A stretch of DNA of 64,000 bases. Origin: Candidatus Chisholmbacteria bacterium RIFCSPHIGHO2_01_FULL_52_32 (GTDB taxonomy: Bacteria > Patescibacteriota > Microgenomatia > UBA1400 > Chisholmbacteraceae). Below the pieces are notes generated by a model that worked only from the letters and a program-made list of their open reading frames with translations, made no database searches and was not told where the DNA came from. Positions 1-64,000 of the stretch are shown here, one piece after another; within the stretch, counting starts at the first letter, position 1; each line of letters begins with the position of its first letter. The stretch lies in contig MHCJ01000003.1 in assembly GCA_001816585.1 (NCBI GenBank), positions 220,228-284,227 on the forward strand, read 5' to 3'. The position numbers were made by a program, and so were the translations under genes.

Positions 1-1216
1 CCATTCCGGCCAGGGCAACGCCGTAGGCGGCAGTGAGGGGATCCGGGAAGAGGAGGAAGGAGGCGAGGATCGTGGCGCCGATTGCAAGAATTGCCCAAAC
101 GGTTGAAGAAAATCCCGAAACGAGCCCAGAGAGGATAACGGTTGCCGGTCCGGTCTGGCTTTGTTTGGCGATCTCTCTCACCGGTTTATGATCCCCTGTG
201 GCGTAGTCGGTCAGATAAAAGATAAGGACGGAAAGCGCAATACCGATGGTTGTGGCAATGGCGAGCTTCGGATTTCCAAAGATCAGGTTTGAGAGGAGGA
301 AGAAGCCGATGACCGAAGCGCCGGCTGAGATGCCAAAAGCCTTTAAAATTGCATTCATACCATCGCGGATTTGTTCTTTTCCGCGGGCACGGACTGCGAA
401 TATCCCGAGGATTGAGGTCAGGACGCCCAAGGCGCGGACGGCAAGCGGGAACAGGACACCGGGAAGTCCGAAGGTTGCCGCACCCAAGATCATGGCCGCG
501 ACCAGGGTAACTTCGTAGCTTTCAAACAGATCCGCCGCCATACCGGCGCAGTCTCCGACATTATCCCCGACCTGATCGGCGATCACGGCTGCGTTCCTGG
601 GATCGTCCTCGGGAATCCCCTTTTCGACCTTTCCCACCAGGTCGGCGCCGACATCGGCGGCCTTGGTATAGATTCCTCCGCCGACCCGCATGAAGAGGGC
701 AAGCAAACTTCCTCCAAACCCAAAGCCGATCAGGACTTCGGTTGCGAGAGCACCGTATTTCCAATAGATGAGGGTTGCTCCAAGGAGCCCTAAACCAACA
801 GTGAGCATACCGGTGGTGGCACCGGCCTTGAAGGAAAGTTCTAACGCTTCCGAGAAGCTACGCTTGGCTTGCTCCGCGACCTTCGTGTTGGTCCGTGTCG
901 CGATGTTCATGCCGATTGTCCCGACTAAGGCGGAAAAGAACGCCCCCAAGAGGAATGCCCCGGCGCGGCCCAAGGCGAGGCCGGGGTTCGGGCTTGCGGC
1001 GTAGAGAAGTACGGCGAGGATGACGACAATCGGGGCGATGGTGGTGAACTGACGCTTGAGGTAGGCGTTAGCCCCTTGAAGTATGGCGTTCCCGACTTCC
1101 TCCATCTTCGGATCTCCGGAAGGCTTTGCCAGGACAAGCTTGGCAAGGTAGATGGCTACCCCAATGCCGGCGAGGGCGGAGGCAAGGATAACGCTTAGGA
1201 ATGTGTTGGTATCCAT
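1..1216 (-). CDS. hppA: membrane-bound H+/Na+-translocating pyrophosphatase (M-PPase), N-terminal ~405 codons; gene continues past the left window edge
   Basis: Absent from the ORF track because it is partial. Minus-strand ATG at 1214-1216 opens a frame with no stop down to position 1. My translation MDTNTFLSVILASALAGIGVAIYLAK... contains GGGIYTKAADVGADLVGKVE and DQVGDNVGDCAGMAADLFESY, signature motifs of M-PPases. Strongly hydrophobic multi-TM profile. Confidence 0.8.
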   Translation of the reverse strand, partial: MDTNTFLSVILASALAGIGVAIYLAKLVLAKPSGDPKMEEVGNAILQGANAYLKRQFTTIAPIVVILAVLLYAASPNPGLALGRAGAFLLGAFFSALVGTIGMNIATRTNTKVAEQAKRSFSEALELSFKAGATTGMLTVGLGLLGATLIYWKYGALATEVLIGFGFGGSLLALFMRVGGGIYTKAADVGADLVGKVEKGIPEDDPRNAAVIADQVGDNVGDCAGMAADLFESYEVTLVAAMILGAATFGLPGVLFPLAVRALGVLTSILGIFAVRARGKEQIRDGMNAILKAFGISAGASVIGFFLLSNLIFGNPKLAIATTIGIALSVLIFYLTDYATGDHKPVREIAKQSQTGPATVILSGLVSGFSSTVWAILAIGATILASFLLFPDPLTAAYGVALAGM

Positions 1217-1374
1217 TACAATACAAGTTAAAAGTTTAAAGTGAAAGGTTTAAAATTGCAATTCAAATAAGTTAAAAGTTTAAAGTGAAAGGTTTAAAGT
1301 TGCAATTAAGAATTTAAAGTTTTCATTTTGTATTGAAATTTTGAACTTTGAATTTTAAACTTTGCACTTTCTTA

Positions 1375-3369
<1,995 letters not shown>

Positions 3370-3581
3370 TTAAATATTCAATTTTCAGTCCGCCTGCGCC
3401 AAGTCAGACTTGGCTACGGCAGGATTGCAGCTTCGGGATATGGAAAGGGCTCTCGTGATACCAGTCAGAGAATCCGAGGGCTCTTCGCCCTCGGAGCTTC
3501 AACAATCTCTTTAGCGTCAATTGTAACAGACTGATAACCGGGTGTCCAGGACATTTTGTCCCACAATCATGGGCTTTTCCT

Positions 3582-4283
3582 CTAGGAATTGCCTCTATTT
3601 CGATCGTTCCCTTTCCTATCTTGGGGAAACCGGAGCGCTAAATGTTCCAGGGTTAAGCGCGGATTGACGTTTGCATCAAGATCGAGAATCGCCTGATGAG
3701 TGAGTTTTACCACTTGGTACCACCAGGGGTCCAGCTTCATTTTCTCTCTTGCGAGCATGAGGATTTGGCGGAGCCTGGCCTTCGCTTCTTTTTGGTCAAT
3801 TTCGCCCACCGCTTTCAGACGCAGGGAAAGGGAGGGTTCCATGAGGCTCCGCGCGAGGTCAACTGCCTCGCCTCGGATCGTTGACCGCGGAGAAGGAGAG
3901 GTTGCCAGCATGAGCTGGCAGCGTGAACGAATGGTGGGGATGAGGGAATACTGGTTTCTGGTTTCCAGTATCAAGAAGGAGTTTGGTGCGGGTTCTTCAA
4001 GCGTTTTTAGGATCGCATGTTGGGCTTCGCGAGTCATGCGGTCGGCCCGAATTATAACGACGATCTTTGCTTTGCTTCTGAACGGTTTGAATTTAAGCGA
4101 TGAAATAATTCCCCTTATTGCCTCGATTCCGATGGTCGGATCGGGCCTTAAGATGAATGTGTCCGGATCGGAACGAATTAGCTCACTTTTATTTCCTGAC
4201 TCAGCCCGCAACCTGGCAATGAGATGCCTCACTTTTTCCCGGCGGGTTTTGGTTGTTCCTTGGCAGATGAGGAAGCTATGCAT
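3582..4283 (-). CDS. holB: DNA polymerase III delta-prime-like clamp-loader subunit
   Basis: 233 aa. SFLILETRNQYSLIPTIRSRCQ matches the delta-prime / AAA+ clamp-loader sensor motif (TIxSRC). Short for holB. Confidence 0.65.
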   Translation of the reverse strand: MHSFLICQGTTKTRREKVRHLIARLRAESGNKSELIRSDPDTFILRPDPTIGIEAIRGIISSLKFKPFRSKAKIVVIIRADRMTREAQHAILKTLEEPAPNSFLILETRNQYSLIPTIRSRCQLMLATSPSPRSTIRGEAVDLARSLMEPSLSLRLKAVGEIDQKEAKARLRQILMLAREKMKLDPWWYQVVKLTHQAILDLDANVNPRLTLEHLALRFPQDRKGNDRNRGNS

Positions 4284-4410
4284 GTTCCAAATTTAAAGTT
4301 TAAAATTCAAAGTTAAAAGTTACAACTAATAAAATTAAAAGTTTCTCTCCTAACTTGTAACTTTAAACTGCAACTTTGAACTTTACACTTTACACTTTAA
4401 ACTTTTTTGA

Positions 4411-4441
4411 CCCTCAACCCTCAACCCTCAACCCTCAACCC
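4411..4441. repeat. (CCCTCAA)x4 heptamer microsatellite in the holB/pilB divergent intergenic region
   Basis: ccctcaaccctcaaccctcaaccctcaaccc read directly, preceded by an AAAGTT-rich AT spacer. Confidence 0.9.
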
Positions 4442-4496
4442 TTTTCTATACCCCTTTCTTGCCTTGACATTCTAGCATAAAGCTTCATAATTTTAT

Positions 4497-6320
4497 TTGA
4501 CACCGCCCTCCTTCTCGCCTGGCGTATTTGGTGGAATTTATCATATGCCCAATGACCCTGCCACTTCAGACAGTCCACGTTCGAAACCGTCCTCTGCCCC
4601 CTCGTCCATTCTGGATTTCCTGCTTCAGGTAAAGACGCTTACTAAAGAGCAGTATGACCAGATTCGGTTTGAGTCGGCTAGCGGAGGAAGAAGCCCTGAA
4701 GATTTGATGGTTGAAAAAAACTTGGTCGGTGAAGAGGCGTTGGCTCGGGCAAAGGCCTCGTTCTATAATGTCCCCTTTCTCGATTTAGAGCGGACGGCCG
4801 CTTCTCCGGAGGCGCTTGATAAACTTCCCGAAAGTGTTGCCAGTCGGTATAAAGCGCTCCCTTTTGAATATAACCAGAAGGACAATACGTTGTCCGTGGC
4901 AATGGCAAACCCACTGGACCTTGAGGCAATCGAGTTTATCGAAAAGAAGTCTGGCTGTCAGGTCATTCCGTTCATGGTTGTTGAATCGCAACTTACGTCC
5001 TTGATCGGAGACCTCTATGCCCAGAGCCTTTCTGTCGAGGTTACCGAGGCTTTAAAAGAGGCGGCTCCGGGAGAGGGAAAGGTTACGACAATTGATATTA
5101 CGAAACTCGGGGAGGTCATCCGCGAGGCACCGATTGCGAAGGTCGTGGCAACCTTACTTGAGTTTGCGATTAAAGCCCGGGCTTCAGATATCCATATTGA
5201 GCCTTTGGTGGATAGAACACGGGTACGATACCGGATTGATGGGATTCTGGTAGAGAAGCTCATATTGCCACGGCGTGTCCATAACGCGGTCGTCTCGCGG
5301 ATCAAGATACTTTCCGGAATGAAGATTGACGAGAAAAGACTCCCGCAGGACGGTCGTTTCAATTTCAAGATTGGGGAGGAAGAGGTTGATCTTCGGGTTT
5401 CCACCTTGCCGATCGTCCATGGAGAAAAGGTGGTAATGCGGTTACTGAAGAAAACCGGTCGCGTTCCGACTATGCCCGAGTTGGGTCTGCGCGGTATGGC
5501 CCTGAAGAACCTCCAGGAAGCGGTTCGGGTTCCCCACGGAATTATCCTGATCACCGGTCCGACAGGATCTGGGAAGACGACGACGTTGTATGCGATTCTC
5601 TCCAAACTGAATACTCCTCAAGTGAATATCATCACCCTTGAGGATCCGGTGGAATACGAAATGGCCGGGGTGAATCAGGTCCAGGTTAACCCGCTGGCTG
5701 GCTTAACCTTTGCCTCAGGGATGCGCAGCTTCCTTCGGCAGGACCCCAATATCATCATGGTCGGTGAGGTACGAGATACCGAGACCGCAGAGCTTGCCAT
5801 CCAGGCATCGCTGACCGGGCACTTGGTCTTCTCAACCTTGCATACGAACTCCGCCTCTGGGGCTCTCCCCCGGCTTTTGGATATGAAAGCCGAGCCTTTC
5901 TTGTTGGCATCCTCGATGACTTGCGTAATGGCCCAGCGGGTGGTTCGAAAAATTTGTGAACATTGCAAAGCTCCGATTTCCCCCCCGCCCGAGCTCGTTA
6001 CGGATATGAAGAAGGTTCTCGGTTCGTTGTATGACACGGTCAGATACGGTCAGGGAACGGGAGAAGGAGCTGTCACGCTGTACCGAGGAAAACACTGTGC
6101 TGAATGCGGCGATACCGGATACAGCGGCCGGGTTGGGATTTTTGAAGTGCTGCCGGTGTCGGAGCGGATCGGGCGGCTCATCTTGGAACGTGCACCGGCC
6201 AGTCGTATTGAGGAACAGGCAGTTTCCGAGGGTATGGTGTTGATGAAGCAGGACGGATATTTGAAGGCTTTGGAAGGAATTACTACAATAGAAGAAGTGC
6301 TTAGAGTTGCGGAGTCCTAG
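4497..6320 (+). CDS. pilB: type IV pilus assembly ATPase PilB (GspE family)
   Basis: 607 aa. N-terminal GspII-like domain, Walker A ITGPTGSGKTTTLYA, C-terminal tetra-Cys (CEHC...CAEC). First gene of the pilus locus. Confidence 0.9.
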   Translation: MTPPSFSPGVFGGIYHMPNDPATSDSPRSKPSSAPSSILDFLLQVKTLTKEQYDQIRFESASGGRSPEDLMVEKNLVGEEALARAKASFYNVPFLDLERTAASPEALDKLPESVASRYKALPFEYNQKDNTLSVAMANPLDLEAIEFIEKKSGCQVIPFMVVESQLTSLIGDLYAQSLSVEVTEALKEAAPGEGKVTTIDITKLGEVIREAPIAKVVATLLEFAIKARASDIHIEPLVDRTRVRYRIDGILVEKLILPRRVHNAVVSRIKILSGMKIDEKRLPQDGRFNFKIGEEEVDLRVSTLPIVHGEKVVMRLLKKTGRVPTMPELGLRGMALKNLQEAVRVPHGIILITGPTGSGKTTTLYAILSKLNTPQVNIITLEDPVEYEMAGVNQVQVNPLAGLTFASGMRSFLRQDPNIIMVGEVRDTETAELAIQASLTGHLVFSTLHTNSASGALPRLLDMKAEPFLLASSMTCVMAQRVVRKICEHCKAPISPPPELVTDMKKVLGSLYDTVRYGQGTGEGAVTLYRGKHCAECGDTGYSGRVGIFEVLPVSERIGRLILERAPASRIEEQAVSEGMVLMKQDGYLKALEGITTIEEVLRVAES

Positions 6321-6355
6321 CTGTTCCATTAATTCTTAATTCGTGAAGGATCCTG

Positions 6356-7417
6356 ATGGATATTGTCAAGCTTCTTGAGAAAACGATTTCGGCTGCTGCC
6401 TCTGATTTACATATTGTTGTTGGTTTACCGCCAATGATCCGCGTTGAGGGAGAACTGTCTCCCGTCGAAGAGAGGCCGCTGACTGATGAAGAAACCCAGG
6501 AGATGGTCTTTTCGCTGCTTTCCCCGGAGCAAAAGGACCTCTTCTTAGTGAACCGAGAGCTCGATTTCTCCTATGACCATGAAGCGAAAGGGAGATTTCG
6601 GGTCAATGCCTACCACCAAAAAGGATTTGTTTCGGCCGCGCTGCGGCTCATCCCTTCCCAGATCCGGACCATTGAAGAGCTGAACCTTCCGAAGGTCCTC
6701 CATGATTTCGCCAAGCTCCGCCAGGGGTTTGTATTGGTCACCGGGCCTACCGGGCACGGTAAATCGACAACCTTGGCTGCGGTTATCCAGGAGATTAACG
6801 AGACTCAAGCCTCCCACATCGTGACCGTTGAAGACCCCATTGAATACGTCTACCCCATCGGAAGAAGCATCATTTCCCAGCGCGAGCTCCACTCGGATAC
6901 TCACTCTTGGGAAATTGCTCTCCGAAGTGCCCTTCGAGAAGACCCGGATGTGGTTTTGATCGGAGAAATGCGGGATTATGAAACCATCGCGGCAGCCCTC
7001 ACCATCGCTGAGACCGGCCACTTGGTTTTTGCGACCTTGCATACCAACAGCGCGGCCCAGACCATTGACCGGATTGTCGATGTGTTCCCCGAGCACCAGC
7101 AAGCGCAGGTCAAGATGCAGCTTTCAAACACGCTTGAAGCGGTGCTGTCCCAACGGCTCCTTCCTTCGGTAACCGGCGGAAGAATTCCCGTTGCAGAGAT
7201 TCTTTTGGCAAATGCGGCAGTCCGGACGACCATTCGTGAAGGAAAGACCCATCTTATCGATAACGTCATTCAAACTTCTGCCGACATCGGCATGAACACC
7301 TTGGAAACCAGCATGGCCTATTGGGTAAAGGCAGGGAAGCTTTCGCTTCAGGTTGCGACAGAGTGGGCGCTCCGGCCGGCTGAACTTCGGCGGCTGGTCC
7401 GTGGCGGAAAGGAGTAA
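6356..7417 (+). CDS. pilT: twitching-motility / pilus retraction ATPase PilT
   Basis: 353 aa. Walker A VTGPTGHGKSTTLAA and typical PilT size. Immediately downstream of pilB. Confidence 0.9.
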   Translation: MDIVKLLEKTISAAASDLHIVVGLPPMIRVEGELSPVEERPLTDEETQEMVFSLLSPEQKDLFLVNRELDFSYDHEAKGRFRVNAYHQKGFVSAALRLIPSQIRTIEELNLPKVLHDFAKLRQGFVLVTGPTGHGKSTTLAAVIQEINETQASHIVTVEDPIEYVYPIGRSIISQRELHSDTHSWEIALRSALREDPDVVLIGEMRDYETIAAALTIAETGHLVFATLHTNSAAQTIDRIVDVFPEHQQAQVKMQLSNTLEAVLSQRLLPSVTGGRIPVAEILLANAAVRTTIREGKTHLIDNVIQTSADIGMNTLETSMAYWVKAGKLSLQVATEWALRPAELRRLVRGGKE

Positions 7418-7447
7418 GATTGTTGGCTTTCTGGTGGGCCTGCCTGT

Positions 7448-8656
7448 ATGGAGCAATTTCGGTATAAAGCAAAATCTCATGAGGGTGGAAAAGCACAAAG
7501 CGGAAAAGTTGAGGCACGTGACATTCGTCAGGCAGCCTCCATTCTTCGTGAAAGAGGCTTAGTGGTTGTTGGGCTTTCTCCGATCAGCCACCACATCCGC
7601 TTCACCTTCGTTTCCTCCTTTTTACATCGGGTGAAGTTTGTCGACATCGCTAATTTTACCCGTCAGCTGTCTACAATGATTACGGCAGGATTGCCGCTCA
7701 CGGACTCGTTGTCTCTGTTGGAAACCCAGGTTTCCCCCGGGCTTCAGACGATCGTTTCCGAAGTCCTGCGGGACGTCGAGGGTGGAAAGCCGCTCGGTGA
7801 GGCGCTCGAGAAGCACCCGCATGTATTTAACACGGTCTACGTTTCCTTGGTCCGGGCCGGGGAGGCGGCGGGAAAGCTTGATGAAATGCTCGCCAGACTT
7901 GCCGACAACCTTGAGAAAGAGAGGGAGTTCCGGGCGAAGACCAAAGGGGCAATGATCTACCCTCTTATCATTATTATCGGCATGATCATCGTCACGGCGG
8001 TCATGATGATTTTTGTGATTCCGAAGATGACTCAATTGTATGACGACTTTGGGGCGAAGTTACCCTTTGCCACTCTTCTTTTGGTGAATATCTCCAAATT
8101 CTTTTCCTCATTTTGGTATATTGTGCTTCTCATTGGGGTGGGGTCAAGTTGGATGTTTCGCCTTTGGCGTGCAACCCCCATAGGACGGCGATCGTTTGAT
8201 GAGTTTATCTTCCGCATACCGGTCTATGGGAACTTGCGCAGAGAGGTGTTGCTTGCAGAATTTTGTCGGACGCTGGGTTTGTTGGTGGGTGCGGGTGTTT
8301 CGATCGTTGAGGGATTGAATATCGTATCCGATACCTTGCCCAACCAGGTCTACGCCGATTCCGTGCGCGAGACCGCAAAAAGAGTCGAAAAAGGGCTTTC
8401 CGTTGCGGCAACAATCGCTTTGTATCCCCATTTCCCCCCTATTCTTTCGCAGATGCTTTCCGTCGGAGAGGAGACGGGAAAAATCGATGAGGTGTTATTG
8501 AAACTCGCCGTCTATTTTGAAACGGAATCGGAACACCTCATAAAAGGCTTGACAACCGCAATTGAGCCTCTTATCATGGTTTTCTTAGGCATCGGTGTCG
8601 GGTTTTTGGTCATCTCAGTGATCATGCCGATTTATAACCTCACCAGCCAAATGTAA
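7448..8656 (+). CDS. pilC: type IV pilus inner-membrane platform protein PilC (GspF family)
   Basis: 402 aa. Two GspF repeats with TM segments. Confidence 0.85.
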   Translation: MEQFRYKAKSHEGGKAQSGKVEARDIRQAASILRERGLVVVGLSPISHHIRFTFVSSFLHRVKFVDIANFTRQLSTMITAGLPLTDSLSLLETQVSPGLQTIVSEVLRDVEGGKPLGEALEKHPHVFNTVYVSLVRAGEAAGKLDEMLARLADNLEKEREFRAKTKGAMIYPLIIIIGMIIVTAVMMIFVIPKMTQLYDDFGAKLPFATLLLVNISKFFSSFWYIVLLIGVGSSWMFRLWRATPIGRRSFDEFIFRIPVYGNLRREVLLAEFCRTLGLLVGAGVSIVEGLNIVSDTLPNQVYADSVRETAKRVEKGLSVAATIALYPHFPPILSQMLSVGEETGKIDEVLLKLAVYFETESEHLIKGLTTAIEPLIMVFLGIGVGFLVISVIMPIYNLTSQM

Positions 8657-8775
8657 TAAAAGTTTAAAGTTCAAAGTTGAAGAGCCGAATTATCTCATGA
8701 CTGTTAACTTTTCATTTTTAACTTTTCACTTTTTTGCTGTCCAGAGAGGGGGTGAAAGGAAAAGCTACTTTCCTT

Positions 8776-9324
8776 ATGAAACTCAAACTCTCAAGAGGAT
8801 TTACCCTTATTGAGCTACTGATCGTCATTGCGGTGTTGGGAATCCTTGTGGTTGCCATCCTTTCCGCCCTTGATCCTTTAGAGCAATTACGCAAAGCGCG
8901 GGATGCCGGACGAAAATCCGATGCGGCTGAACTGTTGGCTGCTTACGAGCGGTACTACACCACCTACAACTGTTATCCTTGGGATACCGGTGCACCGACC
9001 TGTACGGCAAGTGTCCTTCGGTCATCGGCGGTAAACCCAGATTTTGCCGTTGCGGGAGCTGATTACCGTCTGATCACTCAAGGTGAGATGAAAGCCCAGT
9101 TTGCCAACCGGCGAACCGTGGTAGCGACCACGCCGGCAAACCAAAGACTTTATGTCAGTGAAGCAGCCGGGAGACAAGTTTCCGTCTGTTTTGAGCCCGA
9201 GTCAGGATCTGCGAGAACCGCTGGTGCGCAGGGACCGCTTCGGAACAACACGAACAGTGCGACGGCGGTCTGCGGAGCGGGAGCGTATCCAAGTACGACC
9301 TGCTATATCTGCGTACCGCAATAA
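8776..9324 (+). CDS. type IV major pilin paralog 1 (GspG-like; prepilin leader, N-methylation domain)
   Basis: Preferred start MKLKLSRGFTLIELLIVIAVLGIL (ATG 8776); the track ORF starts upstream at 8734. Prepilin peptidase site G|FTLIEL, C-terminal Cys pairs. Its 5' ~245 nt plus ~30 nt of leader are nucleotide-identical to paralog 2. Confidence 0.8.
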   Translation: MKLKLSRGFTLIELLIVIAVLGILVVAILSALDPLEQLRKARDAGRKSDAAELLAAYERYYTTYNCYPWDTGAPTCTASVLRSSAVNPDFAVAGADYRLITQGEMKAQFANRRTVVATTPANQRLYVSEAAGRQVSVCFEPESGSARTAGAQGPLRNNTNSATAVCGAGAYPSTTCYICVPQ

Positions 9325-9433
9325 CATACGCAGTGATCGTTGGGCAAACGCGTTATTCTTTGCCCTGAAGCGGGATAGTGTAGAGTGCCTTAAATACAAA
9401 GAGGGGGGGTGAGAGGAAAAACTATTTTTCCTT

Positions 9434-9988
9434 ATGAAACTCAAACTCTCAAGAGGATTTACCCTTATTGAGCTACTGATCGTCATTGCGGTGTTGGGAA
9501 TCCTTGTGGTTGCCATCCTTTCCGCCCTTGATCCTTTAGAGCAATTACGCAAAGCGCGGGATGCCGGACGAAAATCCGATGCGGCTGAACTGTTGGCTGC
9601 TTACGAGCGGTACTACACCACCTACAACTGTTATCCTTGGGATACCGGTGCACCGACCTGTACGGCGGTTGTCAACAGAGCTGTGGCTGTCAATCCGAAC
9701 TTTGCCGTGGCCGGTGATGATTACCGTCTGATCACTCAAGGTGAGATGAAAGCCCAGTTTGCAAACCGGCGGACTGTGATAGCCACGACGCCCGCTGCAG
9801 AGCGGTTGTTTGTGAGCGAAATTGCCGCTACGCGACAAGCTTCAGTCTGTTTTGAGCCCGAATCCGGATCGGCGAGAAACGCGGGTGCCCAAGGACCATT
9901 GCGCACCAATACGAATGCGCCGGATGCGGACAACCTCTGCACCGGGACGTATCCGAACGCATCTTGCTTTATCTGCGTTCCGCAGTAA
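9434..9988 (+). CDS. type IV major pilin paralog 2
   Basis: MKLKLSRGFTLIELLIVIAVLGIL... The N-terminal 78 aa are identical to paralog 1. The C-terminal half is divergent but retains identical internal patches (DYRLITQGEMKAQFANRRTV) and Cys pairs. Confidence 0.85.
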   Translation: MKLKLSRGFTLIELLIVIAVLGILVVAILSALDPLEQLRKARDAGRKSDAAELLAAYERYYTTYNCYPWDTGAPTCTAVVNRAVAVNPNFAVAGDDYRLITQGEMKAQFANRRTVIATTPAAERLFVSEIAATRQASVCFEPESGSARNAGAQGPLRTNTNAPDADNLCTGTYPNASCFICVPQ

Positions 9989-10024
9989 AGACATACAAAA
10001 ATCGAGACAACCTCTGATCGTGGT

Positions 10025-10840
10025 ATGATTGGTACGATGATCATCGGAGCTGTCTCGGTTTTTTTATTCGGTTTGGCTATAGGGAGTTTTCTTAACGTTG
10101 TTATCTATCGAACCATCCATGGGGAGAGCCCGTTTGAGGGCCGCAGCCGTTGTCCTCATTGTAAAAAAACCATTCGGGCAATCGACAACATTCCCCTTCT
10201 CTCCTTTCTTTTTCTCGGCGGCCGGTGCAGATACTGCAAGACGAAGATCTCCTGGACCTACCCGGTCATTGAATTGTTGACCGGGGTTCTATTTGTCTGG
10301 TGGTGGCTGGGCGGTTCGCTTTTCTTTAAACTGACCGCTGCCCCGTTTGTTTACCTTCAACCGTTGTTTTGGCTTACGGTGGGGACACTCCTTCTTTCCC
10401 TGTTTTTTACCGATTTTCTCTACGGTATCCTCCCTGATATTCTGGTCGGCGTATTGGGAGTATTGGCCCTGGCGTACCGAGTGCTATTGACCTATACAGG
10501 AATCATGCAGTGGCCCGATTTTTGGTATTCTATCGCAAGCGGAATCGGCGCTTCACTGTTTTTCTTTGCCCTCCACGCATTAACCCGCGGGCGCGGGATG
10601 GGCATGGGCGATGTGAAGCTTGGTTTGGCCTTCGGAATCCTTTTGGGGTGGCCGAGGACACTTGTAGCGGTGTTTGCCAGTTTTGTCAGCGGGGCTCTGG
10701 TCGGGGTGTGGTTACTTGCGAGCGGTCGTCGGCAGTTTGGTCAGACTATTCCATTCGGTCCGTTTCTTGTTCTCGGGACGATGGTTTCTCTCCTTTGGGG
10801 CGGGGCACTTTGGAGTTGGTATATGGGGATGATATTCTAG
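10025..10840 (+). CDS. pilD: prepilin peptidase / N-methyltransferase PilD (A24 family)
   Basis: 271 aa. N-terminal CPHC...CRYC zinc-binding tetrad, multi-TM, catalytic Asp motif GMGDVKL. Confidence 0.85.
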   Translation: MIGTMIIGAVSVFLFGLAIGSFLNVVIYRTIHGESPFEGRSRCPHCKKTIRAIDNIPLLSFLFLGGRCRYCKTKISWTYPVIELLTGVLFVWWWLGGSLFFKLTAAPFVYLQPLFWLTVGTLLLSLFFTDFLYGILPDILVGVLGVLALAYRVLLTYTGIMQWPDFWYSIASGIGASLFFFALHALTRGRGMGMGDVKLGLAFGILLGWPRTLVAVFASFVSGALVGVWLLASGRRQFGQTIPFGPFLVLGTMVSLLWGGALWSWYMGMIF

Positions 10841-11038
10841 TTAAAAGTTAAAAGTTAAAAGTTAAAAGTTTCAGAGTGAACAGAAAACAGTTAAAAGTGG
10901 AAAGTGAGAAGTTGAAAACGCCCATTTTAAACGAGCGACGGTAACTTTGAACTTTGAATTGTAATTTAAACTTTTCATTTTTTATTTTTAACTTGTTCCT
11001 GTTGACAGGATTTAGGGAGGCTGTCATACTTTTTTTGA

Positions 11039-11437
11039 ATGCGAAAAAACAGGGGATTTACGATCATCGAGCTTCTGGTGGCTTTGACGATCGTTGCCAT
11101 CATCACCGCTCTGGCGGTGGCAAGCTATACCTCCGCCAGACGAAATAGCCGGAATGCCAAGCGGCGGGGCGACATGGTCGCACTTCAGCAGGCGTTCGAA
11201 CAGTATTATCTTTCGAACCAGACCTACGCAACTCCCTGCTCGACTATGGCAACGGGATATTTACAAGGTTCCTTCCCCGCGGAAACGCTCGTCGGTTGGA
11301 ACGCGTACGCGCAAAACTGTACGGCTACGACGTACTGCGTTTGTGCACGTTTGGAGGGCGGAGGAGGCGGAAATGCGTCGAACAGCACGTGTACGTTCGG
11401 AACGGGGGAATATTTTTGCGTTGCGAACCAACAGTAA
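11039..11437 (+). CDS. type IV pilin / pseudopilin (N-methyl domain)
   Basis: MRKNRGFTIIELLVALTIVAIITALAVASY prepilin N-terminus. Cys-rich C-terminal domain. Confidence 0.8.
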   Translation: MRKNRGFTIIELLVALTIVAIITALAVASYTSARRNSRNAKRRGDMVALQQAFEQYYLSNQTYATPCSTMATGYLQGSFPAETLVGWNAYAQNCTATTYCVCARLEGGGGGNASNSTCTFGTGEYFCVANQQ

Positions 11438-11500
11438 TGAATGGCAAATAGCTGATGGCGAATAGCACATAGCGTAGAGGATAGAGAGAATATCTAATTT

Positions 11501-11526
11501 CTAAACCCTAAACCCTAAACCCTAAG
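11501..11526. repeat. (CCCTAAA)x3 heptamer array
   Basis: ctaaaccctaaaccctaaaccctaag read directly; upstream of the minor-pilin block. Confidence 0.9.
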
Positions 11527-11538
11527 AACCTGACATTT

Positions 11539-11979
11539 ATGACTATAAACCAAAGACTGAAGACCAGCGACCAACATGAATCGTCTGGTTTTACCCTGAT
11601 TGAGCTCCTGGTGGCTGTTGCCATCTTTGCGATTTTGACCGCGCTCGCAGTGGTGAGCTACACTTCGGCGAACCGAAGGGCGCGGGATGGGCGACGACGG
11701 TCGGATTTGGAGCAGGTGAGAACTGCCCTTGAGATCTATCGGGCGGATAACACCAGTTATCCGGTCGGGACAAACTTCACGACCATGGTGAATACCTTGG
11801 TCGCGGGAAATTATCTGTCTACAGCCCCAACCGATCCCCGGGGATACGGCTACTACTACAATTCCGCGACCGGGGTTGATTACTACGTTTGTGGCTACCT
11901 TGAAACGGGTGGTCCTGCCAATTGTGGCGCGAACTGTGCTGCTCCCGGAAACTGTAATTATCGAGTGGATAGCCCATGA
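11539..11979 (+). CDS. GspG-like pseudopilin
   Basis: GFTLIELLVAVAIFAILTALAVVSY N-terminus. TAPTDPRGYGYYYN resembles the GspG PTDPWG motif. Confidence 0.8.
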   Translation: MTINQRLKTSDQHESSGFTLIELLVAVAIFAILTALAVVSYTSANRRARDGRRRSDLEQVRTALEIYRADNTSYPVGTNFTTMVNTLVAGNYLSTAPTDPRGYGYYYNSATGVDYYVCGYLETGGPANCGANCAAPGNCNYRVDSP

Positions 11980-12989
11980 AACAAGTTAAAAGTTTAAAGT
12001 TAAAAGTTAAAAGTTCTTCATTCGGCTTTACGCTGATTGAGATTATGGTTGCGGTGATGGTGATCAGCTTCATGTCCGGAGGAGGAGTGGCAGCGTATCG
12101 ACGCTTAAATGATCGGGCCCTGGTCGAAGGCGCAGCCAAACAAGTCGAGCAGGCGCTGCGGGAGACGCAGAAACGGGCTTCTTCAGGAGTGAAGCCAACG
12201 GGGTGCAGCGGAGCGTTGGCCTCGTATTCGATCTCAATGGGCGGGGCGCTCGGTGAGGATCGATATTCGATTCAAGCTGACTGCGCGACGACCGATCCTG
12301 CGGCGGAAACGTTTGATCTCCCAACCGGCACCCGTTTTCCACTGGAAAAAAGAGTCAGTTTCCCGGCTTTGGGAAAGGGGGCAACTCCGGAAACGATATG
12401 GGTGCAGAATGACTCGCAGCAGATTACGTATGAACTCCGTGTCAGTCAGGGTGGGTCCCTGAGCGGTTTGGGGCAGGCAGAGGGAGCCGTGCCAACCCCG
12501 ACGCCGACACCGATCCCGGAGGCGGCAAACTTGGTTCCCAACCCGGGCTTTGAGATAGGCTCGCCTGCCTCCTGGGGTACGAGTTCCTCCGGATGCAGTA
12601 TCACCCCAACCTATCAATGGACCTCCACTACAAAGCATAGCGGGACGTATGCGGTGGGGATTAAATATACCGGAGCTGTGGGCTGCACGGCTCAATATCA
12701 GACCTCATCGACTGCGGCCCCTGTTATTGCGGGGTCATCGTATTACTTCTCCGGTTGGATCAAAGCCTCGGGAGTGGTGAACAAGGCATTTCTTCGGGTC
12801 AGTTTTTACAACTCCTCTGGGTTGCTTATTACGAGCGTGAACTCGGCTTCGCAGGTGGGAACGACGTCCTGGACCCAGGTAACACAAACCATGAGTGCTC
12901 CGTCCGGTGCTGTGTCGGCGCGTATTCATGTCCGCCTGCTTGACGCCGGAACAGCGTACTTCGATGATCTCATGTTCGCCAAGCTCTAA
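11976..12989 (+). CDS. minor pilin with C-terminal carbohydrate-binding-module-like beta-sandwich domain
   Basis: Start overlaps the previous gene stop (ATGA). Prepilin-like N-terminus FGFTLIEIMVAVMVISF, a PTPTPTPIPE linker, then LVPNPGFEIGS...W...YFDDLMFAKL, resembling CBM4/9-type sugar-binding modules. Confidence 0.7.
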   Translation: MKQVKSLKLKVKSSSFGFTLIEIMVAVMVISFMSGGGVAAYRRLNDRALVEGAAKQVEQALRETQKRASSGVKPTGCSGALASYSISMGGALGEDRYSIQADCATTDPAAETFDLPTGTRFPLEKRVSFPALGKGATPETIWVQNDSQQITYELRVSQGGSLSGLGQAEGAVPTPTPTPIPEAANLVPNPGFEIGSPASWGTSSSGCSITPTYQWTSTTKHSGTYAVGIKYTGAVGCTAQYQTSSTAAPVIAGSSYYFSGWIKASGVVNKAFLRVSFYNSSGLLITSVNSASQVGTTSWTQVTQTMSAPSGAVSARIHVRLLDAGTAYFDDLMFAKL

Positions 12990-12996
12990 GGCACAT

Positions 12997-13461
12997 ATGC
13001 TTCGGAAAAATGGTCAAACCATGGTTGAGATGTTGGTTGCGGTGGCCATCGTTGTGTTGGTGTTGGTTGCGGTGGTATCAAGGGTGGTGGCAGCGGTCGC
13101 GAGTGCGAATTTTGCCAGGAATCAAGCCCTTTCCACCCGATTTTCCCAGGAAGGCCTTGAATGGGCGCGTTCCCAACGGGACTCGCTCGGTTGGGCCGGT
13201 TTTTCACCCTATGTCTCAAGCAGTCCTACTTACTGCGTTCCTGATCTTACGCAGGGAATCGGTTCGCTGACTTCCGGGAGTTGTTTGACAACCGCGACAA
13301 TTCCCGGGACGATCTTTTTACGCGAGGTGAGATTTATCTACGTTGCTCCCGGAGGTCAAGAGCCCTATACCGATATTATTTCAACCGTTTCTTGGAGAGA
13401 TCGGGTCGGGTGGCATCGTTCTACTCTCGCGACCCGATTAACACGGTGGAGCACACAATAA
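12997..13461 (+). CDS. pseudopilin (minor pilin)
   Basis: Preferred start MLRKNGQTMVEMLVAVAIVVLVLVAV at ATG 12997; the track ORF 12895 would overlap the previous gene. Hydrophobic prepilin-like N-terminus. Confidence 0.65.
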   Translation: MLRKNGQTMVEMLVAVAIVVLVLVAVVSRVVAAVASANFARNQALSTRFSQEGLEWARSQRDSLGWAGFSPYVSSSPTYCVPDLTQGIGSLTSGSCLTTATIPGTIFLREVRFIYVAPGGQEPYTDIISTVSWRDRVGWHRSTLATRLTRWSTQ

Positions 13462-13466
13462 AAATA

Positions 13467-13997
13467 ATGGGGAAAATTTCTGAACGCGGCTATACGATGA
13501 TGGAACTGATTATGGTCGTGGGGATTGTTGCCCTGCTGTCCTTGACTGCCACTGCCCTTCTCTTGGCGAGTCTTTCCGGAACCGGAAAGGCATCTGCCTT
13601 GGCGGTGGTCAAGCAAAATGGGGACTTTGCAATTGGGGTTATCGAACGTCTAGTTCGGGATGGCATGGGGGTTTCTTGTACTACCGTCGCAGGATTTGAC
13701 GAACTTACGGTGACCGATGCCAACGGAACGACGACTTTTAAAGTCGAGAATGACACGTCTCTCGTGCCTGCAGTTCCCCGAATTGCATCCAATTCGGCCA
13801 GTTTTCCGCAAAACTATTTAACCAGTGAGAAAATCCAGGCCTCAAACTTTCAATGCACGCATGCCGCCGGTTCGGATGGCGTCCCTGACGTCGTTTTCGC
13901 CTCTTTTCACCTCACTGTCGGTAATCCCGGCGTGGATCGACCTTCGGATGTCGCACAGGATACGTTTGAGACCCGGGTATCCCTGCGAACCTACTAG
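13467..13997 (+). CDS. pseudopilin (minor pilin)
   Basis: Preferred start MGKISERGYTMMELIMVVGIVALLSL at ATG 13467; the track ORF starts at 13281. Confidence 0.65.
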   Translation: MGKISERGYTMMELIMVVGIVALLSLTATALLLASLSGTGKASALAVVKQNGDFAIGVIERLVRDGMGVSCTTVAGFDELTVTDANGTTTFKVENDTSLVPAVPRIASNSASFPQNYLTSEKIQASNFQCTHAAGSDGVPDVVFASFHLTVGNPGVDRPSDVAQDTFETRVSLRTY

Positions 13998-14010
13998 GGG
14001 CGGAGAATAC

Positions 14011-14110
14011 AGGGTATAGCGTATAGGGTTTAGGGTTTAGGGTATAGGGTATAGGACAGAAGGCAGAGGACAGAAGACAGAGAAAAGAAAACAGAGAACA
14101 GAGAAACAGA
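14011..14110. repeat. (TTTAGGG/TATAGGG)n heptamer array followed by an (ACAGAR)n purine-rich repeat
   Basis: agggtatagcgtatagggtttagggtttagggtatagggtatagg, then acagaaggcagaggacagaagacagagaaaagaaaacagagaacagagaaacagac. The heptamers are the reverse complement of the CCCTAAA array at 11501. Confidence 0.9.
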
Positions 14111-14190
14111 CATTCTTTCACAAGCGTTTGCCCTTCACGTTCACTTCTCGTCGGTTGACACGATCAGCGGCATGCGGCTACAATGGATCT

Positions 14191-14964
14191 ATGAAGCGGA
14201 GCTTTTCCTGGCAGTATGGAAGAGGTCAAAGCGGTCAGGTTGGTATTGTTATCCTTCTTTTGACTGTAGTTCTGTTGACGATCGGACTTTCGATTGCCTC
14301 CCGTACCATTACCGATGTTCGTCTTTCGCGTCAGGAAGAGGAAAGCTCGCGGGCATTTAACGCGGCAGAGGCCGGGATTGAGGAAGCGCTTCGGCTAAAC
14401 CTGTCCGCATTGATCGCAGCCGGCGGGGCGGGGTCTGTGACGGTTGGCGGAATTACGGCAAATTATCGAGTGGCTGAAGAAAACACGCTTGAGACCCAGA
14501 TTGATGAAGGTGAGACTATCGAGGTGAATGTCGCAGGACTCGGAAGCGGCAACCAGGTTTCCATCGATTGGGCGCGGGATACTTGTCCGTCCGCCGCATC
14601 CGTTGTGGTTGCGGTGTACAACGGGACTTCGACAACCATCCGAAGGACTCCTTATCAGGGTTGCCCCCGAGGTGATAACTTTGCTTCATCGAGTCCTGGC
14701 GTGGATGGGTACCAATTCCGCACAATTGTTTCCCTTGCGAATGGCGACCAGTTCATTCGGGTCCGTGCCGTGTATGCCGGGACCCAGTTGCGTGTGTTGG
14801 GTGCCGGAGGTACGGCTTTGCCCGTCCAGTTTTGGCGAATCCGCTCGGAAGCACAGACCCTTGGAGGAGAGACACGCTCGGTTGAGGTTACTCAAACTCC
14901 CCCTGCTCCTCCGTCCATTTTCGACTTTGTCATTTTTTCAGGGAGCTCTCTAACGAAACCATAG
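14191..14964 (+). CDS. PilX-like minor pilin
   Basis: Preferred start MKRSFSWQYGRGQSGQVGIVILLLTVVLLTIGLSIA at ATG 14191 (track ORF 14128). Single N-terminal TM, then a predicted extracellular domain. Confidence 0.55.
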   Translation: MKRSFSWQYGRGQSGQVGIVILLLTVVLLTIGLSIASRTITDVRLSRQEEESSRAFNAAEAGIEEALRLNLSALIAAGGAGSVTVGGITANYRVAEENTLETQIDEGETIEVNVAGLGSGNQVSIDWARDTCPSAASVVVAVYNGTSTTIRRTPYQGCPRGDNFASSSPGVDGYQFRTIVSLANGDQFIRVRAVYAGTQLRVLGAGGTALPVQFWRIRSEAQTLGGETRSVEVTQTPPAPPSIFDFVIFSGSSLTKP

Positions 14965-14968
14965 ATAC

Positions 14969-16000
14969 TTGCCCATGGCGCGCCTCATTGGTCTTGACCT
15001 TGGAAGTTTTTCCATCAAAGTTGTCTGTCTGTCGAAACACGGAAAGGGGTATCGACTTGAGGCAATTGGTATCGCTCTCAACCCCTATGGTGCGAGGCCC
15101 GGCGGTGATGACGCAAGTCAGGTAAAGGTCGCCGAGGCGGTAAAAAAACTTCTTTCAGATACCCGACTGTCCTCTGCCAAGGCAATGCTGGCGCTCCCGG
15201 AATCCTCGGTGTATACCAGAGTGGTTGAGATGCCTTCCCTCTCCGATTCCGAACTCGCTTCCGCGATCCACTGGGAGGCTGAGCAATACGTTCCTGTCCC
15301 TTTGGATCAAGTCAATATTGATTACGAAGTGATATCCCGACCCGATAAGAGTAGCGAGAAAGAAAAGATGGAGATATTTTTGGTGGCGGCGCCGAAAACG
15401 GTCGTCTCAAGAACCGTCGAATTTGCCTCAAAGTGCGGTATTGAAGTGGTGGGATTGGAAACCGAGATGGTGTCGCTGGCGCGGGTGATGGTTCCTGAAG
15501 ATCAAGGACTCGGGCCAACAATGCTGATTTCTCTCGGGGCGTCAAGTACGAACCTGGCTGTGGTACGGGACGGAATGCTCGTTCTGACGCACTCCATTGA
15601 ATCCGGCGGAACGGCTCTGACGCGTGCGATCGCAACCGAGTTTGGACTGGATTTTCCCCAGGCTGAGGAGTACAAGCGAAGTTATGGTCTTGAGCCAACC
15701 CAGCTTGAGGGCAAGGTGCGGAACGCGTTGCTGCCTTTGGTTGATCGACTCCTTTCTGACGTGCGAAAGGCCATCCAATACTACAATTCCTCCAACCAGG
15801 AAGCCCCGATTAAACGAGCGGTTCTGGCGGGGGGAACGGCGCTTCTTCCAGGACTCGTGTCTTATGCTGCGGTGAACTTTGGTATGGAGGTTGTAATGGG
15901 AAATGCGTTTTCATTCGTTGAACCGTCTGCCAACGCCGCAATTCCTCAAGATACGGTTTCTTTTGGTACTGCAGTGGGGCTCGCGATGCGCGTCTTATGA
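14969..16000 (+). CDS. pilM: type IV pilus assembly protein PilM (actin-like ATPase fold)
   Basis: 343 aa. N-terminus LIGLDLGSFSIKVV, typical of PilM/FtsA-like proteins. Followed by PilN/PilO-like genes. Confidence 0.8.
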   Translation: MPMARLIGLDLGSFSIKVVCLSKHGKGYRLEAIGIALNPYGARPGGDDASQVKVAEAVKKLLSDTRLSSAKAMLALPESSVYTRVVEMPSLSDSELASAIHWEAEQYVPVPLDQVNIDYEVISRPDKSSEKEKMEIFLVAAPKTVVSRTVEFASKCGIEVVGLETEMVSLARVMVPEDQGLGPTMLISLGASSTNLAVVRDGMLVLTHSIESGGTALTRAIATEFGLDFPQAEEYKRSYGLEPTQLEGKVRNALLPLVDRLLSDVRKAIQYYNSSNQEAPIKRAVLAGGTALLPGLVSYAAVNFGMEVVMGNAFSFVEPSANAAIPQDTVSFGTAVGLAMRVL

Positions 16001-16545
16001 ATATATCAATTAACCTTCTTAAGGAGTCTCAACATCTTCAAGCCCGTTTGCGCCGCATGGGGCTTATGCTTCAGACAGGGAGCCTGGTCGTCTTAGTCGC
16101 TTTTGCCGCGGTGGTTTTTTTTACCATAAGCTATCTCGTTTGGTCTCAGACACAGGCTAACCGGCTAAATTCGGATATCGACCAAGCCAAGGTGAGCATT
16201 GAGGAAATGCGACCCCGGGAATCCAAGCTGTTGTATGTGAAGCAGAAGCTTTCCTTTGCCACGCGCGTTCTTGGCGAACCGGGTCTGCGGCACGATTTAG
16301 CAACCGAGCTTTACCGGATTGCTGAAGGAGAAGTCGAGGTTTCGCATATGACGATCAGCGGGGGAGATGAGGCGTTCAGGGTTGAAGCTCAAGCCTCCGA
16401 CGTTTTTTCTCTGGTCCGTTTGCTTGATTTAGTTATGACTTTTGCCGGTGAGAACGAGATAAACCGGATATCCGGAGAGAGCTTTACCCGCACGGAAGAG
16501 GGAGGCTACCAATTTTCCGTTTTGCTGGCTCTGGGAGGCGAGTGA
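15997..16545 (+). CDS. pilN: PilN-like bitopic membrane protein
   Basis: 182 aa. Short cytoplasmic N-terminus, one TM (LVVLVAFAAVVFFTISYLVW), coiled-coil periplasmic part. Start overlaps the pilM stop. Confidence 0.5.
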   Translation: MNISINLLKESQHLQARLRRMGLMLQTGSLVVLVAFAAVVFFTISYLVWSQTQANRLNSDIDQAKVSIEEMRPRESKLLYVKQKLSFATRVLGEPGLRHDLATELYRIAEGEVEVSHMTISGGDEAFRVEAQASDVFSLVRLLDLVMTFAGENEINRISGESFTRTEEGGYQFSVLLALGGE

Positions 16546-17375
16546 TGAAAATCGAATTTCCTTCACAAATTTCATTTCGACACTTACTTCAGATTAAGAA
16601 GTATGTCTACTTTCCGCTCATCACGCTGGTGGTGGTGTCGGCTCTGTTGGTTTTTGTGATCATCCCGACGTTTCGAAATTTGACCTTGCTCAGATCGGAA
16701 ATTTCACGGAGAAAGGAGATACAAAGAGGGCTCGAGATGAAGATTGAAATCCTTCGGGGTCTTGATGAAGCTCGTCTGCTTGAACAGGTGGAGACGCTCG
16801 AGAAGGCGATTCCCAGCCGAAAAGATGTATTCTTACTCCTCACTTCTCTCAATGGGTTGGCCTCTCAGACGGGGGTGGCTTTGGGGAGCTTTTCACTTAG
16901 CCCCGGAAGTCTGGCTACCGGGGCAGCAACGGGCTCCGCCACCAGCCAACCGGATAGACCTGCGGAAACCGGTTCGGGCAGGGCCGCCGCTTCCTCACAG
17001 CTTGCCTCAATAGAGGTCGGCATTGAAGTACTAGGCCCTTTTGAGGGAGTCCAGATGTTTCTTTCCGGTTTGGAACATGTTGTTCCTCTCATGAGGCTGA
17101 CCTCTGTGGATCTCGCACCCGCGACTTTAGAAACCCCCGTTTTCGCTTCTACATCCTCGGCTTTCCCTTTGGTTTCGGATATCACCGCAAACGCAATCCT
17201 TGGAATGTTTTACGCTCCTCTCCCGACCGAGCTCGGGGCCGTTACCGATCCCATTGAGACTCCTTCCGAAACTGAACAGGGGGTATACGAACAGCTACTT
17301 TCCTTTACTTCATTTCCGGCTTCTTCATCCGCCAACATTCCGACCGGCCGGGAGGATGTCTTTGCGCCGTTCTAA
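16542..17375 (+). CDS. pilO: PilO-like bitopic membrane protein
   Basis: 277 aa. One TM then coiled coil, Ser/Ala-rich linker. Start overlaps the pilN stop. Confidence 0.45.
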   Translation: MMKIEFPSQISFRHLLQIKKYVYFPLITLVVVSALLVFVIIPTFRNLTLLRSEISRRKEIQRGLEMKIEILRGLDEARLLEQVETLEKAIPSRKDVFLLLTSLNGLASQTGVALGSFSLSPGSLATGAATGSATSQPDRPAETGSGRAAASSQLASIEVGIEVLGPFEGVQMFLSGLEHVVPLMRLTSVDLAPATLETPVFASTSSAFPLVSDITANAILGMFYAPLPTELGAVTDPIETPSETEQGVYEQLLSFTSFPASSSANIPTGREDVFAPF

Positions 17376-17440
17376 AAATAAAGAATAAAGAGTAAAGATT
17401 AAAGAGTAAGGAGTAAAGAATAAAGAAAAAAGACTTCGTA
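17376..17440. repeat. (RTAAAGA)n tandem repeat in the convergent pilO/khpA spacer
   Basis: aataaagaataaagagtaaagattaaagagtaaggagtaaagaataaagaaaaaag. Confidence 0.85.
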
Positions 17441-17475
17441 CTTATTACCTAGTCCTTAATACTTAACTCTAAAGA

Positions 17476-17772
17476 CTAGGGGGTTTCTTCGGCTTGAGGA
17501 GGTTCAACCTGAGAGGGGGCTTGGTGTGAGGCGGCCGGCGGTTCTACGAGATCGACACGGACACGTTTCCCCTGCTTCATGGCAGCCAGACGCATGAGGG
17601 TACGGAGGGCGGTGATGATTTTTCCTTCCTTTCCAATGACCCTTCCGATGTCTTCCTGGTGGACCTTGAGTCTTAAGGTTGATGACCCTTGTTCATCCAC
17701 TATTTCTTCAACAGAGACTTCCTCAGGATGGTCCACAATTTTGCTCACGATGTCCAGGAGGAGTTGGTTCAC
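17476..17772 (-). CDS. khpA: KH-domain RNA-binding protein (KhpA/YlqC-like)
   Basis: KH core VNQLLLDIVSKIVDHPEEVSVEE...IGRVIGKEGKIITALRTLMRLAA. Likely GTG start at 17772 forming a GTGA start/stop overlap with rpsP; the track ORF extends to 17829, which would overlap rpsP by 60 nt. Confidence 0.6.
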   Translation of the reverse strand: MNQLLLDIVSKIVDHPEEVSVEEIVDEQGSSTLRLKVHQEDIGRVIGKEGKIITALRTLMRLAAMKQGKRVRVDLVEPPAASHQAPSQVEPPQAEETP

Positions 17773-17999
17773 GCTTTTTTCTCCAAAAGGCGCACCGTTT
17801 GGGTGGGCTGTGCACCTTTCTTTAACCAAGCATTGTAACGCTCTTTATTAATCCTCACGGTCGCCGGTTCCGTAAGGGGGTCGTAGATGCCGAGATTTTC
17901 GAAGTATTTCCCATTCGACTTACTTCGGTCAACCGCCACGACTATCCTGTATTTTCGCTGGTTTCGTTTTCCTGTCGGAAAAAGCTTTATCTTAAGCAT
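17769..17999 (-). CDS. rpsP: 30S ribosomal protein S16
   Basis: MLKIKLFPTGKRNQRKYRIVVAVDRSKSNGKYFENLGIYDP matches S16. Confidence 0.9.
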   Translation of the reverse strand: MLKIKLFPTGKRNQRKYRIVVAVDRSKSNGKYFENLGIYDPLTEPATVRINKERYNAWLKKGAQPTQTVRLLEKKA

Positions 18000-18012
18000 G
18001 TCGTTTATTGTA

Positions 18013-18699
18013 TCAGGAAGGGTTCAATTTCTCAAGGGCTGACCGGGCTCCTTCTTGCTGGGCTTGTTGCTTGCTCTTCCCTACCCCTTTGGCGACCCGT
18101 TCTCCGTTCACGAGCACCGCCACGGTGAATATCTTACTATGATCCGGTCCTTCTTCTTTTTCCACCCTGTAGATTGGAGCCGGGAGGCCTTTAGCCTGGA
18201 CCTTTTCCTGGAGGAGACTTTTGGCATCCCTGTCTAAATGATTGGTAATGATTTCTTCAAGGATGGGAAAGAGGTGTTTTTTCACGAACGCTTTAACCGT
18301 TGTTTTCCCGCTATCCTTGTAGATTGCGCCCACCATGGCCTCGAACACGTTTGCCAGAAGCTGTGGGTTTTCCCTCCCGCCTGTCGCATCTTCCCCTTTG
18401 GAAAGACGGAGATGGCTTCCTAACTTCAGCACCTGGGCAATCCGGGCAAGGGTTTCCGTCTTTACCAGAGATGATCGGAGAGCCGTAAGCGTTCCTTCCG
18501 GTTCTTCGGGGAATTTTTCATAGAGCTCTTCGGTTACTACCAATTCAAGCACAGCATCTCCCAAGAATTCGAGGCGTTCATTGGACTGAGTTCTTTCTTT
18601 CGGATGTTCGTTTAACCAGGAACGATGGGTTAGCGCTTGGAGAACGAGTCCTTCATCCTTTATCGGTATTCCCCTGATTTTCTTTGGGTGTTTCTTCAT
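18013..18699 (-). CDS. rnc: ribonuclease III
   Basis: Signature ERLEFLGDAVLELVVTEELY plus C-terminal dsRBD. Confidence 0.9.
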   Translation of the reverse strand: MKKHPKKIRGIPIKDEGLVLQALTHRSWLNEHPKERTQSNERLEFLGDAVLELVVTEELYEKFPEEPEGTLTALRSSLVKTETLARIAQVLKLGSHLRLSKGEDATGGRENPQLLANVFEAMVGAIYKDSGKTTVKAFVKKHLFPILEEIITNHLDRDAKSLLQEKVQAKGLPAPIYRVEKEEGPDHSKIFTVAVLVNGERVAKGVGKSKQQAQQEGARSALEKLNPS

Positions 18700-18706
18700 T
18701 GCGGCC

Positions 18707-18934
18707 TCAGGTTTCTTGGAAAAACGCGACGATATCGTTTACGGTCCGAAGCTTTCTCGCATCTTGAGGAGTCACGTGTTGCGAGAATTCCTTTTCAAGC
18801 TTTGTAAAGAGATCGGCAACCTCAAGATCTTCGGCGTTGAGGTCTTTTCGGAGATCTGCATTCGGGGTCAGTTCTTGAGCGGCGATACCCAGTTGATCTG
18901 AGATGATTTTTTTGATTTTTTCTTCGTCGTTCAT
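18707..18934 (-). CDS. acyl-carrier-protein-like protein with Asp in place of the phosphopantetheine-attachment Ser
   Basis: 75 aa. Aligns along its length with bacterial ACP ([14 protein letters not shown]...[20 protein letters not shown] versus EERVKKIIGEQLGV...[20 protein letters not shown]). The DSLD serine position reads EDLE. Sits in the conserved acpP-rnc synteny. Confidence 0.7.
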
Positions 18935-19353
18935 GACCGGATTTGCCTGTTTGTTTCCCCCTCGTTTCCTTGCGGTTTGGCCCCTCTCCCCTCTTTTTCC
19001 GGGAAGAGTTTTTTCAATGCGCTTCCGAGTACCCCGTTAACGAAAGATGCGCTCGATTGACTGCCGTAGGTTTTGGCAAGCTCAATGGCTTCATCAATGA
19101 CCACTTTCCGCGGTTCTTTTTTTATGAGCAATTCTGTGAGCGCCAGTCTTAATATTGCCAAATCGACTTTATTGATTTTTTCCAATGGCCACTCCGTTGC
19201 GCATGAGCGAATCAGGGCGTCCGATTGGGCTAATCCTTCGATTGCTTTTCTGGCCAATCCCCCCAACTTTCTGTGGGGATGGAAGCTAAAGGCAAATAAC
19301 TCGCGTACCGCTTCTTCCCGCCTTCGATGGCGAGGGTCATCTGCACGTTTCAA
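18931..19353 (-). CDS. nusB: transcription antitermination factor NusB
   Basis: 140 aa. NusB-like helical fold motifs ([12 protein letters not shown]..., ALTELL). Confidence 0.8.
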
Positions 19354-19372
19354 GTATCCCCTTTTTTACTGG

Positions 19373-19528
19373 CTACCATTTGCCGCAAGCAGGACAGATT
19401 CTGTGTGGAAGTTTCTTTGCACCACAATGGGGGCATGTTACGAGGTTACGCGCGGAAAGCCTCCTCTGCCCGCTTCTTCGCTTCCCTTGCCTTCTGGTTG
19501 AAATTTTGCGTTTTGGGAGTGCACCCAT
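19373..19528 (-). CDS. rpmF: 50S ribosomal protein L32
   Basis: Absent from the ORF track (51 aa). My translation MGALPKRKISTRRQGKRRSGQRRLSARNLVTCPHCGAKKLPHRICPACGKW has the basic N-terminus and C4 zinc ribbon of L32. ATG at 19526-19528, TAG at 19373-19375. Confidence 0.7.
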   Translation of the reverse strand: MGALPKRKISTRRQGKRRSGQRRLSARNLVTCPHCGAKKLPHRICPACGKW

Positions 19529-19622
19529 AAGATTAAAGGATAAAGATTAAATATTAAAGAATAAAGACGAACAGCTCACAACTTAACACTAATGACTATT
19601 AGCTAATGGCTAATAGCTAATT

Positions 19623-21668
19623 CTAGTTGGGTTCGATGTCTTTTTCAAGGGTAGAAAGCTTCGTTCTCACCGATTGCAGTTTCAGAAGCTTGGAGTTCTC
19701 CTCAAGGATTTCTCGAGCGAGCCTTTGAGTGGTTGCGATAAGCCGTGTATCTGAAAGTTCGGCGTACTTTAGGTTTACATACCCATGTTGTTTTGTCCCG
19801 TAGATTTCCCCTGGTCCACGCAGTTTAAGATCGAACTCCGCGAGCTGCCCTCCGGATTTTGCCGTTCCCAAGATCCGCAGCCGGGAGAGGCCCTGTGTCT
19901 TGGGATTTGAAGGAAAGAGGAGGCAGTAGCTTTCCTTGATCCCCCTGCCTACTCTGCCCCGGAGTTGGTGGAGCTGTGCAAGGCCAAAACGCTCCGCTCC
20001 CTCGATCATCATGACTGTCGCATTCGTGATGTCGATTCCCACTTCAACGACTGGTGTGGTGACGAGGATATTGGTTTTGCCTTTCCGAAACTTCTGGATT
20101 TCTTCCTCTTTTTTCCGTGACGAGAGGCGTCCGTGAAGCAGTGAAAGCGCAAGATCCGGGAAGACCTTGTCTTTCAGCCTGTCGAATTCCTCTGTTGCGG
20201 CACGGACTTGGAGCATCGTTTCGTTGGTACTCTCTTCGATCAGCGGACAAACGATGAAGGCTTGTTCCCCGAGCTTTATCCGCTCTCTCATCCATCTGTA
20301 GGCAGACTCCCGCTTGTGGGGAGGAATCACCCATGTCTTTATCCTGACCCGCCCCGGAGGCATTTCATCAAGGATGGAGAGGTCGAGGTCTCCATAGAGG
20401 GTGAGGGCAACCGTGCGAGGGATTGGGGTTGCCGTCATGGTAAGGATATGCGGAGTGCGGCTCTTTTTGATAAGCAAAGCCCGTTGTTCTACACCGAACC
20501 GATGTTGCTCATCGATGACCACGAGGGCATGGGAGCCGGTTTCTACCGTCTTATAGAGGAGGGCGTGTGTGCCGATCGCGACGTCGTATTTGGTGAGGTT
20601 TTCTTTCATTGATGAAGTTACCATCGCGATTCTCATCCCGAACGGAGCCAGAAGCTTCTTTATGGTCTCAAGGTGTTGCATGGCGAGGATCTCTGTCGGT
20701 GCCATCAGGGCTGACTTTTCCCCACTGATGAAGGCCGCATAGATCGCGATTGCCGCAATGACGGTTTTACCCGAGCCTACATCTCCCTGAAGGAGCCGGT
20801 TCATCGGTTTGTCCTGCCCTAAATCTCCCAATACTTCTTGGGTTACCCTCCTTTGTGCTTGCGTCAGCCTGAAAGGCAGACTGGAAAGGAAGACGTTCAG
20901 CTTGCTGTCCTCGATGACAAGTTTCTTTCCGAGCTTTCTCCTATCCCAACTTTTCCGTCTATTCTGAACTGCCAGCTGGATGTTTACCATCTCTTCGAAC
21001 GCAAGTCTGCCCCAAGCCTTTTTGGCTTCGGAGAGCGCACTTGGGAAATGGAGGGAAACAATCGCTTTGGGCAAAGGGACGAGGCTCTCTTGCTTTAGAA
21101 TAGATTCGGGAAGCCACTCCTCAAGTTCTGAGGCAAGGAGAGGAAGGAGCGGAGCGATCCGGGAACGGATCCACTTCGAGCTTACGCCTTTTGTTTCCGG
21201 GTAGACCGGGACGAGTCGGCCGGTGTGGATTGTGGTACCTTTTTCACGCATGTCGGTACTGGAGAGCTTCTCGTATTCCGGTGAGGTAAACTGGACCCCT
21301 TTTCCAAATTGTTGCGCTGTCCCTGCCAGGCTTACCCAGGACCCTGGTTTGAGCGTATTGGGGATATAGGGTTGATTAAACCAGGTTGCCTTAAGAGTTC
21401 CGGTTTGATCCGTGATGACGATTTTTTGGATGGTTTTGTGACTCCTGGTGAAAACGTTTCGGCTGGTTTTAACTTGTCCCCGGATCGTGACGACTTCCCC
21501 ATTTTGAACTGATCCGATCGGGGAAACCCGCGAATAATCCTCATACCGACGCGGGGGATGCATAAGGAGGTCTCCGACAGAATCAATGTCCAGTTTATTG
21601 AGGCGCCCGGCGTAGGTTGGGCCAACCATGTGCAGGGCTCGCACGGGGGTTTTTAAGGTGAGCTTCAT
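19623..21668 (-). CDS. recG: ATP-dependent DNA helicase RecG
   Basis: Wedge domain, helicase motif I GDVGSGKT, DEQHRFG, C-terminal helicase domain. Preferred start MKLTLKTPV at 21668; the track ORF extends to 21794. Confidence 0.85.
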   Translation of the reverse strand: MKLTLKTPVRALHMVGPTYAGRLNKLDIDSVGDLLMHPPRRYEDYSRVSPIGSVQNGEVVTIRGQVKTSRNVFTRSHKTIQKIVITDQTGTLKATWFNQPYIPNTLKPGSWVSLAGTAQQFGKGVQFTSPEYEKLSSTDMREKGTTIHTGRLVPVYPETKGVSSKWIRSRIAPLLPLLASELEEWLPESILKQESLVPLPKAIVSLHFPSALSEAKKAWGRLAFEEMVNIQLAVQNRRKSWDRRKLGKKLVIEDSKLNVFLSSLPFRLTQAQRRVTQEVLGDLGQDKPMNRLLQGDVGSGKTVIAAIAIYAAFISGEKSALMAPTEILAMQHLETIKKLLAPFGMRIAMVTSSMKENLTKYDVAIGTHALLYKTVETGSHALVVIDEQHRFGVEQRALLIKKSRTPHILTMTATPIPRTVALTLYGDLDLSILDEMPPGRVRIKTWVIPPHKRESAYRWMRERIKLGEQAFIVCPLIEESTNETMLQVRAATEEFDRLKDKVFPDLALSLLHGRLSSRKKEEEIQKFRKGKTNILVTTPVVEVGIDITNATVMMIEGAERFGLAQLHQLRGRVGRGIKESYCLLFPSNPKTQGLSRLRILGTAKSGGQLAEFDLKLRGPGEIYGTKQHGYVNLKYAELSDTRLIATTQRLAREILEENSKLLKLQSVRTKLSTLEKDIEPN

Positions 21669-22144
21669 GAGGAGATTATAACTGACTCTTTCTTTACTTG
21701 TCCAAACGCGGTGCAACTTTCTTTGCGTGCCCAAAGAAAGTGGCGAAAGAAAGGGCACCCCATGAGCGGTCTTTCGGGAACAGGTTTCGCTCATGCTGTG
21801 CGATCAAACTCCTATCCGCCAACTGGCGGATCGTTACACAGTGATCGCTTCTTTACAGTAATCGCTCAACCTGCTCTCGATACGCTTCGCTCAAAGGGGA
21901 ATTTGTTTCGGTTGAATTCGCTCACTTCGTTCTCGACCAAGTCTGACTTGGTTCTCGAATGGCTGCGTTCAAAGGGGGAAGGGATGGATTGGTCTTGTAT
22001 TTGCTCAATAGTAATAGAAAAGCGGTAGGAGTGCAGTGGTGGTAAGGACTTTTCCTGGCCGTGAGTTCCGTCTCTCGGTGCTCCCCCGCCGACGAGGCGG
22101 GGTTGCGCTTCATAGTCCATCTTGGTGTCAGTCGAAGGAAAGGA

Positions 22145-22600
22145 TTACTGTCGGATTAGCCGGTACGGGCCGAAGAATTCCGTTCTCTCGCCACATTCCT
22201 CTACTTGGATCCAGAAGACGGACCAGAGTCCGTCAATTCTCAGAGAGCGCCTCTGCCCGGACACGAGCTCGGTCTTGCCCGCACTATGTTGGTAGTTACA
22301 CGCTCCCTCGCCAACCACAGGAATTCTCTTTAATCCTACATAAGGGAAGAACGTCGATGCCAAATACTCCCGGTCTCCCTTGCAGACTAAGGATAGAAAC
22401 TTACATCGATACCCAAGGTCCGCGGGTTCCCGACCCTCCGTGACAAAGCCCTCGGCGAAACCCCCAGGATCATGGACGGCTTGTAGCCTTACAATCCGAA
22501 GGAAAGTGAGGAGCATGAAGGTGGCAAAACCAATAGCTGCGGTGAATATCAGAGCAAGCACCCACTGGTAGATTGGTCTCTTTCCCCATCTGTTCCCCAT
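22145..22600 (-). CDS. hypothetical membrane-anchored protein
   Basis: 151-aa ORF with one N-terminal TM (WVLALIFTAAIGFATFMLLTF). No recognisable family; it lies in a region otherwise free of long ORFs. Confidence 0.3.
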   Translation of the reverse strand: MGNRWGKRPIYQWVLALIFTAAIGFATFMLLTFLRIVRLQAVHDPGGFAEGFVTEGREPADLGYRCKFLSLVCKGDREYLASTFFPYVGLKRIPVVGEGACNYQHSAGKTELVSGQRRSLRIDGLWSVFWIQVEECGERTEFFGPYRLIRQ

Positions 22601-23310
22601 ACGGATAGCTGAAGTGTAGCAAACCTACTTGGTGAAAAAAAGGGGAAGCAGATACCGAGGAGACCACCAGATCAACTCTTCTACAACCGAGCTCGCTACC
22701 GATCCAATTCGACCGCAGCTAGATTGACGAAATCTGAGATTGTTGCGGCACCGACCTCATTCGGGTGGAAACAGTCACCTGGACCTTCCTCCTTCCTTCG
22801 TATTGGGAGAGGCAGGGGGGAGTTTGACTCTGGATCACCTGGGTACTGAATCCAGGTATTGGAGATTTCAGGCGGGTCATCACCACAAACCACCTTAGGC
22901 GATTCATGGCCATGAAAAGCCAGATGCAGTACTGCCGTCACGGACATTTGTTCCGGCTCTCCCAATGGAATCCAAACATCCGATTCGAAAGATCCGTTCA
23001 GGAGGTGGCGGATGAGAGACCCGCGGGCAAGGACGCTAGAGGCCTACATGCGCGTTGTGGCGGAATCCCTCCCGCAGGTTTTCCTTCTGGAGCATGTTCA
23101 CGGAATTGCGTACACTGGAAAAAAGGAGGGCTTCACTTATCTATTGACGCTTACTGACCAGATCAACAGGTAAAGAGGTGTTTCCTATCAGCTGTCTCGG
23201 GCCGACCTGATCCACTCGGGGCGCTCTCTCAGTGCTCCCCCCACCGAATAGGCGTGGTTGTGCTTTGTGATGGACCGTAGATCACCCACATGCTATGCTG
23301 AAGCTACACG

Positions 23311-23832
23311 ATGAGAATTCGCCAGCCGATGGTCTTCATCACCCTTGCGGTTGTCCTTGTTACACTACTCATTGTCGCAAGAGGCCGCTACCCCGCTTCT
23401 CCACCGGAACGGTCATCGCCTCGCGATACCTCCTCGCTTCTCCCTCCGAGAACTGGCGAGTCGCCAACACCCCTCCAGTCCTACACATCTTCAATTCCTC
23501 CAGGGGAACTCCCCAACCTTTACCCTGGAACTCAGTGGACAACTCCAAAGAGTGCCGAGTATCCATTTGTGACACTGACCGGTGAGGGCAAGTTCCTTGA
23601 TGGATTTGGGCTTGAATCGACCGCACTCGTGGACTCTCCAAACGATTTCCTCGAGCACTACCAGAGGGAACTAGCTCGAGGAGGTTGGACTTTCCTCGAA
23701 GTGGCAGGAGACGAAGTGTACAGTTACGCGAAGGGAGAATCGCTATTCATGTATCGTTACGATGAGATTACCGAAGGCGAGGGACTATCTCGCCACGTTG
23801 TCGGATATAAGCTGTTCGTACAATACAACTAA
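23311..23832 (+). CDS. hypothetical secreted/anchored protein
   Basis: 173 aa. N-terminal TM/signal (MVFITLAVVLVTLLIVA), Pro/Ser-rich linker, ~110-aa C-terminal globular part. Higher local GC than the flanks. Confidence 0.4.
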   Translation: MRIRQPMVFITLAVVLVTLLIVARGRYPASPPERSSPRDTSSLLPPRTGESPTPLQSYTSSIPPGELPNLYPGTQWTTPKSAEYPFVTLTGEGKFLDGFGLESTALVDSPNDFLEHYQRELARGGWTFLEVAGDEVYSYAKGESLFMYRYDEITEGEGLSRHVVGYKLFVQYN

Positions 23833-24112
23833 AGCATTCCCCCGGAAAGAGGGTCCGCGTGATGCGGCTGCATTCGTCCAGGTTTCCGGTGCTAATGTAC
23901 CCAAGTGTGCTGCATTGAAGCTCCGGCGCCTCCTACTGCCCACCCTTTAGCGACAACCATCCGTACAGGGGGACGCGCAGGAGATGTTCCGCCGCCTCAG
24001 CAAGACAGGTCTTCGAGAATTCTATGAGCCGTAGAAGACCCTTCTAGCGAGATACATTAATGCGTAGAGCCCAAGACTGTATCCCCTCTAGAGTGGAAGT
24101 TTCACTGCTCGT

Positions 24113-24328
24113 TTATCGAGTTCGGCTTGACCTATACCTTAGGTATTCGACAACGAAGGCAATAAGAGTGGTTATTAGTATGATTTGTGCGAGAAATGGA
24201 GGCAATACTCCTACCATAATAATCACTACCACTAACACAAACGTCCAGATCTTCCAGTTTGGCTGATTCAGGAATGGCGTGTCAAGCCTACGTTTCTCCC
24301 GCAGATAGTCAATTACTGAATAGCCCAC
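24113..24328 (-). CDS. small two-TM hypothetical protein
   Basis: 71 aa, two hydrophobic helices. First gene of an AT-rich block. Confidence 0.25.
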   Translation of the reverse strand: MGYSVIDYLREKRRLDTPFLNQPNWKIWTFVLVVVIIMVGVLPPFLAQIILITTLIAFVVEYLRYRSSRTR

Positions 24329-24347
24329 GAGGTCCTAGAGATTCAAT

Positions 24348-24605
24348 TTAACCGTAAAGATTGCTGTGCGAATCGATTACAACAAAAATTGCTTCTCCTG
24401 CTTCTCTTTTAAAAATTGCTCTTATATCGCCAGTAACATTTATGCTTCTGTAGCCGGAGTACTTCCCTTTGAGTGCGTGGTTGTTCAAAATTGGATGAAA
24501 CTCGTCTTTACTAAAAAGTCTTAATCTGTCTTCTAGTTTTTCTTTTACTTGGGGGAGCAATTTCTTATAACTCTTTTTGAAGTTAGCATGATAGACTATG
24601 ATCAT
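24348..24605 (-). CDS. relE: type II toxin, RelE/ParE superfamily
   Basis: 85 aa. LKGKYSGYRSINVTGDIRAIFKREAGEAIFVVIDSHSNLY matches the RelE/YafQ fold signature. Its start overlaps the stop of the upstream antitoxin gene (ATGA). Confidence 0.7.
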   Translation of the reverse strand: MIIVYHANFKKSYKKLLPQVKEKLEDRLRLFSKDEFHPILNNHALKGKYSGYRSINVTGDIRAIFKREAGEAIFVVIDSHSNLYG

Positions 24606-24877
24606 CGAGATTTCAGCCAGTCAATAGACTCTTTCACCGACTTAAATCTAGGGGATAGATTTAGACCCCTTTTTATGTCTTCATCTACTCTATCAAGAAG
24701 CTTCTCGAGCTCGCGACTCATATGAGGCGTATCGGAAAAAACTATTTTCCTTGTTCTAATAAAATTTCTTAGAGACGCATTAATGACATCACTCAGGTTT
24801 AACCCCAATTTTCGTGCAAGCGCCGCTGCATTTTCTTTCACCTCTTTATCAGCTTTGATGTGGATTACTGTTTGCAT
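24602..24877 (-). CDS. relB: RelB/DinJ-family antitoxin
   Basis: 91 aa. IKADKEVKENAAALARKLGLNLSDVINASLRNFI resembles the DinJ/RelB ribbon-helix-helix. 4-nt overlap with relE. Confidence 0.65.
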   Translation of the reverse strand: MQTVIHIKADKEVKENAAALARKLGLNLSDVINASLRNFIRTRKIVFSDTPHMSRELEKLLDRVDEDIKRGLNLSPRFKSVKESIDWLKSR

Positions 24878-25196
24878 AATAACTGAAGTATATACAATAG
24901 TTACTGATGTGTCAATAGTCCATTTTCGCCACCTATGATATCGGCACGGGACTAGAGGGAGTAGAACAGGGGTAGGAGGGAGGTTGCAACCAGGGCCAAG
25001 CTTGCGATGGCAACCAGGATAGTCCAGATTCGTTTATGGCGTTTGGAGAGGAGCACAGGAATAAATGTAAAATTTAAAATTCAAAGTTAAAAGTTACCGT
25101 GTAAGGTTAAAAGCTTGCGGAGTAACTTTCAATTTTGAACTGCATTTTTTCATTATTACCTTTTCATTTTGAACTTTTTATCCTATCCCCTACTGC

Positions 25197-26399
25197 CTAT
25201 TTCGTGAGGCGGATGAATTTCCGCTTGCCGGCCCTGATTACCGAGCCAGGTTGTAATTGAGGTTTCTCAAGCGGAGTATTGATACGCTTTCCGTTTATTG
25301 CTACGCCACCTTGACTGATGAGCCTTTTGGCTTCGGATCTGGTTTCAGCAAGCTTGGCTTTTGTCAGGATATCCGTGATGGTATCGTTTTCGGATATATT
25401 TTCCATTGAGAAATCCTTTAGTTCTTCAGGAGGTAGGCCACGTTGAACCACCCGCTCGAAGGCTTCTTTTATTTGTGATGCCTTGGATTGGCCATGGAAT
25501 GTCCGGGTGACCTCGAAAGCCAGGCGTTTCTTGTTTGCGAGAGGATCGTTGGGAAGGGACCTTATCTCCACAAGAGGAATATCAGTCACAAGCTCGAGGT
25601 AAGGGAGGATTTGGCTATCCGGGAGACTCATGATCTTTCCGTACATGTCTTCCGCCGAATCGGACAGCCAGATGCAGTTTTTAGAGGTTTTGCTCATCAT
25701 CTTTCCGTCAGTCCCCATGATCATGGGGACGGTGAGGATATATTTTTCCCTGTGATTGATTTTCGCTTGGAGTTCCCTTCCGATCAGCATGTTGAACTCC
25801 TGATCCGTTCCCCCGATCTCGAGGTCAACATCCATGACGACGGAATCATATCCCTGAAGGAGCGGGTACATGGTTTCGTGGTACCAGACCGTATCTCCTT
25901 GATCGAGGCGACGCTTAAACATGTCTCTCTTAAACAGCTGAATTGCCGAGATGTGCGAGGCGACAGTGATGATTTCCTTTAAGCTTAAGTTTGTGAGCCA
26001 GTCGGCATTCTTTCTGATCGTCACTTTCGTAAAGTCAACAATCGGTTCCACCTGTTTCTTCCAGGTTCTGATGTTTGACTCAATCTCTTCTCCTTTAAGG
26101 ACCTTCCTTCCGCTTTCCCGCTGTGACGGGTCTCCGACGAGGACGGTTCCCGTTCCGAACAGAAAGATAACCTCGTGTCCGAGACTGGCGAATTCCATGA
26201 GTTTCCGAAGCCCGATTGTGTGTCCCAGATGAAGCTTTGCACCGGTTGGATCAAACCCTTGGTACAGGCGAATTTTCCGGGTTGTGATAAGTTGTTTTAA
26301 GCCCTCTTTGGAGGGGAGAATTTTGTCTACCCGTCGGGAGAGCAACGAATCGATCGCATCTTTTGTGTTTCCGATAGTCATTTCGTTAAAATTATACAT
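25197..26399 (-). CDS. tyrS: tyrosine--tRNA ligase
   Basis: HIGH motif (KLHLGHTIG), KMSKS (KMMSKTS), C-terminal S4 domain. Start MYNFNEM (26399) or MTIGN (26381). The track ORF to 26525 would overlap the divergent PBP gene. Confidence 0.85.
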   Translation of the reverse strand: MYNFNEMTIGNTKDAIDSLLSRRVDKILPSKEGLKQLITTRKIRLYQGFDPTGAKLHLGHTIGLRKLMEFASLGHEVIFLFGTGTVLVGDPSQRESGRKVLKGEEIESNIRTWKKQVEPIVDFTKVTIRKNADWLTNLSLKEIITVASHISAIQLFKRDMFKRRLDQGDTVWYHETMYPLLQGYDSVVMDVDLEIGGTDQEFNMLIGRELQAKINHREKYILTVPMIMGTDGKMMSKTSKNCIWLSDSAEDMYGKIMSLPDSQILPYLELVTDIPLVEIRSLPNDPLANKKRLAFEVTRTFHGQSKASQIKEAFERVVQRGLPPEELKDFSMENISENDTITDILTKAKLAETRSEAKRLISQGGVAINGKRINTPLEKPQLQPGSVIRAGKRKFIRLTK

Positions 26400-26441
26400 C
26401 TTTTGAGTAAAGAGGAGGTTCGGGATGGACCCCTTGCTTGA

Positions 26442-29096
26442 TTGATCCATCGGACGAAGCGCGATACAATAAACCTTATGTTCCATCATCTTCCCTGGCG
26501 AAGAGCTTGGAGGAAGAGACTTCAAAAGATCGGGTTTCGTAAGGTGGGCAATTCTTCCTCCGTTCGAGCAAAGATCCTGCGCGGTGTCGCATTGTTGGCA
26601 TTTTTCTCCGTTCTTTTTCTGGCACTTGTCTCTTCTGTTCTGTTTGCTTGGTATGCAAAGGATCTCCCCAGGCCGGATAGGGTTGTGCGGCGGGAGGGGT
26701 TTGCTACCCAGATTCTTGATAGGGAGGGAAAGCTACTCTGGGATGTTTACAGTGAGCAGCGCCGGATTCCGGTTGCTTTGGACCAGGTTCCTGTTTATCT
26801 TCGGCAAGCCGTGATTGCCGTTGAGGATAAGGATTTCTATACCCACGAGGGATTTGATCCGCGGGGGATTCTCCGGGCTGTGAAAAATATTATTTTATAC
26901 CGCCGGCTGCAGGGAGGTTCTACGCTGACCCAGCAGCTTGTGAAAAACGTGCTTTTGACTTCTGAACGAACGCTTCCGCGAAAGATTAAGGAGTTTCTCC
27001 TGTCTGTCCAGATAGAACGCCGTTTCTCAAAGGATGAAATTCTGACGATGTACTTGAACGAAGCCCCTTTCGGAGGAACAGCCTGGGGCGTTGAGGCTGC
27101 GTCTGAGGTCTATTTCGGCAAGAAAGTGTCTGAGTTATCGCTTATCGAATCCGCCATTTTGGCGGGATTCCCCCAGCGTCCGACCGCGTATTCCCCGTTC
27201 GGACCCAACCCAAAGGCGTACTTGGGTCGAACCCGTGAGGTTTTGCGACGGATGCGCGAAGACGGTTACATCAATAAGGACCAGGAACAAGAGGCCGAGA
27301 CAGCCCTTTCGCAGATCACCTTTGCTCCCACCGACACAAGTATCTTGGCACCCCACTTTGTGATGTACGTGCGGGAAAAGCTGGCGGAGCTCTATGGGGA
27401 CCAGGTGGTTGAGCAGGGTGGGTTACGGGTAACCACGAGTTTGGATCTCACGCTGCAGGAAAAGGCCCAGCAGTTTGTTTCGGAGGAGATTTCGAAAGTG
27501 ACCGGAGTTCACATCACCAATGGTGCGGCAGTCGTCATGGATCCCCGGAGTGGTGAGATTCTGGCGATGGTGGGGAGTAAGGATTTCTGGGCTTCGGATT
27601 ACGACGGCCAAGTGAATGTTTCCCTCGCCTTGCGTCAGCCCGGCAGCGCGATCAAGCCGGTGACGTATGCGACTGCGTTTGGCAGGGGCTATACCCCCGC
27701 GACACCGATTATGGATGTTCAAACGGAGTTTCCCGGAAGGGTTCCGGAGGAGCCATACATTCCGGTTAACTACGATGGGAACTATCATGGGCCGCTTTCC
27801 CTCCGGTTTGCCCTCGGAAGCTCCATTAACGTACCGGCGGTGAAGATTTTGCAGCTTATAGGTTTGCGCGATATGTTAACGACGGCACATGAGATGGGCT
27901 TCACCACACTTTCCCCGAGCCAGGAGAACATGCAGCGGTTTGGGCTTTCCGTGACTCTGGGTGGAGGGGAGGTTAAGCTTATCGACATGGTTTCCGCATA
28001 CAGCTCTCTAGCAAACGGCGGTCTTCGAGTCGAACCGGTTTCCCTGCTTCGGGTTGAGGATCGTTCGGGTAAGGTGTTGCTCGAGCAAAAACCATTGGAA
28101 GGCCGGAGGGTGCTCACAGGTGAGGTCGCTTTCCTTATTAACAACGTGCTTTCTGATAATTCCGCCCGGCTCATCACCTTTGGACCCAATAGTCTTATTA
28201 ACATCAGCGGCAGTAATATTGCCGTAAAGACCGGGACCACCAACGATCGACGTGACAACTGGACAGTCGGTTGGACCAATGGAACGGCAGTGGTCGGCGT
28301 CTGGGTGGGTAATAATGACAACACTCCCATGCGTGAGGTTGCCTCGGGGGTAACCGGGGCGGCTCCGATCTGGCGGCGGATCTTTTTAGAAGTGCTTCGG
28401 ACGCGTGATGATCCGCCTTTTTCTGCCCCTTCCGGGATTGAGACGCACAAAGTGGATGCAGTCTCCGGTTACCCTGAACATGACGGTTACCCTTCCCGAG
28501 ATGAGTCGTTTATCCCAGGCACCCTTCCGAGCGGTGAAGACCCTATCCATGTGAAGCTCAAGGTTTGCCGTTCCTCCGGAAAACTGGCTACGTCGGCACA
28601 GATTGCAAACGGCGACTATGAGGAAAAGGAATTCTTCGTTTTTCAACCTCCGGTTGTATTGTCATCGGAAGTGCAGGCTCGTTGGAAAAAAGGGATCGAC
28701 GAATGGGCAACTTCTCAATCGGACGGGCGGTACCATCCTCCGACCGAACTGTGCGAAGGCCAGGGAGAGATCGTTGTTCGCGTTAAGAGTCCGGTTGACA
28801 AGACCCAACTTTCGTCAAACGATGTCGCCATGGATGTTGAGGTATTTTCCGATTCGTCGGTGGAGTGGGTACAGATCATGGTTGATGGTGTTGTCCGCGA
28901 TACCCTTGCGAACCGGCCATTTCGCACGACCATGTTTCTTTCCGACGGAAGGTACACCCTGAAGTTTCGGGCCCGAAGCGGCGGGAAGGAAGCGGAAAGC
29001 GGAGAGCTCGCAATCGGAGTGAATGTGCCTTGGGAGGTTCCTCCTACTCCTACGCCCTCCCCAACCCTTACCCCACCCCCAACCCCTACCCCCTGA
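26442..29096 (+). CDS. mrcA: class A penicillin-binding protein (bifunctional transglycosylase/transpeptidase)
   Basis: 884 aa. N-terminal TM, GT51 motifs (AVIAVEDKDFYTHEGFD, RRLQGGSTLTQQ), transpeptidase SxxK (GSAIKP). C-terminal extension ends in PTPTPSPTLTPPPTPTP. Confidence 0.9.
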   Translation: MIHRTKRDTINLMFHHLPWRRAWRKRLQKIGFRKVGNSSSVRAKILRGVALLAFFSVLFLALVSSVLFAWYAKDLPRPDRVVRREGFATQILDREGKLLWDVYSEQRRIPVALDQVPVYLRQAVIAVEDKDFYTHEGFDPRGILRAVKNIILYRRLQGGSTLTQQLVKNVLLTSERTLPRKIKEFLLSVQIERRFSKDEILTMYLNEAPFGGTAWGVEAASEVYFGKKVSELSLIESAILAGFPQRPTAYSPFGPNPKAYLGRTREVLRRMREDGYINKDQEQEAETALSQITFAPTDTSILAPHFVMYVREKLAELYGDQVVEQGGLRVTTSLDLTLQEKAQQFVSEEISKVTGVHITNGAAVVMDPRSGEILAMVGSKDFWASDYDGQVNVSLALRQPGSAIKPVTYATAFGRGYTPATPIMDVQTEFPGRVPEEPYIPVNYDGNYHGPLSLRFALGSSINVPAVKILQLIGLRDMLTTAHEMGFTTLSPSQENMQRFGLSVTLGGGEVKLIDMVSAYSSLANGGLRVEPVSLLRVEDRSGKVLLEQKPLEGRRVLTGEVAFLINNVLSDNSARLITFGPNSLINISGSNIAVKTGTTNDRRDNWTVGWTNGTAVVGVWVGNNDNTPMREVASGVTGAAPIWRRIFLEVLRTRDDPPFSAPSGIETHKVDAVSGYPEHDGYPSRDESFIPGTLPSGEDPIHVKLKVCRSSGKLATSAQIANGDYEEKEFFVFQPPVVLSSEVQARWKKGIDEWATSQSDGRYHPPTELCEGQGEIVVRVKSPVDKTQLSSNDVAMDVEVFSDSSVEWVQIMVDGVVRDTLANRPFRTTMFLSDGRYTLKFRARSGGKEAESGELAIGVNVPWEVPPTPTPSPTLTPPPTPTP

Positions 29097-29119
29097 GGCA
29101 TGGATAAGCGGAATGTTCC

Positions 29120-31147
29120 TTAGAGGTTACCCACAAGCTTGGCGTTGAAATGGTGCTCGAGGTTTTGTTTGATTTTTCTGCGGAGCGGGGCGACTTCTTC
29201 ATCGGACAAGGACTTATCCGGATGCCGATAAATAACCCTGAAGGTGGCATTTTGCCCAAAGACCTCCCCCAGTTCGACCTTTTCAACGTATCGACTGGTG
29301 TCATAAATTTCCTCTATGACCTCTCCGAGGTAGGTTTTGGTTGGGAGAATGAAGGTCATCTCCTCTTTTACCGGAGGATGCTTGGGTAAGGGTTGATAGG
29401 TCGGGTAGTACCTCGCGACTTTCTGGAGTTTGTCCATATCAATGATGACTGCCGAAACCCGAGGCGCGAGTCCTAACCCACCCAGAATCTCCGGCTTTAC
29501 TTCCCCGATTTCGCCAATCACTTCCTGGTTGGAGATAATGGCGGCTGATCTTAAGGGCTCCAACGTTCGGGCTACACCATCGGTCGGAAGAATTTGGTAT
29601 TCAACGTGCAGCCGCTCAAGGAGAGGCTCCAGTATTGCCTTGGCTTCCGGATATGAACCCACAATGGTGAAGAGGAGCTGGGTTTTCTCCTTGGGAAGTT
29701 TTGTTCCCTCTGTTTTGCGATACACGTTTGCACATTCGAAGATGTTCATTTGTTCAAAGGTGGGATTGCTTTTGATGACTTCTAGATGGGAAGGAATCAG
29801 AGAGCGGCGGAGATACACCTGATCTTCAGAAAGCGGATTTGAAACTTTCAAGTGTTTTTCTAAAGGTTCAGATGAGAGTATTGCCAGAGTCTCACTGACC
29901 AACGAATGGGTGTAGACCTCTATCAGACCCCAGTCTGCACAACTTTGTTTCACGAGCCGCTCAAGGCGAAACGTGTCAAACGGGCGGGTCGCGACAGGGA
30001 TTTCTCCTCCCATCAGAACACTGGGGAGATTATGATACCCGTAGATCCTTGCGATCTCTTCGATCGCGTCCTCGGGAATTGTCAGGTCAAGGGCTCTCCA
30101 GGATGGGGGTGTGATTTGATAGGAGATATTTTGTTTGTCTTTTTTATCGGTTTCCACCGTGCAGCCGAGACTGGTGAGGATCCGCTCGACCTTGGTCGGT
30201 TCGACTACAAGGCCCATATACGCGGTCAGTCGCTCCTGCGGCAAACGGATAGTGTGAATGCGAGGTTTGTTGGGGTATTGATCAACCAGGGAACTACCGA
30301 TTGTAGCCTGACAGTGATCGCGATAGAGCTCAATTGCACGAAGGATCGCATCTTTGCCAAGCTCGGGATCAACGCCTTTTTCATTAAGGATGGCGGCTTG
30401 GCTACGGATCGCAAGTCCCATCGATGCATGGCGGATTTTCTTTTTGTCGATAGACTCAATCCAAAGGAGGATGTTTTTGGTGGTTTCCGTTACGACGGTA
30501 TTTTCAGTTCCCATGATTCCGGGGAGGTCAATGAGTGTTCCTGTCCCGTCGTCGAAGACCACTTCACCGCCCCGTAGTACGTGCTCTTTTCCATCGAGCG
30601 TAACCAGGCGTTCGTCTGTTCTTCCTTCTCGGACAAGGATCGTCTTTGCCGCGAGTCGGTCGTAATCAAATACGTGGATCGGGTGTCCGAGTTCCCACAT
30701 GACATAGTTGGTGATGTCGATAATATTATTAAGCGGCCGTTGCCCGACTTTTGTGAGACGATCTGCGAGCCATGCGGGTGATTTTGTTATGCGGACGCAC
30801 GTAAGTTTTATGGCAAGAATGCGATGGCAGAGTTTCTGATCATTGACGATTTTGATATCGAGGGGTTTTCTGCTTGCGACGGGTGTGAGTGCCATGGGTT
30901 TTAGCCGCGCACTACTTCCGAACTCAGGAAGGATAGCTGCCGCCTCCCGGGCGATACCGCGTACGCTCATGCAATCGACTCGGTTGGTTGTTACTTCGAT
31001 ATCAAAGACGACATCCTTACCTGCGGGAATGGTCTTCTCTACGGATAAGCCACAGAGTGAGAGAGCATCCTTTAACTCCTCCGGTGTTGCCCGAGTGTCC
31101 AAATGCGTTTTCAGCCATTCATGAGGAATGAGAATGTTCATAATCAA
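29120..31147 (-). CDS. pheT: phenylalanine--tRNA ligase beta subunit
   Basis: 675 aa. B1/B3-B4/B5 domain order with ferredoxin-like C-terminus. Shorter than typical bacterial PheT. Confidence 0.85.
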   Translation of the reverse strand: MIMNILIPHEWLKTHLDTRATPEELKDALSLCGLSVEKTIPAGKDVVFDIEVTTNRVDCMSVRGIAREAAAILPEFGSSARLKPMALTPVASRKPLDIKIVNDQKLCHRILAIKLTCVRITKSPAWLADRLTKVGQRPLNNIIDITNYVMWELGHPIHVFDYDRLAAKTILVREGRTDERLVTLDGKEHVLRGGEVVFDDGTGTLIDLPGIMGTENTVVTETTKNILLWIESIDKKKIRHASMGLAIRSQAAILNEKGVDPELGKDAILRAIELYRDHCQATIGSSLVDQYPNKPRIHTIRLPQERLTAYMGLVVEPTKVERILTSLGCTVETDKKDKQNISYQITPPSWRALDLTIPEDAIEEIARIYGYHNLPSVLMGGEIPVATRPFDTFRLERLVKQSCADWGLIEVYTHSLVSETLAILSSEPLEKHLKVSNPLSEDQVYLRRSLIPSHLEVIKSNPTFEQMNIFECANVYRKTEGTKLPKEKTQLLFTIVGSYPEAKAILEPLLERLHVEYQILPTDGVARTLEPLRSAAIISNQEVIGEIGEVKPEILGGLGLAPRVSAVIIDMDKLQKVARYYPTYQPLPKHPPVKEEMTFILPTKTYLGEVIEEIYDTSRYVEKVELGEVFGQNATFRVIYRHPDKSLSDEEVAPLRRKIKQNLEHHFNAKLVGNL

Positions 31148-31164
31148 CAGATATAAACTGATTT

Positions 31165-31569
31165 TTAAGCGGATTTAAACAGATATTTGTTTGGTAATAT
31201 TAATCGTTTGATCTGAAGCTTTGGTTGTCTAAAGTTCGCGAGAAGCCCTACTCTCACTTGTAGTTGATTCATGTAAGAAAGGATTTGATGGTGGTATGTG
31301 CTCAGGGCGATGTCAGTTGTTTTGATTTCAAGAATTACTTTGTCCTCAATAACGAAATCGACTTTGTAGTGACCGATTTTCTGTCCATCAAGCAAAATAT
31401 TTACCGGTTTCTCTTGATTGAACTTGATTCTTTCTCGCGTAAGAAGCCTGGCAATTGCTCGTTGATAGTATTTTTCTTGCAAAAGATTCCCTAACTTATT
31501 CTGCGCTTCGAAAGCAATGCCTATTATCTGATGTGTTAGTTTCTGTTCGATAAGAGTTGACTTGTGCAT
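31165..31569 (-). CDS. GxxExxY-family protein (PD-(D/E)XK-like fold)
   Basis: 134 aa. IIGIAFEAQNKLG ... VDFVIEDKVILEIKTTD ... LLANF is the typical GxxExxY pattern. About 35% GC against ~50% flanks. Sits inside the pheS-pheT operon. Confidence 0.7.
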   Translation of the reverse strand: MHKSTLIEQKLTHQIIGIAFEAQNKLGNLLQEKYYQRAIARLLTRERIKFNQEKPVNILLDGQKIGHYKVDFVIEDKVILEIKTTDIALSTYHHQILSYMNQLQVRVGLLANFRQPKLQIKRLILPNKYLFKSA

Positions 31570-31606
31570 CTGTTTACATCTGCTTTAATCTGTTGCCATC
31601 TGGTGA

Positions 31607-32686
31607 TTAGAATTGTTCAAGGAATTCCAAGTTGTTGCTGTATAAGAGTCTGATGTCGTCGAGTTTCAGACCGGGCTTTAAGCGGTAGGCACGTTCAACT
31701 CCCATCCCGAAGGCAAAACCTGTGTACATCTTCGGGTCGATCCCTCCGGCCTGAAGCACAGCCGGGTGAACCATGCCTGCTCCCCCAACTTCCAGCCAGC
31801 CGCTCTTGCAGAATCGGCAGCGCTCACCTGTATCAAGCTGCCCTTTTCCCTGGCAGATTGTACAGGTAAAATCGACCTCAAAAGAAGGCTCCGTAAATTG
31901 GAAATGAAAGGGGCGAAGCCTTGCGCTTATTTCTTTGCCGTAGAACTCCCGGGCAAAATAGTCAAGTGTTCCCTTTAAGTGTTGGATGGTTATATTTTCG
32001 TCGATGACCAGGATTTCAAACTGATGGAACATGGATGTATGGGTAGCGTCCTGTTGGCGACGATAGCACTTTGCGATATTCAGCATGCGGATGGGAGGTT
32101 TACCGACCCGCTCCATTTCGCGTACCTGTCCATTTGAGGTGTGGGTCGTGAGGACAAGACCGCCATATTTCGGGTGTTTTGGACTTTTGATGAAAAACGT
32201 CTCCCATTCATCGCGAGCGGGGTGGTTTGCGGGCATGTTGAGTGCCGAGAAGACGTAATAATCGTAATCAACCTCCGGGTAGCGGGCACGAACAAAACCG
32301 ATTCGTTCAAAGATTTTCGTGATTTCATCTATGGCCTGGGTAACGGGATGGAGGTGCCCAAGCGGAGGGCGTTTAGCGGGCAGGGTGACATCGATCCAGT
32401 CTTCGGAAGATGCGGGTGGATTTTTTGTTTTTGACTCAAGGGCTTCTTGGACCGCAATCTTTGCATCATTGAGAAGCGTTCCGAATTCCCGTTTCTGACT
32501 TTCGTCTCCTTTCTTGATGTTCCCCACGAATTTGTTGATCTTGCCTTTTCTGCCCAAATAAACAACGCGAAGCCGTTCGAGCTCTGCTTCAGATTTCGCA
32601 TCCTGAATGAGTGCGATGGCTTCGTTTTTGAGGTTTAAGAGTTTTTCCCTTAACTGCTGATTGTCCATTGTCTTTATTGTAATCAA
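31607..32686 (-). CDS. pheS: phenylalanine--tRNA ligase alpha subunit
   Basis: 359 aa. Class II catalytic core motifs (FRPSYFPFTEPSFE-like RPFHFQFTEPSFEVD, GAGMVHP). Confidence 0.9.
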   Translation of the reverse strand: MITIKTMDNQQLREKLLNLKNEAIALIQDAKSEAELERLRVVYLGRKGKINKFVGNIKKGDESQKREFGTLLNDAKIAVQEALESKTKNPPASSEDWIDVTLPAKRPPLGHLHPVTQAIDEITKIFERIGFVRARYPEVDYDYYVFSALNMPANHPARDEWETFFIKSPKHPKYGGLVLTTHTSNGQVREMERVGKPPIRMLNIAKCYRRQQDATHTSMFHQFEILVIDENITIQHLKGTLDYFAREFYGKEISARLRPFHFQFTEPSFEVDFTCTICQGKGQLDTGERCRFCKSGWLEVGGAGMVHPAVLQAGGIDPKMYTGFAFGMGVERAYRLKPGLKLDDIRLLYSNNLEFLEQF

Positions 32687-32780
32687 TTCCTACCCTGAAA
32701 TGAAGACTCCATGCGCACGGAGACTACGGCCTGCCTGCTTATAAAGGCTAACGGATTGTGCGGGGGAAATATTACTTCGG

Positions 32781-33143
32781 TTACTCTTTGGAAGAGCTTC
32801 TTGCTTTGGCTACGATAGCCTGGAATGTTTCCGCATCCCTGACTACGAGGTCGGCGAGCATTTTTCGATTGAGGACAATCTTTGCGACTACAAGGTCGTG
32901 AATGAATGCGGCATACGAATAGCCGTCTTTTTTCAAGCTCAAACCGGCTTGGATACGTTGGATCCAGAGCCGTCTTTGGTCCCTTTTACGCAGGCGTCTC
33001 CCGACATAGGCATATTGGCCGGCATGGAGATCCGCTTCTTTCGCCACCTTGTACAGGCGGTGCTTGGTCATTCGCATGCCGCGAGTTCTTTTCAGGACCT
33101 TGTGATGGCGTCTTCTTCTGGTGATACCGGTTTTGACTCTCAT
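32781..33143 (-). CDS. rplT: 50S ribosomal protein L20
   Basis: MRVKTGITRRRRHHKVLKRTRG...YAYVGRRLRKRDQRRLWIQRI. Confidence 0.9.
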   Translation of the reverse strand: MRVKTGITRRRRHHKVLKRTRGMRMTKHRLYKVAKEADLHAGQYAYVGRRLRKRDQRRLWIQRIQAGLSLKKDGYSYAAFIHDLVVAKIVLNRKMLADLVVRDAETFQAIVAKARSSSKE

Positions 33144-33219
33144 ACAACAAGTTAAAAGTTAAAAATGAAAAGTGAAAAGTTAAAAAGCAAGGTAATAATA
33201 TTTGAATTTTAAATTTGTT

Positions 33220-33414
33220 TTATTGGCCGAGCATTCGCCGGATTTTGATCGCAAGTTTCCCAGTAACTCTGACCGGAACCTTGTAGCGACGGCGCTGTTT
33301 TGATGATTTCTTGCGTCTTAAGTGACGCATCGTTTGGACGCGCCGGAGGACCTTACCGGTTTTGGTGACCTTGAATCGCCTGGCGACCGATTTTCGAATC
33401 TTTACTTTTGGCAT
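33220..33414 (-). CDS. rpmI: 50S ribosomal protein L35
   Basis: MPKVKIRKSVARRFKVTKTGKVLRR. Confidence 0.9.
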   Translation of the reverse strand: MPKVKIRKSVARRFKVTKTGKVLRRVQTMRHLRRKKSSKQRRRYKVPVRVTGKLAIKIRRMLGQ

Positions 33415-33415
33415 G

Positions 33416-33955
33416 TTATGACCTCTTCTTGGCCGGCGAGAGAGTGGTAATGAGAAGCTTTCCCTTCAGCGATGGTTCGCGGTCCATGGTGGCGAGGTCC
33501 TCAAGGCTTTGACAGGCCCTTTTAATCAGCCCTACTCCGAATTCCTTTCGGGTGATTTGGCGACCAACGAATTTTACCACAAGGTTGACCCTGTTCCCTT
33601 CTTCCAGGAACGCCCTGGCTCTTTTCAGGCGAATTTGAAAGTCGTTTTCAGCAATGAATGGGGTGAATCTGATCTCTTTCAAATCCTGACCTTTTGATCC
33701 TTTCTTTTTCGCCAACTGATGTTTGCGACGTTCCTGGTATTTGAATTTGGCAAAATCAATCAGTTTCGCAACCGGAGGCGTTATTTTGGGCGCGACTTCT
33801 ACCAAATCAACGCCTTCCTCTTGAGCAAGCTTCAGGGCCTCACTAATTGGCATCACGCCGAGTTGTTTGCCCTCTTCGTCGACGACACGAACTTCTTTGG
33901 CTCTGATGTACTGGTTGAGCTGGTAGATTCTTCTCAAGGCTTTTCTCATTGGCAC
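33416..33955 (-). CDS. infC: translation initiation factor IF-3
   Basis: IRAKEVRVVDEEGKQLGVMPISEALKLAQEEGVDLVEV and the C-terminal domain. Classic thrS-infC-rpmI-rplT-pheST order. Confidence 0.85.
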   Translation of the reverse strand: MPMRKALRRIYQLNQYIRAKEVRVVDEEGKQLGVMPISEALKLAQEEGVDLVEVAPKITPPVAKLIDFAKFKYQERRKHQLAKKKGSKGQDLKEIRFTPFIAENDFQIRLKRARAFLEEGNRVNLVVKFVGRQITRKEFGVGLIKRACQSLEDLATMDREPSLKGKLLITTLSPAKKRS

Positions 33956-33991
33956 GAATTATATCATGTGATGACCGTTGGCGGAAATCAT

Positions 33992-35752
33992 TTATCGTTT
34001 CTCTGCGATTTGCTTAAGGAGCTTTTTTTCAAGGGTAGCGAGGCTCATTCTGCCGAGATCGGCCTTGCCTCTGGTTCGGACCGAAATGTCTCCTTTAATT
34101 CGCTCGTTATCGCCGACGATGATCATGAAGGGGACTTTGGCAAGTTCCGCATCTCTGATGCGTTTTTGCATCGAGCTTGGGCGATCATCCAGTTCGACAC
34201 GGAGGTGTTTATCGTTGAGTGATGCGGACACCTTTTTGGCATACGAATGGTGGCGGTCGGCAATAGGTATGACAATGACCTGTGTCGGTGATAACCAGAG
34301 AGGAAAGGCTCCGGCGTAATGTTCGATAAGTAAGCCAATGGTACGTTCCAATGATCCCGTCAGGCCGCGGTGGAGAATGACCGGGTGTTTCTCGGAACCA
34401 TCGGCGTCCGTGTAGACGAGACCAAGCTTTTTGGCCATGAAGAGGTCAAGCTGCAAGGTGCTCATCTGCCAAGCCCTTCCGATGGCATCCTTGACCATGA
34501 AGTCAATCTTGGGACCGTAGAAGGAAGCTTCCCCTTTGGCAATTTCATAGGTAAGCCGGCTCTTTTTGACAATTTCCTCAAGTTTCCTGCCTGCTTTTTT
34601 CCACGTCTTCGGATCGGCGATGTATTTGGCGTGGTCGGCAGGGTCATTGAGGGACAGGCGAACCCAGTACTTGTTAAGACCGAAGGCTTTAAACATTGCC
34701 AGCACAAGATTGATGCAAAGTTCGAACTCGGCGTCGATCTGCTCCTCCCGCATGAGGATATGGGAATCGTCGATAGTGAGAGACCTCACCCGGGTTAATC
34801 CACCGAGCTCTCCTGACTTTTCGTACCGATAACAGGTTCCGGGCTCGGAGAGACGGAGCGGCAACTCGCGGTAGCTTCTGGGTCGGGACGCATAGATCAT
34901 GTAGTGGTGGGGACAGTTCATGGGTTTTAACACATAGGTTTCTGACTCGATCCCGAAGGGAGCGTACATTATTTCCCGGTAGTGATCCCAATGGCCGGTA
35001 CGCTTATAGAGATCGCTTTTGGCAATGTGCGGGGTCCAAACTTCCTGGAAACCCGTACGACCTTCAAGCTCCTTTTCGTAGGCGAGGATCTCGTTTCTTA
35101 CAACCGTTCCTTTCGGGGTGAGAAGCGGAAGCCCTTTTCCGATGTCTTCATTGATTACAAACAAGTCGAGCTTCGGACCGAGTTTGCGGTGGTCGCGCTT
35201 CTTGGCTTCCTCGATTTGCCAGAGGTAGCGATCGAGCTCTGGCTTCGTCTCGAACGCAGTCCCGTAAATGCGTGTGAGCATCTTTTGATTTTCGTCACCG
35301 TGCCAATAGGCACCGGCAACCGTGAGAAGTTTGAAGGGACCTATTTCACCCGTTGAGGCAACATGCGGGCCGGCGCAAAGGTCAACGAACTCGCTGCCCG
35401 TCCAGTAGAGTGTGGGGGTTTCTCCTTTTTTCTCTATTTCGTCAAGCCATTCTTGTTTGTAAGGGTTGTGGTTGAAGAGCTCACGGGCTTTTTTCATCGG
35501 ACAGGCTTCTTTTCTGATCGGGAGGTTCTTTTTAATGATATTTTTCATCTCGGCTTCTATATTGGGTAAATCCTGTTCGGAAATCTTGCCAGAGAAATCG
35601 AAATCGAAGTAGAACCCATCCTCTATTGCAGGGCCCATAGCCATCATGAGGCCGGGATAGAGCTTGAGCATGGCTTGTTCGAGCACGTGCTCAGCTGAGT
35701 GACGCATTGCTTGGAGTTTTTGAGATCGGGGGGTTTCTTGACTCTGTTTCAT
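33992..35752 (-). CDS. thrS: threonine--tRNA ligase
   Basis: 586 aa. Class II core plus anticodon-binding domain. Lacks the long N-terminal TGS extension. Confidence 0.9.
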   Translation of the reverse strand: MKQSQETPRSQKLQAMRHSAEHVLEQAMLKLYPGLMMAMGPAIEDGFYFDFDFSGKISEQDLPNIEAEMKNIIKKNLPIRKEACPMKKARELFNHNPYKQEWLDEIEKKGETPTLYWTGSEFVDLCAGPHVASTGEIGPFKLLTVAGAYWHGDENQKMLTRIYGTAFETKPELDRYLWQIEEAKKRDHRKLGPKLDLFVINEDIGKGLPLLTPKGTVVRNEILAYEKELEGRTGFQEVWTPHIAKSDLYKRTGHWDHYREIMYAPFGIESETYVLKPMNCPHHYMIYASRPRSYRELPLRLSEPGTCYRYEKSGELGGLTRVRSLTIDDSHILMREEQIDAEFELCINLVLAMFKAFGLNKYWVRLSLNDPADHAKYIADPKTWKKAGRKLEEIVKKSRLTYEIAKGEASFYGPKIDFMVKDAIGRAWQMSTLQLDLFMAKKLGLVYTDADGSEKHPVILHRGLTGSLERTIGLLIEHYAGAFPLWLSPTQVIVIPIADRHHSYAKKVSASLNDKHLRVELDDRPSSMQKRIRDAELAKVPFMIIVGDNERIKGDISVRTRGKADLGRMSLATLEKKLLKQIAEKR

Positions 35753-35759
35753 AGGTTGA

Positions 35760-36110
35760 CTATGGACGTAACGATTCTGGCTGCGATCCTTTTTCCAGTT
35801 GGAGTTGTTGCAGTTCCTGCAGTACCCCCGGGGTAAGTCCGCCCTGCTGTTCTGATGGGGCGTTAAAAAGCGGCATGGTTGAGATTACGCTTTGGAGGCG
35901 CGGGACGATAATCGTTGACGTTGCGTAGTACAGAACGGCAATGACAATGAGGTAGAGAAAGAGCATACCCAAGGCGTGGGAGAAGCCGGCGAGGAAGTTT
36001 CTGGCAAAAATCGAGGCATACGAAGCGTCATAGATAGTTTGTTTTTCTTTTTGTGAACGAGTATCTTCCTGCATTGTTTTCCTTAAATCTATTGCAACAA
36101 AAAAACCCAC
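35760..36110 (-). CDS. hypothetical small membrane protein
   Basis: 116 aa with one or two TM helices (LGMLFLYLIVIAVLYYA). No family recognised. Confidence 0.35.
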   Translation of the reverse strand: MGFFVAIDLRKTMQEDTRSQKEKQTIYDASYASIFARNFLAGFSHALGMLFLYLIVIAVLYYATSTIIVPRLQSVISTMPLFNAPSEQQGGLTPGVLQELQQLQLEKGSQPESLRP

Positions 36111-36168
36111 TCAGCGCAAGCGGCGCTTGGGGGTCGTTCTCCTCTTCCATATACCATTCCTGGCCTGC

Positions 36169-36244
36169 TGGTGACCGCTGGTGGGCTCGAACCACCGACC
36201 TTCACGATGTCAACGTGACGCTCTGCCGACTGAGCTAAGCGGTC
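36169..36244 (-). tRNA. tRNA-Val (anticodon GAC), CCA encoded
   Basis: Reverse complement folds as GACCGCT/AGCGGTC acceptor, GCTC..GAGC D-stem, TCACG/CGTGA anticodon stem with loop TTGACAT, GGTGG/CCACC T-stem, TTCGAGC T-loop. Confidence 0.85.
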
Positions 36245-36290
36245 TCGATAAGTTTTCCCATCTTGAGGCTACGGATAATGTAAAGGAATC

Positions 36291-36358
36291 CCTGCCTCGA
36301 ACCACCGACCTGTCCGATGGATCGGACCGCTCTAACCAACTGAGCTACGGACCCCCCC
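36291..36358 (-). pseudogene. truncated tRNA-like element
   Basis: Reverse complement begins GGGTCCGTAGCTCAGTTGGTTAGAGCG (good acceptor 5' strand plus D-arm). It continues as a perfect hairpin GTCCGAT-CC-ATCGGAC where the anticodon arm should be, then AGGTCGGTGGTTCGAGG (variable plus T-stem/loop identical to the neighbouring tRNA-Val). No T-stem 3' strand or acceptor 3' strand follows. Confidence 0.4.
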
Positions 36359-36403
36359 AGATAGCGGTATTGTACACAAGCGGAGCTTCTCACGCAAACG
36401 TAT

Positions 36404-36577
36404 CTAGAATGAGCTCGTATGATCTAAATCTGCCTCGAGCTCCCGAAGTCTCTCGGGAGTAAGGACTTGAGAAGGATGTGCTTCGGCATCCACACTTTGG
36501 TCAGTCTCCAATTGTTCACCTTGCAGCGCGGCACCTTCTCCCCTACTTTCATCGTTCTCCACTTCTGGCATAATCAT
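36404..36577 (-). CDS. small acidic hypothetical protein (ORF A, 57 aa)
   Basis: MIMPEVENDESRGEGAALQGEQLETDQSVDAEAHPSQVLTPERLRELEADLDHTSSF. Perfect SD AAAGGAGGTG 9 nt upstream of the ATG. 18 nt downstream of the ORF B stop. Confidence 0.45.
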   Translation of the reverse strand: MIMPEVENDESRGEGAALQGEQLETDQSVDAEAHPSQVLTPERLRELEADLDHTSSF

Positions 36578-36595
36578 AGAGTATTCCACCTCCTT

Positions 36596-36850
36596 TCAGT
36601 AACTATTTTTCTCATCCTCTCCTTTCTCTGCCTGCGTATGCGTATGAAATGAGTTCCTGTACCTCTTCTCGTAGATGTGGATTAGACGCGGTTGTATGTG
36701 AAAGATATTCACCTTCCAAATATTCTTGAGGAGGAAGGGTGGGGGTGGGTGTCCGTTAGGATTCCACCATGCCCCACCCCATTTGCTGTTTTCTCTTATT
36801 GTTTGGTAACTCCGTAATCCACTAATGATTGTTCGTGTTCGTCTTGCCAT
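36596..36850 (-). CDS. small basic hypothetical protein (ORF B, 84 aa)
   Basis: MARRTRTIISGLRSYQTIRENSKWGGAWWNPNGHPPPPFLLKNIW... Preferred ATG at 36850; the track GTG at 36859 lies inside the SD. Perfect SD AAAAGGAGGTGA with 5-nt spacing. Confidence 0.45.
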   Translation of the reverse strand: MARRTRTIISGLRSYQTIRENSKWGGAWWNPNGHPPPPFLLKNIWKVNIFHIQPRLIHIYEKRYRNSFHTHTQAEKGEDEKNSY

Positions 36851-36870
36851 CTTAATCACCTCCTTTTATC

Positions 36871-36900
36871 CCAACAAAAAACCTCCCTTTTTGGGGGAGG
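36871..36900 (-). terminator. intrinsic terminator hairpin immediately upstream of the ORF B SD
   Basis: Minus-strand CCTCCCCCAAAAAGGGAGG followed by TTTTTTGTTGGG, read directly. Confidence 0.6.
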
Positions 36901-36931
36901 TTGGTTTGGCTTTTTTCTGTTAGTTAGTTAG

Positions 36932-37012
36932 TTACGATACACCACCATACCTCCCCTTTGCGAGGCTAAAAAAGAAGACAAAGTACTTGGTATGGTTTGC
37001 TGCCATCGTCAT
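36932..37012 (-). CDS. candidate leader peptide L2 (26 aa, Phe-rich)
   Basis: Starts 2 nt after a TAAAAT -10 box (37015-37020). MTMAANHTKYFVFFFSLAKGRYGGVS. Its last codons overlap GGGGAGG, which is complementary to the terminator 5' arm CCTCCCC. Followed by stops in all three frames (TAACTAACTAACTAA). Confidence 0.35.
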   Translation of the reverse strand: MTMAANHTKYFVFFFSLAKGRYGGVS

Positions 37013-37096
37013 ATATTTTATTCGTTTGTTGTCATGTTAACCACCGGTTGTGGATTGCATTTCTCTGGCCACTGCGAATTCCCGATTCACATAAAT

Positions 37097-37327
37097 CTAG
37101 AGATTTGGGAGTTCCGGTAAGAACCTTGTTAATGCCGCACGCTTCTGACGCAGCGGTTCGGCTAACTGCGCTACCTCCGGCAAGAGGCTGCCTGTATTCG
37201 GATCGCGCGGCAGGGTTCTGAGTGTTTCGTTCAGCTCCTCCCGAAGAACCAGGGCTTCGTTTGGCGATAGAGAATCCGGTAAAGTCACTGAGAATGTCGT
37301 CTGTTGTAGGGTTTCTTGGAATGCCAT
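37097..37327 (-). CDS. small hypothetical protein (ORF C, 76 aa)
   Basis: MAFQETLQQTTFSVTLPDSLSPNEALVLREELNETLRTLPRDPNTGSLLPEVAQLAEPLRQKRAALTRFLPELPNL. Perfect SD AAAAAGGAGGTGA 7 nt upstream of the ATG. Confidence 0.45.
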   Translation of the reverse strand: MAFQETLQQTTFSVTLPDSLSPNEALVLREELNETLRTLPRDPNTGSLLPEVAQLAEPLRQKRAALTRFLPELPNL

Positions 37328-37347
37328 CTGTTTTCACCTCCTTTTTC

Positions 37348-37375
37348 CAACAAAAAACCTCCCTGGTTTGGGAGG
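37348..37375 (-). terminator. intrinsic terminator hairpin immediately upstream of the ORF C SD
   Basis: Minus-strand CCTCCCAAACCAGGGAGG followed by TTTTTTGTTGG. The hairpin plus a T-run also reads as a terminator on the plus strand. Confidence 0.6.
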
Positions 37376-37403
37376 TTTCTATTTTCTTGTTTTGTATTTT
37401 TCC

Positions 37404-37487
37404 TTACACCAACAGACCTCCCAAACCACGTCTGGCCATGATAATGAGGCCGAAAAAGATGCAAGGGTTTGTGGAAGTTCTGTTCAT
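37404..37487 (-). CDS. candidate leader peptide L1 (27 aa)
   Basis: ATG 7 nt after a TAAAAT -10 box. MNRTSTNPCIFFGLIIMARRGLGGLLV. Its 3' end overlaps TTTGGGAGG, which is complementary to the terminator 5' arm CCTCCCAAA. Confidence 0.35.
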   Translation of the reverse strand: MNRTSTNPCIFFGLIIMARRGLGGLLV

Positions 37488-37494
37488 CAGTATG

Positions 37495-37524
37495 ATTTTA
37501 CGATGTGTGTAATAGATGTGTCAA
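37495..37524 (-). promoter_or_regulatory. sigma-70-like promoter TTGACA-18 nt-TAAAAT driving L1 / ORF C
   Basis: Minus-strand TTGACAcatctattacacacatcgTAAAAT, read directly. Confidence 0.55.
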
Positions 37525-37573
37525 CTGGTAAATGGCTTATAGCTAATAGCAGATGGAAAAAGCGTCTAAACGA

Positions 37574-38191
37574 TTATCCGGCTTGCGTACTCATGTAGCG
37601 CTCTTGAGAAAGCATATACTTGGTTCCGGACTTTCCGACCTGTGACCAGAAGAAGGAACGGGCTTGGGCTCTGGAATTGACCGAGTGCATCCAGGTTTTG
37701 GAGTCGGCCACCTTTTTTCGAAGCAGGATAAGTGTTTGCCGTATCTTGTCAAAGAAGTTGAGATGATAAACACCGGGATCGACGACCATCTGCTCTACGG
37801 CGACTTCAACCTCCGCAGCAAGTCCAGCCGCCTCCCCAATGAGCTTTTTTAATTCTTCCTGAATCGCGTTGATTTGAAGCTTGATTTCTTCCTGCTTTCT
37901 TGAATAGACCAGCTGCTCCTGCCTTCGTAGGTGCTGGAAATGCATGCGCTCACTGCGGATGGCATCCTCTTCTCTCCGGCGAATTTCTGTTTCGATGTCG
38001 AGGGATTGTCCGGGCCGTAACTCACCTGATACCGGTTGCCTTTGGGCAAATGTGGAGATCTGGGAAATTACATCAGAAGCGGCATCCGTGACAGCATCTG
38101 CTCCGTTTCTTACGGTTTGATTGCCGAGTTCGCGAAAGGCCTCAAAGAAATTGTCGGATTGGTAGTTTGTTTGGGTTTTCGGCTTGTTCAT
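37574..38191 (-). CDS. hypothetical coiled-coil protein
   Basis: 205 aa, central charged coiled coil. No family recognised. Confidence 0.45.
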   Translation of the reverse strand: MNKPKTQTNYQSDNFFEAFRELGNQTVRNGADAVTDAASDVISQISTFAQRQPVSGELRPGQSLDIETEIRRREEDAIRSERMHFQHLRRQEQLVYSRKQEEIKLQINAIQEELKKLIGEAAGLAAEVEVAVEQMVVDPGVYHLNFFDKIRQTLILLRKKVADSKTWMHSVNSRAQARSFFWSQVGKSGTKYMLSQERYMSTQAG

Positions 38192-38269
38192 CTTCTCTCC
38201 AAAGCTACATACTTCCTATGTAGGAAGCGTGATGGATGGTACCATACAAGTCTTCCGTAGTCAAGTGTA

Positions 38270-39169
38270 CTACATTTTCAGCAGCGCATCGACAACCTTG
38301 CGTTTTTTTAGGCTTGCCCCAATGGTACGTCGTTGGTCCTCGGTACTCAACCTTTCCCGGAGTTTTTCATCCCCTACAGCCTTAATGAGTTCGTCAATTT
38401 CTTCCTTTGTGATCGTGATTTGGAGATCGATCGCGATTTCGTTTAAGATAAGCTCAAGCTTGATCTCTTCTTCCGCTCTGGTTCTGTACTCCGTACGGAG
38501 CTGATCGCTGGTTTTCCCTAAGGAAGTAAGATACTGGTCGAGCGACAAATCGAGCCTTTGCAGTTGTTCGATAAGGTGGGTCAGGGAGTGGTTGAGTTCG
38601 TCTTCAATCAGGATTTCAGGTACCGGTATTGAAATTGCCGAGAGTAAGGCTTGGAATATTTTGGCGAGCTTCTCATCGGTTGACGGTTGGGAAGGAGCGT
38701 TTTTGGGTTGGGTTGATCCAGGTTGTTCAGGTGACGGCTGGTCTTTTCCGGGGACCCAGATTTTCGCAGTGGCCAGAGCCCCTGAAACCACTTTCCTATA
38801 ATTTCCCAGGGTAAACGGAGGTTTTTCTGCGAGCGTGACCGTCAGTGTCCAATCCTGTCCTTCCTCGATCTTTTGGGGTTCGATTTTTGGACTTGCGATG
38901 GGCTTTAGGTTAAGCCGATTTACCTCTTTTAAGTATGCCTCTGGGAGAACCCGTTTGAGTACGGTGGTGTAGAGCTGTTGTTTCCCAACCTTTTCCTCAA
39001 CAAGATTGGTTGGGGCTTTGCCTTTCCGAAACCCACTTACTTCCGTATTTTTCGTGGCATCTGTCAAGACCTTTTCGTACTCTGAAGCGACCGTATCTTT
39101 GGGGATGACGAGCTCAAAGACCGCTGTCCCATCCGGTTTTTTGTTTATTTCTGTCGCGTCTGTTGGCAT
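38270..39169 (-). CDS. tig: trigger factor lacking the PPIase domain
   Basis: 299 aa. N-terminal ribosome-binding domain with GFRKGKAP signature and a C-terminal chaperone arm. The FKBP domain position holds a Pro/Ser/Gln-rich linker. Confidence 0.8.
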   Translation of the reverse strand: MPTDATEINKKPDGTAVFELVIPKDTVASEYEKVLTDATKNTEVSGFRKGKAPTNLVEEKVGKQQLYTTVLKRVLPEAYLKEVNRLNLKPIASPKIEPQKIEEGQDWTLTVTLAEKPPFTLGNYRKVVSGALATAKIWVPGKDQPSPEQPGSTQPKNAPSQPSTDEKLAKIFQALLSAISIPVPEILIEDELNHSLTHLIEQLQRLDLSLDQYLTSLGKTSDQLRTEYRTRAEEEIKLELILNEIAIDLQITITKEEIDELIKAVGDEKLRERLSTEDQRRTIGASLKKRKVVDALLKM

Positions 39170-39397
39170 TTCTGGTTCGTTTTGGGAAACTACCTGGATT
39201 TCGGACTCCCCTTCTTCATTGGTGCGAACTCGGCTTTTAAAATATTTTTCTCATATTTTATCGTTCTCCTGAACCAGTTTGGAGTGCGATAGGCCAGTTT
39301 ATCCCTGCCTTTGATCTTTGAGTAAAACTTCGGCATTCGGTACCTTTCTTTGGGTAAAGATCGCTTTGTGTGTATGCAAAAGCCCTTAAATATGGAG

Positions 39398-39480
39398 TGC
39401 CGCAGGGAGGATTTGAACCTCCATGGGATTTCTCCCACACGGTTCTAAGCCGTGCCTGTCTGCCATTCCAGCACTGCGGC
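39398..39480 (-). tRNA. tRNA-Leu (anticodon TAG)
   Basis: Reverse complement: GCCGCAG/CTGCGGC acceptor, CACGG/CCGTG anticodon stem with loop CTTAGAA, long variable arm TGGGAGAAATCCCAT, GGAGG/CCTCC T-stem, TTCAAAT loop. Confidence 0.8.
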
Positions 39481-39660
39481 TGGTTTTCTCATTTTACCCT
39501 GGCGAAGGGAAAGAGACAAGTGGTGTGTATTCCGTGTGTAGAAATGTAATCCCATAAAAAAACCCCAAAGTACTCCCCGGTGAGGGATTACTTCAGGATC
39601 TGCGCGATATTATATCTATTTCTATAGGGTTGTCAAGAACCTTTCTGTATTGGACTGTTT

Positions 39661-40272
39661 TTAAAAATTTCCAGTGGTTAACTCTTCGATAAACTGATCG
39701 ACACCGCTTGCCCATGAGCCATTGGAGAATGGTGTGTACGTCCGCATGATATCTTCCGGGTCGGTCAGTCCTCGCTCGAGATATTTATTGCTCAAACCCT
39801 TAAGGACCGTTTCGATACCCTCTTCCCAGGAGGTGAAGCAGAGTGTTCCTCTGGAATGGATGCCATATCCCCAGGCGTTGTAGCAATCGCTTGACGGCAT
39901 TTTTTTCCCAAGGTTTGATTCCTGCTGGGCAATTGCGATGAAAAGGTATGGATCAACGTCGTAGCGCTCTGCCGCTTGCACGATGAACTGCCCGTATCCG
40001 GCAAGAGGAGAATCGTAGCGCGTCAGGTACTGGTCAATCATCACCGGCCTGGCATCTTCTATCTGAACCGCTGTTTTTATGGTTGTTGACGCTTGCGGGA
40101 TGGCTGCGTATGCCAGGAACGGTGTTTGAGACGAAAGCACCTGGCGCGCCTGGACCTTTACAAGGGACTCGAGGTCCTTGGTTCTTACCAACTGTTCATA
40201 CATCCGCAGGCTAGTGAAAATGGTGAGAAGAGTGATGGGGAACCAACTGATGAAAAGAACAAGTTTTTTCAT
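39661..40272 (-). CDS. lytic transglycosylase / lysozyme-like protein
   Basis: 203 aa, signal/TM N-terminus. FIAIAQQESNLG resembles the catalytic E-S motif of SLT-family enzymes. Confidence 0.55.
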   Translation of the reverse strand: MKKLVLFISWFPITLLTIFTSLRMYEQLVRTKDLESLVKVQARQVLSSQTPFLAYAAIPQASTTIKTAVQIEDARPVMIDQYLTRYDSPLAGYGQFIVQAAERYDVDPYLFIAIAQQESNLGKKMPSSDCYNAWGYGIHSRGTLCFTSWEEGIETVLKGLSNKYLERGLTDPEDIMRTYTPFSNGSWASGVDQFIEELTTGNF

Positions 40273-40411
40273 ACGGCAGGCTGACTGGGTATGGGAATTT
40301 TCCTGTCCATTTGTGATAAGAGGATCTTGCCGTATCCTGACATATCGTGATACGGAATGTCAAGCGATTTGAAGTTTTTTTAGGTTAAAGGGCTTTGTTT
40401 CGGCGGAAGGA

Positions 40412-40708
40412 TTATAAGGAGAGCTTTTTTAAAAGCCTTCGGAAGAGCGATGGTTTGCGGGTTTCTTTTTCCTGTTTTGTCCACACGGAAAGGATGACCC
40501 ATTCTTCTTTCTCATTCTTTTTTGCCACGACCCGCATGGACTGGTTTTCCCATGTCTTCTTGTATACCCAGGCACCTTTGATCCGGGCGTATTCGGAGAG
40601 ATCGGGATTTCTCCATGTAGCCCAGGCGTCTGACTGTTTGATGCCCCGTTTTCGCATCCGATCGAGCGCATGGTTTGTCCAGATGACACCGCCGAAATGT
40701 TGGTCCAT
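40412..40708 (-). CDS. DUF4258-like small protein
   Basis: 98 aa. IWTNHALDRMRKRGI resembles the DUF4258 N-terminal motif. Confidence 0.45.
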   Translation of the reverse strand: MDQHFGGVIWTNHALDRMRKRGIKQSDAWATWRNPDLSEYARIKGAWVYKKTWENQSMRVVAKKNEKEEWVILSVWTKQEKETRKPSLFRRLLKKLSL

Positions 40709-40741
40709 AAGGTGTGGGAGTGATTGAACGAGCTTTTCCTT

Positions 40742-40816
40742 TGGTGAGCCGCACAGGGGTCGAACCTGTAACCTACTGCTTAAGAGGCAGTTGCTCTACC
40801 ATTGAGCTAGCGGCCC
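40742..40816 (-). tRNA. tRNA-Lys (anticodon CTT), CCA encoded
   Basis: GGGCCGC acceptor, GCTC/GAGC D-stem, ACTGC/GCAGT anticodon stem with loop CTCTTAA, ACAGG/CCTGT T-stem. Confidence 0.85.
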
Positions 40817-40878
40817 AGTACAGATACTTGTCTTTTGTCTTTAGCCAATAGCCACGAGCTATGAGCTGATTGCTGACT

Positions 40879-40954
40879 TGGCGCTCCCGGCGTGATTTGA
40901 ACACGCAACCTCCTGTTCCGAAGACAGGCGCTCTATCCGTTGAGCTACGGGAGC
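40879..40954 (-). tRNA. tRNA-Arg (anticodon TCG), CCA encoded
   Basis: GCTCCCG/CGGGAGC acceptor, CCTGT/ACAGG anticodon stem with loop CTTCGGA, GCGTG/CACGC T-stem. Confidence 0.85.
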
Positions 40955-40958
40955 TTTG

Positions 40959-41031
40959 TGCCGAGGGCAGGAGTTGAACCCGCATCTCGTGTTTTTCAGA
41001 CACGCGCCGTGACCACCTTGGCTACCTCGGC
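40959..41031 (-). tRNA. tRNA-Phe (anticodon GAA) with atypical 3-bp D-stem and long D-loop
   Basis: GCCGAGG/CCTCGGC acceptor, CGTGT/ACACG anticodon stem with loop CTGAAAA, 4-nt variable loop, GCGGG/CCTGC T-stem. The D-arm GCC-AAGGTGGTCAC-GGC resembles class II tRNAs. Only 4 nt separate it from tRNA-Arg. Confidence 0.7.
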
Positions 41032-41082
41032 CAGTTAAAACACTGGTTATTGAAACCTATCTCTTTTTAAAAAGCTACTATG

Positions 41083-41156
41083 TGGTCGCTGCAGGGATCG
41101 AACCTGCGACCTTGCGGATGTAAACCGCACGCTCTAACCGGCTGAGCTAAGCGACC
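41083..41156 (-). tRNA. tRNA-Val (anticodon TAC)
   Basis: GGTCGCT/AGCGACC acceptor, TGCGG/CCGCA anticodon stem with loop TTTACAT, GCAGG/CCTGC T-stem. Confidence 0.85.
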
Positions 41157-41161
41157 TCATG

Positions 41162-41245
41162 TGCCGAGGAGAGGACTCGAACCTCCAAGGGATTTCTCCC
41201 ACAGCCTCCTCAAGACTGCGCGTCTGCCAATTTCGCCACCTCGGC
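41162..41245 (-). tRNA. tRNA-Leu (anticodon GAG)
   Basis: GCCGAGG acceptor, CAGTC/GGCTG anticodon stem with loop TTGAGGA, long variable arm TGGGAGAAATCCCTT. Confidence 0.8.
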
Positions 41246-41267
41246 ATAATACGAAAACATGATTTTG

Positions 41268-41351
41268 TGGGCAAGAGAGGACTCGAACCTCCAAGGACTT
41301 TCGTCCATACGGTCCTGAACCGTACGCGTCTGCCAATTCCGCCACTTGCCC
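41268..41351 (-). tRNA. tRNA-Leu (anticodon CAG)
   Basis: GGGCAAG/CTTGCCC acceptor, TACGG/CCGTA anticodon stem with loop TTCAGGA, long variable arm TGGACGAAAGTCCTT. Confidence 0.8.
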
Positions 41352-41423
41352 AGGAGCAAGTTCCAATTATATCATCGTCTTTTCTCTGGGACAAATTGGT
41401 TATCAGGAATTCGATAGGCAATA

Positions 41424-42158
41424 CTAGGAGCTTGAAGGCAGTCTCAATCGTCGGGCTGTTTTGGGGAACTTATTTCTGAAGGCTTCGATGACAAGTGAAG
41501 CTGCGTTCTCAATCGTCATAGAGGTGGTGTTAATCACGATGTCGTAATAATTGGGGCTAGAAACATCTTTTCCGAAGTACTGACGGATGAATTCTTTCCT
41601 CTTCTTGTCGGTTTCACGGATGACATTGATTGCTTTTTCTCTGTTGATGTGTTCGAACTTGACTGCCCGTTCGACGCGTACGAGGTAGGGCGCGCATATC
41701 CGAACGTGAAGACCCTTGCTAAACGGTGTAATAAAATTTGCACCTCTGCCGAGGATAACAACTTCTCCTCGAATTGCGGCAGAGAGAACGATAGAAGAAA
41801 GCGAATGAATATATCGGATGTCTGAAACATAGTCCGGGTTGAAGGTTGAATGAATGATATCGTCTATCGCGGTTCGGCTGTGTTCGTCAATTGACTCAAG
41901 GAGTGCGCGCCTTTGGTGCACATTCTTTGCCACATCCTCGATGATCTTGCGGTCATAAAGGGTGAAGCCGAGACGTTTGGCAACGAGGGATGCGACTGGT
42001 TTGCCTCCGCTCCCCGGCTCCCTGGAGATGGTGATGAAGGGCTTCTTGAATCGCCCGGATGGTGACTCCGTTTCTTCTTGCAGCTCGCTGCGTTTCAGGC
42101 GTACAAAGGGTGCAGAGCTGAGGACTTTATTGATCAGGCGGCCATAAAAATGGTGCAT
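41424..42158 (-). CDS. cytidylate-kinase-like family protein (P-loop NTPase)
   Basis: 244 aa. P-loop ISREPGSGGKPVASLVAKRLGF and Cytidylate_kin2-like organisation. Confidence 0.7.
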   Translation of the reverse strand: MHHFYGRLINKVLSSAPFVRLKRSELQEETESPSGRFKKPFITISREPGSGGKPVASLVAKRLGFTLYDRKIIEDVAKNVHQRRALLESIDEHSRTAIDDIIHSTFNPDYVSDIRYIHSLSSIVLSAAIRGEVVILGRGANFITPFSKGLHVRICAPYLVRVERAVKFEHINREKAINVIRETDKKRKEFIRQYFGKDVSSPNYYDIVINTTSMTIENAASLVIEAFRNKFPKTARRLRLPSSS

Positions 42159-42205
42159 TTGGAAAGACGATACACAGTTTAGCGGTTCTGGTCAATGCTC
42201 CGTCG

Positions 42206-42235
42206 TTACACCAGATACCTATCTTTTGTTATAAT
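42206..42235 (+). promoter_or_regulatory. candidate promoter for tRNA-Gly(GCC): TATAAT -10 at 42230-42235
   Basis: TTACAC-18 nt-TATAAT, ending 9 nt before the tRNA 5' end. Confidence 0.35.
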
Positions 42236-42244
42236 GCGGGAGAT

Positions 42245-42316
42245 GCGGGTGTGGTGTACCGGTAACACGACTCCTTGCCAAGGAGTAAACAGAGGGTTCG
42301 ATTCCCTTCACCCGCT
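42245..42316 (+). tRNA. tRNA-Gly (anticodon GCC)
   Basis: GCGGGTG/CACCCGC acceptor, GTGT/ACAC D-stem, ACTCC/GGAGT anticodon stem with loop TTGCCAA, GAGGG/CCCTT T-stem, TTCGATT loop. Confidence 0.85.
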
Positions 42317-42477
42317 CTGGTTCGACAGGCTCACCATTCGCGTGAGGCTGTCGAAGCAAATTGATGAAGGGATGAGAAGTTTACCTCTTCGAGCCTGAGC
42401 GATTCGACTGAGCTCATCGTAGATAACCTCAGAGCCGAAAGCCTGAGTGAAATCGAAGGGATTCCCTTCACCCGCTC
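42317..42477 (+). repeat. 160-nt tRNA-associated mini-element ending in an 18-nt direct repeat of the tRNA-Gly 3' end
   Basis: gattcccttcacccgctc at 42300-42317 (T-loop to 3' end of the tRNA) recurs at 42460-42477. The segment between starts with a perfect 14-bp hairpin ttcgacaggctcac/gtgaggctgtcgaa and shares gggatgagaagtt ... cctgagtgaaatcgaaggg with the element after tRNA-Gln. Confidence 0.5.
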
Positions 42478-43540
42478 ACTTGTTGTTCCTTCGAAGTCCG
42501 TAGCGCGTTTCGGCTGCGCTTATGAGAGTTTTTATCAGCTCATCATAATCCATCCCCGCTACACGGGCGGCGAACGGAAAATAGGAACTTTTTGAGACCT
42601 CTGGGGGAGTTAGCCCCGGCGGAGAGTTGATTTCGAGGAAAAACGGATTTTCCTCTTCATCGCAGCGGATATCGATTCGGGAGAGATCTTTGATGTCCAA
42701 TGCCTCCCAGATTTGTCTACCCATGTTCTCCAATTTTCCGCGGAGTCTGGTATCGATTTTGGCGGGACAGAGGAGATGGTCGCTATCTTTTTCTTCTTCC
42801 ACGTACCATTTCACTTCGAGGGAATCGAGCGGTTGGTAGCCTTTGGGTAAGTGTGCGTGGTTTGATTCGATAATCGGGAGAAATTTTGGCGGATTGCCAA
42901 GCATTGCAATAGAGAATTCCCTGCCTGTCAGGAATGGCTCAACGAGGGCGGGTTCGTGAAATGTTTTTAGAATCAGAGTTACCTGCTTTTTCAACTCGGC
43001 ATCGCTTCGGACGACGCTGTCGTTTGTTATCCCGGCTGAAGAACCTTGACCAACCGGTTTGACGATGAGCGGATAAGAGAGACGGCTTTCCCGCTTGTCG
43101 TCTGGGGAGCTGAACAGTTGGTACGGGAGCGTCGGTATTCCGTACGCCTTGCAAAGCTGTTTGGCTTTTGCCTTGTTCATCACCAGCGCTTGGGTTAACG
43201 GAGAGGCGCCGGTATAGGGAATACCTAGCATTTCACACATCGCCGGGATGTGGGCGTAACGATCTTTACCGTGTATCCCGAGGGAATAGTTCAATGCCAG
43301 GTAAATTTCATATCTGTGGCTGTAAAGCGACAGGTAGGCTTTCTCGTCGGCTTCTATTTGCAGGACGTTGTAGCCCACGTGTTTGAGGTGGCTCACCATC
43401 TCCTCGATAGCTTGTGGGTCATCGTAGTCCGCTTCTGTGTACGTTGAGGGGTCTTTAGGGTCCGGATAGCGGTGCCTGACGTTATACAAGAATGCGATGA
43501 GGCGTTTGTTCACGGGTTTGCGGGTAGTTGCCATGTCCAT
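42476..43540 (-). CDS. D-alanine--D-alanine ligase family ATP-grasp enzyme (paralog 1)
   Basis: IHGKDRYAHIPAMCEMLGIPYTGASPLTQALVMNKAKAK matches the Ddl N-terminal/central region. ATP-grasp C-terminal part (EPFLTGREFSIAMLG...IRCDEEENPFFLEINSPPGLT). Start uncertain; the track ORF runs to 43588 and overlaps paralog 2. Confidence 0.7.
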   Translation of the reverse strand: MDMATTRKPVNKRLIAFLYNVRHRYPDPKDPSTYTEADYDDPQAIEEMVSHLKHVGYNVLQIEADEKAYLSLYSHRYEIYLALNYSLGIHGKDRYAHIPAMCEMLGIPYTGASPLTQALVMNKAKAKQLCKAYGIPTLPYQLFSSPDDKRESRLSYPLIVKPVGQGSSAGITNDSVVRSDAELKKQVTLILKTFHEPALVEPFLTGREFSIAMLGNPPKFLPIIESNHAHLPKGYQPLDSLEVKWYVEEEKDSDHLLCPAKIDTRLRGKLENMGRQIWEALDIKDLSRIDIRCDEEENPFFLEINSPPGLTPPEVSKSSYFPFAARVAGMDYDELIKTLISAAETRYGLRRNNK

Positions 43541-44621
43541 TACCGTCCGGTGTCGGTAGTACCTTTGTTCCGACTCCCGTTGCGTCACGCATGGTATTTA
43601 ACAGCAGTCTTTTGAGAATTTCCACAAAAGAAATTCCGTACAGATTCAGGATGTTTGCAAGCGCGCAATCCACTTCTTTCGGGCCGAAGGCCGGATTGGA
43701 GTTTGCGTCGATGAAAAAGTAGCGTCCGGAGCTGTCCATGCGAACGTCAAACTTTCCGTAATCGGCCATTTTCGTAATCTCAAATGCCCGTTTGACGTAC
43801 GCTTTCAACAGCTCATCATGATACCGTTGATAGTGGAACGATTCATCTCCGTGCAGTAACCATTGGTCCTCAAAGGTTGAGAAGACGTACTGTTGGTTTT
43901 CTTTATGGAAGACTTTTTCAGCCAGGTATACTTTCTTGTTTAAGCCTTCAAGGAGCATACCGGTAATTTCACGGCCGACAATAAACTCTTCGACTAAGAC
44001 CGGCTGGTCGTATGTTTGGGTTAAGAATTTGATGCGATCGCGGAGGTGTTTCTCGTTTTCCGAGATTGCGTCCACGGTTATTTCAACGCCGCCGTGGATT
44101 TCGTTTAACTTGGAGATAAGGGGAAAGCGAAGCGTTGGATCGAGTGGGTCATTGGGCGTGTTGAATAGCTGGTTGTTCGGTACGGGAACGCCGTACTGTT
44201 GGAGGAGTTTTTTGACCAAAAACTTGTTGTAGTCAAGTGACTCTCCCAAGATTCCGGCTCCGGTATAGGATATTCCCAACAATTCGAGCACAGCGGGAAT
44301 GGTTGATGCCAAGTATTCGTTTCCTTTGACGGAACCGACCAAATTCATGACGATATCAGGCTTATCGCGGCGAAGCTTTTGCGGGAGCAGAGCATCTCCG
44401 GGGTAAAGCTCGGTTCGGATGCCCATCTTTTCCAAGTAGCTTACGATGATTTTCGCATCATGGAGTGCGTCTTTTTCCGTGAGGTACTGCGCTTCTGTGG
44501 GAAAGTATTCTCGCTTGACTTCGCTATAGGTGACTGCGACTTTCTTTGGAAGCTCAAGGGGAGTTTTGCCGTTTTGGGTCGTTGGCTGGCTGGGCGGTTT
44601 GTCTTCGGTGTCTGCGTTCAT
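43482..44621 (-). CDS. D-alanine--D-alanine ligase family ATP-grasp enzyme (paralog 2)
   Basis: VMNLVGSVKGNEYLASTIPAVLELLGISYTGAGILGESLDYNKFLVKKLL and an ATP-grasp C-terminus. Tandem to paralog 1. Confidence 0.7.
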   Translation of the reverse strand: MNADTEDKPPSQPTTQNGKTPLELPKKVAVTYSEVKREYFPTEAQYLTEKDALHDAKIIVSYLEKMGIRTELYPGDALLPQKLRRDKPDIVMNLVGSVKGNEYLASTIPAVLELLGISYTGAGILGESLDYNKFLVKKLLQQYGVPVPNNQLFNTPNDPLDPTLRFPLISKLNEIHGGVEITVDAISENEKHLRDRIKFLTQTYDQPVLVEEFIVGREITGMLLEGLNKKVYLAEKVFHKENQQYVFSTFEDQWLLHGDESFHYQRYHDELLKAYVKRAFEITKMADYGKFDVRMDSSGRYFFIDANSNPAFGPKEVDCALANILNLYGISFVEILKRLLLNTMRDATGVGTKVLPTPDGNGHGNYPQTREQTPHRILV

Positions 44622-44753
44622 TGTTCAATTCTCTTTTTCGTGTACTATCCATAATTTATTCATTTTTCACAATTGTCAAGTAGGAATATTGGAAGAATCC
44701 TGATAAAATATACTCGTTTCAAAGTATTTGCGTAGTGGTGGAGCTGGAGTCAT

Positions 44754-44824
44754 TGGGAGGTCGTCTAACGGTAGGACATCAGGTTTTGGACCTGAGTATC
44801 GGGGTTCGAATCCCTGCCTCCCAG
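44754..44824 (+). tRNA. tRNA-Gln (anticodon TTG)
   Basis: TGGGAGG/CCTCCCA acceptor, GTCT/GGAC D-stem, TCAGG/CCTGA anticodon stem with loop TTTTGGA, CGGGG/CCCTG T-stem. Confidence 0.85.
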
Positions 44825-44927
44825 CACTTCGACAAGCTCAGTGCTTTAGCACCGGGGTTGTAGAAGCATTGGCAGGGATGAGAAGTTGACCCTGAGTGAA
44901 ATCGAAGGGAATCCCTGCCTCCCAGCA
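44825..44927 (+). repeat. ~100-nt tRNA-associated mini-element ending in a 19-nt direct repeat of the tRNA-Gln 3' end
   Basis: gaatccctgcctcccagca at 44808-44826 recurs at 44909-44927. The element shares ttcgacaRgc, aagca, gggatgagaagtt and cctgagtgaaatcgaaggg with the tRNA-Gly(GCC) element. tRNA-Leu(TAA) begins 7 nt later. Confidence 0.5.
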
Positions 44928-44933
44928 TCACTT

Positions 44934-45017
44934 GCCGCGGTGCTGGAATTGGCAGACAGGCCAGACTTAAAATCTGGTGACCGCAAGGTCGTGTGGGTTC
45001 GACTCCCTCCCGCGGCA
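44934..45017 (+). tRNA. tRNA-Leu (anticodon TAA)
   Basis: GCCGCGG/CCGCGGC acceptor, CCAGA/TCTGG anticodon stem with loop CTTAAAA, long variable arm TGACCGCAAGGTCGT. Confidence 0.8.
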
Positions 45018-45120
45018 CAAATGACTTAAAACTTAAAACTGAAGACTTAAGACGCAAAACGAAAGAGGAGCATGACATTTAGTATTTGGTCTTTCCTGTT
45101 AAGTTGACTATAAGGCAATC

Positions 45121-45175
45121 GCGGAGAGTGGAGCAGCTGGTAGGACGCCCCGTGAGATAAAGAAGTTAAGCGTAT
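45121..45175 (+). pseudogene. tRNA 5'-half-like fragment
   Basis: GCGGAGAGTGGAGCAGCTGGTAGGAC resembles an acceptor strand plus D-arm. Anticodon/T arms are not recognisable downstream. Confidence 0.3.
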
Positions 45176-45189
45176 CACTATTACAATTT

Positions 45190-45264
45190 CGGAGCGTAGT
45201 TCATCGGTAGAACGCTCGGTTTGGGACCGAGAGGTAGTGGGTTCAATTCCCTCCGCTCCGACCA
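45190..45264 (+). tRNA. tRNA-Pro (anticodon TGG), CCA encoded
   Basis: CGGAGCG/CGCTCCG acceptor, GTTC/GAAC D-stem, CTCGG/CCGAG anticodon stem with loop TTTGGGA, GTGGG..CCCTC T-arm, ACCA 3' end. Confidence 0.85.
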
Positions 45265-45269
45265 ATTAA

Positions 45270-45410
45270 TTTTGGTGAGTAGAGCCAGTGTTCGAGTCTC
45301 GACCTCCAACATTGTATCTCACGGGGAGGTCCCGGGTTCGAATCCCGGCTCTCCGACATCGTATCTACCGGGGGGGTCGTCAGTTCAAATCTGACATCCC
45401 CGACATTGCT
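45270..45410 (+). other. array of three ~45-nt tRNA acceptor/T-arm minihelix-like units
   Basis: Unit 2 (45322-45358): CGGGGAG-GTC-CCGGG-TTCGAAT-CCCGG-CTCTCCG-ACA, where the 7-bp acceptor pairs and a T-arm is closed by a 3-nt linker. Unit 3 (45369-45405): CGGGGGG-GTC-GTCAG-TTCAAAT-CTGAC-ATCCCCG-ACA. Unit 1 (about 45270-45310) is degenerate. Each is preceded by tNgtatctNNc. Confidence 0.4.
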
Positions 45411-45434
45411 CATGCTTTGCTCAGTGTTATTGGC

Positions 45435-46421
45435 TCAAAGTCCCCGTTTTTCCCTTCGTATTTTTTCTATGAAATAGGTTATCCAATATCGGGGAGAGAG
45501 TACGTAGTCCTTTGCGTGAACGTACGTTTCCGCATACCCTCCGAATCCCTGTTTAAATAGAGTAATACCCGCCCATGGATGATTAGGTTCATTTTCCGGG
45601 GCAATACCCCAAAAGTTATAGCGTTTTAGGCCGCTCTTTTTTGCTTCACGGATAGCTTCCCATTGCAGCAGAGCGGACGCGGGGACGCTCGGGTACTTTT
45701 GGCTTGAGGCGCCGTGATGGTAAAAGGCGCTTCCGTTACTTTTGATTACCATTGCTCCCGAAACAATTTCCCGGTTGTACTTTGCAAAGAACCACATTGC
45801 CTGACCGTCTTTTCGGAAAACCTCAAATTCCGTTGTGAGGTACTGTTCGGAGAACGGGGTAAACCGCTGACGGTCGACGGTGGTTCCGTAGAGAGGGAAA
45901 AAACGTAGGCTGTGTTTCGGATTATCGCTTTGTATTATTCGGACGCCGTCTCTTTGGGCTTTACGGATTGAATATCGAGTCGTTTTTCGCATGCTTTTTA
46001 AAAGTTCCTCTTCACTTGGCCGTAAATCGAGAATCCAAGAACGCTCCGCATGCATATGGGTAGGAGCGTTGCGAAATCCAAGAGAAAGGAAGAGCTTTTC
46101 GTTGTCATCCGCGGCCTCCATCAGCGGGCTTACTCTCACGAACGAGCAATTTTCTTTTCTTGCGATCAGTTTCCCTTCACTGAGAAATTTTTTGATGTCT
46201 GTTTTTCTTTCCTCAAGCGACCGCGCTTTGAAGATCGGGCCGTGCGGACAAAAAAGAAATGTTCCCCGGCGGGCGGGGATTTTTATGAACAAGGCAACGG
46301 CAATGAGGCCATTCTTTTTGCTTATGCCTAAACGGAAGATTTTGTAGCCAAGTTTTTTATGGAATTCTCCCCAATTCCATGAATGCAGGAACGTGTTTGG
46401 GGCTTGGGATTCCATGAACAC
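45435..46421 (-). CDS. FemAB-family peptidoglycan interpeptide-bridge aminoacyltransferase
   Basis: 328 aa. FemAB/FemX-like pattern (two GNAT-like halves, ...SAFYHHGASS...). Confidence 0.75.
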   Translation of the reverse strand: MFMESQAPNTFLHSWNWGEFHKKLGYKIFRLGISKKNGLIAVALFIKIPARRGTFLFCPHGPIFKARSLEERKTDIKKFLSEGKLIARKENCSFVRVSPLMEAADDNEKLFLSLGFRNAPTHMHAERSWILDLRPSEEELLKSMRKTTRYSIRKAQRDGVRIIQSDNPKHSLRFFPLYGTTVDRQRFTPFSEQYLTTEFEVFRKDGQAMWFFAKYNREIVSGAMVIKSNGSAFYHHGASSQKYPSVPASALLQWEAIREAKKSGLKRYNFWGIAPENEPNHPWAGITLFKQGFGGYAETYVHAKDYVLSPRYWITYFIEKIRREKRGL

Positions 46422-46462
46422 TTCCCACTTCGATTTGGAATCAATTGGAGAGAGTGCCGTAG

Positions 46463-47695
46463 TCAGCGATACCTCCTCAAGTGGTTGATAATTGTCTGTG
46501 CGTCGTTTTCCGATATGTGGATGTGGGTCGGCAGATTGATCGATTGGCGACAGAGTTTTTCGGCAACCGGACAGCTACCCGGTTTATAACCCACCTTTCT
46601 TACGTTTACTCCGGCCGGTGCCACCGGAGTTTGGTACCAGTCCCCCAGCTCGATATGGTTTTGCCTCGCTTCCCTGATAATACGCGTTGCCATATTAGAA
46701 CGGACTGTATAACGAAGGTAGATGGGTTTTATGTTTTTCTTCTCGATCGGAAGCACGAGTTCACTGTTTTCCAGTTCCCTATTGTAGATCTTGGTGATTT
46801 TTCTTCGGTGCGCGTTAAAGCGCTCTAATTTTTGGAATTGGTGTAAGGCCAGAAGGGCAAGTGCATTGGGTATTTTTTTGTCTATGAAGGAGGGTTTCCG
46901 GCCCTGCTTTTCCAGTTCCTCCACCGCTTTTGAAAGCAGCGTCAATCGATACGCCAACCAGAGCAGTGCCTTTCCGAAGGAAAACATTTCGTACATCGGT
47001 TTTGCAACTGCCGTCATGGGAAGATGGCGGAGCTGCTTAAGAATCCAGTATCTTGATGGATACGGTAATGATTGCTGATACCGGCTTATTTTGAGAGCCA
47101 ACAAAGAGTTATTTGTCACGGCAACGCCGCCGAAAATTGAGGACAGCACTTTATCTCTTCCAAAGCTAAAAAAACCGGCGTCACCGAATGACCCGACAAG
47201 CTTTCCTTTGTACCTTGCGCCCATTGCGTGCGCGCAGTCCTCAATCACAAAAAGCTTATGTTTCTTCGCGAGTTTGAGAAGAGCATCCATTTCTGCAGGG
47301 TGGCCGAAGGTATGTTGGATAATGAGGACTTTGCTTCTCGCGGTGATCTTACGGGTGAGATCCGCCGGGGACATCGTAAAGGTTTGTTCTTCGCAGTCGA
47401 CGTACACGGGTGTTACCCCTGCCCAGATAACCGGGTCCGGTACCGCCACGCAGGTATAGGCTTGGAGTAATACCTCATCCTCTTTATTGAGGTTGAGCGA
47501 TGACAGAATAGCCAGGAGACAGGACCGTCCGCATGAGAATGCGAACGCATGTTTTATTGGTAACCAGTTTTTGAACGCGTTTTCAAGACTTACGGCTGCG
47601 CTGCCCGTGACCCATTTTCGGGGTGAGAAGAACGTTTTTATCGCGAGCACGATGTCATCTGTCTCTGCGTTCGGTGAAAGACTGGTAAAAATCAT
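46463..47695 (-). CDS. DegT/DnrJ/EryC1/StrS-family PLP-dependent sugar aminotransferase
   Basis: 410 aa. EDCAHAMGARYKGKLVGSFGDAGFFSF...K resembles the AAT I-fold sugar aminotransferase active-site region. Confidence 0.7.
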   Translation of the reverse strand: MIFTSLSPNAETDDIVLAIKTFFSPRKWVTGSAAVSLENAFKNWLPIKHAFAFSCGRSCLLAILSSLNLNKEDEVLLQAYTCVAVPDPVIWAGVTPVYVDCEEQTFTMSPADLTRKITARSKVLIIQHTFGHPAEMDALLKLAKKHKLFVIEDCAHAMGARYKGKLVGSFGDAGFFSFGRDKVLSSIFGGVAVTNNSLLALKISRYQQSLPYPSRYWILKQLRHLPMTAVAKPMYEMFSFGKALLWLAYRLTLLSKAVEELEKQGRKPSFIDKKIPNALALLALHQFQKLERFNAHRRKITKIYNRELENSELVLPIEKKNIKPIYLRYTVRSNMATRIIREARQNHIELGDWYQTPVAPAGVNVRKVGYKPGSCPVAEKLCRQSINLPTHIHISENDAQTIINHLRRYR

Positions 47696-48684
47696 CGCAG
47701 TCGTTTTGTTACCACCTTTTTCGTAACCTTGATGGATGTTGGGCCGCGGTCGGCAAGGATAATCGGATTTTGCAGGATATCCACACTTAACGTTTTGCCT
47801 CCGAATTTCAGAGGAATGTCACAGCCTATTGAACAAGCAATGCGGTCGCTTCCGACAAAACCGAACCTGCCTGATTTTGAAAATCTTCCGGTTGTCCGTA
47901 AGTTTTCTGCCGAAGGATCGACCGGAAGCCATCTCCCATCGGGAAGCAGGACTTCGGCCCAGGCGTGCATGGTGCTTTTCGGATAGCCCGCCCAAAAGCC
48001 GGAAACGAGGCGGGCGGGCAGATGTTGGGCAATACAGAAGCTTATAAACAAGGTGTTAAATCCCCCGCAATCCACGCTTGGCATCTCAAGGGCATCCAGG
48101 GACGTGTAAAGCCCTTCAATGGGATTTCCATAGGTCAGATGAGTTACCACATATCGGTTGAGTTTGCGGGCTATGAGGCGCGGATCGGTTTCTCCGCGAA
48201 CGATGGTTTTTGATAAAACTTTTATCCTGTTTGAGTTTGATTGAAGGTGTGTGCTCGGACGGAAGAAAAGCAATGCCTCTTTGGGAACGACTTTCGTGTG
48301 TTTGATGCCCGAAAGCCCGATCATTTCCACTTTCCTCGGTGAAACCTCCACTGCGGCGGTGAGGCTAAATCGTCGTGTTTCGTTGGACGCAAGGACTATG
48401 TTCCAACTTGCATACTCGTTTCCGAAGACATCATCTGTTCGGATGTCGGTCGGAATTGGCCGATATTTTGTCCCTGCTTGCCTTCTTTGGTACGGCGTCT
48501 CCAGAGGAACGGGGATTGAAACGGAAATGCTGTTTTTCCTCGCGGCCGTGTTTTTGACCGAGACTCTGAAGCGAAGCAGATAGGTTTGTTTTGTGGTGAA
48601 GAAAGACAGACCCAGTTTTTCCCGGGCCAGCGATATGTTTTTCTTGATGAACACTGAAGAGGATGAGCCCATTATTACCAGCAC
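47692..48684 (-). CDS. transglutaminase-like cysteine peptidase superfamily protein
   Basis: CGGFNTLFISFCIAQHLPARLVSGF...HAWAEVLLPDGRWLPVDP: Cys-His-Asp transglutaminase core. Confidence 0.65.
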   Translation of the reverse strand: MLVIMGSSSSVFIKKNISLAREKLGLSFFTTKQTYLLRFRVSVKNTAARKNSISVSIPVPLETPYQRRQAGTKYRPIPTDIRTDDVFGNEYASWNIVLASNETRRFSLTAAVEVSPRKVEMIGLSGIKHTKVVPKEALLFFRPSTHLQSNSNRIKVLSKTIVRGETDPRLIARKLNRYVVTHLTYGNPIEGLYTSLDALEMPSVDCGGFNTLFISFCIAQHLPARLVSGFWAGYPKSTMHAWAEVLLPDGRWLPVDPSAENLRTTGRFSKSGRFGFVGSDRIACSIGCDIPLKFGGKTLSVDILQNPIILADRGPTSIKVTKKVVTKRLR

Positions 48685-48909
48685 GTCGTCCGCTTATTCT
48701 ATCCTATTTAACAATCTACCGCCTCCATACCGATCGTTAAACGAGACAGCATTATTCAACTTCCTGGCTTGTGGAAATCGATCTGCGGACATCTGTTTTG
48801 TCTATCGGTCGGGCTGTGGTAAAATTTGGATGTCTCACGCGGGTATAGTTGAAAGGCTGGACGTCAAACGTCCCAGGCAATGCCACCCTTCCCCGCCTGC
48901 AGACGCTAT

Positions 48910-48980
48910 GCGGGATTAGTACAATGGTAGTACGCCACCCTTCCAAGGTGGATGTGCCAGTTCGATTCTGGTATCCCGCT
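48910..48980 (+). tRNA. tRNA-Gly (anticodon TCC)
   Basis: GCGGGAT/ATCCCGC acceptor, GTAC/GTAC D-stem, CCACC/GGTGG anticodon stem with loop CTTCCAA, GCCAG/CTGGT T-stem. TTGTCT-16 nt-TAAAAT promoter-like sequence ~45 nt upstream. Confidence 0.85.
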
Positions 48981-48994
48981 CAGAGCGTTGCATT

Positions 48995-49040
48995 GCGGGC
49001 AGGCAAGGTGGAGATGCGGGTTCGATTCCCGCTATCCGCT
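48995..49040 (+). other. internally deleted tRNA-Gly copy (acceptor 5' strand + anticodon-loop-to-3'-end half)
   Basis: GCGGGCA-G-GCAAGGTGG-AGAT-GCGGG-TTCGATT-CCCGC-TATCCGC-T. CAAGGTGG equals the 3' half of the tRNA-Gly(TCC) anticodon loop and stem. Lies 15 nt after the intact tRNA. Confidence 0.45.
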
Positions 49041-49067
49041 CATCTTGCCAAAAGGAGGATGAGCGAG

Positions 49068-49110
49068 GCTCGCCCCGCACAAGAGGCGGGCGGCCCGCTA
49101 CGGGCTTTTT
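49068..49110 (+). terminator. tandem GC hairpins plus T-run (intrinsic terminator)
   Basis: cgccccgcacaagaggcgggcg, then gcccgctacgggc followed by ttttt. Confidence 0.5.
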
Positions 49111-49162
49111 GGCGTAATTTAATGGATGGAGATACTTATTTTGGTATGCCAAAAAGGTGATT

Positions 49163-49234
49163 GCCCCTGTAGCTCAATGGATAGAGCACGCCCCTTCTAA
49201 GGGCAAGATGGAGGTTCGATTCCTCTCAGGGGTG
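49163..49234 (+). tRNA. tRNA-Arg (anticodon TCT)
   Basis: GCCCCTG/CAGGGGT acceptor (one GU), GCTC/GAGC D-stem, anticodon loop CTTCTAA on a 4-bp stem plus mismatch, GGAGG/CCTCT T-stem. Confidence 0.8.
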
Positions 49235-49339
49235 CAAGATAAAGTGAAAAGTTAAACCCATTCGACAAGCCCTTCGGCCGCGAGCTCAGGACCGAGTGGC
49301 TCAGAGCAAGAATGAAAAGTTAAAAGTTATCATACGTTT

Positions 49340-49528
49340 ATGGGATATGATGATCCGCTGACAGATGCCTATTACGATCGGAAGCTTGCCAACGATATCA
49401 AGTGGCAGGCTCAGCAAGCGACTCGTAAGGGCTATCATAAGGTTGCCAAAGAGCTTTGGGACGCGTACAATTCCCTTCTTTCTGAGGCTCACCTTGAAGA
49501 AGAGAAAGCGCGAGAAAAAAGCGAATGA
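49340..49528 (+). CDS. small hypothetical protein (62 aa)
   Basis: MGYDDPLTDAYYDRKLANDIKWQAQQATRKGYHKVAKELWDAYNSLLSEAHLEEEKAREKSE. Between two tRNAs, downstream of an AAAGTT-rich spacer. Confidence 0.3.
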   Translation: MGYDDPLTDAYYDRKLANDIKWQAQQATRKGYHKVAKELWDAYNSLLSEAHLEEEKAREKSE

Positions 49529-49531
49529 CAT

Positions 49532-49607
49532 GGTGGTCGTAGCTCAACGGTAGAGCGTCGCCCTGTGGAGGCGAATGTTGCGGGTTCGATTCCCGTCGGC
49601 CACCCCA
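49532..49607 (+). tRNA. tRNA-His (anticodon GTG) with encoded G-1 and CCA
   Basis: G-1 plus GTGGTCG/CGGCCAC acceptor, discriminator C, TCGCC/GGCGA anticodon stem with loop CTGTGGA. Confidence 0.9.
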
Positions 49608-49659
49608 AGGAAAAGGTCACGCCTCGCTGTCTATTCATCTTTTTTTATATGAAGCGGTT

Positions 49660-51282
49660 GTGAAGACTTTTTTCTCTTTCAAAAAGCGCTTTCCTATGCC
49701 TCTTCCATGGAAATTTCGGTTCAAGCTCGGTAGAAGGGCTTTGCTTCAGAAGCATGAACAATATCTTATCCTGATTCTCTTTTTCCTTGCGGTGCTGTTT
49801 CGTTTTATCCTGGTTCGCGACAACTCCGTTCATTTCTACTTTGATCAAGCGCGAGACGCTTACACTTCCCGCCATATTCTTGAGAAGAAAGATTTCAAGA
49901 TCCAGGGGCCCTCGGCCAGCGCAACGGATGATTCCGTTTATCACGGAGTTCTCTACTACTATCTTATTGGCCCAATTTATACCTTTTCCGGGGGAAACCC
50001 GGGAGCTGCTGTATCTTTCCTGATTGTTCTTACTTCTTCCGCTGTCGTGCCTATTTACCTTATTGCCAGAGGACTGTCAGGATCTATTATCGTTTCGCTT
50101 TTTTCTGCTGTCCTTTACGCTTTCTCGGCTGATGCTGCACAGATGGATTCTCAGCTTATCAATTCAAGCCTAGCCGGTGTGACGATGGCTTGGGTATATT
50201 ATTTTCTTTGGAGGGTATTTTTCGACGGCCAGACAAAGTACCTCCCTGCATTATTTCTCTTCCTGGGACTGACCCAGCAATCGGCGGTATTCTCTGTTTA
50301 TTTGTTCTGGAGCATTGCCGTTTTTTATTTTATACGGGCTCAAGAAAAGAACCGAGTTATCCTGTTTGAGGCAAAGACGTTCGTACGAGCTGCTGCGGTG
50401 TATTTCCTGGCAACGGCTAGCATGATTCTGACCCAAGTTCGCCTGTTTCAAGCCGGAATTTTTTCCCCGCAAAAAGTCCTTTCGGGGGTTCGATTCGATG
50501 TCGATGCAGCGGAAAAATTTTCCAATATTTTCAATTTCTACTTAAGGAAAATATCAAATGCCTTGTTCCCTTCCCTCCCAACAATTTCCTTATTCACTTT
50601 TTTTATCGCTTTTATTTGGTTTTTCTCACAGCGGAAGTACAGACATACAAGGCTTTTTTTAACGGTTTGGTTACTTGGCCCACTGTTTCTGTTCAGCTTT
50701 GCCTTCCGGGATCATTACCACACCATGGTCGGGATTCTTCCTTCCATCTTTATTATCCTTTCCATTGCGCTTTCCGTCCTTACAAAGACTGGGATTGGTA
50801 AAATCCTGGTCGCATCATTTTTTTTCCTTTTTCTTTTGTCTAATTTTACTGTGCTTAACACCTATCGCCGGCAACAGTTCGACGATCTGTCGGTCCAGAA
50901 AGGTGCGTACCTTCAGAGACAGATTAATCTGATTGATCGAACGTACAAGATTGCTTTCGGAAAGCCTTTTTCCATTTCTTCCCTCACCGCTCCGCACGGA
51001 TACGGCACCACCTGGGCGTACCTTTATGATTGGTATGGGCTTAAAAAGTATGGCTATAAACCATACTGGTTTGGGGGGTCCCAGGTCGGTATCCCGGCGG
51101 GAGAGCTACTGGAGCGGGTTGAGAAGCCTTCCGATCTTCACTTTACCATTTATGAACCGGACCCGGGCACCATCGAATTTCACCGTTTACAGTTCATTCA
51201 GCTTCAGAACGATTATATGGGGTCCCCGTCGGCAGACTATCGGTTCGGGCGTCTTCAGCTTGAGCAGCGGGACCGGTATTGA
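49660..51282 (+). CDS. GT-C-fold glycosyltransferase-like polytopic membrane protein (ArnT/PMT-like)
   Basis: 540 aa, >10 TM. N-terminal FDQARDAY loop motif. Size and topology match the ArnT/PMT family. Confidence 0.55.
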   Translation: MKTFFSFKKRFPMPLPWKFRFKLGRRALLQKHEQYLILILFFLAVLFRFILVRDNSVHFYFDQARDAYTSRHILEKKDFKIQGPSASATDDSVYHGVLYYYLIGPIYTFSGGNPGAAVSFLIVLTSSAVVPIYLIARGLSGSIIVSLFSAVLYAFSADAAQMDSQLINSSLAGVTMAWVYYFLWRVFFDGQTKYLPALFLFLGLTQQSAVFSVYLFWSIAVFYFIRAQEKNRVILFEAKTFVRAAAVYFLATASMILTQVRLFQAGIFSPQKVLSGVRFDVDAAEKFSNIFNFYLRKISNALFPSLPTISLFTFFIAFIWFFSQRKYRHTRLFLTVWLLGPLFLFSFAFRDHYHTMVGILPSIFIILSIALSVLTKTGIGKILVASFFFLFLLSNFTVLNTYRRQQFDDLSVQKGAYLQRQINLIDRTYKIAFGKPFSISSLTAPHGYGTTWAYLYDWYGLKKYGYKPYWFGGSQVGIPAGELLERVEKPSDLHFTIYEPDPGTIEFHRLQFIQLQNDYMGSPSADYRFGRLQLEQRDRY

Positions 51283-51694
51283 TTGAAGGTTCACCGATAC
51301 CCGGTGTATTGGTGGGTTTTTGCGGTGGTTGAGAAGGTCTGTCATTCGTATCCGTTTCCGATTGGATTATGTTTGATTTGAACTTGGAGCGGCGGATGAT
51401 GCCGATTACGCTCCCAAGGGTTAAGCCGGGTAACAGTTCTTTTCCTTCGTACAGCGCTTTTTTGTCTTCGAGCTGTTTAATAAGGTCCGTGAGGTCATCT
51501 GCGACGGAGATCGCGCGCGTCAGCTCCTCGTATTTTGAGATTTTCGTGCGGGCGAAGTGGGCGTATTCATAGAACAGGAGGATGAGGCCGAGAAGGATAA
51601 GGACGGCAAGGAGCATACCTTTCTGGGTGGCGTCACCGGCTATGAAGACAAAAAGACTGTAGGTGACAACAAGGACTGCGATCACCGCTTTCAT
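51194..51694 (-). CDS. hypothetical membrane protein
   Basis: 166 aa, two N-terminal TMs, Pro/Thr-rich tail. Overlaps the convergent GT-C gene's 3' end by ~90 nt. Confidence 0.3.
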   Translation of the reverse strand: MKAVIAVLVVTYSLFVFIAGDATQKGMLLAVLILLGLILLFYEYAHFARTKISKYEELTRAISVADDLTDLIKQLEDKKALYEGKELLPGLTLGSVIGIIRRSKFKSNIIQSETDTNDRPSQPPQKPTNTPGIGEPSINTGPAAQAEDARTDSLPTGTPYNRSEAE

Positions 51695-51996
51695 AGAAGT
51701 TTTTTTGTTGTTTCCTCCTCCTTCTTTTCAAGTTGATGTTCCAGCTCTTCTAAGCGCTCGGAAAAGCGTTTTTTTGTTTCTTCAAGATCCGCTTTAAGCT
51801 GTCTTTCCTGATAGAAAGCAGTAATGGCAACAACGCCCGTGAGGAAGAAGAAGGTTTCAGCCAATGTTCTTTTCCCGAAGAACAAGAATGCGAGCCCGCC
51901 CGCAACAACCGCGACAATAAGCATTACCCGACGATTCGGCATTTTTATCGCCTTCTGTATAAAAGCGTAGACCGTTTCGCTGAATTTGGCAAGCAA
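51691..51996 (-). CDS. hypothetical membrane/coiled-coil protein
   Basis: 101 aa, two TM helices and a C-terminal EEL-rich coiled coil. Confidence 0.35.
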   Translation of the reverse strand: MLAKFSETVYAFIQKAIKMPNRRVMLIVAVVAGGLAFLFFGKRTLAETFFFLTGVVAITAFYQERQLKADLEETKKRFSERLEELEHQLEKKEEETTKKLL

Positions 51997-51999
51997 ACG

Positions 52000-52242
52000 C
52001 TACGGAGTAACTTCAAAGAGCGTCATAATAATTCCTTTCAGTTCGACCCTTACGGGTCTGAAGCCCATGAATGCCTCTCCGGTCGGGACAATTTCAACAC
52101 TTGGATCCAGGTGGACTAACTCTGCATCGAGGCTTGGTCCGGAGAGGAGCAAGCGAGCCGATTTATTTTCATACGACACAGCTCTCGGTTGACTTTCTGA
52201 AGATCCCATGTATGTTTTGGCTTCTTTATTGCGAATACACAA
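52000..52242 (-). CDS. hypothetical small protein
   Basis: 80 aa. No family recognised. Directly upstream (on the minus strand) of the two small membrane proteins; the GspE-like ATPase lies further upstream. Confidence 0.3.
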   Translation of the reverse strand: MCIRNKEAKTYMGSSESQPRAVSYENKSARLLLSGPSLDAELVHLDPSVEIVPTGEAFMGFRPVRVELKGIIMTLFEVTP

Positions 52243-52340
52243 AAAACCAGAGCGCTTCCTTCGACAAGCTCAGGATAAATAGGCTCTGGGAATTAATCCT
52301 ACTTTTACGAGGCAGGCCGTGTCAATACGACGATTTTCCT

Positions 52341-53621
52341 CTAGGTCTTTCGGATGCTGTTACGGAGCACCTCCTCCGGAGTTGTAATACCTTGTTCGCA
52401 CTTTTCCAGGCCGTCCCGGAAAAGTGAGATAAAGCCTTCTTTCTGAAGCGTGTCGCGGAGGATGTCCTCGTTGGCTTTGGCACGGATAAGGTCCCTCATC
52501 CTTGCAGTCATCGTCAGTACTTCATAGATTCCGGTTCGTCCCTGGTAGCCAAGGTCCTGGCAGGAAAGACAGCCTTTTCCCTTGACGAGTTTTTTCGGAG
52601 GTCTGCCAAGAATTTTCTGAAACAGGTCCAATTCCTGAGGAGAAGCCTGGTACTCGGCATTGCACTCCGGACATACTCTCCTGACCAGCCGCTGGGCAAC
52701 GATTCCCAATATGGAGGAGTTTAAAAGGTAGGTTTCAATGCCGAGGTCAAGCAGTCGAAAAAGGGCGCCGACCGCATCTCCGGCATGGATGGTTGAGAGG
52801 ACAAGTTGTCCGGTAAGGCCGGATTCGACGGCGATTTCGGCTGTTTCTTTGTCACGAATCTCTCCAACCAGGATAATATCGGGACTTAACCGGACGATCG
52901 TCCGTAAACCCTCTGCGAAGCTGAACCCGGCCTCTGCGTTTGTCTGCATCTGATTGACTCCCGGGAGCTGAAATTCCACGGGATCTTCAATGGTCATGAT
53001 ATTGTAGTTCTGATTGAGGTTGATTTTTGAAATGGTTGAGTACAAGGTTGTTGTTTTTCCGCATCCCGTTGGGCCGCAGACAAGAATCAGGCCGCTCCTG
53101 GCATTGAGCATTTCCTGATAGTTTTGGTAGGCTTGGGCGTTGAACCCCAGTTCGGAGAGTTCCATGATAATGGTTCGCTTCTCGTGAATACGTATGACGA
53201 TCACTTCTCCGTGGACGGTCTGCGCAATTTCAACCCGAAGATTTACTGCTCTTCCCTCGATGTCCAAAGACAACTGACCTTCCTGGATTTTCCTTTTTTC
53301 CGTAGGATCAAGCTTTGCCAGGATCTTGATGCGGGAGGACACTTCCGGGTAGTCATCGTGGGTGATCTCGCCGAGCTCGTAGAATACTCCGTCGATCTTT
53401 GCCCTGATCCGAACGACCGCCTTCATCGGCTCTATTAGGAGATCTGAAGCCTGAAGCGAGGCGGACTCGCGCAGTAGCGTGTTCACGAACGGAATCGCAT
53501 CAATTGGAGATTGGGCAAACGCATCCCGCAAGAAGCGGGTTGAGACCTTCTGTGGGGTTTGGGGTTCGGTGGGCAAGGTCTTGGTCATTGAGGGCTTCTT
53601 TGACCAGGTTAACATAGCCAA
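52341..53621 (-). CDS. GspE/PilB-family secretion ATPase lacking the N-terminal GspII domain
   Basis: 426 aa. Walker A VCGPTGCGKTTTLYS, Asp/His boxes, C-terminal CPEC...CLSC tetra-Cys. Confidence 0.8.
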   Translation of the reverse strand: MAMLTWSKKPSMTKTLPTEPQTPQKVSTRFLRDAFAQSPIDAIPFVNTLLRESASLQASDLLIEPMKAVVRIRAKIDGVFYELGEITHDDYPEVSSRIKILAKLDPTEKRKIQEGQLSLDIEGRAVNLRVEIAQTVHGEVIVIRIHEKRTIIMELSELGFNAQAYQNYQEMLNARSGLILVCGPTGCGKTTTLYSTISKINLNQNYNIMTIEDPVEFQLPGVNQMQTNAEAGFSFAEGLRTIVRLSPDIILVGEIRDKETAEIAVESGLTGQLVLSTIHAGDAVGALFRLLDLGIETYLLNSSILGIVAQRLVRRVCPECNAEYQASPQELDLFQKILGRPPKKLVKGKGCLSCQDLGYQGRTGIYEVLTMTARMRDLIRAKANEDILRDTLQKEGFISLFRDGLEKCEQGITTPEEVLRNSIRKT

Positions 53622-53659
53622 AACCTCGGGTCAATTCAAAAGCAGGATCCCTTAATGGA

Positions 53660-55015
53660 TCAGGAGCGCTCGATGGTATAGGTCGTTAAGTGGAAGAGGA
53701 ATGCAGCGGGGCTGTCTTCAACCAGAAATCGCTGGAAATCCTGATAAATTTGGGTGCGTTCTTTTTGGTCTTCGATTTGGCGTCCGTCTTCGAGCAGTTT
53801 ATCGATCTTGGGGCTGTTGTAACGAGTCAGGTTTGTTCTTTGGGTTGAATGCCAGAGGCTGTACTGGTCCGGGTCAGGAGGGATCTCCTGACCAATGAGG
53901 AGCGTCTGAAATGAATCCGGGATAAAGGTTGCCACTTTGACCGTTGTGGGGATACCCAAAGCCAACCACTGCTCTTTGATATGCTCCGCCGTCGTCAGAT
54001 ATGGGAGGGTCGTCGTTAATTCCAGATTTGGATTAAAGTTCGGATTTCCTTCTTTTTCCACTTCGAGGAGACGTTTCGCATCTTCGAGGTTAAACTCGTA
54101 TGGTTTTACCTGTGGGTTGAACGCCCAAGAGGTCGGACTAATCGGGCTAATTGTGCGTTTGTCATCAGACGGTTTGTCCGGAATGGCATATGTTAATGCC
54201 TGACGAAATCCTTTACTCACAAGAAACTGATCGTTGGTGTTGTAAAAAAGTGCGACGTATCGGTCCTTATGATGGACCTCTTCAATCTTTGTATTCGGCC
54301 ATTGGGCTAACTCACCAGGAGAGGAAAGTTCAAGGACTTTGTCGACTTCGCCGAGCTTGAATGCAACGACCGCAGATTCTTGCGTCGGATAGAACCTGTA
54401 GTGGATGTTTCGTTCATCAGACTGGATGAACAGATCCGTTATCTCGTGGCCATTCCTCTTGATTTGCCTGACCCGCATCGGGCCTAAGCCAATCAGTGAC
54501 AACCTTCCCATGAAGAGTGGGGATTTTGTTTGCCGGAAGAGCGGTTGGCTGACGACCGTTGGAAGCGGGGCGAAGGGTTCTTTCAGATCAAAGGCAACCG
54601 TTTCTTTCGAAAGCACCGTGGTTGTAACATTCTGGAAATTGTATTTCACGTCTTCGGCAACAAACGGCTTTCCGTCTTGCCAGCGTACGTCTTTTTTTAG
54701 CGTGAAGATATATCGTTTTCCTTCCTCTTCGATCCTGAAGGATGTTGCAAGGGCCGGTTGGGCTTCCCCTTCCGGCGTTATACGGGTTAAGCCAAGGCTG
54801 ATTTGGTTTTGAATTTCCATAGGCAGTTCTGCCAATGTCGGACGCCCGATAATGGCAATTTTTTCTGTCGGGATAAGTTTCGGAAAGAAGCGAATAAGCC
54901 CCGGAGTTAGCAGAGACCCTGCTACGCCAAGTGCGACGCTTGAAATAAGAAGTTTCGGATGTTTTTTAAAGAAACCGGCCAGGAGCCAGTACGTGAAGCG
55001 GATTTTTTTGATCAT
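53660..55015 (-). CDS. ABC transporter substrate-binding protein, family 5 (peptide/nickel type)
   Basis: 451 aa, N-terminal TM/signal. GKRYIFTLKKDVRWQDGKPFVAEDVKYNF matches the SBP_bac_5 signature region. Confidence 0.6.
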   Translation of the reverse strand: MIKKIRFTYWLLAGFFKKHPKLLISSVALGVAGSLLTPGLIRFFPKLIPTEKIAIIGRPTLAELPMEIQNQISLGLTRITPEGEAQPALATSFRIEEEGKRYIFTLKKDVRWQDGKPFVAEDVKYNFQNVTTTVLSKETVAFDLKEPFAPLPTVVSQPLFRQTKSPLFMGRLSLIGLGPMRVRQIKRNGHEITDLFIQSDERNIHYRFYPTQESAVVAFKLGEVDKVLELSSPGELAQWPNTKIEEVHHKDRYVALFYNTNDQFLVSKGFRQALTYAIPDKPSDDKRTISPISPTSWAFNPQVKPYEFNLEDAKRLLEVEKEGNPNFNPNLELTTTLPYLTTAEHIKEQWLALGIPTTVKVATFIPDSFQTLLIGQEIPPDPDQYSLWHSTQRTNLTRYNSPKIDKLLEDGRQIEDQKERTQIYQDFQRFLVEDSPAAFLFHLTTYTIERS

Positions 55016-55024
55016 ACTCAGGCC

Positions 55025-55243
55025 TTAGCGCAGGGCGAAGTTCACCGCTGCAAGTGTGAGGAAGAGAACGGTAAGAACCACGGTTGCCACGAGGAGTACG
55101 CGTTCGACACCTCTTTTGGAGCGGTACATTTCACCGCCTCCTCCCCATGCCGATCCGAGCCCGGTTCCTCTTGCTTGGAGGAGAATTGTTCCCATAAGAA
55201 GAATTGAAACAATAATCTGGATTACCAGAAGTACATTGCGCAT
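55025..55243 (-). CDS. secG: preprotein translocase subunit SecG
   Basis: 72 aa, two TMs. LLQARGTGLGSAWGGGGEMYRSKRGVERVL matches the SecG Gly-rich loop. Confidence 0.75.
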   Translation of the reverse strand: MRNVLLVIQIIVSILLMGTILLQARGTGLGSAWGGGGEMYRSKRGVERVLLVATVVLTVLFLTLAAVNFALR

Positions 55244-55271
55244 CAGTGCCCTGAGTATACCATAACCCGGT

Positions 55272-55679
55272 TTACTCTTCGCTTGAGACCCAGATAAGGA
55301 AGCTACTGGTCAGGCTGATTGTCAGGGAGGCTACTACAAGCGTCCAAAACTTGGTCACCTCAAGCTCCGGCATCACGAATCCCCGGAATGTGTAACCCGG
55401 AAAAGTGAAAGAAGTTATCTTTATCTGTGAAACCGCAAGGGTTAAGAGAAACAACACCATCACGTTCACGATCCATCGAAAAGCCCCCATGGTAATAAGA
55501 TTCACCGGAAGGAGGAGAAGCGAAATGAGCGGTCTAATGAGACGGTTCATGAGCCCTAGGACCAAGGTAGCCAGTACGAGTGATTTTGTCCCGCCGTTAT
55601 TGGACACACCCGGTATCAGGAGAATTGCGGACTGGAGCGATGCCAAGCTAATGATGAAGGAACGCAGCAGCGATTTCAT
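55272..55679 (-). CDS. hypothetical 4-TM membrane protein
   Basis: 135 aa, four hydrophobic helices. Confidence 0.35.
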   Translation of the reverse strand: MKSLLRSFIISLASLQSAILLIPGVSNNGGTKSLVLATLVLGLMNRLIRPLISLLLLPVNLITMGAFRWIVNVMVLFLLTLAVSQIKITSFTFPGYTFRGFVMPELEVTKFWTLVVASLTISLTSSFLIWVSSEE

Positions 55680-55717
55680 GCTTATTGCTTACAGTATTCT
55701 CTAGGTTGAGTAGCCTG

Positions 55718-57124
55718 TCAATTGGAATTCGATTTGTGGGTGTTTTCGAATGCGCGTTCACGAAGGACACGGTGGTAGTTCCTCGCAAAGCGGTGGGCTT
55801 CGTCGCGTACGTGCATAAGGAAGAGGATCACCGGGGAATGCTTCGGAATACTCAAGACGTAAAACCTTTGTTTGTAGATGACCAACTGCTCAAACCGCTT
55901 GGCCAGTCCTACGATCGGAATCCGATGGTGAAGTCCATAGCCTGCAAGGGCTTGCTTTGCGGCTTTAACCTGACCTTTGCCCCCGTCGATTAAAATAAGA
56001 TCCGGAAGCGGCCACTCACGATGACGAAGTCTTCGGAAGAGCACCTCGGACAGCATTGTCAGGTCATCAGGTCGGTCAGAAAAGCGGATTTTAAACATGC
56101 GGTAGTTTGTTTTATCCGGTATTCCATCGGTAAATACGACCATCGCGCCGGTTGCATTTTTCCCGGAGAGATTTGAGATATCGTACGCCTCTACCCGACG
56201 AAATGGATTTTCCGGGACGATTTGGTTGGTTTTGGCATAAAATGGCGCCAGCGTTGACCAAAGCTCCTGCCTCGGATCTTTTCGATGAGGTGCGTATCCC
56301 ACTGCGTCGCTTCCGTTCGCTGATGTTCTTCTGTTTACGACATCCTCAATTGCTTGCATTTGGTCACGAAGATCGGCAGCTTTTTCAAAATCGAGCGTAT
56401 TCACCGCTTGTTTCATCATTCTTTTCAAGTCCCGAATGACGGTTTGTTTTTTCCCGAGGAGAAAACGGCGAAGATTATCGATCATACGAGCATAGGCTTC
56501 TTCGCTGATCTTCCCTACACAGGCACCCGGGCAGAGAGCGAGGTGGAAATAAAAGCAGGCTTTTCCCTGTTTCTTTTGGGAAGGTTTTGCGTTGCAAAAG
56601 GGGAAGGCGTGGCGTATTACCTGTAACACTTGACGCGTTTGCTGGGCGGATGGGTATGGCCCGAAGATGGTACGTTTTTTCCCGCTTTCTCGTCCTTCAG
56701 GTTTTCGGATCATCAGGACACGGGGAAATATCTCATCCGTGATGGAGATATAGATCGGGGATTTGTCGTCCTTCAGGCGGACGTTGAATCTCGGCTGATA
56801 AGAACGGATGAGTTCCGCTTCCGAAAGGATTGCCTCAAAATCGCTTTCACAACGAATCCACTTGAGCCTTTTGGCAAGCTTTAGCATGAGTTGTATTCTT
56901 GGTTCAAGGTTTCTTTTGTGCTTGTAAGAGCGAATGCGCTTATTGAGATTTCCGGCCTTACCGACGTACAGCACCTCTCCTTCTTGAGAGAGAAAGAAGT
57001 AGACTCCCGGCTCTTGTGGAAGCTTTGGCGAGCGCTGCGCCCACGAGGAGCGCGAGTGTGTATTTTGCAATTTCCCCTGAGATCGGTTGAAACGTAATTT
57101 GTGTTTCACTTTTCTCGTTCCCAA
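55718..57124 (-). CDS. uvrC: excinuclease ABC subunit C (short form)
   Basis: GIY-YIG (GVYFFLSQEGEVLYVGKAGNLNKRIRSYKH), UvrB-interaction region and RNase H-like endonuclease domain. 468 aa at most. The GIY-YIG motif itself lies within the last ~50 nt of the upstream gene, so the start is uncertain. Confidence 0.8.
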   Translation of the reverse strand: MGTRKVKHKLRFNRSQGKLQNTHSRSSWAQRSPKLPQEPGVYFFLSQEGEVLYVGKAGNLNKRIRSYKHKRNLEPRIQLMLKLAKRLKWIRCESDFEAILSEAELIRSYQPRFNVRLKDDKSPIYISITDEIFPRVLMIRKPEGRESGKKRTIFGPYPSAQQTRQVLQVIRHAFPFCNAKPSQKKQGKACFYFHLALCPGACVGKISEEAYARMIDNLRRFLLGKKQTVIRDLKRMMKQAVNTLDFEKAADLRDQMQAIEDVVNRRTSANGSDAVGYAPHRKDPRQELWSTLAPFYAKTNQIVPENPFRRVEAYDISNLSGKNATGAMVVFTDGIPDKTNYRMFKIRFSDRPDDLTMLSEVLFRRLRHREWPLPDLILIDGGKGQVKAAKQALAGYGLHHRIPIVGLAKRFEQLVIYKQRFYVLSIPKHSPVILFLMHVRDEAHRFARNYHRVLRERAFENTHKSNSN

Positions 57125-58862
57125 CGGTTATTGTAAGCTCTCCAGCCGTATTGCTCAGCCAGTCCCGGTTTTTGAGCCGTATCGGTATGCTGGTTGAAGT
57201 AGAGGGCAGGAGTAGTTCGAGGCTTTGCGGAGGCAGTGTGAGTATATCAAACCCGTGAGACTCAAGGCGAATTGGTATTTGATGGAGGGCTGTCCCTCCA
57301 ACGTTCGTGACTTTAAGGAGCCCAGACACCTGAACACCACCGATAATATTTTTCGGTAACTTCAGAGTGAGAAGCATCTTTGATTCCAGGTCAGGATCTT
57401 CGTCATCCGGGGTAATGACGATGTCTTTTCCTTCGGAATTATCAATTTTGTAGAAACCGGCCGGGTAGGGCGTTTCAGCATTATTTCCGTGAATCACGAA
57501 GACCATGTGATTGAGGTCAAAGCGGGAGAAGTAGTCGATTCCTTGGGTTGTATTTTCCCAAGTAGGATCAACCGGTATCCAGCTTCTTTTTTCCTGATCG
57601 TAGTATTCAGGCCATGCATGAAGAATATCTTCGCGAAGGCTTAACGGGCGAAGGGTGGGGTTTTGGGTGTAGGCAAAGCCGTTGATCTCCCTGGCCGGAA
57701 TACCAGCGGACCGGGCGAGAGCGATGAAGAGGTCTGTGAATTCCATGCAGGTGGCTTGGTCCGGTTGCTCTAAGGCCTGTTTTGCTCCCAAGCGTCGTGC
57801 GCCGATCTTTACCCTATCATAGTTGTAGGAAAGTGTTTTTACGACATAACTATAGATGTTTTCGGGAGATTTCAGTTGTTGCGCGAGTGACCGGATCGCT
57901 TCGTCGTCCACCTGCCATGGTGGTTCGGGTTTCAAATATTCCTCCAGGTTGATTGATGTATCATTGGTGCTTGCTGTGTTACTCCAGCTTTGCGGCGTCA
58001 GATACAGAAGAGCTTTTCCTGTTGCATGGATTTCGAGCTCTTGATTTGCCCTGACGATGTAGGTTGCGAGCCAATTGCCATCGGTGTCCATCCGTATCGT
58101 TTGAGGAGGAGGAGAAATCCTGTCGTAGACCATCCGTTGGTATGCAGTATCGGGCGGTAAGGCAATTTCAAGCGACTTACTGATTGGGCCTTGGTTGTCT
58201 AATGCATAGCGAAGGTCGAAGTCAAACACCTGTTTATCTCCGAAAAGCGCGGTGACACCGCGAGACTTCAGGTTTTCATCCGTAAAGATATAGTGCGTTC
58301 CATCCGATCTGACCGCCACGCTTTGGGGTTCCGGGGTGATTTGCACCGGAGCCTTAAATTCCTTTGGAACGATGAGCGTGATGGTATAGGAGGTAAACTC
58401 GGTCAGGTCTTCCGGACGGGGAACATTGATTTCCCAGACCCTGCCAACTTTTGAGGCAATATCTTCATCGTCGTATCCGATCGTAAAATGCAGAATTTGC
58501 CCGAGTCCCACGACCTTGTCTCGAAAATCTACCTTAATCGTTGAGGCATTGGGGCTCGTTTGTATTGAAGGCTCAAGGTTACCGATTCCATCTTTCGCCC
58601 AGACATGATTAATTCTTGTGGTTCCGATTGTCATTGAGTACTGGGTGGCGTAGATATTGTGGCGTTTGTTCTTAAGGGAAATTGTGTGGTTCACTGAAGT
58701 CGTTCCAGAAAGGTCCACCCGGTAGGTAGCTTGGGCAGATGCATCGAAATCTTCGGAAGCTTGGGCCGCTTTTCCCGTTAAGGCCGAAAAGACTATCACG
58801 CAAAGAAATACGCGCCAAAATCGTTTAAGGAATGACATCTTTCCCCATTGTAGTGAAAGCAT
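56958..58862 (-). CDS. secreted transglutaminase-like protein
   Basis: 634 aa, signal peptide. C-H-D transglutaminase core (TCMEFTDLFIALARSAGIPAREINGF...HAWPEYYDQEKRSWIPVDPTWEN). N- and C-terminal beta-rich domains. Confidence 0.6.
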   Translation of the reverse strand: MLSLQWGKMSFLKRFWRVFLCVIVFSALTGKAAQASEDFDASAQATYRVDLSGTTSVNHTISLKNKRHNIYATQYSMTIGTTRINHVWAKDGIGNLEPSIQTSPNASTIKVDFRDKVVGLGQILHFTIGYDDEDIASKVGRVWEINVPRPEDLTEFTSYTITLIVPKEFKAPVQITPEPQSVAVRSDGTHYIFTDENLKSRGVTALFGDKQVFDFDLRYALDNQGPISKSLEIALPPDTAYQRMVYDRISPPPQTIRMDTDGNWLATYIVRANQELEIHATGKALLYLTPQSWSNTASTNDTSINLEEYLKPEPPWQVDDEAIRSLAQQLKSPENIYSYVVKTLSYNYDRVKIGARRLGAKQALEQPDQATCMEFTDLFIALARSAGIPAREINGFAYTQNPTLRPLSLREDILHAWPEYYDQEKRSWIPVDPTWENTTQGIDYFSRFDLNHMVFVIHGNNAETPYPAGFYKIDNSEGKDIVITPDDEDPDLESKMLLTLKLPKNIIGGVQVSGLLKVTNVGGTALHQIPIRLESHGFDILTLPPQSLELLLPSTSTSIPIRLKNRDWLSNTAGELTITVGNEKSETQITFQPISGEIAKYTLALLVGAALAKASTRAGSLLLSLSRRRGAVRR

Positions 58863-59083
58863 GTTTGAAAAGGAACTATACCCCTTTTACTCCAGATTGT
58901 TTCGTTCGTGGGCTTATTCCCTCAATCGCACCAGATGTTTCGCCTTTGTCATCAGCCAGGGCTTTATTCTGGCTGCTTCGGCGGGCAGGCAGCCAAACTC
59001 CACATCTGGAGAATCGGGCTCGCCTCGCTGTCGAAGCGGGGTATTGCACGCTATTGTTATTTGCAAATTCAAGTAAGATGAGT

Positions 59084-62020
59084 TTAGGATGTTAACGGAA
59101 GAAATTGCCTCAAGTATTGACCGGTGTATGATCGTTTTACTTTTGCCACTTCAAGCGGCGTTCCTGTGGCGACCACTTCTCCCCCATCGTCTCCTCCGTC
59201 GGGGCCAAGGTCAATGATGTGGTCGGCATTTTTGATGACATCGAGGTTGTGTTCGATGACAATGACGGTGTTCCCGGCATCGGTCAGCTTACGGAGTACC
59301 TTCAAAAGCTTTTCAAGGTCTGCGAAATGCAGACCCGTGGTGGGCTCATCGAGAAGGTAGACGGTGTGGCCGGTGGTTTTTACCGAGAGTTCCCTAGCGA
59401 TTTTTATTCTCTGGGCTTCGCCTCCGGAGAGGGTTGGGGCTGGTTGTCCCAGTTCGATGTATCCCAGACCAACGTCCTTGATCGTCTGAAGCTTCTCCTG
59501 AAGAACCGGTACGTTTGCGAAAAAGTCCAGCGCTTCTTCCACCGTCATTTGTAACACGTCGCTCACCGTTTTTCCCTTGTATTGAATTTCCAGTGTTTCG
59601 GTATTATAGCGTTTTCCAAGGCATACCTCACACTTCACGTATACATCCGGGAGAAATTGCATTTCTATTTTCACCTCTCCGCCACCTTGACAGGCTTCGC
59701 AGCGCCCTCCGCGGATATTGAAGGAGAAACGACCGGGTCGGTAGCCTCGGACAGCGGATTCTTTGGTGAGTGCGAAGAGCTGGCGGATGTGGTCGAATAC
59801 TTTGGTATAGGTGGCCGGATTTGATCTGGGGGTTCTCCCAATCGGGTTTTGGTCAATCAATCGTACCCGTGCCACGCCTCCGAGACCGACGATCTCTTCG
59901 AATCTGCCCGGCTTATCCCGATGAAGAAAATTAAGTTCCCTGGCAATGGCGTGATAGAGAATACTGTGAACCAGCGTCGATTTTCCGGATCCGGATACCC
60001 CTGTCACGCAGATCAATCTTTGCAAGGGAAAGGATACTGTGATGTTCTTCAAGTTGTGCTCTTTGCATCCGCGCAGGATAAGATTTGATGGTTCCGAAGG
60101 TTTCTCGGTCAGATGTTTCTCAATTGCAATTCTTTTCTTGCCTGAGAGATACTTTCCGGTGAGTGAAACGGGAGATCGTTTAATCATGTTCGGTGGTCCT
60201 TTGGCAACAACCTCTCCCCCACGCTTCCCCGCACCGGGACCGAAGTCGATGATCCAGTCCGCGTTCTCCATAGTTTCGCGATCGTGTTCAACCAAAAGGA
60301 CGGTGTTGCCCAGGTCTCTCAACTGCTTCAGCGTGGTCAGGAGTCTCCTGTTATCTTTTTGATGAAGACCGATGGTCGGTTCATCTAGCACATACAGAAC
60401 ACCCGACAGTCCACTGCCGATCTGTGAGGCGAGCCTGATCCGCTGCGACTCTCCTCCGGAGAGCGAAGACGCTTCTCTTGAGAGGGTGATGTATGAGAGA
60501 CCAACGGAAGTCAAAAATCCCAAGCGTGCTTTCAACTCTTTGAGGATTGGAGATGCAATTTGCGTTTCGCGCTGCGAGATTGCATTCTCCTGAGACAGAC
60601 TTTGTACCCACTCCAAAGACTCGCTAATTTGAAGGTCTGTTGATTCGACGATGTTGTGATCCCGTATCGTTACGGAAAGGGCTTCTTTTTTCAGGCGTTT
60701 TCCTTCACATGCCGGACATATTTCTTTACGCATGAACTTTTCTATCTCTGCCCGGATGATTTCAGAGTCGGTCTCTCTGTATCTTCGATTGAGATTTTCG
60801 ATTACTCCCTCGAATACGGTATCAAAGGATGTAGTTCTCCCGAACCGATTCGGACCGTATACCGTAAAAATGCGGGAGGGATCTCCGAACAAAAGCAAAT
60901 TTCTTAACGATTCAGAACAATTCTTCCAGGGGGTATGAGGGGATTCATTGTAGGCCTCAAGGATCGTGCCGATGGTTCTTGCGAACCATGTTTCCCTTTG
61001 TACTGTCCGTGCATACGGCAAGATTGCTCCCTGGGCGATTGTGAGGTCCGGATTTACTACGAGCTCCGGGGCAACCTTTAATAAGGAACCGATACCGTTG
61101 CAGGTTGGACAGGCTCCATGGGGAGAATTAAAGGAGAACGAACGCGGTTCAATTTCCGGGAGGCTCAGGTTGTCCTCCGGGCAAGCAAACCATTCTGAGT
61201 ACAAATGATCCGTTGTTTGCGACGGTTTTTCCGGAAACGTAAACCCACTATCTTTGACTATACATGCCGTGAGGAGGCCACCGGAGACCTCAAGGGCTTG
61301 CTCAACGGTACCGGCGATCCTGGCGCGGAGATTTACCTGTGCTTCTGGTTGACGTGATTCCCTCATTGTCCAGGTGATCCTGTCAAGAACAACGTCAATA
61401 CTATGCTTGTTCGTCTTAATCAGGAGGAAATCTTCGTCTAAGGCGAACATCCGGCCATCGATACGCACCCTTTGAAAACCTTGTGAGCGCAGGTTTTCAA
61501 ACAGAGCCGTGAACTCCCCTTTCCTGTCCCGGATTACCGGAGCGAGAATGATGGCTTTTACCTGCCCACTATTTTGGATTTCCGAACCAAGAAGTTTCAT
61601 CACTGAATCTGTGATCTCGCCCGGAGATTGCTTGGAGATTTCGCGGCCGCATTTCGGACAATGCGGGTGGCCGATGCGTGCAAATAGCAAGCGCAGGTAG
61701 TCGTATATTTCGGTGGTGGTACCGACCGTAGACCTTGGGTTGTGGGAGATGGATTTTTGGTCAATGGCGATTGCGGGTGAGAGACCGTCAATCGTCTCGA
61801 CATCCGGTTTGTCCATGATACCTAAAAACTGCCTGGCGTAGGCTGAGAGTGATTCTACGTATCTCCGTTGGCCCTCTGCGTAAATCGTGTCAAAAGCAAG
61901 AGAGCTTTTACCGCTACCGGAAAGTCCCGTGAGTACGATCAATTTGTTCTTCGGAATATCTACGTTTATATTTTTGAGGTTATGTTGTCTGGCTCCCTTG
62001 ATGCTGATCACGTCTTTCAT
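59084..62020 (-). CDS. uvrA: excinuclease ABC subunit A
   Basis: Two ABC ATPase modules (GLSGSGKSSLAFDTIYAEGQRRY, second Walker A GVSGSGKSTLV), zinc fingers. Preferred start MKDVISIKGA at 62020 with SD AAAGGAGGG; the track ORF runs to 62047. Confidence 0.95.
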   Translation of the reverse strand: MKDVISIKGARQHNLKNINVDIPKNKLIVLTGLSGSGKSSLAFDTIYAEGQRRYVESLSAYARQFLGIMDKPDVETIDGLSPAIAIDQKSISHNPRSTVGTTTEIYDYLRLLFARIGHPHCPKCGREISKQSPGEITDSVMKLLGSEIQNSGQVKAIILAPVIRDRKGEFTALFENLRSQGFQRVRIDGRMFALDEDFLLIKTNKHSIDVVLDRITWTMRESRQPEAQVNLRARIAGTVEQALEVSGGLLTACIVKDSGFTFPEKPSQTTDHLYSEWFACPEDNLSLPEIEPRSFSFNSPHGACPTCNGIGSLLKVAPELVVNPDLTIAQGAILPYARTVQRETWFARTIGTILEAYNESPHTPWKNCSESLRNLLLFGDPSRIFTVYGPNRFGRTTSFDTVFEGVIENLNRRYRETDSEIIRAEIEKFMRKEICPACEGKRLKKEALSVTIRDHNIVESTDLQISESLEWVQSLSQENAISQRETQIASPILKELKARLGFLTSVGLSYITLSREASSLSGGESQRIRLASQIGSGLSGVLYVLDEPTIGLHQKDNRRLLTTLKQLRDLGNTVLLVEHDRETMENADWIIDFGPGAGKRGGEVVAKGPPNMIKRSPVSLTGKYLSGKKRIAIEKHLTEKPSEPSNLILRGCKEHNLKNITVSFPLQRLICVTGVSGSGKSTLVHSILYHAIARELNFLHRDKPGRFEEIVGLGGVARVRLIDQNPIGRTPRSNPATYTKVFDHIRQLFALTKESAVRGYRPGRFSFNIRGGRCEACQGGGEVKIEMQFLPDVYVKCEVCLGKRYNTETLEIQYKGKTVSDVLQMTVEEALDFFANVPVLQEKLQTIKDVGLGYIELGQPAPTLSGGEAQRIKIARELSVKTTGHTVYLLDEPTTGLHFADLEKLLKVLRKLTDAGNTVIVIEHNLDVIKNADHIIDLGPDGGDDGGEVVATGTPLEVAKVKRSYTGQYLRQFLPLTS

Positions 62021-62192
62021 TAACGGTGGCCCTCCTTTCAGTCCCAAACTGCCATTATACCTCGGGCAGCTTGGTTTTGGAAGGTACCAGCTAGTCTATT
62101 TATTTAAGGAAAGGAGAGGAGTTTGGGAGAGCCGCTTGAAGAATTTAAAGCGCCTTTCGGAATGTCCGGAAGGTGTGTTCTGGGTTTCTTTA

Positions 62193-64000
62193 TCATTCAC
62201 TTGTTAATTTAGCAATCGCATCGCGAAGTTTTGCTGCGAGCTCGAAGTTTAAGTGCCTCGCTTCGGCATGCATTGCCTTGGTGAGTTTGTCTTTCAACTG
62301 GTTTTTGTTTTGAGGAGTCAGGGAGTCAACTTCTATGTTATCGAGGCTTACAGAGTGCCATTTTGACAGTTGAATTTGATATCCCTCCCCTTGCTTGGCC
62401 GAAGCTTCCCTTATTAACTTTTCGCGGATTGGTTTTTGTATCGACTTTGGTGTAATGCCATGTTTTTTGTTGAACTCGAGCTGAACGCCGCGTCTTCTTC
62501 GGACCTCTTCAATTGCCCTTTGCATAGATCCGGTAACGCTGTCCGCATACATAATCACTCGTCCATCGAGATGCCTGGCTGCACGGCCCATCGTTTGAAT
62601 GAGTGATGTTTCGGATCGTAGGAATCCTTCTTTATCTGCATCGAGGATAGCTACAAGTGAAACTTCCGGAAGGTCAAGCCCTTCCCTGAGGAGGTTGATG
62701 CCCACAACGACGTCGTATGTTCCCTGCCTAAGATTGTCCAAAATATCGCTTCTTTTGAGTGTCGTGATATCGCTGTGAAGGTAATGAATACGGATTTGGC
62801 GTGTCTCAAGGTATTCCGACAGGGCTTCGGCAGTCCTTTTCGTCAGTGTTGTTACGAGAGTACGCTCTCCCCGGTTCACCCTTTGGCGGATTTCTTTCAG
62901 GAGGTCGTCAATCTGATTTTCCGTCGGCCGGATTTCAATCTCCGGATCAATAAGTCCTGTCGGGCGGATGAGTTGCTCGACCGTTTGGGTGGCGGCGCGT
63001 CGTTCCCAGTCGTTGGGTGTTGCAGAGGTACAGATGATCCGCGGCGTTCTCGAAAGGAATTCGGTAAAGTTCAACGGGCGATTATCGATTGCAGATGGGA
63101 GCCGGAATCCATAATCAACCAGCGTTTGCTTGCGCGACTTATCTCCTTCGTGCATCCCTCGAATTTGGGGGATAGTGATATGGCTTTCGTCGATCATGAC
63201 AAGGAAGTCCGGATCGCAATGAAGGAAATGGTCAAGAAGAGTTTGGGGCGGCTCACCCGGCCTTCTGCCGTCAAAATACCGCGAATAATTCTCGATGCCG
63301 TTAACGTAACCGAACTCCTTAACCATTTCTAAGTCAGCTTGGACACGCTGCTTTAAGCGATGCGCTTCGAGCTGTCTGTCTTCTTGGTTCAGCTGTTTGA
63401 CTCTCTGCCGCAGGTCTTTTTGGATTTCCAGAAAGACTTCCTTGTACGATGCCGGATCGGTTATGTAGTGTTTTGACGGGTAGATGATGACTTTGCCCGG
63501 ATTACTATCTGCTTTGGACTTTGGCTTTGCGCGCGTGAGCGGGTCAAAGGAGGTGATGCTTTGCACGGTATCCATGAGCCACTGGATTCTTAACGCTTTG
63601 TCCTCATATGCCGGCCAAACCTCGGCAGAATCACCCCTGACACGGAATGTCCCTCTTTGGAGTTCGTAATCACTCCGTTCGTATTGGAGTTCAACCAAAC
63701 GGGACAGGATTTCTTTTTGAGGCCTGGTTTCCCCGACCTTGATCTCGAGAATAAACCTTCCGTACTCGATCGGAGAACCGAGATTATAGATACACGATAC
63801 CGAGGCAACGACAATGACGTCTTTCCTCGTCAGAAGGTTTGTTGTAGTTGCGAGCCTTAACCTATCAATTTCCTCATTTATCTCCGTTTCCTTGTCAATG
63901 AAGGTGTCGGTTTGAGGGATGTACGCTTCCGGTTGATAGTAGTCGTAATACGAGACGAAGTAACTGACCGCGTTTTCGGGAAAAAAGTCCCTGAATTCCT
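62193..64000 (-). CDS. uvrB: excinuclease ABC subunit B (5' end beyond the right window edge)
   Basis: The track lists only from an internal TTG at 63698. The same frame stays open to position 64000 and encodes ...VVASVSCIYNLGSPIEYGRFILEIKVGETRPQKEILSRLVELQYERSD, which includes the UvrB VSCIYGLG motif. C-terminal helicase domain and UvrB/UvrC interaction region present. Confidence 0.9.
   Translation of the reverse strand, partial: EFRDFFPENAVSYFVSYYDYYQPEAYIPQTDTFIDKETEINEEIDRLRLATTTNLLTRKDVIVVASVSCIYNLGSPIEYGRFILEIKVGETRPQKEILSRLVELQYERSDYELQRGTFRVRGDSAEVWPAYEDKALRIQWLMDTVQSITSFDPLTRAKPKSKADSNPGKVIIYPSKHYITDPASYKEVFLEIQKDLRQRVKQLNQEDRQLEAHRLKQRVQADLEMVKEFGYVNGIENYSRYFDGRRPGEPPQTLLDHFLHCDPDFLVMIDESHITIPQIRGMHEGDKSRKQTLVDYGFRLPSAIDNRPLNFTEFLSRTPRIICTSATPNDWERRAATQTVEQLIRPTGLIDPEIEIRPTENQIDDLLKEIRQRVNRGERTLVTTLTKRTAEALSEYLETRQIRIHYLHSDITTLKRSDILDNLRQGTYDVVVGINLLREGLDLPEVSLVAILDADKEGFLRSETSLIQTMGRAARHLDGRVIMYADSVTGSMQRAIEEVRRRRGVQLEFNKKHGITPKSIQKPIREKLIREASAKQGEGYQIQLSKWHSVSLDNIEVDSLTPQNKNQLKDKLTKAMHAEARHLNFELAAKLRDAIAKLTSE

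Follow-up and report, generated by a model that had tools for sequence, protein, structure and literature searches.

Two adjacent pilin genes that are identical to the nucleotide over their 5′ parts and diverge downstream raise the question of what keeps one part alike, and of what use a cell might make of two such pilins. We addressed this question for a stretch of 64,000 nucleotides (the window) from Candidatus Chisholmbacteria, a groundwater CPR bacterium; an earlier note on this DNA had presumed a CPR-type cell, and the organism bears this out. The tandem pilin paralogs that it had described were both confirmed as open reading frames on the plus strand, and are called A and B here (Table 1).

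The pilin pair and its locus

Genes A and B encode intact type IV prepilins with the cleavage motif G/FTLIE. The prepilin motif, MKLKLSRG/FTLIELL, consists of a short basic leader ending in Gly and a hydrophobic N-terminus with Glu at +5, and the profile scores were 31 bits for PF07963 (cutoff 21.2) and 31.6 bits for TIGR02532 (cutoff 16.3). The genomic association by which type IV pilins are recognized was also found, with pilB, pilT and pilC upstream and pilD downstream, the order of the operon being pilB-pilT-pilC-A-B-pilD-minor pilins. The open reading frame called for gene A opens at a TTG at 8734, upstream of the ATG common to both genes, and each ATG is preceded by a Shine-Dalgarno-like G-run. 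The pilin-like genes beyond pilD also matched ComP_DUS (below cutoff), T2SSG and CBM_4_9, the last being a carbohydrate-binding domain carried by the gene at 11976-12989. The hairpin after gene B had a predicted ΔG of −32.5 kcal/mol (z = −4.95), and equal folding was reached in 0 of 200 shuffles; in the A-B spacer, neither a significant RNA structure nor a promoter match comparable to the one at 8549..8577 was present. That candidate promoter sits within the 3′ end of pilC.

Table 1. Coordinates of the pilin locus and its features, numbered from the first nucleotide of the window
Feature	Position	Strand	Remarks
pilB-type assembly ATPase	4497..6320	+	PF00437 T2SSE, E=1e-128; MshEN domain too
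pilT-type retraction ATPase	6356..7417	+	PF00437, E=1e-43; 353 aa
pilC platform protein	7448..8656	+	PF00482 T2SSF, two stretches, E=3e-65
Candidate pilin-pair promoter, TTGACA-17-TATCAT	8549..8577	+	sigma-70-like consensus only, 11/12 positions; best match
Shine-Dalgarno region of gene A, GGGGGTGAAAGGAAAAGCTA	8749..8768	+	resembles that of gene B, not identical
Pilin gene A	8776..9324	+	182 aa prepilin, leader MKLKLSRG / FTLIELL, Glu5; PF07963 E=1e-7; TIGR02532
Constant block, copy 1	8769..9008	+	exact 240-nt repeat: leader, alpha-1 helix, up to Cys75-Thr-Ala
Variable block V1, gene A	9009..9059	+	codons 79-95; 59% nt identity to B
45-nt island, copy 1	9060..9104	+	exact; encodes DYRLITQGEMKAQFA
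Variable block V2, gene A	9105..9324	+	codons 111-182; 70% nt identity to B
A-B spacer	9325..9433	+	gene B's own Shine-Dalgarno sequence; G7 run 9403-9409
Pilin gene B	9434..9988	+	184 aa prepilin; PF07963
Constant block, copy 2	9427..9666	+	exact 240-nt repeat
Variable block V1, gene B	9667..9717	+	donor sequence of the patch in contig L022
45-nt island, copy 2	9718..9762	+	exact run
Hairpin, then U7 run	9997..10066	+	directly after gene B, overlaps pilD start codon; terminator- or attenuator-like
Prepilin peptidase pilD	10025..10840	+	PF06750 E=1e-32, PF01478 E=2e-11
Three further pilin-like genes, presumed minor pilins	11039-11437, 11539-11979, 11976-12989	+	PF07963

In an AlphaFold2 model of the gene B product (pLDDT 88.5), residues 11-64 form a helix joined to a small beta-sheet head; the predicted fold is the lollipop of pilins, a long N-terminal alpha helix on a beta-sheet head. 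Foldseek matches in the PDB were all pilins or pseudopilins and were weak (E >= 0.2), and profile matches to PDB entries reached little past the alpha-1 helix. Because the head domain is without a solved homologue at this level (Foldseek E >= 0.2), surface exposure of the residues that differ between A and B is assumed from general pilin architecture. The description of A and B as major pilins is plausible from synteny, size and the terminator; the pair fills the slot between pilC and pilD that a single family member holds in more distant relatives. Their GAST content, 0.34-0.37 as against 0.27-0.28 in cytoplasmic Pil proteins, did not separate them from the neighbouring pilin-like genes.

Extent of the identity between A and B

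The longest exact run common to the two genes is the 240-nt constant block, made up of 7 nt upstream of the ATG and 233 coding nt (77 2/3 codons). The ~20 nt farther upstream, GGGGGTGA[A/G]AGGAAAA[G/A]CTA[-/T][C/T], differ by three substitutions and one indel, and the ~275 nt of identity claimed in the earlier note were therefore overstated by ~35 nt; its count of 78 identical codons was right, as was the downstream island that it quoted, an exact run of 45 nt. The island aside, the remaining 3′ part is identical at 225 of 321 positions (~70%), with stretches such as ...TASVLRSSAVNPDF... specific to A and ...TAVVNRAVAVNPNF... specific to B. Over the whole alignment A and B differ at 97 of 555 columns. 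When 97 differences were placed at random (20,000 permutations), the longest run free of differences averaged ~26 with a maximum of 76, and the analytic probability of zero differences across a given 233 nt is ~10^-19. A chance origin of the 240-nt identity is excluded; for the 45-nt run, considered within the 3′ part alone, P was ~5e-5. Bubble-popping in de Bruijn assembly could mask a small number of true SNPs between the two 5′ copies, and their 100% identity strictly means at least about 95-100%.

The two parts also differed sharply in their substitutions. In codons 1-78 the comparison of A with B gave a pS of 0.017, whereas in the 3′ part pS was 0.63, dS ~1.37 and dN 0.166 (dN/dS ~0.12); synonymous sites in the 3′ halves are saturated. 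The head-coding parts are thus under purifying selection, from which it follows that neither copy is a silent cassette and that both are functional genes. A constant assembly part followed by a divergent head part is a correct description of the pair, and the boundary of homogenization coincides with the border between assembly and head domains.

Gene conversion and the age of the duplication

Gene conversion or concerted evolution, read by the earlier note from one pair, was upheld by comparison across three lineages. The related lineages L104 and L110 carry the pair too. In the 5′ part the copies within these two genomes are 97-100% identical, compared with 71-88% between lineages. For codons 31-78, pS within a genome was 0.03 in the window and 0.06 in L104, whereas between genomes it was 0.59-0.66, with pN no higher than 0.05; the copies of L110 are 100% identical in codons 31-44 and 84% identical in codons 1-30. 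That 5′ identity within genomes exceeds that between lineages supports recurrent gene conversion, not protein constraint. The 3′ block behaved in the opposite way: between L104 and L110 the A-slot genes show 79% identity, as against 65-70% for copies within a genome, and the duplication therefore predates those lineages. Thus, the pattern by which concerted evolution is recognized, greater identity within than between genomes at synonymous sites, was found in the 5′ part, and the reverse grouping in the 3′ part.

It could be supposed that no conversion took place and that the 5′ identity was produced by strong purifying selection acting, through the protein or the mRNA, on the leader and the assembly helix; after all, the N-terminal ~70 residues are nearly invariant throughout the family. 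The same codons, however, have a pS of 0.02-0.06 within genomes and ~0.6 between them. A control pair, L054, is identical over 58 N-terminal residues with a pS of ~0.46, showing a protein sequence that is kept identical while its synonymous sites diverge. Selection as the sole cause is already contradicted, and we give it next to no credence. An unrelated CPR pilin pair, L068, displays the same 5′ signature independently, with a pS of 0.06 in codons 1-45 and 0.66-1.04 afterwards. The independent tandem pairs (L068, L064 and L054) came from the matches listed in a search of genome contigs with the family alignment, most of which were distant pilins at 33-40% identity; a search of metagenome contigs with gene B gave only three loci. 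In the literature we found no paper on gene conversion of Patescibacteria pilins.

We concluded from these results that the duplication is old, being common to lineages whose pilins are only ~70-77% identical and having 3′ halves that are synonymously saturated, and that the 5′ 240 nt (ribosome-binding end, leader, alpha-1 helix and first head residues) are kept identical within each genome. The sequence comparisons indicate that they are kept so by homologous gene conversion acting repeatedly on the two copies, i.e., by concerted evolution of the 5′ part. The 45-nt island in the middle of the head-coding part is a second, lineage-specific conversion tract. In four relatives at 57-65% identity the space between pilC and pilD is occupied by one pilin gene, and a single copy was probably the ancestral state of this slot.

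Assembly quality and variants in the population

A tandem repeat of this kind might be an artefact of assembly, in which strain variants of a single pilin gene were laid end to end. In four short contigs, L013, L015, L017 and L020, pilC runs straight into gene B without gene A, and many contigs break within the repeat, as an artefact would lead one to expect. Against this, the A-B spacer is unique sequence and connects the end of A with the start of B in many independent contigs (L003-L010, L012, L014, L016, L018 and L019), and the same layout recurs among separate ENA samples, on at least seven contigs longer than 200 kb, as well as in L104 and L110. A GenBank record gives the two proteins neighbouring locus tags (A2786_02255/02260), and one JGI contig of 161 kb begins within gene A and continues through gene B. 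The assemblies derive from Rifle-aquifer reads (the RIFCSPHIGHO2_01 sample, the ERZ272547xx-548xx series, SAMN03842435/439 and JGI 3300025313/3300025317). We consider an artefactual pair extremely improbable. The four A-less contigs may themselves have arisen as a short-circuit through the 240-nt repeat, since their path is fully backed by k-mers of the tandem genome.

Several contigs departed from the window in the pilin genes. Contig L022 has a gene A in which V1 is of the B type, with an identical block on either side of this patch and the 45-nt island as a crossover boundary. From about codon 50 of gene B on, contig L021 matches the window at 100%; it carries ~14 SNPs in the 5′ end of gene B, and has an A-slot allele that is ~65% identical; P0126, P0016 and P0003 have mixed A-type and B-type residues. 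L022 and the four A-less contigs are short, probably low-coverage MEGAHIT or JGI contigs, and may be real variants or assembly errors.

The replacement in L021, with its endpoint inside the constant block of gene B, and the presence of several distinct head alleles on nearly one N-terminus are also what one would see if a whole gene had been duplicated recently and one copy had then imported a foreign head-encoding 3′ half, the 5′ halves never having been homogenized. Three lineages, however, have the pair, and in every one of them the 5′ parts match within the genome; L104 and L110 also have orthologous A-slot 3′ parts. Together these require an old duplication with repeated 5′ homogenization. 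We regard a recent duplication followed by import as an unlikely explanation. Import and conversion are not mutually exclusive, and probably both act.

Search for switching elements

The B-type patch in L022, the alternation of constant and variable blocks, and an internal island that could guide exchanges are features one would look for in programmed antigenic or phase variation of the Neisseria pilE/pilS type, in which one copy would be the expression locus, the other the donor, and head sequences would be transferred frequently and non-reciprocally. Both copies here are complete, however, each with a start codon, leader and Shine-Dalgarno sequence of its own, and tblastn and blastn searches with A, B and their C-terminal parts found only the two full genes, and no silent or truncated cassettes, in the 64-kb window. 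A regular-expression search over 8000-11000 detected a single G-quadruplex-type motif, which lies within pilD (10589), whereas the sequence upstream of A and of B contained none; no recombinase domain was present among the genes within ~6 kb of the pair. The same A and B protein sequences recur unchanged on 14-19 contigs each (the exact gene A protein on 17, the exact gene B protein on 19), and the low dN/dS of the head parts likewise argues against a diversifying device. With neither silent cassettes in the 64-kb window nor a recombinase within ~6 kb, programmed variation of the Neisseria kind is not supported, and we think it very unlikely. Of the broader suggestion in the earlier note, a substrate for recombinational pilin variation, the L022 patch, the replaced A-slot allele of L021 and the A-less contigs give a hint, with no sign of a programmed high-frequency system.

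Other switching devices were considered and rejected. In the Moraxella Piv type, alternative pilin 3′ segments lie in inverted orientation and are exchanged by a site-specific invertase; the copies here are direct repeats, with no recombinase domain among the genes within ~6 kb, and the pair does not fit this type. AT-rich inverted repeats flank an A-B-pilD block that might be invertible, but the same heptamer repeats occur in at least eight clusters throughout the window. A slipped-strand switch at the G7 run upstream of gene B was dismissed because its length did not vary in any contig of the strain, and the CPR 'Pam' pili of a 2026 preprint belong to a donor-strand-exchange system unrelated to these pilins.

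A proposed pilus of two pilins with one assembly helix

We think it likely that A and B are two co-expressed major pilins with one common assembly helix, whose 5′ parts are homogenized by conversion. A single transcript would start at the promoter ahead of gene A and end at the hairpin terminator that follows gene B, the two pilins would be translated separately, each from its own Shine-Dalgarno sequence, and the adjacent PilD would cleave both prepilins. As the alpha-1 helices are identical, both pilins would be polymerised by the same machinery, and most likely they would enter one mixed (heteropolymeric) filament whose surface shows two head types. Co-transcription, cleavage and co-assembly are all inferred here.

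The pilins might instead be alternatives and not partners, each forming a homopolymeric filament of its own or serving under different conditions or with different hosts, with the common 5′ end reflecting no more than a shared machinery. S. sanguinis remains piliated when either pilE1 or pilE2 alone is mutated (PMC10628169), and Saccharibacteria make two distinct pili with different major pilins (PMC11623550). Such separate use fits poorly with a locus that has a single set of assembly genes and neither a promoter-like site nor a terminator between A and B, and identical alpha-1 helices would make discrimination by the machinery unlikely. We judge it rather unlikely, and continue to favor joint use in one filament.

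In addition to their role in assembly, the identical blocks may double as homology anchors, so that head segments would occasionally be exchanged, lost or replaced between copies and strains. The outcome would be mosaic alleles at the population level through ordinary homologous recombination, with no dedicated switching device. A bolder proposal, which we doubt, is that the 240-nt and 45-nt blocks are fixed anchors of modular head-swapping, with V1 and V2 shuffled between both expressed copies and co-occurring strains and with continual re-assortment of the pilus surfaces that decide which host cell is bound or which phage attaches; if it held, two functional genes would suffice for cassette-like diversification, with no silent loci involved.

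Among the attachment organelles of CPR episymbionts, type IV pili have the best support, and functional knowledge of them comes almost entirely from Saccharibacteria. The present locus suggests that some lineages of the Microgenomates group make a pilus from two head variants on one assembly helix, and points to a hot spot of recombination at the pilin genes of near-identical strains. Should host or phage recognition depend on the heads, the pair could be used to follow host range and strain dynamics among uncultured CPR bacteria of groundwater. It also provides a clean natural case of partial-gene concerted evolution in which the tract boundary is a protein domain boundary. The 240-nt repeat causes short-read assemblies to break or short-circuit, and the number of pilin genes in CPR MAGs is therefore probably often underestimated.

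Comparison with known systems

The donors of the Neisseria pilE/pilS system are promoterless, 5′-truncated silent cassettes. The present pair resembles that system in conversion between pilin copies and in the alternation of conserved and variable blocks, with short conserved islands as exchange boundaries. Conversion in Neisseria diversifies the 3′ part of one expressed gene, occurs at high frequency and needs an upstream G4 element (PMC10094033). Here, in contrast, the conserved 5′ part is the one homogenized, and there are only two copies in the 64-kb window, both complete, with no G4 upstream.

To our knowledge, the Saccharibacteria (TM7x) are the only CPR organisms whose type IV pili have been studied experimentally. 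Their pili mediate host binding and motility, and they too have small lollipop-type major pilins and many minor pilins, some with large accessory domains (PMC11623550). TM7x differs in having two separate type IV pilus systems, each with one major pilin at a different locus, and no tandem pair in one operon; the words 'tandem' and 'duplicat*' are absent from PMC11623550.

The duplicated tuf genes of Salmonella are the textbook case of concerted evolution by RecA-dependent gene conversion. Like A and B they are homogenized within the genome, with identity within a genome exceeding that between orthologs; the difference is that in A and B only part of the gene is homogenized.

The arrangement of A and B, itself well supported, is not unprecedented; the two-pilin pilus of Streptococcus sanguinis is the nearest to it that we found. 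PilE1 and PilE2 are two major pilins of one heteropolymeric type IV pilus (PMC4832360, PMC10628169). Both systems have two adjacent full-length pilin genes inside the pil locus, N-termini that are identical or nearly so with diversity towards the C-terminus, and one set of assembly genes with one prepilin peptidase. Copy number varies in both, at 2-3 pilin genes in S. sanguinis (PMC4832360, PMC10628169) and 1-2 here if the A-less contigs are real. The profile matched PilE1 (8pfb_G) over the alpha-1 helix only (query 7-62, E=7e-4), so the resemblance is one of analogy and not of orthology; in addition, the leader of A and B (8 aa) is shorter than that of S. sanguinis (18 aa), and the identical stretch is 78 codons here and ~110 residues there. 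Nucleotide-level concerted evolution across lineages is documented here, and in these two papers (PMC4832360, PMC10628169) we found no such analysis for S. sanguinis. Co-assembly has been demonstrated for PilE1 and PilE2 and is proposed here for A and B.

Extent of identity between the two pilin genes

Genes A and B, two tandem type IV pilin genes between pilC and pilD, are direct, not inverted, repeats separated by a spacer of 109 nt. The earlier note had described paralogs with an identical 5' segment of ~275 nt and mosaic 3' halves. An exact-run search confirmed the shared 5' identity but gave its exact length as 240 nt (the constant block), of which 233 nt are coding and 7 nt precede the ATG; the 20 nt upstream, which include a Shine-Dalgarno-like G-rich motif in each copy, are similar, with three substitutions and one indel. 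Downstream of the block A and B are identical at 225/321 positions. This part holds another exact run, of 45 nt (the island, between variable blocks V1 and V2), and downstream of it a third of 17 nt. When the 97 A/B differences were placed at random, the longest run averaged 26 nt and never exceeded 76 nt in 20,000 trials, and for the 3' part considered alone the chance of a 45-nt run was P ~5e-5; the observed runs thus lie far beyond random placement, confirming the observation.

The ribosome-binding region of gene B carries a G7 homopolymer where gene A has G5. This run could slip in principle; no length variation was seen among contigs of the window's strain, and contig L021, from a near-identical strain, carries GAGAGGGGG at this position.

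Features of the pilin locus and of the compared L068 pair (window coordinates unless a contig is named)
Feature	Position	Description
pilB	4497-6320	pilus operon
pilT	6356-7417	pilus operon
pilC	7448-8656	pilus operon, directly before A and B
Best promoter-like site	8549-8577	3' end of pilC
Gene A	8776-9324	ORF, 182 aa, co-oriented with B
Gene B	9434-9988	ORF, 184 aa, co-oriented with A
Constant block	8769-9008 = 9427-9666	exact repeat
Island	9060-9104 = 9718-9762	exact repeat
G7 homopolymer	9403-9409	upstream of gene B
Hairpin, then U7	9997-10066	directly 3' of gene B
pilD	10025-10840	prepilin peptidase, after gene B
G-quadruplex-type motif	10589-10608	+ strand, within pilD coding sequence
Several pilin-like genes, PilX_N-like gene, pilM		downstream of pilD
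Modular pilin-like protein	11976-12989	337 aa
Heptamer clusters (AAAGTTN)n	1224-1370, 4288-4405, 8659-8732, 10837-10962, 11982-12015, 25069-25177, 33148-33181, 49309-49328	AT-rich motif matches
Tandem pilin-like pair, L068	L068:2293-3531	JAHJFD010000058.1; 178 + 184 aa, 81% aa identity

Both proteins have the prepilin N-terminal cleavage/methylation motif MKLKLSRG/FTLIELL with Glu5, their PF07963 and TIGR02532 scores exceed the cutoffs, and a full type IV pilus operon surrounds their genes. GenBank lists the exact proteins under A2786_02255 and A2786_02260, from a Rifle aquifer MAG assigned to Candidatus Chisholmbacteria (CPR, Microgenomates group). Both records (OGY18317.1 and OGY18318.1, window 8776-9988) are labelled 'hypothetical protein', UniRef names both 'GspG C-terminal domain-containing protein', and in GenBank gene A is modelled from a start farther upstream (190 aa) instead of the ATG common to gene B. 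A large protein collection contains at least 274 family members, with strong conservation in the N-terminal ~70 residues and in a C-terminal signature, ...SVCFEPES...C...CxxCVPQ. An AlphaFold2 model of B, made from a 43-sequence family alignment and of high confidence (pLDDT 88.5), had a helix at 11-64 and then a small head with beta strands. All Foldseek matches in the PDB were pilins or pseudopilins but weak (E >= 0.2), and sequence-profile matches extended little past the alpha-1 helix, indicating a head without a solved relative. Farther downstream, the pilin-like protein at 11976 combines an N-terminal methylation motif with a CBM_4_9 carbohydrate-binding domain at its C-terminus (29.4 bits; cutoff 25.9); this modular pilin could be a glycan-binding tip adhesin.

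Reality of the tandem pair

The pair is real. An assembly artefact, the outcome that the earlier note had named as refuting its claim, was contradicted by the tandem layout on at least seven contigs longer than 200 kb from separate ENA samples and by the many short contigs in which the unique A-B spacer is joined to both flanking genes. The GenBank proteins have neighbouring locus tags. One JGI contig of 161 kb begins within gene A and runs on through gene B. At k = 141, breaks within the 240-nt repeat are to be expected, and many assemblies have them.

Concerted evolution of the 5' end

Codons 1-78 of A and B differ by one synonymous change (pS 0.017); in the rest of the gene pS is 0.63 (dS ~1.37, saturated), dN 0.166, and dN/dS ~0.12. 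The pair occupies the same slot in two related lineages, L104 (pilins ~77% identical to B) and L110 (~69%). Over codons 31-78 nucleotide identity was 97-100% within genomes (window and L104; L110 to codon 44 only) and 71-88% between lineages, and pS was 0.03 (window) and 0.06 (L104) within genomes and 0.59-0.66 between lineages. Over codons 111-184, identity was 65-70% within genomes and 79% between the upstream (A-slot) genes of L104 and L110. These identities indicate that the duplication is older than the three lineages. Despite so old a duplication, the 5' ends are homogenized separately in every genome, which is concerted evolution by definition, and the gene conversion proposed in the earlier note was borne out by the within- and between-genome pS values. 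In more distant family relatives (57-65% identity), just one pilin gene separates pilC from pilD.

If protein constraint without gene conversion had kept the 5' ends alike, the encoded protein should be conserved, as it is (codons 31-78 nearly unchanged in all comparisons, pN <= 0.05); yet synonymous sites match within genomes and diverge between lineages, and in a natural control, the tandem pilin pair of L054, 58 identical N-terminal residues are accompanied by a pS of ~0.46. The comparative evidence is decisive against constraint. Tract limits vary by lineage: codons 1-30 of the L110 copies are only 84% identical, and the L104 island is not homogenized (synonymous sites saturated, raw pS 1.2), which argues for repeated, independent conversion events. 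The L068 pair, which comes from a marine biofilm Patescibacteria MAG and belongs to an unrelated pilin family, has an exact 128-nt run starting at the start codon, with pS 0.06 over codons 1-45 and then 0.66-1.04; in this CPR pilin pair, 5' homogenization has arisen independently.

Variants in the population

At the strain level, the pilin locus is a hot spot of recombination. In a 698-nt contig of the gene-A locus (L022, protein P0002), exactly V1 (window 9009-9059) is replaced by gene B V1, the edges being the 240-nt block and the island; one SNP is also found in L017 and L021. The patch resembles a conversion tract but could also be a chimera assembled at low k, which is less probable here than across the 240-nt repeat. 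L021 (L021:1-910, ERZ4903055 k141_2448232), the end of a contig of 636 kb, matches the window at 100% identity from around gene B codon 50 to the last of the downstream genes. Upstream of gene B and in its first ~150 nt it has ~14 SNPs (protein changes L5F, R7K, V25I), and its A-slot allele is only ~65% identical to that of the window. This pattern indicates allelic replacement with one endpoint within the constant block. Protein variants P0126, P0016, and P0003 mix A-type and B-type residues on a near-identical N-terminus.

In L013, L015, L017, and L020 (ENA and JGI, different assemblies), pilC and the A-type upstream region are joined straight to gene B, equivalent to joining window 9008 to 9667; the contigs are otherwise identical to the window. 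They may reflect a real 658-nt deletion by recombination between the repeats or, equally, a short-circuit made by the assembler at the 240-nt repeat, which is feasible since every k-mer of the A-less path is present in the tandem genome. They suggest that CPR MAGs can understate the number of pilin genes.

Expression and proposed mechanism

The comparisons showed that the tandem duplication is old, that gene conversion has recurred at the 5' end, that both heads are under purifying selection, and that the locus is recombinationally active. A and B would form one transcription unit; neither a promoter match nor a stable structure was found in the A-B spacer. The hairpin 3' of gene B (dG -32.5 kcal/mol, z = -4.95) encloses the pilD start codon and may be a terminator or attenuator setting a high pilin:peptidase expression ratio. 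PilD would cleave both prepilins, and since the alpha-1 helices are identical, the same PilB/PilC machinery would polymerise both, probably into mixed filaments. A/B differences cluster in V1, right behind the helix, and in the Cys-bounded loop of the C-terminus, regions that are surface-exposed in solved type IVa pili. We consider it improbable that the two identical blocks act as anchors for modular head shuffling, tuning host or phage interactions.

Comparison with known pilin systems

A programmed switch like those of Neisseria or Moraxella is not supported: no extra full or partial pilin-head copies were found in the 64-kb window, no recombinase gene within ~6 kb of the pair, and no G4 motif upstream of A or B (8000-11000 searched), and the copies are direct, both complete, and both under purifying selection. 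The only G-quadruplex-type motif in 8000-11000, GGGCGCGGGATGGGCATGGG in pilD, is probably incidental. The AT-rich inverted repeats around the A-B-pilD block belong to a genome-wide heptamer family (38 matches observed in the window, 0.09 expected), mostly forward copies followed by reverse copies, giving palindromes in intergenic spacers; it resembles a genome-specific family of REP-like or bidirectional-terminator-like repeats. One of the clusters falls within the pilin-like ORF at 11976, in its 5' end, and encodes MKQVKSLKLKVKSS.

Tandem major pilins with identical N-termini, and gene conversion among pilin copies, are already known; in the literature on CPR/Patescibacteria we found no description of either. 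As a comparative demonstration of partial-gene concerted evolution, the present case is a clean one. The closest precedent for the pair is Streptococcus sanguinis, in which PilE1 and PilE2 are 'almost identical' over the first 110 residues and occur in comparable amounts, stochastically distributed in one filament, single pilin mutants are still piliated, and half of the genomes have three pilin genes (PMC4832360, PMC10628169). The likeness of PilE1/PilE2 to A/B is functional and architectural, not one of orthology.

What the first reader, a model, noticed from the sequence alone, without database searches (positions are those of the whole stretch)
11976..12989. Minor pilin fused via a PT-linker to a carbohydrate-binding-module-like beta-sandwich domain
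N-terminus FGFTLIEIMVAVMVISF is a prepilin-type assembly domain. After a PTPTPTPIPE linker the C-terminal ~150 aa (LVPNPGFEIGSPASWGTSS...GTYAVGIKYTG...YFSGWIKASG...YFDDLMFAKL) has the spacing of aromatic and Gly residues seen in CBM4/9-type sugar-binding modules. This is a candidate tip adhesin that would let the pilus bind host or substrate glycans. Its start overlaps the previous pilin stop (ATGA), so it is co-translated with the pilin set.
Basis: partly seen in the sequence, partly recalled or inferred. Interest (0 to 1): 0.55.

Follow-up and report, generated by a model that had tools for sequence, protein, structure and literature searches.

The report
Pilus subunit carrying a sugar-binding module
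In the type IV pilus operon of an ultrasmall groundwater bacterium (Candidatus Chisholmbacteria), one minor pilus subunit has a sugar-binding-type domain tethered to its end, probably to stick the pilus to cell-surface or environmental polysaccharides; it is a real example of an already catalogued design ("modular pilins"), not a new kind of system.

Summary
ORF 11976-12989 (+) encodes a 337-aa protein with three parts. First comes a prepilin leader and pilin module (Pfam N_methyl above cutoff; G17|F18, E+5). Then a Pro/Thr linker (172-182). Last is a beta-sandwich that passes the Pfam CBM_4_9 gathering score. That domain matches solved CBM16/70/61/4/22 modules by profile (E 1e-11) and by predicted fold (TM 0.80 to CBM16).

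The gene sits in a complete retractile type IV pilus operon, in the H position of an H-I-J-K-like minor-pilin set. Its ATG overlaps the upstream stop (ATGA). The pilin module aligns over its whole length only with H-class pilins (E. coli PpdA, 94.7% probability).

The window comes from Candidatus Chisholmbacteria (CPR). The protein is already in UniProt as a "CBM-cenC domain-containing protein". The pilin + CenC-like CBM architecture is listed (7 proteins) in a 2021 survey of modular pilins. Lectin-like minor pilins have been reported in cultured Saccharibacteria.

Close orthologues at the same operon position lack the CBM or carry other modules, so it is a lineage-specific add-on. Glycan binding, the ligand and tip location are inferred, not shown.

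Verdict: new member of a known kind; modest interest.

The parts
11976..12989 (+). Whole gene: modular minor pilin (337 aa + stop). Identical to OGY18322.1 / UniRef100_A0A1G1VSF1.
11976..12026 (+). Prepilin leader peptide (residues 1-17, ends in Gly17). The ATG overlaps the TGA of the upstream pilin gene (ATGA).
   Evidence: Pfam N_methyl
11983..12015 (+). Heptanucleotide tandem array (AAGTTAA x4.7) inside the leader-coding region. A different heptamer array sits at the same place in orthologue L001.
12027..12488 (+). Mature pilin module (residues 18-171). Hydrophobic alpha1 helix with Glu+5 (predicted helix 20-70), then seven beta strands. Cys77 and Cys103 are invariant in the family. H-class (PpdA/GspH/FimU-like).
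12489..12521 (+). Pro/Thr linker VPTPTPTPIPE (residues 172-182). Predicted disordered (pLDDT < 50 for residues 170-181).
12525..12986 (+). CBM_4_9-superfamily beta-jelly-roll module (residues 184-337). NLVPNPGFE...W start motif and AYFDDL end motif. Cys207 and Cys237 are both conserved in the orthologue.
4497..6320 (+). PilB-type extension ATPase (T2SSE + MshEN domains)
6356..7417 (+). PilT-type retraction ATPase
7448..8656 (+). PilC platform protein (T2SSF)
8776..9324 (+). Candidate major pilin, copy 1 (ORF listed from TTG 8734; ATG at 8776)
9434..9988 (+). Candidate major pilin, copy 2 (tandem duplicate with a diverged C-terminal half)
10025..10840 (+). PilD prepilin peptidase (A24_N_bact + Peptidase_A24)
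11039..11437 (+). Small pilin (132 aa) with a sub-threshold ComP_DUS-like match
11539..11979 (+). GspG-like pilin (146 aa; Pfam T2SSG above cutoff). Its stop overlaps the target's start.
12997..13461 (+). I-like minor pilin (155 aa from ATG 12997; weak GspI/PilV matches; Glu+5 present)
13467..13997 (+). J-position minor pilin (176 aa from ATG 13467; prepilin motif GYTMME)
14128..14964 (+). K/PilX-like minor pilin (PilX_N above cutoff). It lacks Glu+5 (GQ|VGIVIL). The probable start is ATG 14191.
14969..17375 (+). PilM (14969-16000), PilN-position gene (15997-16545) and PilO-like gene (16542-17375)

Best explanation
The gene encodes a modular type IV minor pilin. SHOWN: it has a class III (prepilin) signal, and a pilin module that belongs to a CPR family of H-class (PpdA/GspH/FimU-like) minor pilins. 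An 11-residue Pro/Thr tether predicted to be disordered follows, then a C-terminal beta-jelly-roll of the CBM_4_9 superfamily. The gene lies in a complete PilB/PilT/PilC/PilD/PilMNO operon, directly upstream of I-, J- and K-like minor pilins. INFERRED mechanism: PilD cleaves after Gly17. The pilin module joins the I-J-K-like subunits in the priming complex, which ends up at the pilus tip, with H linking that complex to the major pilin. The CBM hangs off the side of this tip complex on its flexible tether and binds a polysaccharide. For an episymbiotic CPR cell the most likely target is a cell-wall or capsule glycan of a host bacterium; environmental polysaccharide is the alternative. PilT-driven retraction then pulls the cell onto the bound surface. 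The same pilin scaffold occurs without the module or with other modules in close relatives, so the module probably sets binding specificity and is not needed for pilus assembly.
For: Domains: Pfam N_methyl and CBM_4_9 both score above their gathering cutoffs.
CBM homology: the domain profile matches solved, ligand-validated CBMs. These are CBM16 2zex (E 1e-11), CBM70 4d0q (2e-10), CBM61 2xom (6e-9), CBM4 1gui (6e-7) and CBM22 1dyo (6e-6).
Fold: the AF2 model has mean pLDDT 89.3, with both domains mostly above 90 and the linker below 50. Foldseek against PDB gives probability 1.00 to CBM16 (TMt 0.80), CBM4-2, CBM22, CBM61 and CBM70, and to the same module in phage tailspikes and fibres, including 5w6h, 8iq9 and mycobacteriophage Douge gp20. 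Foldseek against BFVD returns phage tail fibre and minor tail proteins.
H-class: hhalign of the 34-member pilin family against E. coli PpdA gives 94.7% probability over 140 columns, and against GspH 83% over 77 columns. GspG, GspI, GspJ and PpdB align only over the N-terminal helix. PpdA and GspH are the top NCBIfam matches in 34/34 and 33/34 family members.
Operon: PilB, PilT, PilC, PilD, PilM and a PilO-like gene are present. The downstream genes are I-like, J-position and a PilX_N protein lacking Glu5.
Add-on nature: syntenic loci L002, L003 and L004 carry a 173-197-aa orthologue with no CBM. Other family members carry Cys-rich modules after a PT linker.
Precedent: S. sanguinis PilC is a modular pilin whose lectin module binds glycans and is modelled at the tip (PMC9934059). 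Modular pilins, including the IPR012902-IPR003305 architecture, are catalogued in PMC8179133. Saccharibacteria have lectin-like minor pilins and glycan-dependent host binding (PMC11623550).
Against: No binding data exist for this protein or for any close relative. In the profile alignment, the sugar-contacting residues of the best solved match (CBM16-1; I identify them from memory of the literature as W20, Q121 and W125) align with non-aromatic residues. Identity to any solved CBM is only about 18%. So neither a ligand nor glycan binding itself is proven. The nearest sequence relatives of the module (36-41% identity) sit in large surface proteins with Ig, CARDB or DUF11 domains. None of the ten proteins I scanned has a glycoside hydrolase domain. 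All H-class matches are below the curated family cutoffs. Foldseek of the pilin module alone found no PDB match. Tip location is inferred from other systems. Whether this organism is an episymbiont is unknown.
Confidence: 0.6

Rival explanations
1. The beta-sandwich is displayed on the pilus but binds a non-carbohydrate ligand such as a protein receptor, or acts mainly as a structural spacer or shield. Pfam 'CBM_4_9' would then describe the fold and not the function.
For: The closest relatives are in non-enzymatic surface proteins (Ig, CARDB, DUF11, LTD) and not in glycoside hydrolases. The CBM16-1 binding residues are not conserved in the alignment. The Pfam score is only 3.5-6 bits above the cutoff.
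Against: Every solved module that matches significantly is either a validated polysaccharide binder (CBM16, 70, 61, 4, 22) or part of a phage tailspike or tail fibre. Tailspikes and fibres of this kind generally recognise surface polysaccharides (general knowledge). Published modular pilins with lectin-type modules bind glycans.
Confidence: 0.2
2. The module binds the cell's own envelope, its own pilin glycans or matrix polysaccharide. It would then mediate auto-aggregation or biofilm formation, or anchor the filament, and not host or substrate recognition.
For: The same CBM family is widely used in Microgenomates cell-surface proteins: signal peptide + CBM + PT linker + LTD + C-terminal anchor, e.g. 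the Roizmanbacteria P0005 cluster. The Saccharibacteria preprint reports predicted O-glycosylation sites on pilins (PMC11623550).
Against: No evidence here for self-glycans. The module is absent from close orthologues with an otherwise identical operon. That pattern fits a variable, target-specific function better than a housekeeping one.
Confidence: 0.1
3. The locus builds a short pseudopilus for secretion or DNA uptake, not an adhesive pilus. The CBM-pilin would then be a periplasmic or wall-embedded component, for example docking the machine to the cell wall.
For: The pilin matches are to T2SS pseudopilins and Com pilins as much as to T4P pilins. The first pilin after PilD has a near-threshold ComP_DUS-like match (25.5 bits against a cutoff of 27.3).
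Against: A PilT retraction ATPase, a PilM/N/O-type alignment set and two 183-184-aa major-pilin candidates are present, and none of the proteins I scanned matched a T2SS-specific component (GspC/L/M or a secretin). A module on a flexible PT tether is the design used for display. DNA uptake and adhesion are not mutually exclusive.
Confidence: 0.07

Closest known systems
Modular type IV pilins of Streptococcus sanguinis: PilC (pilin + concanavalin-A-like lectin module) and PilB (pilin + vWA module). Sources: PMC9934059, PMC8179133.
   Same: An N-terminal pilin module with a class III signal is joined by a short linker to a bulky C-terminal binding module. It is a minor pilin encoded with the other minor pilins. 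PilC's module is a beta-sandwich lectin shown to bind glycans, and the complex is modelled at the pilus tip.
   Different: The module family differs: CBM_4_9 / CenC-like here, ConA-like lectin plus an Ig-like module in PilC. The pilin scaffold here is H-class within a four-member H-I-J-K-like set, whereas S. sanguinis has a reduced PilA/B/C set. The organism is a CPR bacterium. There are no experimental data here.
InterPro architecture IPR012902 - IPR003305 (prepilin N-terminal motif + 'Carbohydrate-binding, CenC-like'), listed in Dataset S1 of Raynaud et al. 2021 (PMC8179133).
   Same: It is the same two-signature architecture, and the dataset counts 7 proteins with it. UniProt already names this very protein 'CBM-cenC domain-containing protein'. 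That IPR003305 is the InterPro entry for Pfam PF02018 is my own knowledge. It is consistent with the UniProt and BFVD names seen.
   Different: The dataset text held here gives only counts, and neither this accession nor Chisholmbacteria is named in it. No member of this architecture has been studied. At least two unrelated pilin scaffolds carry the module: H-class here, and a scaffold that matches the H-class query only over its N-terminal helix (GspG-like by eye) in Woesebacteria P0022/P0179.
Lectin-like minor pilins PilX1 (beta-jelly-roll) and PilX2 (beta-propeller) of the Saccharibacterium Nanosynbacter lyticus TM7x (preprint PMC11623550).
   Different: In TM7x the module is on the large PilX-type subunit, which lacks a predicted PilD signal, and it is not detectable by sequence-domain searches. 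Here it is on the H-class subunit with a canonical signal and is recognised by Pfam. The phylum differs too (Microgenomates group versus Saccharibacteria).
CBM16-1 of Caldanaerobius polysaccharolyticus ManA (2ZEX/2ZEY/3OEA) and the related CBM4, CBM22, CBM61 and CBM70 modules.
   Same: They share the beta-jelly-roll fold (TM 0.80) and the N-terminal NPGFE..W and C-terminal DD motifs. The profile E-value is 1e-11.
   Different: Identity is about 18%. The module is appended to a pilin, not to a glycoside hydrolase or lyase. The CBM16-1 ligand-contact residues are not conserved in the alignment (using residue identities from memory). No CAZy family can be assigned.
Receptor-binding modules of phage tailspikes and tail fibres (CBA120 TSP4 5W6H, Klebsiella K2-2 tailspike 8IQ9, mycobacteriophage Douge central fibre gp20 8ZDO).
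   Same: These are the best structural matches (E 3e-9, rmsd 2.1-2.6 A over about 158 residues). gp20 is also the best direct sequence hit in the PDB (E 2e-4). Both are distal modules on a filament that contacts another cell's surface.
   Different: They are carried on trimeric phage fibres, not on a pilin. No evidence of recent transfer: GC content is unremarkable and identity is only 14-22%.

Membership tests
Type IV pilin / class III signal peptide proteins (Pfam PF07963 N_methyl) | Short hydrophilic leader ending in Gly, then Phe/Met +1, Glu +5 and about 20 hydrophobic residues | tested here: met
   MKQVKSLKLKVKSSSFG|FTLIEIMVAVMVISF. N_methyl scores 23.6 bits against a cutoff of 21.2. TIGR02532 scores 20.0 against 16.3.
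Type IV pilin / class III signal peptide proteins (Pfam PF07963 N_methyl) | Lollipop fold: a long N-terminal alpha helix packed on a beta sheet | tested here: met
   AF2 predicts helix 20-70 followed by 7 strands, with pLDDT mostly above 90.
Type IV pilin / class III signal peptide proteins (Pfam PF07963 N_methyl) | A dedicated prepilin peptidase and assembly machinery encoded nearby | tested here: met
   PilD 10025-10840, PilB, PilT, PilC, PilM and a PilO-like gene are in the same operon.
H-class minor pilins (GspH / FimU / PpdA / ComGD) | Sequence match to curated H-class models at or above their cutoffs | tested here: not met
   TIGR01708 GspH scores 24.5-26.3 bits (cutoff 80). PRK10506 PpdA scores 30-31 bits (cutoff 158). 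Pfam GspH is matched by only 5 of 34 family members, best E 2.8e-4.
H-class minor pilins (GspH / FimU / PpdA / ComGD) | Homology extending through the globular domain to H-class pilins but not to G, I or J classes | tested here: met
   hhalign of family A4: PpdA 94.7% probability over 140 columns, GspH 83% over 77 columns. GspG (24 columns), GspI (20), GspJ (32) and PpdB (37) match only the N-terminal helix. PpdA and GspH rank first in 34/34 and 33/34 members. That PpdA is the H-equivalent of the E. coli ppdA-ppdB-ygdB-ppdC set is my own knowledge.
H-class minor pilins (GspH / FimU / PpdA / ComGD) | Gene order H-I-J-K with a K-type cap lacking Glu5 | tested here: met
   The target is followed by 12997 (weak GspI/PilV matches), 13467 (prepilin motif) and 14128 (PilX_N 25.7 bits against a cutoff of 25.5; no Glu+5). 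The I and J assignments themselves are weak.
H-class minor pilins (GspH / FimU / PpdA / ComGD) | Structural similarity to solved GspH/FimU structures | tested here: inconclusive
Pfam CBM_4_9 (PF02018) / beta-jelly-roll CBM superfamily | Match to the family model above the gathering score | tested here: met
   29.4 bits in the whole protein and 31.9 bits for the domain alone, against a cutoff of 25.9. Profile positions 1-131 of 136 are covered.
Pfam CBM_4_9 (PF02018) / beta-jelly-roll CBM superfamily | Beta-sandwich fold superposable on solved CBMs | tested here: met
   Foldseek probability 1.00. TMt is 0.75-0.80 to CBM16 and 0.59-0.71 to CBM4-2, 22, 61 and 70 and a porphyran-binding CBM. Profile hmmsearch against PDB gives E 1e-11 to 6e-6.
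Pfam CBM_4_9 (PF02018) / beta-jelly-roll CBM superfamily | Conservation of the ligand-contact residues of the closest solved member (CBM16-1) | tested here: not met
   In the HMM alignment the positions of CBM16-1 W20, Q121 and W125 align with Ser, Ile/His and Arg/Leu-type residues in the window protein. The residue roles are recalled from the CBM16 literature, and the alignment is at about 18% identity, so this is a weak negative.
Pfam CBM_4_9 (PF02018) / beta-jelly-roll CBM superfamily | Demonstrated carbohydrate binding | not testable with these tools
   Needs purified protein and glycan arrays, ITC or polysaccharide pull-downs.
Modular pilins (as defined by Raynaud et al. 2021) | [quoted passage not shown] | tested here: met
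   Pilin module 18-171, PT linker 172-182 and CBM 184-337. CBM-less orthologues end exactly where the linker starts. The IPR012902-IPR003305 architecture is listed with 7 proteins.
Modular pilins (as defined by Raynaud et al. 2021) | The module is presented by the filament and has a direct role in a pilus function | not testable with these tools
   Requires localisation and binding experiments.

The most novel reading that the evidence does not exclude
The H-position minor pilin of Microgenomates-type CPR pili is a swap site for receptor-binding modules that set host or substrate range, much as phage fibres swap receptor-binding domains. Members carry a CBM here, unrelated Cys-rich modules in relatives, or no module. 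In the CBM-bearing lineage, expression may also be phase-variable. A heptanucleotide tandem array lies inside the leader-peptide coding region of both CBM-pilin orthologues, with a different unit sequence but the same position. Gain or loss of one 7-nt unit by slippage would frameshift the gene, as with the pentamer repeats in the leader-coding region of Neisseria opa genes (own knowledge).
Probability: 0.12. Interest if true: 0.65.

Novelty: new member of a known kind. Interest (0 to 1): 0.3.

Why it matters
CPR/Patescibacteria are thought to live attached to other microbes, and how they recognise partners is largely unknown outside cultured Saccharibacteria. This gene gives a concrete candidate for a glycan-recognition module on the pilus of an uncultured Microgenomates-group lineage that can be expressed and tested. 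The comparison with CBM-less and other-module orthologues suggests that the H-class minor pilin is a variable specificity-carrying position. The design principle and this exact domain architecture are already catalogued, and the protein is already domain-annotated in UniProt. The value is therefore as a well-documented example and a target for binding studies, not as a new concept.

Tried and rejected
1. Assembly or frameshift artefact fusing two genes. Rejected: identical protein in two MAG records and on 13 contigs, plus a 62%-identical full-length orthologue with the same synteny.

2. Word-indexed homologue search with the C-terminal domain alone. It returned only a fragment. The profile search and the exhaustive search were needed.

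4. Recent horizontal acquisition of the CBM. There is no GC anomaly across the CBM-coding part (0.53-0.59 against 0.50-0.58 in the neighbours). No second CBM copy exists in the window that could have been a donor.

5. Naming a ligand from the nearest solved CBM.

6. Phase variation at the leader heptamer array. Two metagenome scans for array-length variants found nothing, including the gene itself. The known copies are all in frame at 337 aa. The idea is untested, not refuted.

7. Species-genome scan for the pilin family. It found only two loci, both CPR and both without a CBM, so distribution figures rest mainly on the protein searches.

8. Hairpin formed by the inverted heptamer arrays between pilD and the first minor pilin. 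The fold is not significantly more stable than shuffles (z = -1.75).
Full report
OBSERVATION

- The N-terminus reads MKQVKSLKLKVKSSSFG|FTLIEIMVAVMVISF, with Gly-1, Phe+1 and Glu+5. Pfam N_methyl scores 23.6 bits against a gathering score of 21.2.
- The linker VPTPTPTPIPE is residues 172-182.
- Residues 184-337 hit Pfam CBM_4_9 over almost the full model. The score is 29.4 bits in the whole protein and 31.9 bits for the domain alone, against a gathering score of 25.9.
- The start codon overlaps the stop of the upstream pilin gene as ATGA. The same overlap is present in the orthologue.
- The fusion is real. The identical protein is recorded from two Candidatus Chisholmbacteria MAG entries (OGY18322.1, OGY20307.1; UniRef100_A0A1G1VSF1) and on 13 contigs, the longest 1.16 Mb. 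A 62%-identical, full-length orthologue (P0002) comes from an independent assembly with the same downstream genes.

THE C-TERMINAL DOMAIN

A profile of the domain and its relatives matches solved, ligand-validated carbohydrate-binding modules:
- CBM16 (2ZEX and others), E 1e-11
- CBM70 hyaluronan-binding module (4D0Q), 2e-10
- CBM61 (2XOM), 6e-9
- CBM4 (1GUI), 6e-7
- CBM22 (1DYO), 6e-6

AlphaFold2 with a 29-row alignment gives a confident model (mean pLDDT 89.3). It shows two well-defined domains and a linker with pLDDT below 50 at residues 170-181. The overall pTM of 0.51 fits two domains with no fixed mutual orientation.

Foldseek against the PDB returns the same CBM families at probability 1.00 (TM 0.80 to CBM16). 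It also returns the equivalent module in phage tailspikes and fibres: CBA120 TSP4, Klebsiella K2-2 tailspike and mycobacteriophage Douge central fibre gp20. gp20 is also the best direct sequence hit in the PDB. Foldseek against BFVD and the PHROG matches again point mostly to phage tail fibre and minor tail proteins.

The domain is therefore a bona fide member of the CBM_4_9 beta-jelly-roll superfamily. Three cautions apply:
- Identity to any solved CBM is about 18%.
- The residues that I recall as the sugar contacts of CBM16-1 align with non-aromatic residues here.
- The nearest sequence relatives (36-41% identity) are modules of large surface proteins with Ig-like, CARDB or DUF11 domains, and of Microgenomates proteins with a signal peptide, CBM, PT linker and lamin-tail domain. 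They are not glycoside hydrolases.

No CAZy family and no ligand can be assigned.

THE PILIN MODULE AND ITS CONTEXT

The window encodes a complete type IV pilus operon:
- PilB (4497-6320), PilT (6356-7417) and PilC (7448-8656)
- two tandem candidate major pilins (8776-9324 and 9434-9988)
- PilD (10025-10840)
- pilins at 11039 and 11539, then the target
- three more pilin-like genes (12997, 13467, 14128)
- PilM, a PilN-position gene and a PilO-like gene

The pilin module belongs to a family that the exhaustive search recovers mainly as 155-180-aa proteins. An alignment of 34 members has invariant Glu+5, Cys77, Cys103 and Gly160, and it ends just where the window protein's linker begins.

Curated H-class models are the top matches in 34/34 (PpdA) and 33/34 (GspH) members, but always far below their cutoffs. 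hhalign separates the classes:
- The family aligns with E. coli PpdA over 140 columns (94.7% probability).
- It aligns with GspH over 77 columns (83%).
- GspG, GspI, GspJ and PpdB align only over the shared N-terminal helix.

The downstream genes fit an H-I-J-K order. The first has weak GspI/PilV matches. The second has a prepilin motif. The third is a PilX_N protein lacking Glu+5.

I therefore treat the target as the H-class subunit of a core minor-pilin set. Two caveats remain. The curated thresholds are not met. Foldseek of the isolated module found nothing in the PDB, where I believe most pilin crystal structures lack the N-terminal part of the helix.

DISTRIBUTION

Syntenic operons from other CPR genomes have, at the same position, 173-197-aa orthologues with 39-46% identity and no extension. 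These are L002, L003 (Patescibacteria B55T1B8) and L004 (another Chisholmbacteria). Two relatives at 63-64% identity (P0006, P0007) are 159 and 161 aa long and end like the CBM-less members. They come from short contigs of 2.0 and 1.2 kb.

About ten of the roughly fifty pilin-family proteins visible in the top 150 of the exhaustive search carry a C-terminal extension after a Pro/Thr-rich stretch. Apart from P0002 these are Cys-rich repeats or small Cys-rich domains unknown to Pfam, or low-complexity tails. The CBM is therefore a lineage-specific add-on to a conserved scaffold.

A second pilin-CBM_4_9 fusion exists in Woesebacteria (P0022/P0179). It is also inside a pilus operon, but on a different pilin module. 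That module matches the H-class query only over the N-terminal helix and looks GspG-like by eye. P0060 may be a third case: its C-terminal domain matched the window's module by phmmer, but it does not reach Pfam CBM_4_9. The module seems to have been grafted onto pilins more than once.

There is no GC anomaly over the CBM-coding part and no second copy in the window.

MECHANISM

Shown: the domain composition, the operon and the add-on nature of the module.

Inferred from established knowledge of type IV filaments, as summarised in PMC9934059:
- PilD processes the prepilin.
- The H subunit joins I-J-K in the priming complex, which ends up at the tip, with H contacting the major pilin.
- The CBM, on an 11-residue flexible tether, projects from the side of this complex and binds a polysaccharide.
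- PilT retraction then draws the cell to the bound surface.

The most likely target for a CPR cell is a host cell-wall or capsular glycan. This follows the analogy with Saccharibacteria, where host binding depends on host cell-wall polysaccharide and the minor pilins carry lectin-like domains (PMC11623550). It also fits the phage tailspikes and fibres that use the same fold. Environmental polysaccharide is the alternative.

Rival readings are given in the rivals section with what would refute each: a non-glycan ligand, binding to the cell's own glycans, and a pseudopilus role.

COMPARISON WITH WHAT IS KNOWN, AND NOVELTY

- The design is that of the modular pilins defined from S. sanguinis PilB and PilC. 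PilC's lectin module binds glycans and is modelled at the tip.
- The 2021 survey of InterPro lists 264 modular-pilin architectures in more than 1,200 proteins, many from CPR. Among them is IPR012902-IPR003305 with 7 proteins. To my knowledge IPR003305 is the CenC-like CBM entry that integrates PF02018.
- UniProt already calls this protein a CBM-cenC domain-containing protein.
- No paper in the library discusses this protein or Chisholmbacteria pili.

What this analysis adds:
- the H-class assignment of the scaffold
- the demonstration that the module is an add-on missing from syntenic orthologues
- the alternative modules on the same scaffold
- the structural link to phage receptor-binding modules

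That makes it a new member of a known kind. Interest is modest (0.3).

SIDE OBSERVATIONS

Heptanucleotide tandem arrays fill many intergenic spacers of the window. One array (AAGTTAA x4.7, 11983-12015) lies inside the target's leader-coding region. The orthologue in L001 has a different heptamer array (TTTCAAA x4.4) at the same place, and it is one of only two tandem repeats in that 6-kb locus. L002 has a two-copy remnant. Seven is not a multiple of three, so slippage would frameshift the gene. I could not find length variants, so phase variation is only a low-probability speculative reading.

Noticed in passing
window 1225-1370, 4289-4442, 8654-8733, 10839-10996, 11501-11525, 14011-14110, 17373-17433, 19529-19621, 25068-25178, 33149-33185, 45023-45066: Tandem arrays of 7-nt units (also scored as period 14 or 21) occupy many intergenic spacers. 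The unit sequences differ (AAGTTAA, ACCCTCA, CTAAACC, AGGGTAT, CAGAGAA, TAAAGAA and others), and an array is often followed by its inverted unit. AAAAGTTAAAAGTT with at most 1 mismatch occurs 16 times against 0.05 expected. They resemble the cyanobacterial STRR heptamer repeats (own knowledge). The hairpin formed by the 10836-11000 pair is not significantly more stable than shuffles (z = -1.75).
   Followed up: partly
window 11983-12015; L001 223-253; L002 4622-4636: A heptamer array lies inside the leader-peptide coding region of the CBM-pilin gene. A different heptamer array is at the same position in the orthologue L001, and a 2-copy remnant is in the CBM-less orthologue L002. This may be a slipped-strand phase-variation site. 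No length variants were found.
   Followed up: partly
window 8776-9324 and 9434-9988: Tandem duplication of the candidate major pilin gene. The first 247 nt, including upstream sequence, are 99% identical, and the C-terminal halves have diverged to 76-85% (protein sequences). Related loci L002-L005 have a single pilin gene between pilC and pilD.
   Followed up: partly
window 11039-11437: The first pilin after PilD (132 aa) has a near-threshold match to the ComP_DUS DNA-receptor minor pilin family (25.5 bits against a cutoff of 27.3). It is a possible DNA-binding pilin, relevant to DNA uptake by CPR pili.
   Followed up: no
proteins P0080, P0208, P0077, P0081, P0082, P0103 (relatives from the exhaustive search): The same H-class CPR pilin scaffold carries other C-terminal modules after a Pro/Thr linker. 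These are four tandem Cys-rich repeats of about 45 aa (P0080), a duplicated Cys-rich module (P0208), and Cys-rich domains of about 60-80 aa (P0077, P0081, P0082, P0103). The four that were scanned (P0080, P0208, P0082, P0077) matched only N_methyl in Pfam; P0081 and P0103 were not scanned.
   Followed up: partly
window 36169-49607: There are fifteen tRNA genes within about 13 kb. They include a tight cluster of six at 40742-41351 on the minus strand.
   Followed up: no
proteins P0005-P0021 (Roizmanbacteria and relatives): A family of Microgenomates surface proteins has this layout: signal peptide, the same CBM subfamily, a PT linker, a lamin-tail domain (PF00932) and a hydrophobic C-terminus. 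It is the closest CPR relative of the pilin's CBM found by the word-indexed search.
   Followed up: no

Follow-up and report, generated by a model that had tools for sequence, protein, structure and literature searches.

Gene Order at the acpX Locus

acpX is a predicted 75 amino acid (aa) open reading frame at positions 18707–18934 on the minus strand of the window, i.e. of the whole 64,000 nucleotide (nt) stretch of Candidatus Chisholmbacteria DNA analyzed here. The translated sequence displays the acyl carrier protein (ACP) fold and matches Pfam family PF00550, and it is without the serine to which phosphopantetheine is attached. The gene is part of a block of minus-strand genes with the order recG-rpmF-nusB-acpX-rnc-rpsP-khpA. 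The upstream end of the block is the recG helicase gene (19623–21794), identified by the Pfam domains RecG_wedge, DEAD and Helicase_C and by tblastn synteny. The recG start may be located further in, as the public call has a chain length of 681 aa. The recG locus is followed by rpmF, which encodes ribosomal protein L32 (19373–19528; PF01783, E-value = 4e-16), and by nusB (18931–19353; PF01029, E-value = 5e-24), and nusB and acpX overlap by 4 bp where the stop codon of the first meets the start codon of the second (ATGA). The RNase III gene rnc (18013–18699; PF14622, E-value = 3e-39, and dsrm, E-value = 3e-17) starts 7 nt past the acpX stop codon. Downstream of rnc are rpsP, which encodes ribosomal protein S16 (17769–17999; PF00886), and a khpA-type gene for a KH-domain RNA-binding protein (17476–17829; PF13083, KH_KhpA-B), with which the block ends in this genome; both are also supported by tblastn synteny.

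The same block recurs in 11 independent contexts, with identities as low as 40%. nusB is directly upstream and rnc directly downstream of acpX wherever the contig reaches, and most of the contexts also show recG-rpmF upstream and rpsP-khpA(-trmD) downstream. The contexts include Chisholmbacteria loci (L007, L008/L009), metagenome contigs (L010–L018, L022) and a Candidatus Woykebacteria locus (L023). The Woykebacteria locus and the window share their gene order for approximately 20 kb (pheST-PBP-tyrS-recG-...-pilMNO). The acpX family thus extends to two candidate phyla or more, Chisholmbacteria and Woykebacteria, a spread that is based on two Chisholmbacteria loci, the names of database proteins and the one Woykebacteria locus. 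The two Chisholmbacteria loci were recovered by a contig scan with a 15-sequence alignment; a scan of genome contigs with the single acpX sequence found no relative.

The 4 bp overlap of nusB and acpX is present in six other contexts (L011, L012, L013, L014, L015 and L017), and acpX and rnc overlap by 1–14 bp in five contexts. The 4 bp overlaps suggest that translation of these genes may be coupled. No minus-strand terminator-like site was detected between nusB and rnc in the window, in a scan whose promoter and terminator counts are no different from those of shuffled sequence. Of 263 proteins retrieved, none is a fusion of an acpX family protein with NusB or RNase III; those with several domains are unrelated tandem-ACP proteins.

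In E. coli the gene order is rpmF-plsX-fabH-fabD-fabG-acpP-fabF. The B. subtilis order, which we take to be recG-fapR-plsX-fabD-fabG-acpA-rnc-smc-ftsY-...-ffh-rpsP-ylqC(khpA)-...-trmD, presumably has acpA adjoining rnc, as is the case for acpX. An initial examination of the window made from the nucleotide sequence without database searches (the sequence-only reading) had pointed to a retained acp-rnc synteny, and acpX does sit where acpP is located relative to rnc and rpmF. plsX, fabH, fabD and fabG are absent from the acpX locus between rpmF-nusB and rnc. The Microgenomates block therefore has the appearance of the ancestral order minus the lipid genes with the ACP gene kept. Thus acpX is probably orthologous to acpP rather than some unrelated carrier-like paralog.

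Lipid and Cofactor Genes

A Pfam search of the window open reading frames scanned shows no fab, pls or acpS/PPTase domains, which agrees with the initial observation that the window is without fab genes. The AcpS sequences of E. coli and B. subtilis were used as phmmer queries against six-frame open reading frames of the window plus a further 194 kb or so from related loci. No AcpS-like open reading frame was detected in these 258 kb, which are a small fraction of a genome. With E. coli ACP as the query, the same 258 kb show exactly one ACP-like open reading frame per Microgenomates locus.

In one study, CPR genomes are reported to be without ACP-producing and ACP-requiring enzymes, including ACP synthase, and ACP synthase and FabD were missing even from those CPR organisms with the greatest lipid capability (PMC7242380). 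CPR bacteria must make their membranes from scavenged lipids (PMC7242380), and a second paper also reports the Patescibacteria to be without fatty-acid synthesis (PMC12455944).

The acpX Protein

The acpX aa sequence matches the Pfam PP-binding profile PF00550 with an E-value of 1.1e-9 and a score of 38.9 bits (cutoff 20.8), and the match covers profile positions 1–66 of 67. Alignments with solved ACP structures extend end-to-end without a gap and show 33%–38% identity. These include Aquifex 2ehs (E-value = 6e-14), E. coli 1acp/9ka6 (E-value about 5e-12) and S. aureus 4dxe. The end-to-end similarity to bacterial ACPs, which had been proposed with reference to the E. coli and B. subtilis sequences, is therefore found both with the profile and with the solved proteins. 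The AF2 model of acpX (pLDDT 86) displays four helices, at residues 3–15, 36–50, 56–61 and 65–73, and Foldseek superimposes it on E. coli ACP with a TM score of 0.92 and an rmsd of 1.1 Å. acpX is clearly an ACP homolog with an ACP fold.

The protein is less acidic than E. coli ACP. It has a pI of 4.6, with 16 Asp/Glu and 10 Lys/Arg residues, whereas E. coli ACP has a pI of 4.05, with 20 Asp/Glu and 5 Lys/Arg residues. With all 12 NCBIfam ACP models the acpX score falls below the curated cutoff, e.g. 58.5 against 70.45 for TIGR00517 and 67.1 against 71 for NF002148. The sub-cutoff scores account for the NCBI annotation of acpX as a "hypothetical protein". acpX and its family members are named "Carrier domain-containing protein" in UniRef and "acyl carrier protein" at JGI. 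A protein identical to acpX is found in Candidatus Chisholmbacteria (OGY18068.1, 1.158-Mb contig MHCM01000003.1, assembly GCA_001816955.1), and 22 contigs of various sources encode this same sequence. The adjacent WGS record, MHCL, is a Chisholmbacteria MAG as well. The window thus belongs to a CPR bacterium of the Microgenomates group, in line with the CPR-type genome considered in the sequence-only reading.

There is also a weak local similarity, across the loop-I/helix-II region, to Pfam DUF1493 (PF07377), an ACP-like family to which no function is assigned. Fourteen of 36 acpX family members match DUF1493 at an E-value of 1e-3 or less, the best being 1.4e-6. For the window protein the match is partial, covering residues 17–52 (profile positions 24–59 of 108), and its 20.3 bits fall short of the cutoff of 21. 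PF00550 gives the better match in all 36 members.

The Missing Phosphopantetheine Serine

In the gapless alignments the acpX segment DLNAEDLEV overlies the stretch of the solved ACPs that carries Ser36, and Asp36 of acpX (codon GAT, positions 18827–18829, minus strand) is opposite this serine. The Ser to Asp change at the phosphopantetheine site, which was the main point of the sequence-only reading, is thus present. The serine and threonine residues of acpX are S12, T23, T44, S51, T55, T64 and T75. There are none in residues 24–43, i.e. around the N-terminus of helix II, so the attachment site cannot be rescued by a shift of the alignment, and a serine placed elsewhere at the modification site can be ruled out for the window protein. 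As the canonical site is without serine, phosphopantetheinylation there is impossible, as had been claimed. The alignments show a protein that, judged by its aa sequence, is unable to carry acyl groups.

Variation at Position 36 in the Family

The loss of the serine is family-wide. Of the seven closest database homologs (59%–99% identity to acpX), four have D at the site, two have E and one has G. When 1.84 billion cluster representatives were searched with a profile, 65 of the 150 best hits were short single-domain proteins; 37 of these are without the serine and have instead D (14), P (9), E (7), Q (2), T (2), G, K or R. The serine-less proteins share the signature DLNAxxLEIADL. Pro, Asp, Thr, Gln and Val are found at the site in additional members from a second search, one of which is a Candidatus Woykebacteria protein with proline. 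A set of 41 family representatives has serine at the site in five members; the others have D, P, E, Q, T, G, K or R. In a neighbor-joining tree from a 69-column alignment, whose branches are without support values, the 41 family members (36 non-Ser and 5 Ser) are placed apart from 23 canonical proteins with the DSLD motif.

Positions 35 and 36 display column entropies of 2.50 and 2.63 bits in the 41-member family, and these are among the highest values in the protein. In the 23 canonical ACPs of the same hit list, Asp35 and Ser36 are both at 0 bits. The change to Asp had been regarded as a constitutive negative-charge mimic. This proposal does not hold, as the orthologs read D, E, G, P, Q, T, K, R, V or S in a hypervariable column. 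Since the site is one of the most variable columns, charge there is not selected, and Asp36 as a phosphomimic can be discarded. D, P, E, S, T, G and Q are residues that are generally favored at helix N-termini. Asp36 may most simply be viewed as the N-terminal capping residue of helix II in place of Ser, and the variation fits a purely structural role of the site at the start of this helix. With the serine and the preceding Asp no longer under selection, at least the window protein with Asp36 would be incapable of carrying acyl groups.

One of the serine-bearing members, P0041 (DLGASSVEI), is found in the nusB-acpX-rnc operon and its nearest relatives carry P or Q, from which serine would appear to be one drifting state among others. 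The few lineages that have a serine (5 of 41) could perhaps still be modifiable. P0057, which also has serine and which the tree puts at the margin of the family, was left out because its context differs, i.e. ruvB followed by two tandem PP-binding genes.

Selection on acpX

The acpX sequence was compared with those of its orthologs, together with the flanking genes; dN/dS values are approximate because dS is near saturation. Relative to its ortholog in L018, acpX shows 80% aa identity, with pN = 0.116, pS = 0.62 and dN/dS of about 0.10. nusB in the same comparison shows 81% aa identity, with pN = 0.110 and pS = 0.75, and its dN/dS is not computable as dS is saturated. Relative to L007, acpX has 61% aa identity (pN = 0.219, pS = 0.68, dN/dS = 0.14), and rnc also has 61% (pN = 0.292, pS = 0.73, dN/dS = 0.13). 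The acpX comparison with L009 gives 49% aa identity, pN = 0.310, pS = 0.71 and dN/dS = 0.18. The open reading frame is intact in all members, with a chain length of 72–91 aa, down to 32%–40% identity. These comparisons show purifying selection that is estimated to be as strong on acpX as on its housekeeping neighbors.

The acpX family also displays conserved positions of its own. Column entropies (in bits, acpX family versus canonical ACPs) are 0.46 versus 2.12 for S12, 0.17 versus 1.21 for G16, 0.70 versus 1.49 for L28, 0.70 versus 1.80 for N33, 0.89 versus 2.20 for I39 and 0.17 versus 1.30 for D41. Ser12 is present in 37 of the 41 family members and is variable in canonical ACPs. The family-specific residues cluster in loop I and helix II. 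Other positions are relaxed in the family, i.e. M44 (2.75 versus 1.33 bits), which is a position of contact with fatty-acid synthase, and E49 (1.86 versus 0.77 bits). This is the pattern of a protein whose function appears to be changed and not lost.

Comparison with Known ACPs

acpX resembles AcpP/AcpA (TIGR00517, PF00550) in its four-helix fold, size, acidity and position relative to rpmF. It differs in the absence of the Ser of the D-S-L motif with an unconstrained D-S dipeptide, in the absence of fab and pls neighbors, in its lower acidity and in the family's own conserved S12, G16, N33, I39 and D41. By these sequence comparisons acpX does not qualify as a functional AcpP, since the serine is missing and the equivalog cutoffs are not reached.

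The closest precedent for acpX, by analogy, is the mitochondrial ACP of Plasmodium, which is without phosphopantetheine, has persisted after FASII was lost and has an essential scaffolding role outside of fatty-acid synthesis, in the stabilization of Isd11-Nfs1 (Falekun et al. 2021, PMC8547962). Both are ACP folds without a modifiable serine that are retained under selection, and the lipid genes are gone from the acpX locus in organisms that are reported to be without fatty-acid synthesis. The Plasmodium protein, however, is eukaryotic and organellar and binds the LYR protein Isd11 together with Nfs1, whereas the context of acpX is nusB-rnc. In addition, members of the acpX family differ in the residue that replaces the serine. 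The acpX neighborhoods seen are without a desulfurase or LYR-like gene, and to our knowledge LYR proteins or adaptors are not known in bacteria.

A second comparison is with the MALSU1-L0R8F8-mtACP module, which is described as containing ACP as a structural subunit in assembly of the mitoribosome large subunit (PMC8067846). If acpX were to have a role at the ribosome, the two would be alike in that an ACP fold serves ribosome biogenesis and not lipid synthesis. They differ in that the mitochondrial ACP is modified with acyl-phosphopantetheine and bound by a LYR adaptor, whereas the ribosome role of acpX is deduced from its operon context.

Possible Function of acpX

Taken with the gene order, the data suggest that acpX is likely to be an acpP ortholog which has lost its carrier function and is retained as a protein-binding module. 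According to this proposal, acpX would descend from the housekeeping acpP gene in Microgenomates, a CPR group for which loss of type II fatty-acid synthesis is reported. The lipid genes would have been deleted from the locus, leaving the ACP gene between rpmF-nusB and rnc. The four-helix fold would have been retained while constraint on the serine and the preceding Asp was lost, and the gene would have been kept by purifying selection as the family gained its own conserved positions. The product is predicted to be a small, acidic, cofactor-free binding module. Its putative binding face is the loop-I/helix-II region, with D31-L32-N33-A34, E38, I39, D41, E47 and F50, plus S12 and G16. This would be the same surface that ACPs use for their partner enzymes.

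Other explanations of the locus were considered. It is most unlikely that acpX is a decaying acpP relic that has no function or is a mere spacer coupling the translation of nusB and rnc. The loss of the defining serine with free drift at its site, and the lack of fab genes at the locus, would be expected of a relic, and the tight overlaps with both neighbors could make a deletion costly. However a dN/dS near 0.1 with a pN equal to that of nusB is contrary to decay, as are the intact open reading frames of constant length in two named candidate phyla at identities as low as 32%–40% and the presence of conserved residues that are the family's own and are not shared with canonical ACPs. CPR genomes are also streamlined, and unused genes are deleted fast, which counts against a relic. 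The sequence-only reading had suggested an ACP relic repurposed as a non-acylated interaction partner. The non-acylated and repurposed part of this is supported by the dN/dS of about 0.1 and the same operon in 11 contexts, which argue against a dead relic.

It also appears very unlikely, though marginally less so than decay, that acpX is still a carrier that shuttles scavenged acyl chains for membrane lipids by way of a non-canonical residue (e.g. Ser12) or an unusual transferase. The dependence of CPR membranes on scavenged lipids (PMC7242380) would give such a carrier a use, the conservation of Ser12 in the family would supply a residue, and some members have Ser or Thr at or beside the canonical site (DLGASSVEI in P0041 and DLNASPLEI in P0031). 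However, Ser12 is inside helix I (residues 3–15 of the AF2 model) and not at a helix N-terminus, which is where the PPTases AcpS and Sfp act. Residues 24–43 of the window protein include neither Ser nor Thr, and the D35-S36 dipeptide that AcpS needs is at the least conserved part of the protein. Further, the 258 kb searched are without an AcpS-like open reading frame, and ACP synthase is reported to be absent from CPR genomes (PMC7242380). A cofactor-free acpX may otherwise have been kept for one of the classical moonlighting contacts of ACP, i.e. with a RelA/SpoT homolog, an SMC/MukB-type protein, a cysteine desulfurase or the STAS domain of a transporter, which we regard as improbable. E. 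coli ACP is described as having many partners outside of fatty-acid synthesis (PMC3340395; PMC8547962), the Plasmodium protein is kept for Nfs1-Isd11 binding (PMC8547962), and the acidic helix II positions E38, D41, E47 and E49 are retained in acpX. However, none of the 11 contexts shows a gene for such a partner linked to acpX, and conservation is changed at the partner-contact positions M44 and D35 while other positions have gained it. These changes suggest a new interface rather than the old one. Several bacterial ACP contacts also need the holo or acylated form, which is a further point against a moonlighting role. The partners named in the sequence-only reading (SpoT, MukB, IscS and LpxA/D) find no support in the present data, and the gene neighborhood points to NusB, RNase III and ribosome biogenesis.

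With the cofactor-free binding module as the preferred explanation, the gene order allows some speculation on the partner. The tight packing of acpX with nusB and rnc, the overlaps, and the rpsP-khpA(-trmD) genes that follow raise the speculative possibility, which at present is rather unlikely, of a partner in rRNA transcription, rRNA processing or ribosome biogenesis. Features suggestive of a ribosome-related role are that the gene is strictly retained, that nusB has been inserted immediately before it and that the genes overlap. A more specific form of this, in which acpX would be dedicated to NusB/RNase III antitermination and processing as a cofactor-free subunit or regulator, or would be a Microgenomates ribosome assembly factor, is doubtful. 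The acpA-rnc adjacency also occurs in Firmicutes and is probably ancestral, so the operon argues weakly for a ribosome-related function. We know of no RNA role for the Firmicutes ACP. A literature search found no description of a serine-less ACP in CPR bacteria or of the acpX family.

Significance

A maintained serine-less acpP ortholog in two or more CPR candidate phyla is noteworthy and may be experimentally useful, and the apicomplexan case and the loss of lipid synthesis already known for CPR bacteria make it less surprising. It bears on metabolic reconstructions as well, where counting acpX family members as ACP would wrongly credit CPR organisms with a working carrier.

ACP is among the most conserved and most connected of bacterial proteins, and its contacts outside of lipid metabolism are hard to disentangle from its role as a carrier. 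The bacteria that have acpX would represent evolution's own separation of the two. With the carrier serine gone, the lipid genes gone from the locus and a retention as strict as that of NusB, there would be a selected function of ACP that needs no prosthetic group. CPR ribosomes and rRNA genes are known to be unusual, and the partner of acpX might expose a new rRNA-processing or ribosome-assembly factor in these organisms. If the ribosome-related role were to prove true, the ACP fold would have been recruited to ribosome biogenesis in free-standing bacteria, convergent with the mitochondrial ACP-LYRM-MALSU1 module but minus the acyl-phosphopantetheine group. The identity of the partner would reveal which ACP contact outlives fatty-acid synthesis, and would supply the bacterial counterpart of the Plasmodium mitochondrial ACP.

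Limits of the acpX block

The block that holds acpX, the gene for the 75 aa ACP-fold protein with Asp36 at the phosphopantetheine serine site, extends from recG to khpA. The mechanical call of the recG open reading frame (window 19623–21794, minus strand) gives a product of 723 aa, however most public gene calls give a 681 aa product, with a start downstream of that of the 723 aa open reading frame. In tblastn searches, matches to recG orthologs begin at residues 28–43. The first ~42 codons are probably not translated. At the other end, khpA is succeeded by trmD in two metagenome contigs (L013, positions 1636–2289, and L017, positions 4134–4796) and in the Woykebacteria locus L023 (positions 11461–12162), i.e. 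in three Microgenomates contexts other than the window. In the Chisholmbacteria window (17476 region), trmD is absent at that position, and likewise in L009, another Chisholmbacteria locus.

A large type IV pilus cluster (window 4497–17375) adjoins the khpA end of the block. It encodes PilB-like and PilT-like ATPases, PilC, a prepilin peptidase, several N_methyl pilins and PilM/N/O-like proteins, and its adjacency to the acpX block is also kept in Woykebacteria and in metagenome contigs.

Inserted and probably inserted material upstream of recG

The interval between tyrS and recG is compact in both L009 and L023, thus the extra content of this interval in the window is lineage-specific inserted material. 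It includes an 85 aa YafQ-type toxin open reading frame that overlaps a 91 aa upstream open reading frame (window 24348–24877, minus strand), and the two are probably a toxin-antitoxin pair. Several small open reading frames of the interval have no Pfam match. Further upstream, a 134 aa PD-(D/E)XK nuclease open reading frame (window 31165–31569, minus strand; PF13366, E-value = 2e-28) is found between pheS (31607–32686) and pheT (29120–31147). This also looks like an insertion, since pheS and pheT are immediate neighbors in L023.

Other features of the window

Rfam shows fifteen tRNA genes at window positions 36172–49604, an unusually high density over 13 kb. Six form a tight array on the minus strand (40745–41351), and there are tRNA groups on the plus strand at 44754–45261 and 48910–49604. 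Additional open reading frames in the window encode a DUF5660 protein (37574–38191), two transglutaminase-core proteins (47692–48684 and 56958–58862) and a holin-like protein with four transmembrane segments (55272–55679, PF04020). Two sizeable open reading frames, of 203 aa (39661–40272) and 540 aa (49660–51282), have no Pfam match.

Possible relation to rRNA processing and to other carrier domains

L023 also encodes a 23S rRNA intervening-sequence protein (PF05635, positions 20063–20246) near its acpX block. In other bacteria, such intervening sequences are cut out by RNase III, which bears on the speculative reading in which the acpX protein has a partner in rRNA transcription, rRNA processing or ribosome biogenesis.

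Two adjacent stand-alone PP-binding genes of 90 and 78 aa are located beside ruvB in locus L020 (GCA_964640635.1, positions 6001–6632), and fab genes are absent within 6 kb. The product of the first, P0057, displays the helix-II signature LEISDI as in the acpX family and retains the serine.

DUF1493, an ACP-like Pfam family of unknown function, is matched by 14 of 36 aligned acpX family members (best E-value = 1.4e-6); the window protein scores 20.3 bits, where the cutoff is 21. A link between serine-less ACP-like families is possible. The database matches also include many unrelated proteins of 150–400 aa, each made up of two or three ACP domains in tandem (P0013–P0039, P0045, P0096 and others). 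In these, DSLD is kept in one domain and the serine is lost in a sibling, e.g. in P0021, P0034, P0038, P0045 and P0096. Carrier-domain degeneration is therefore a recurrent event outside the acpX family as well.
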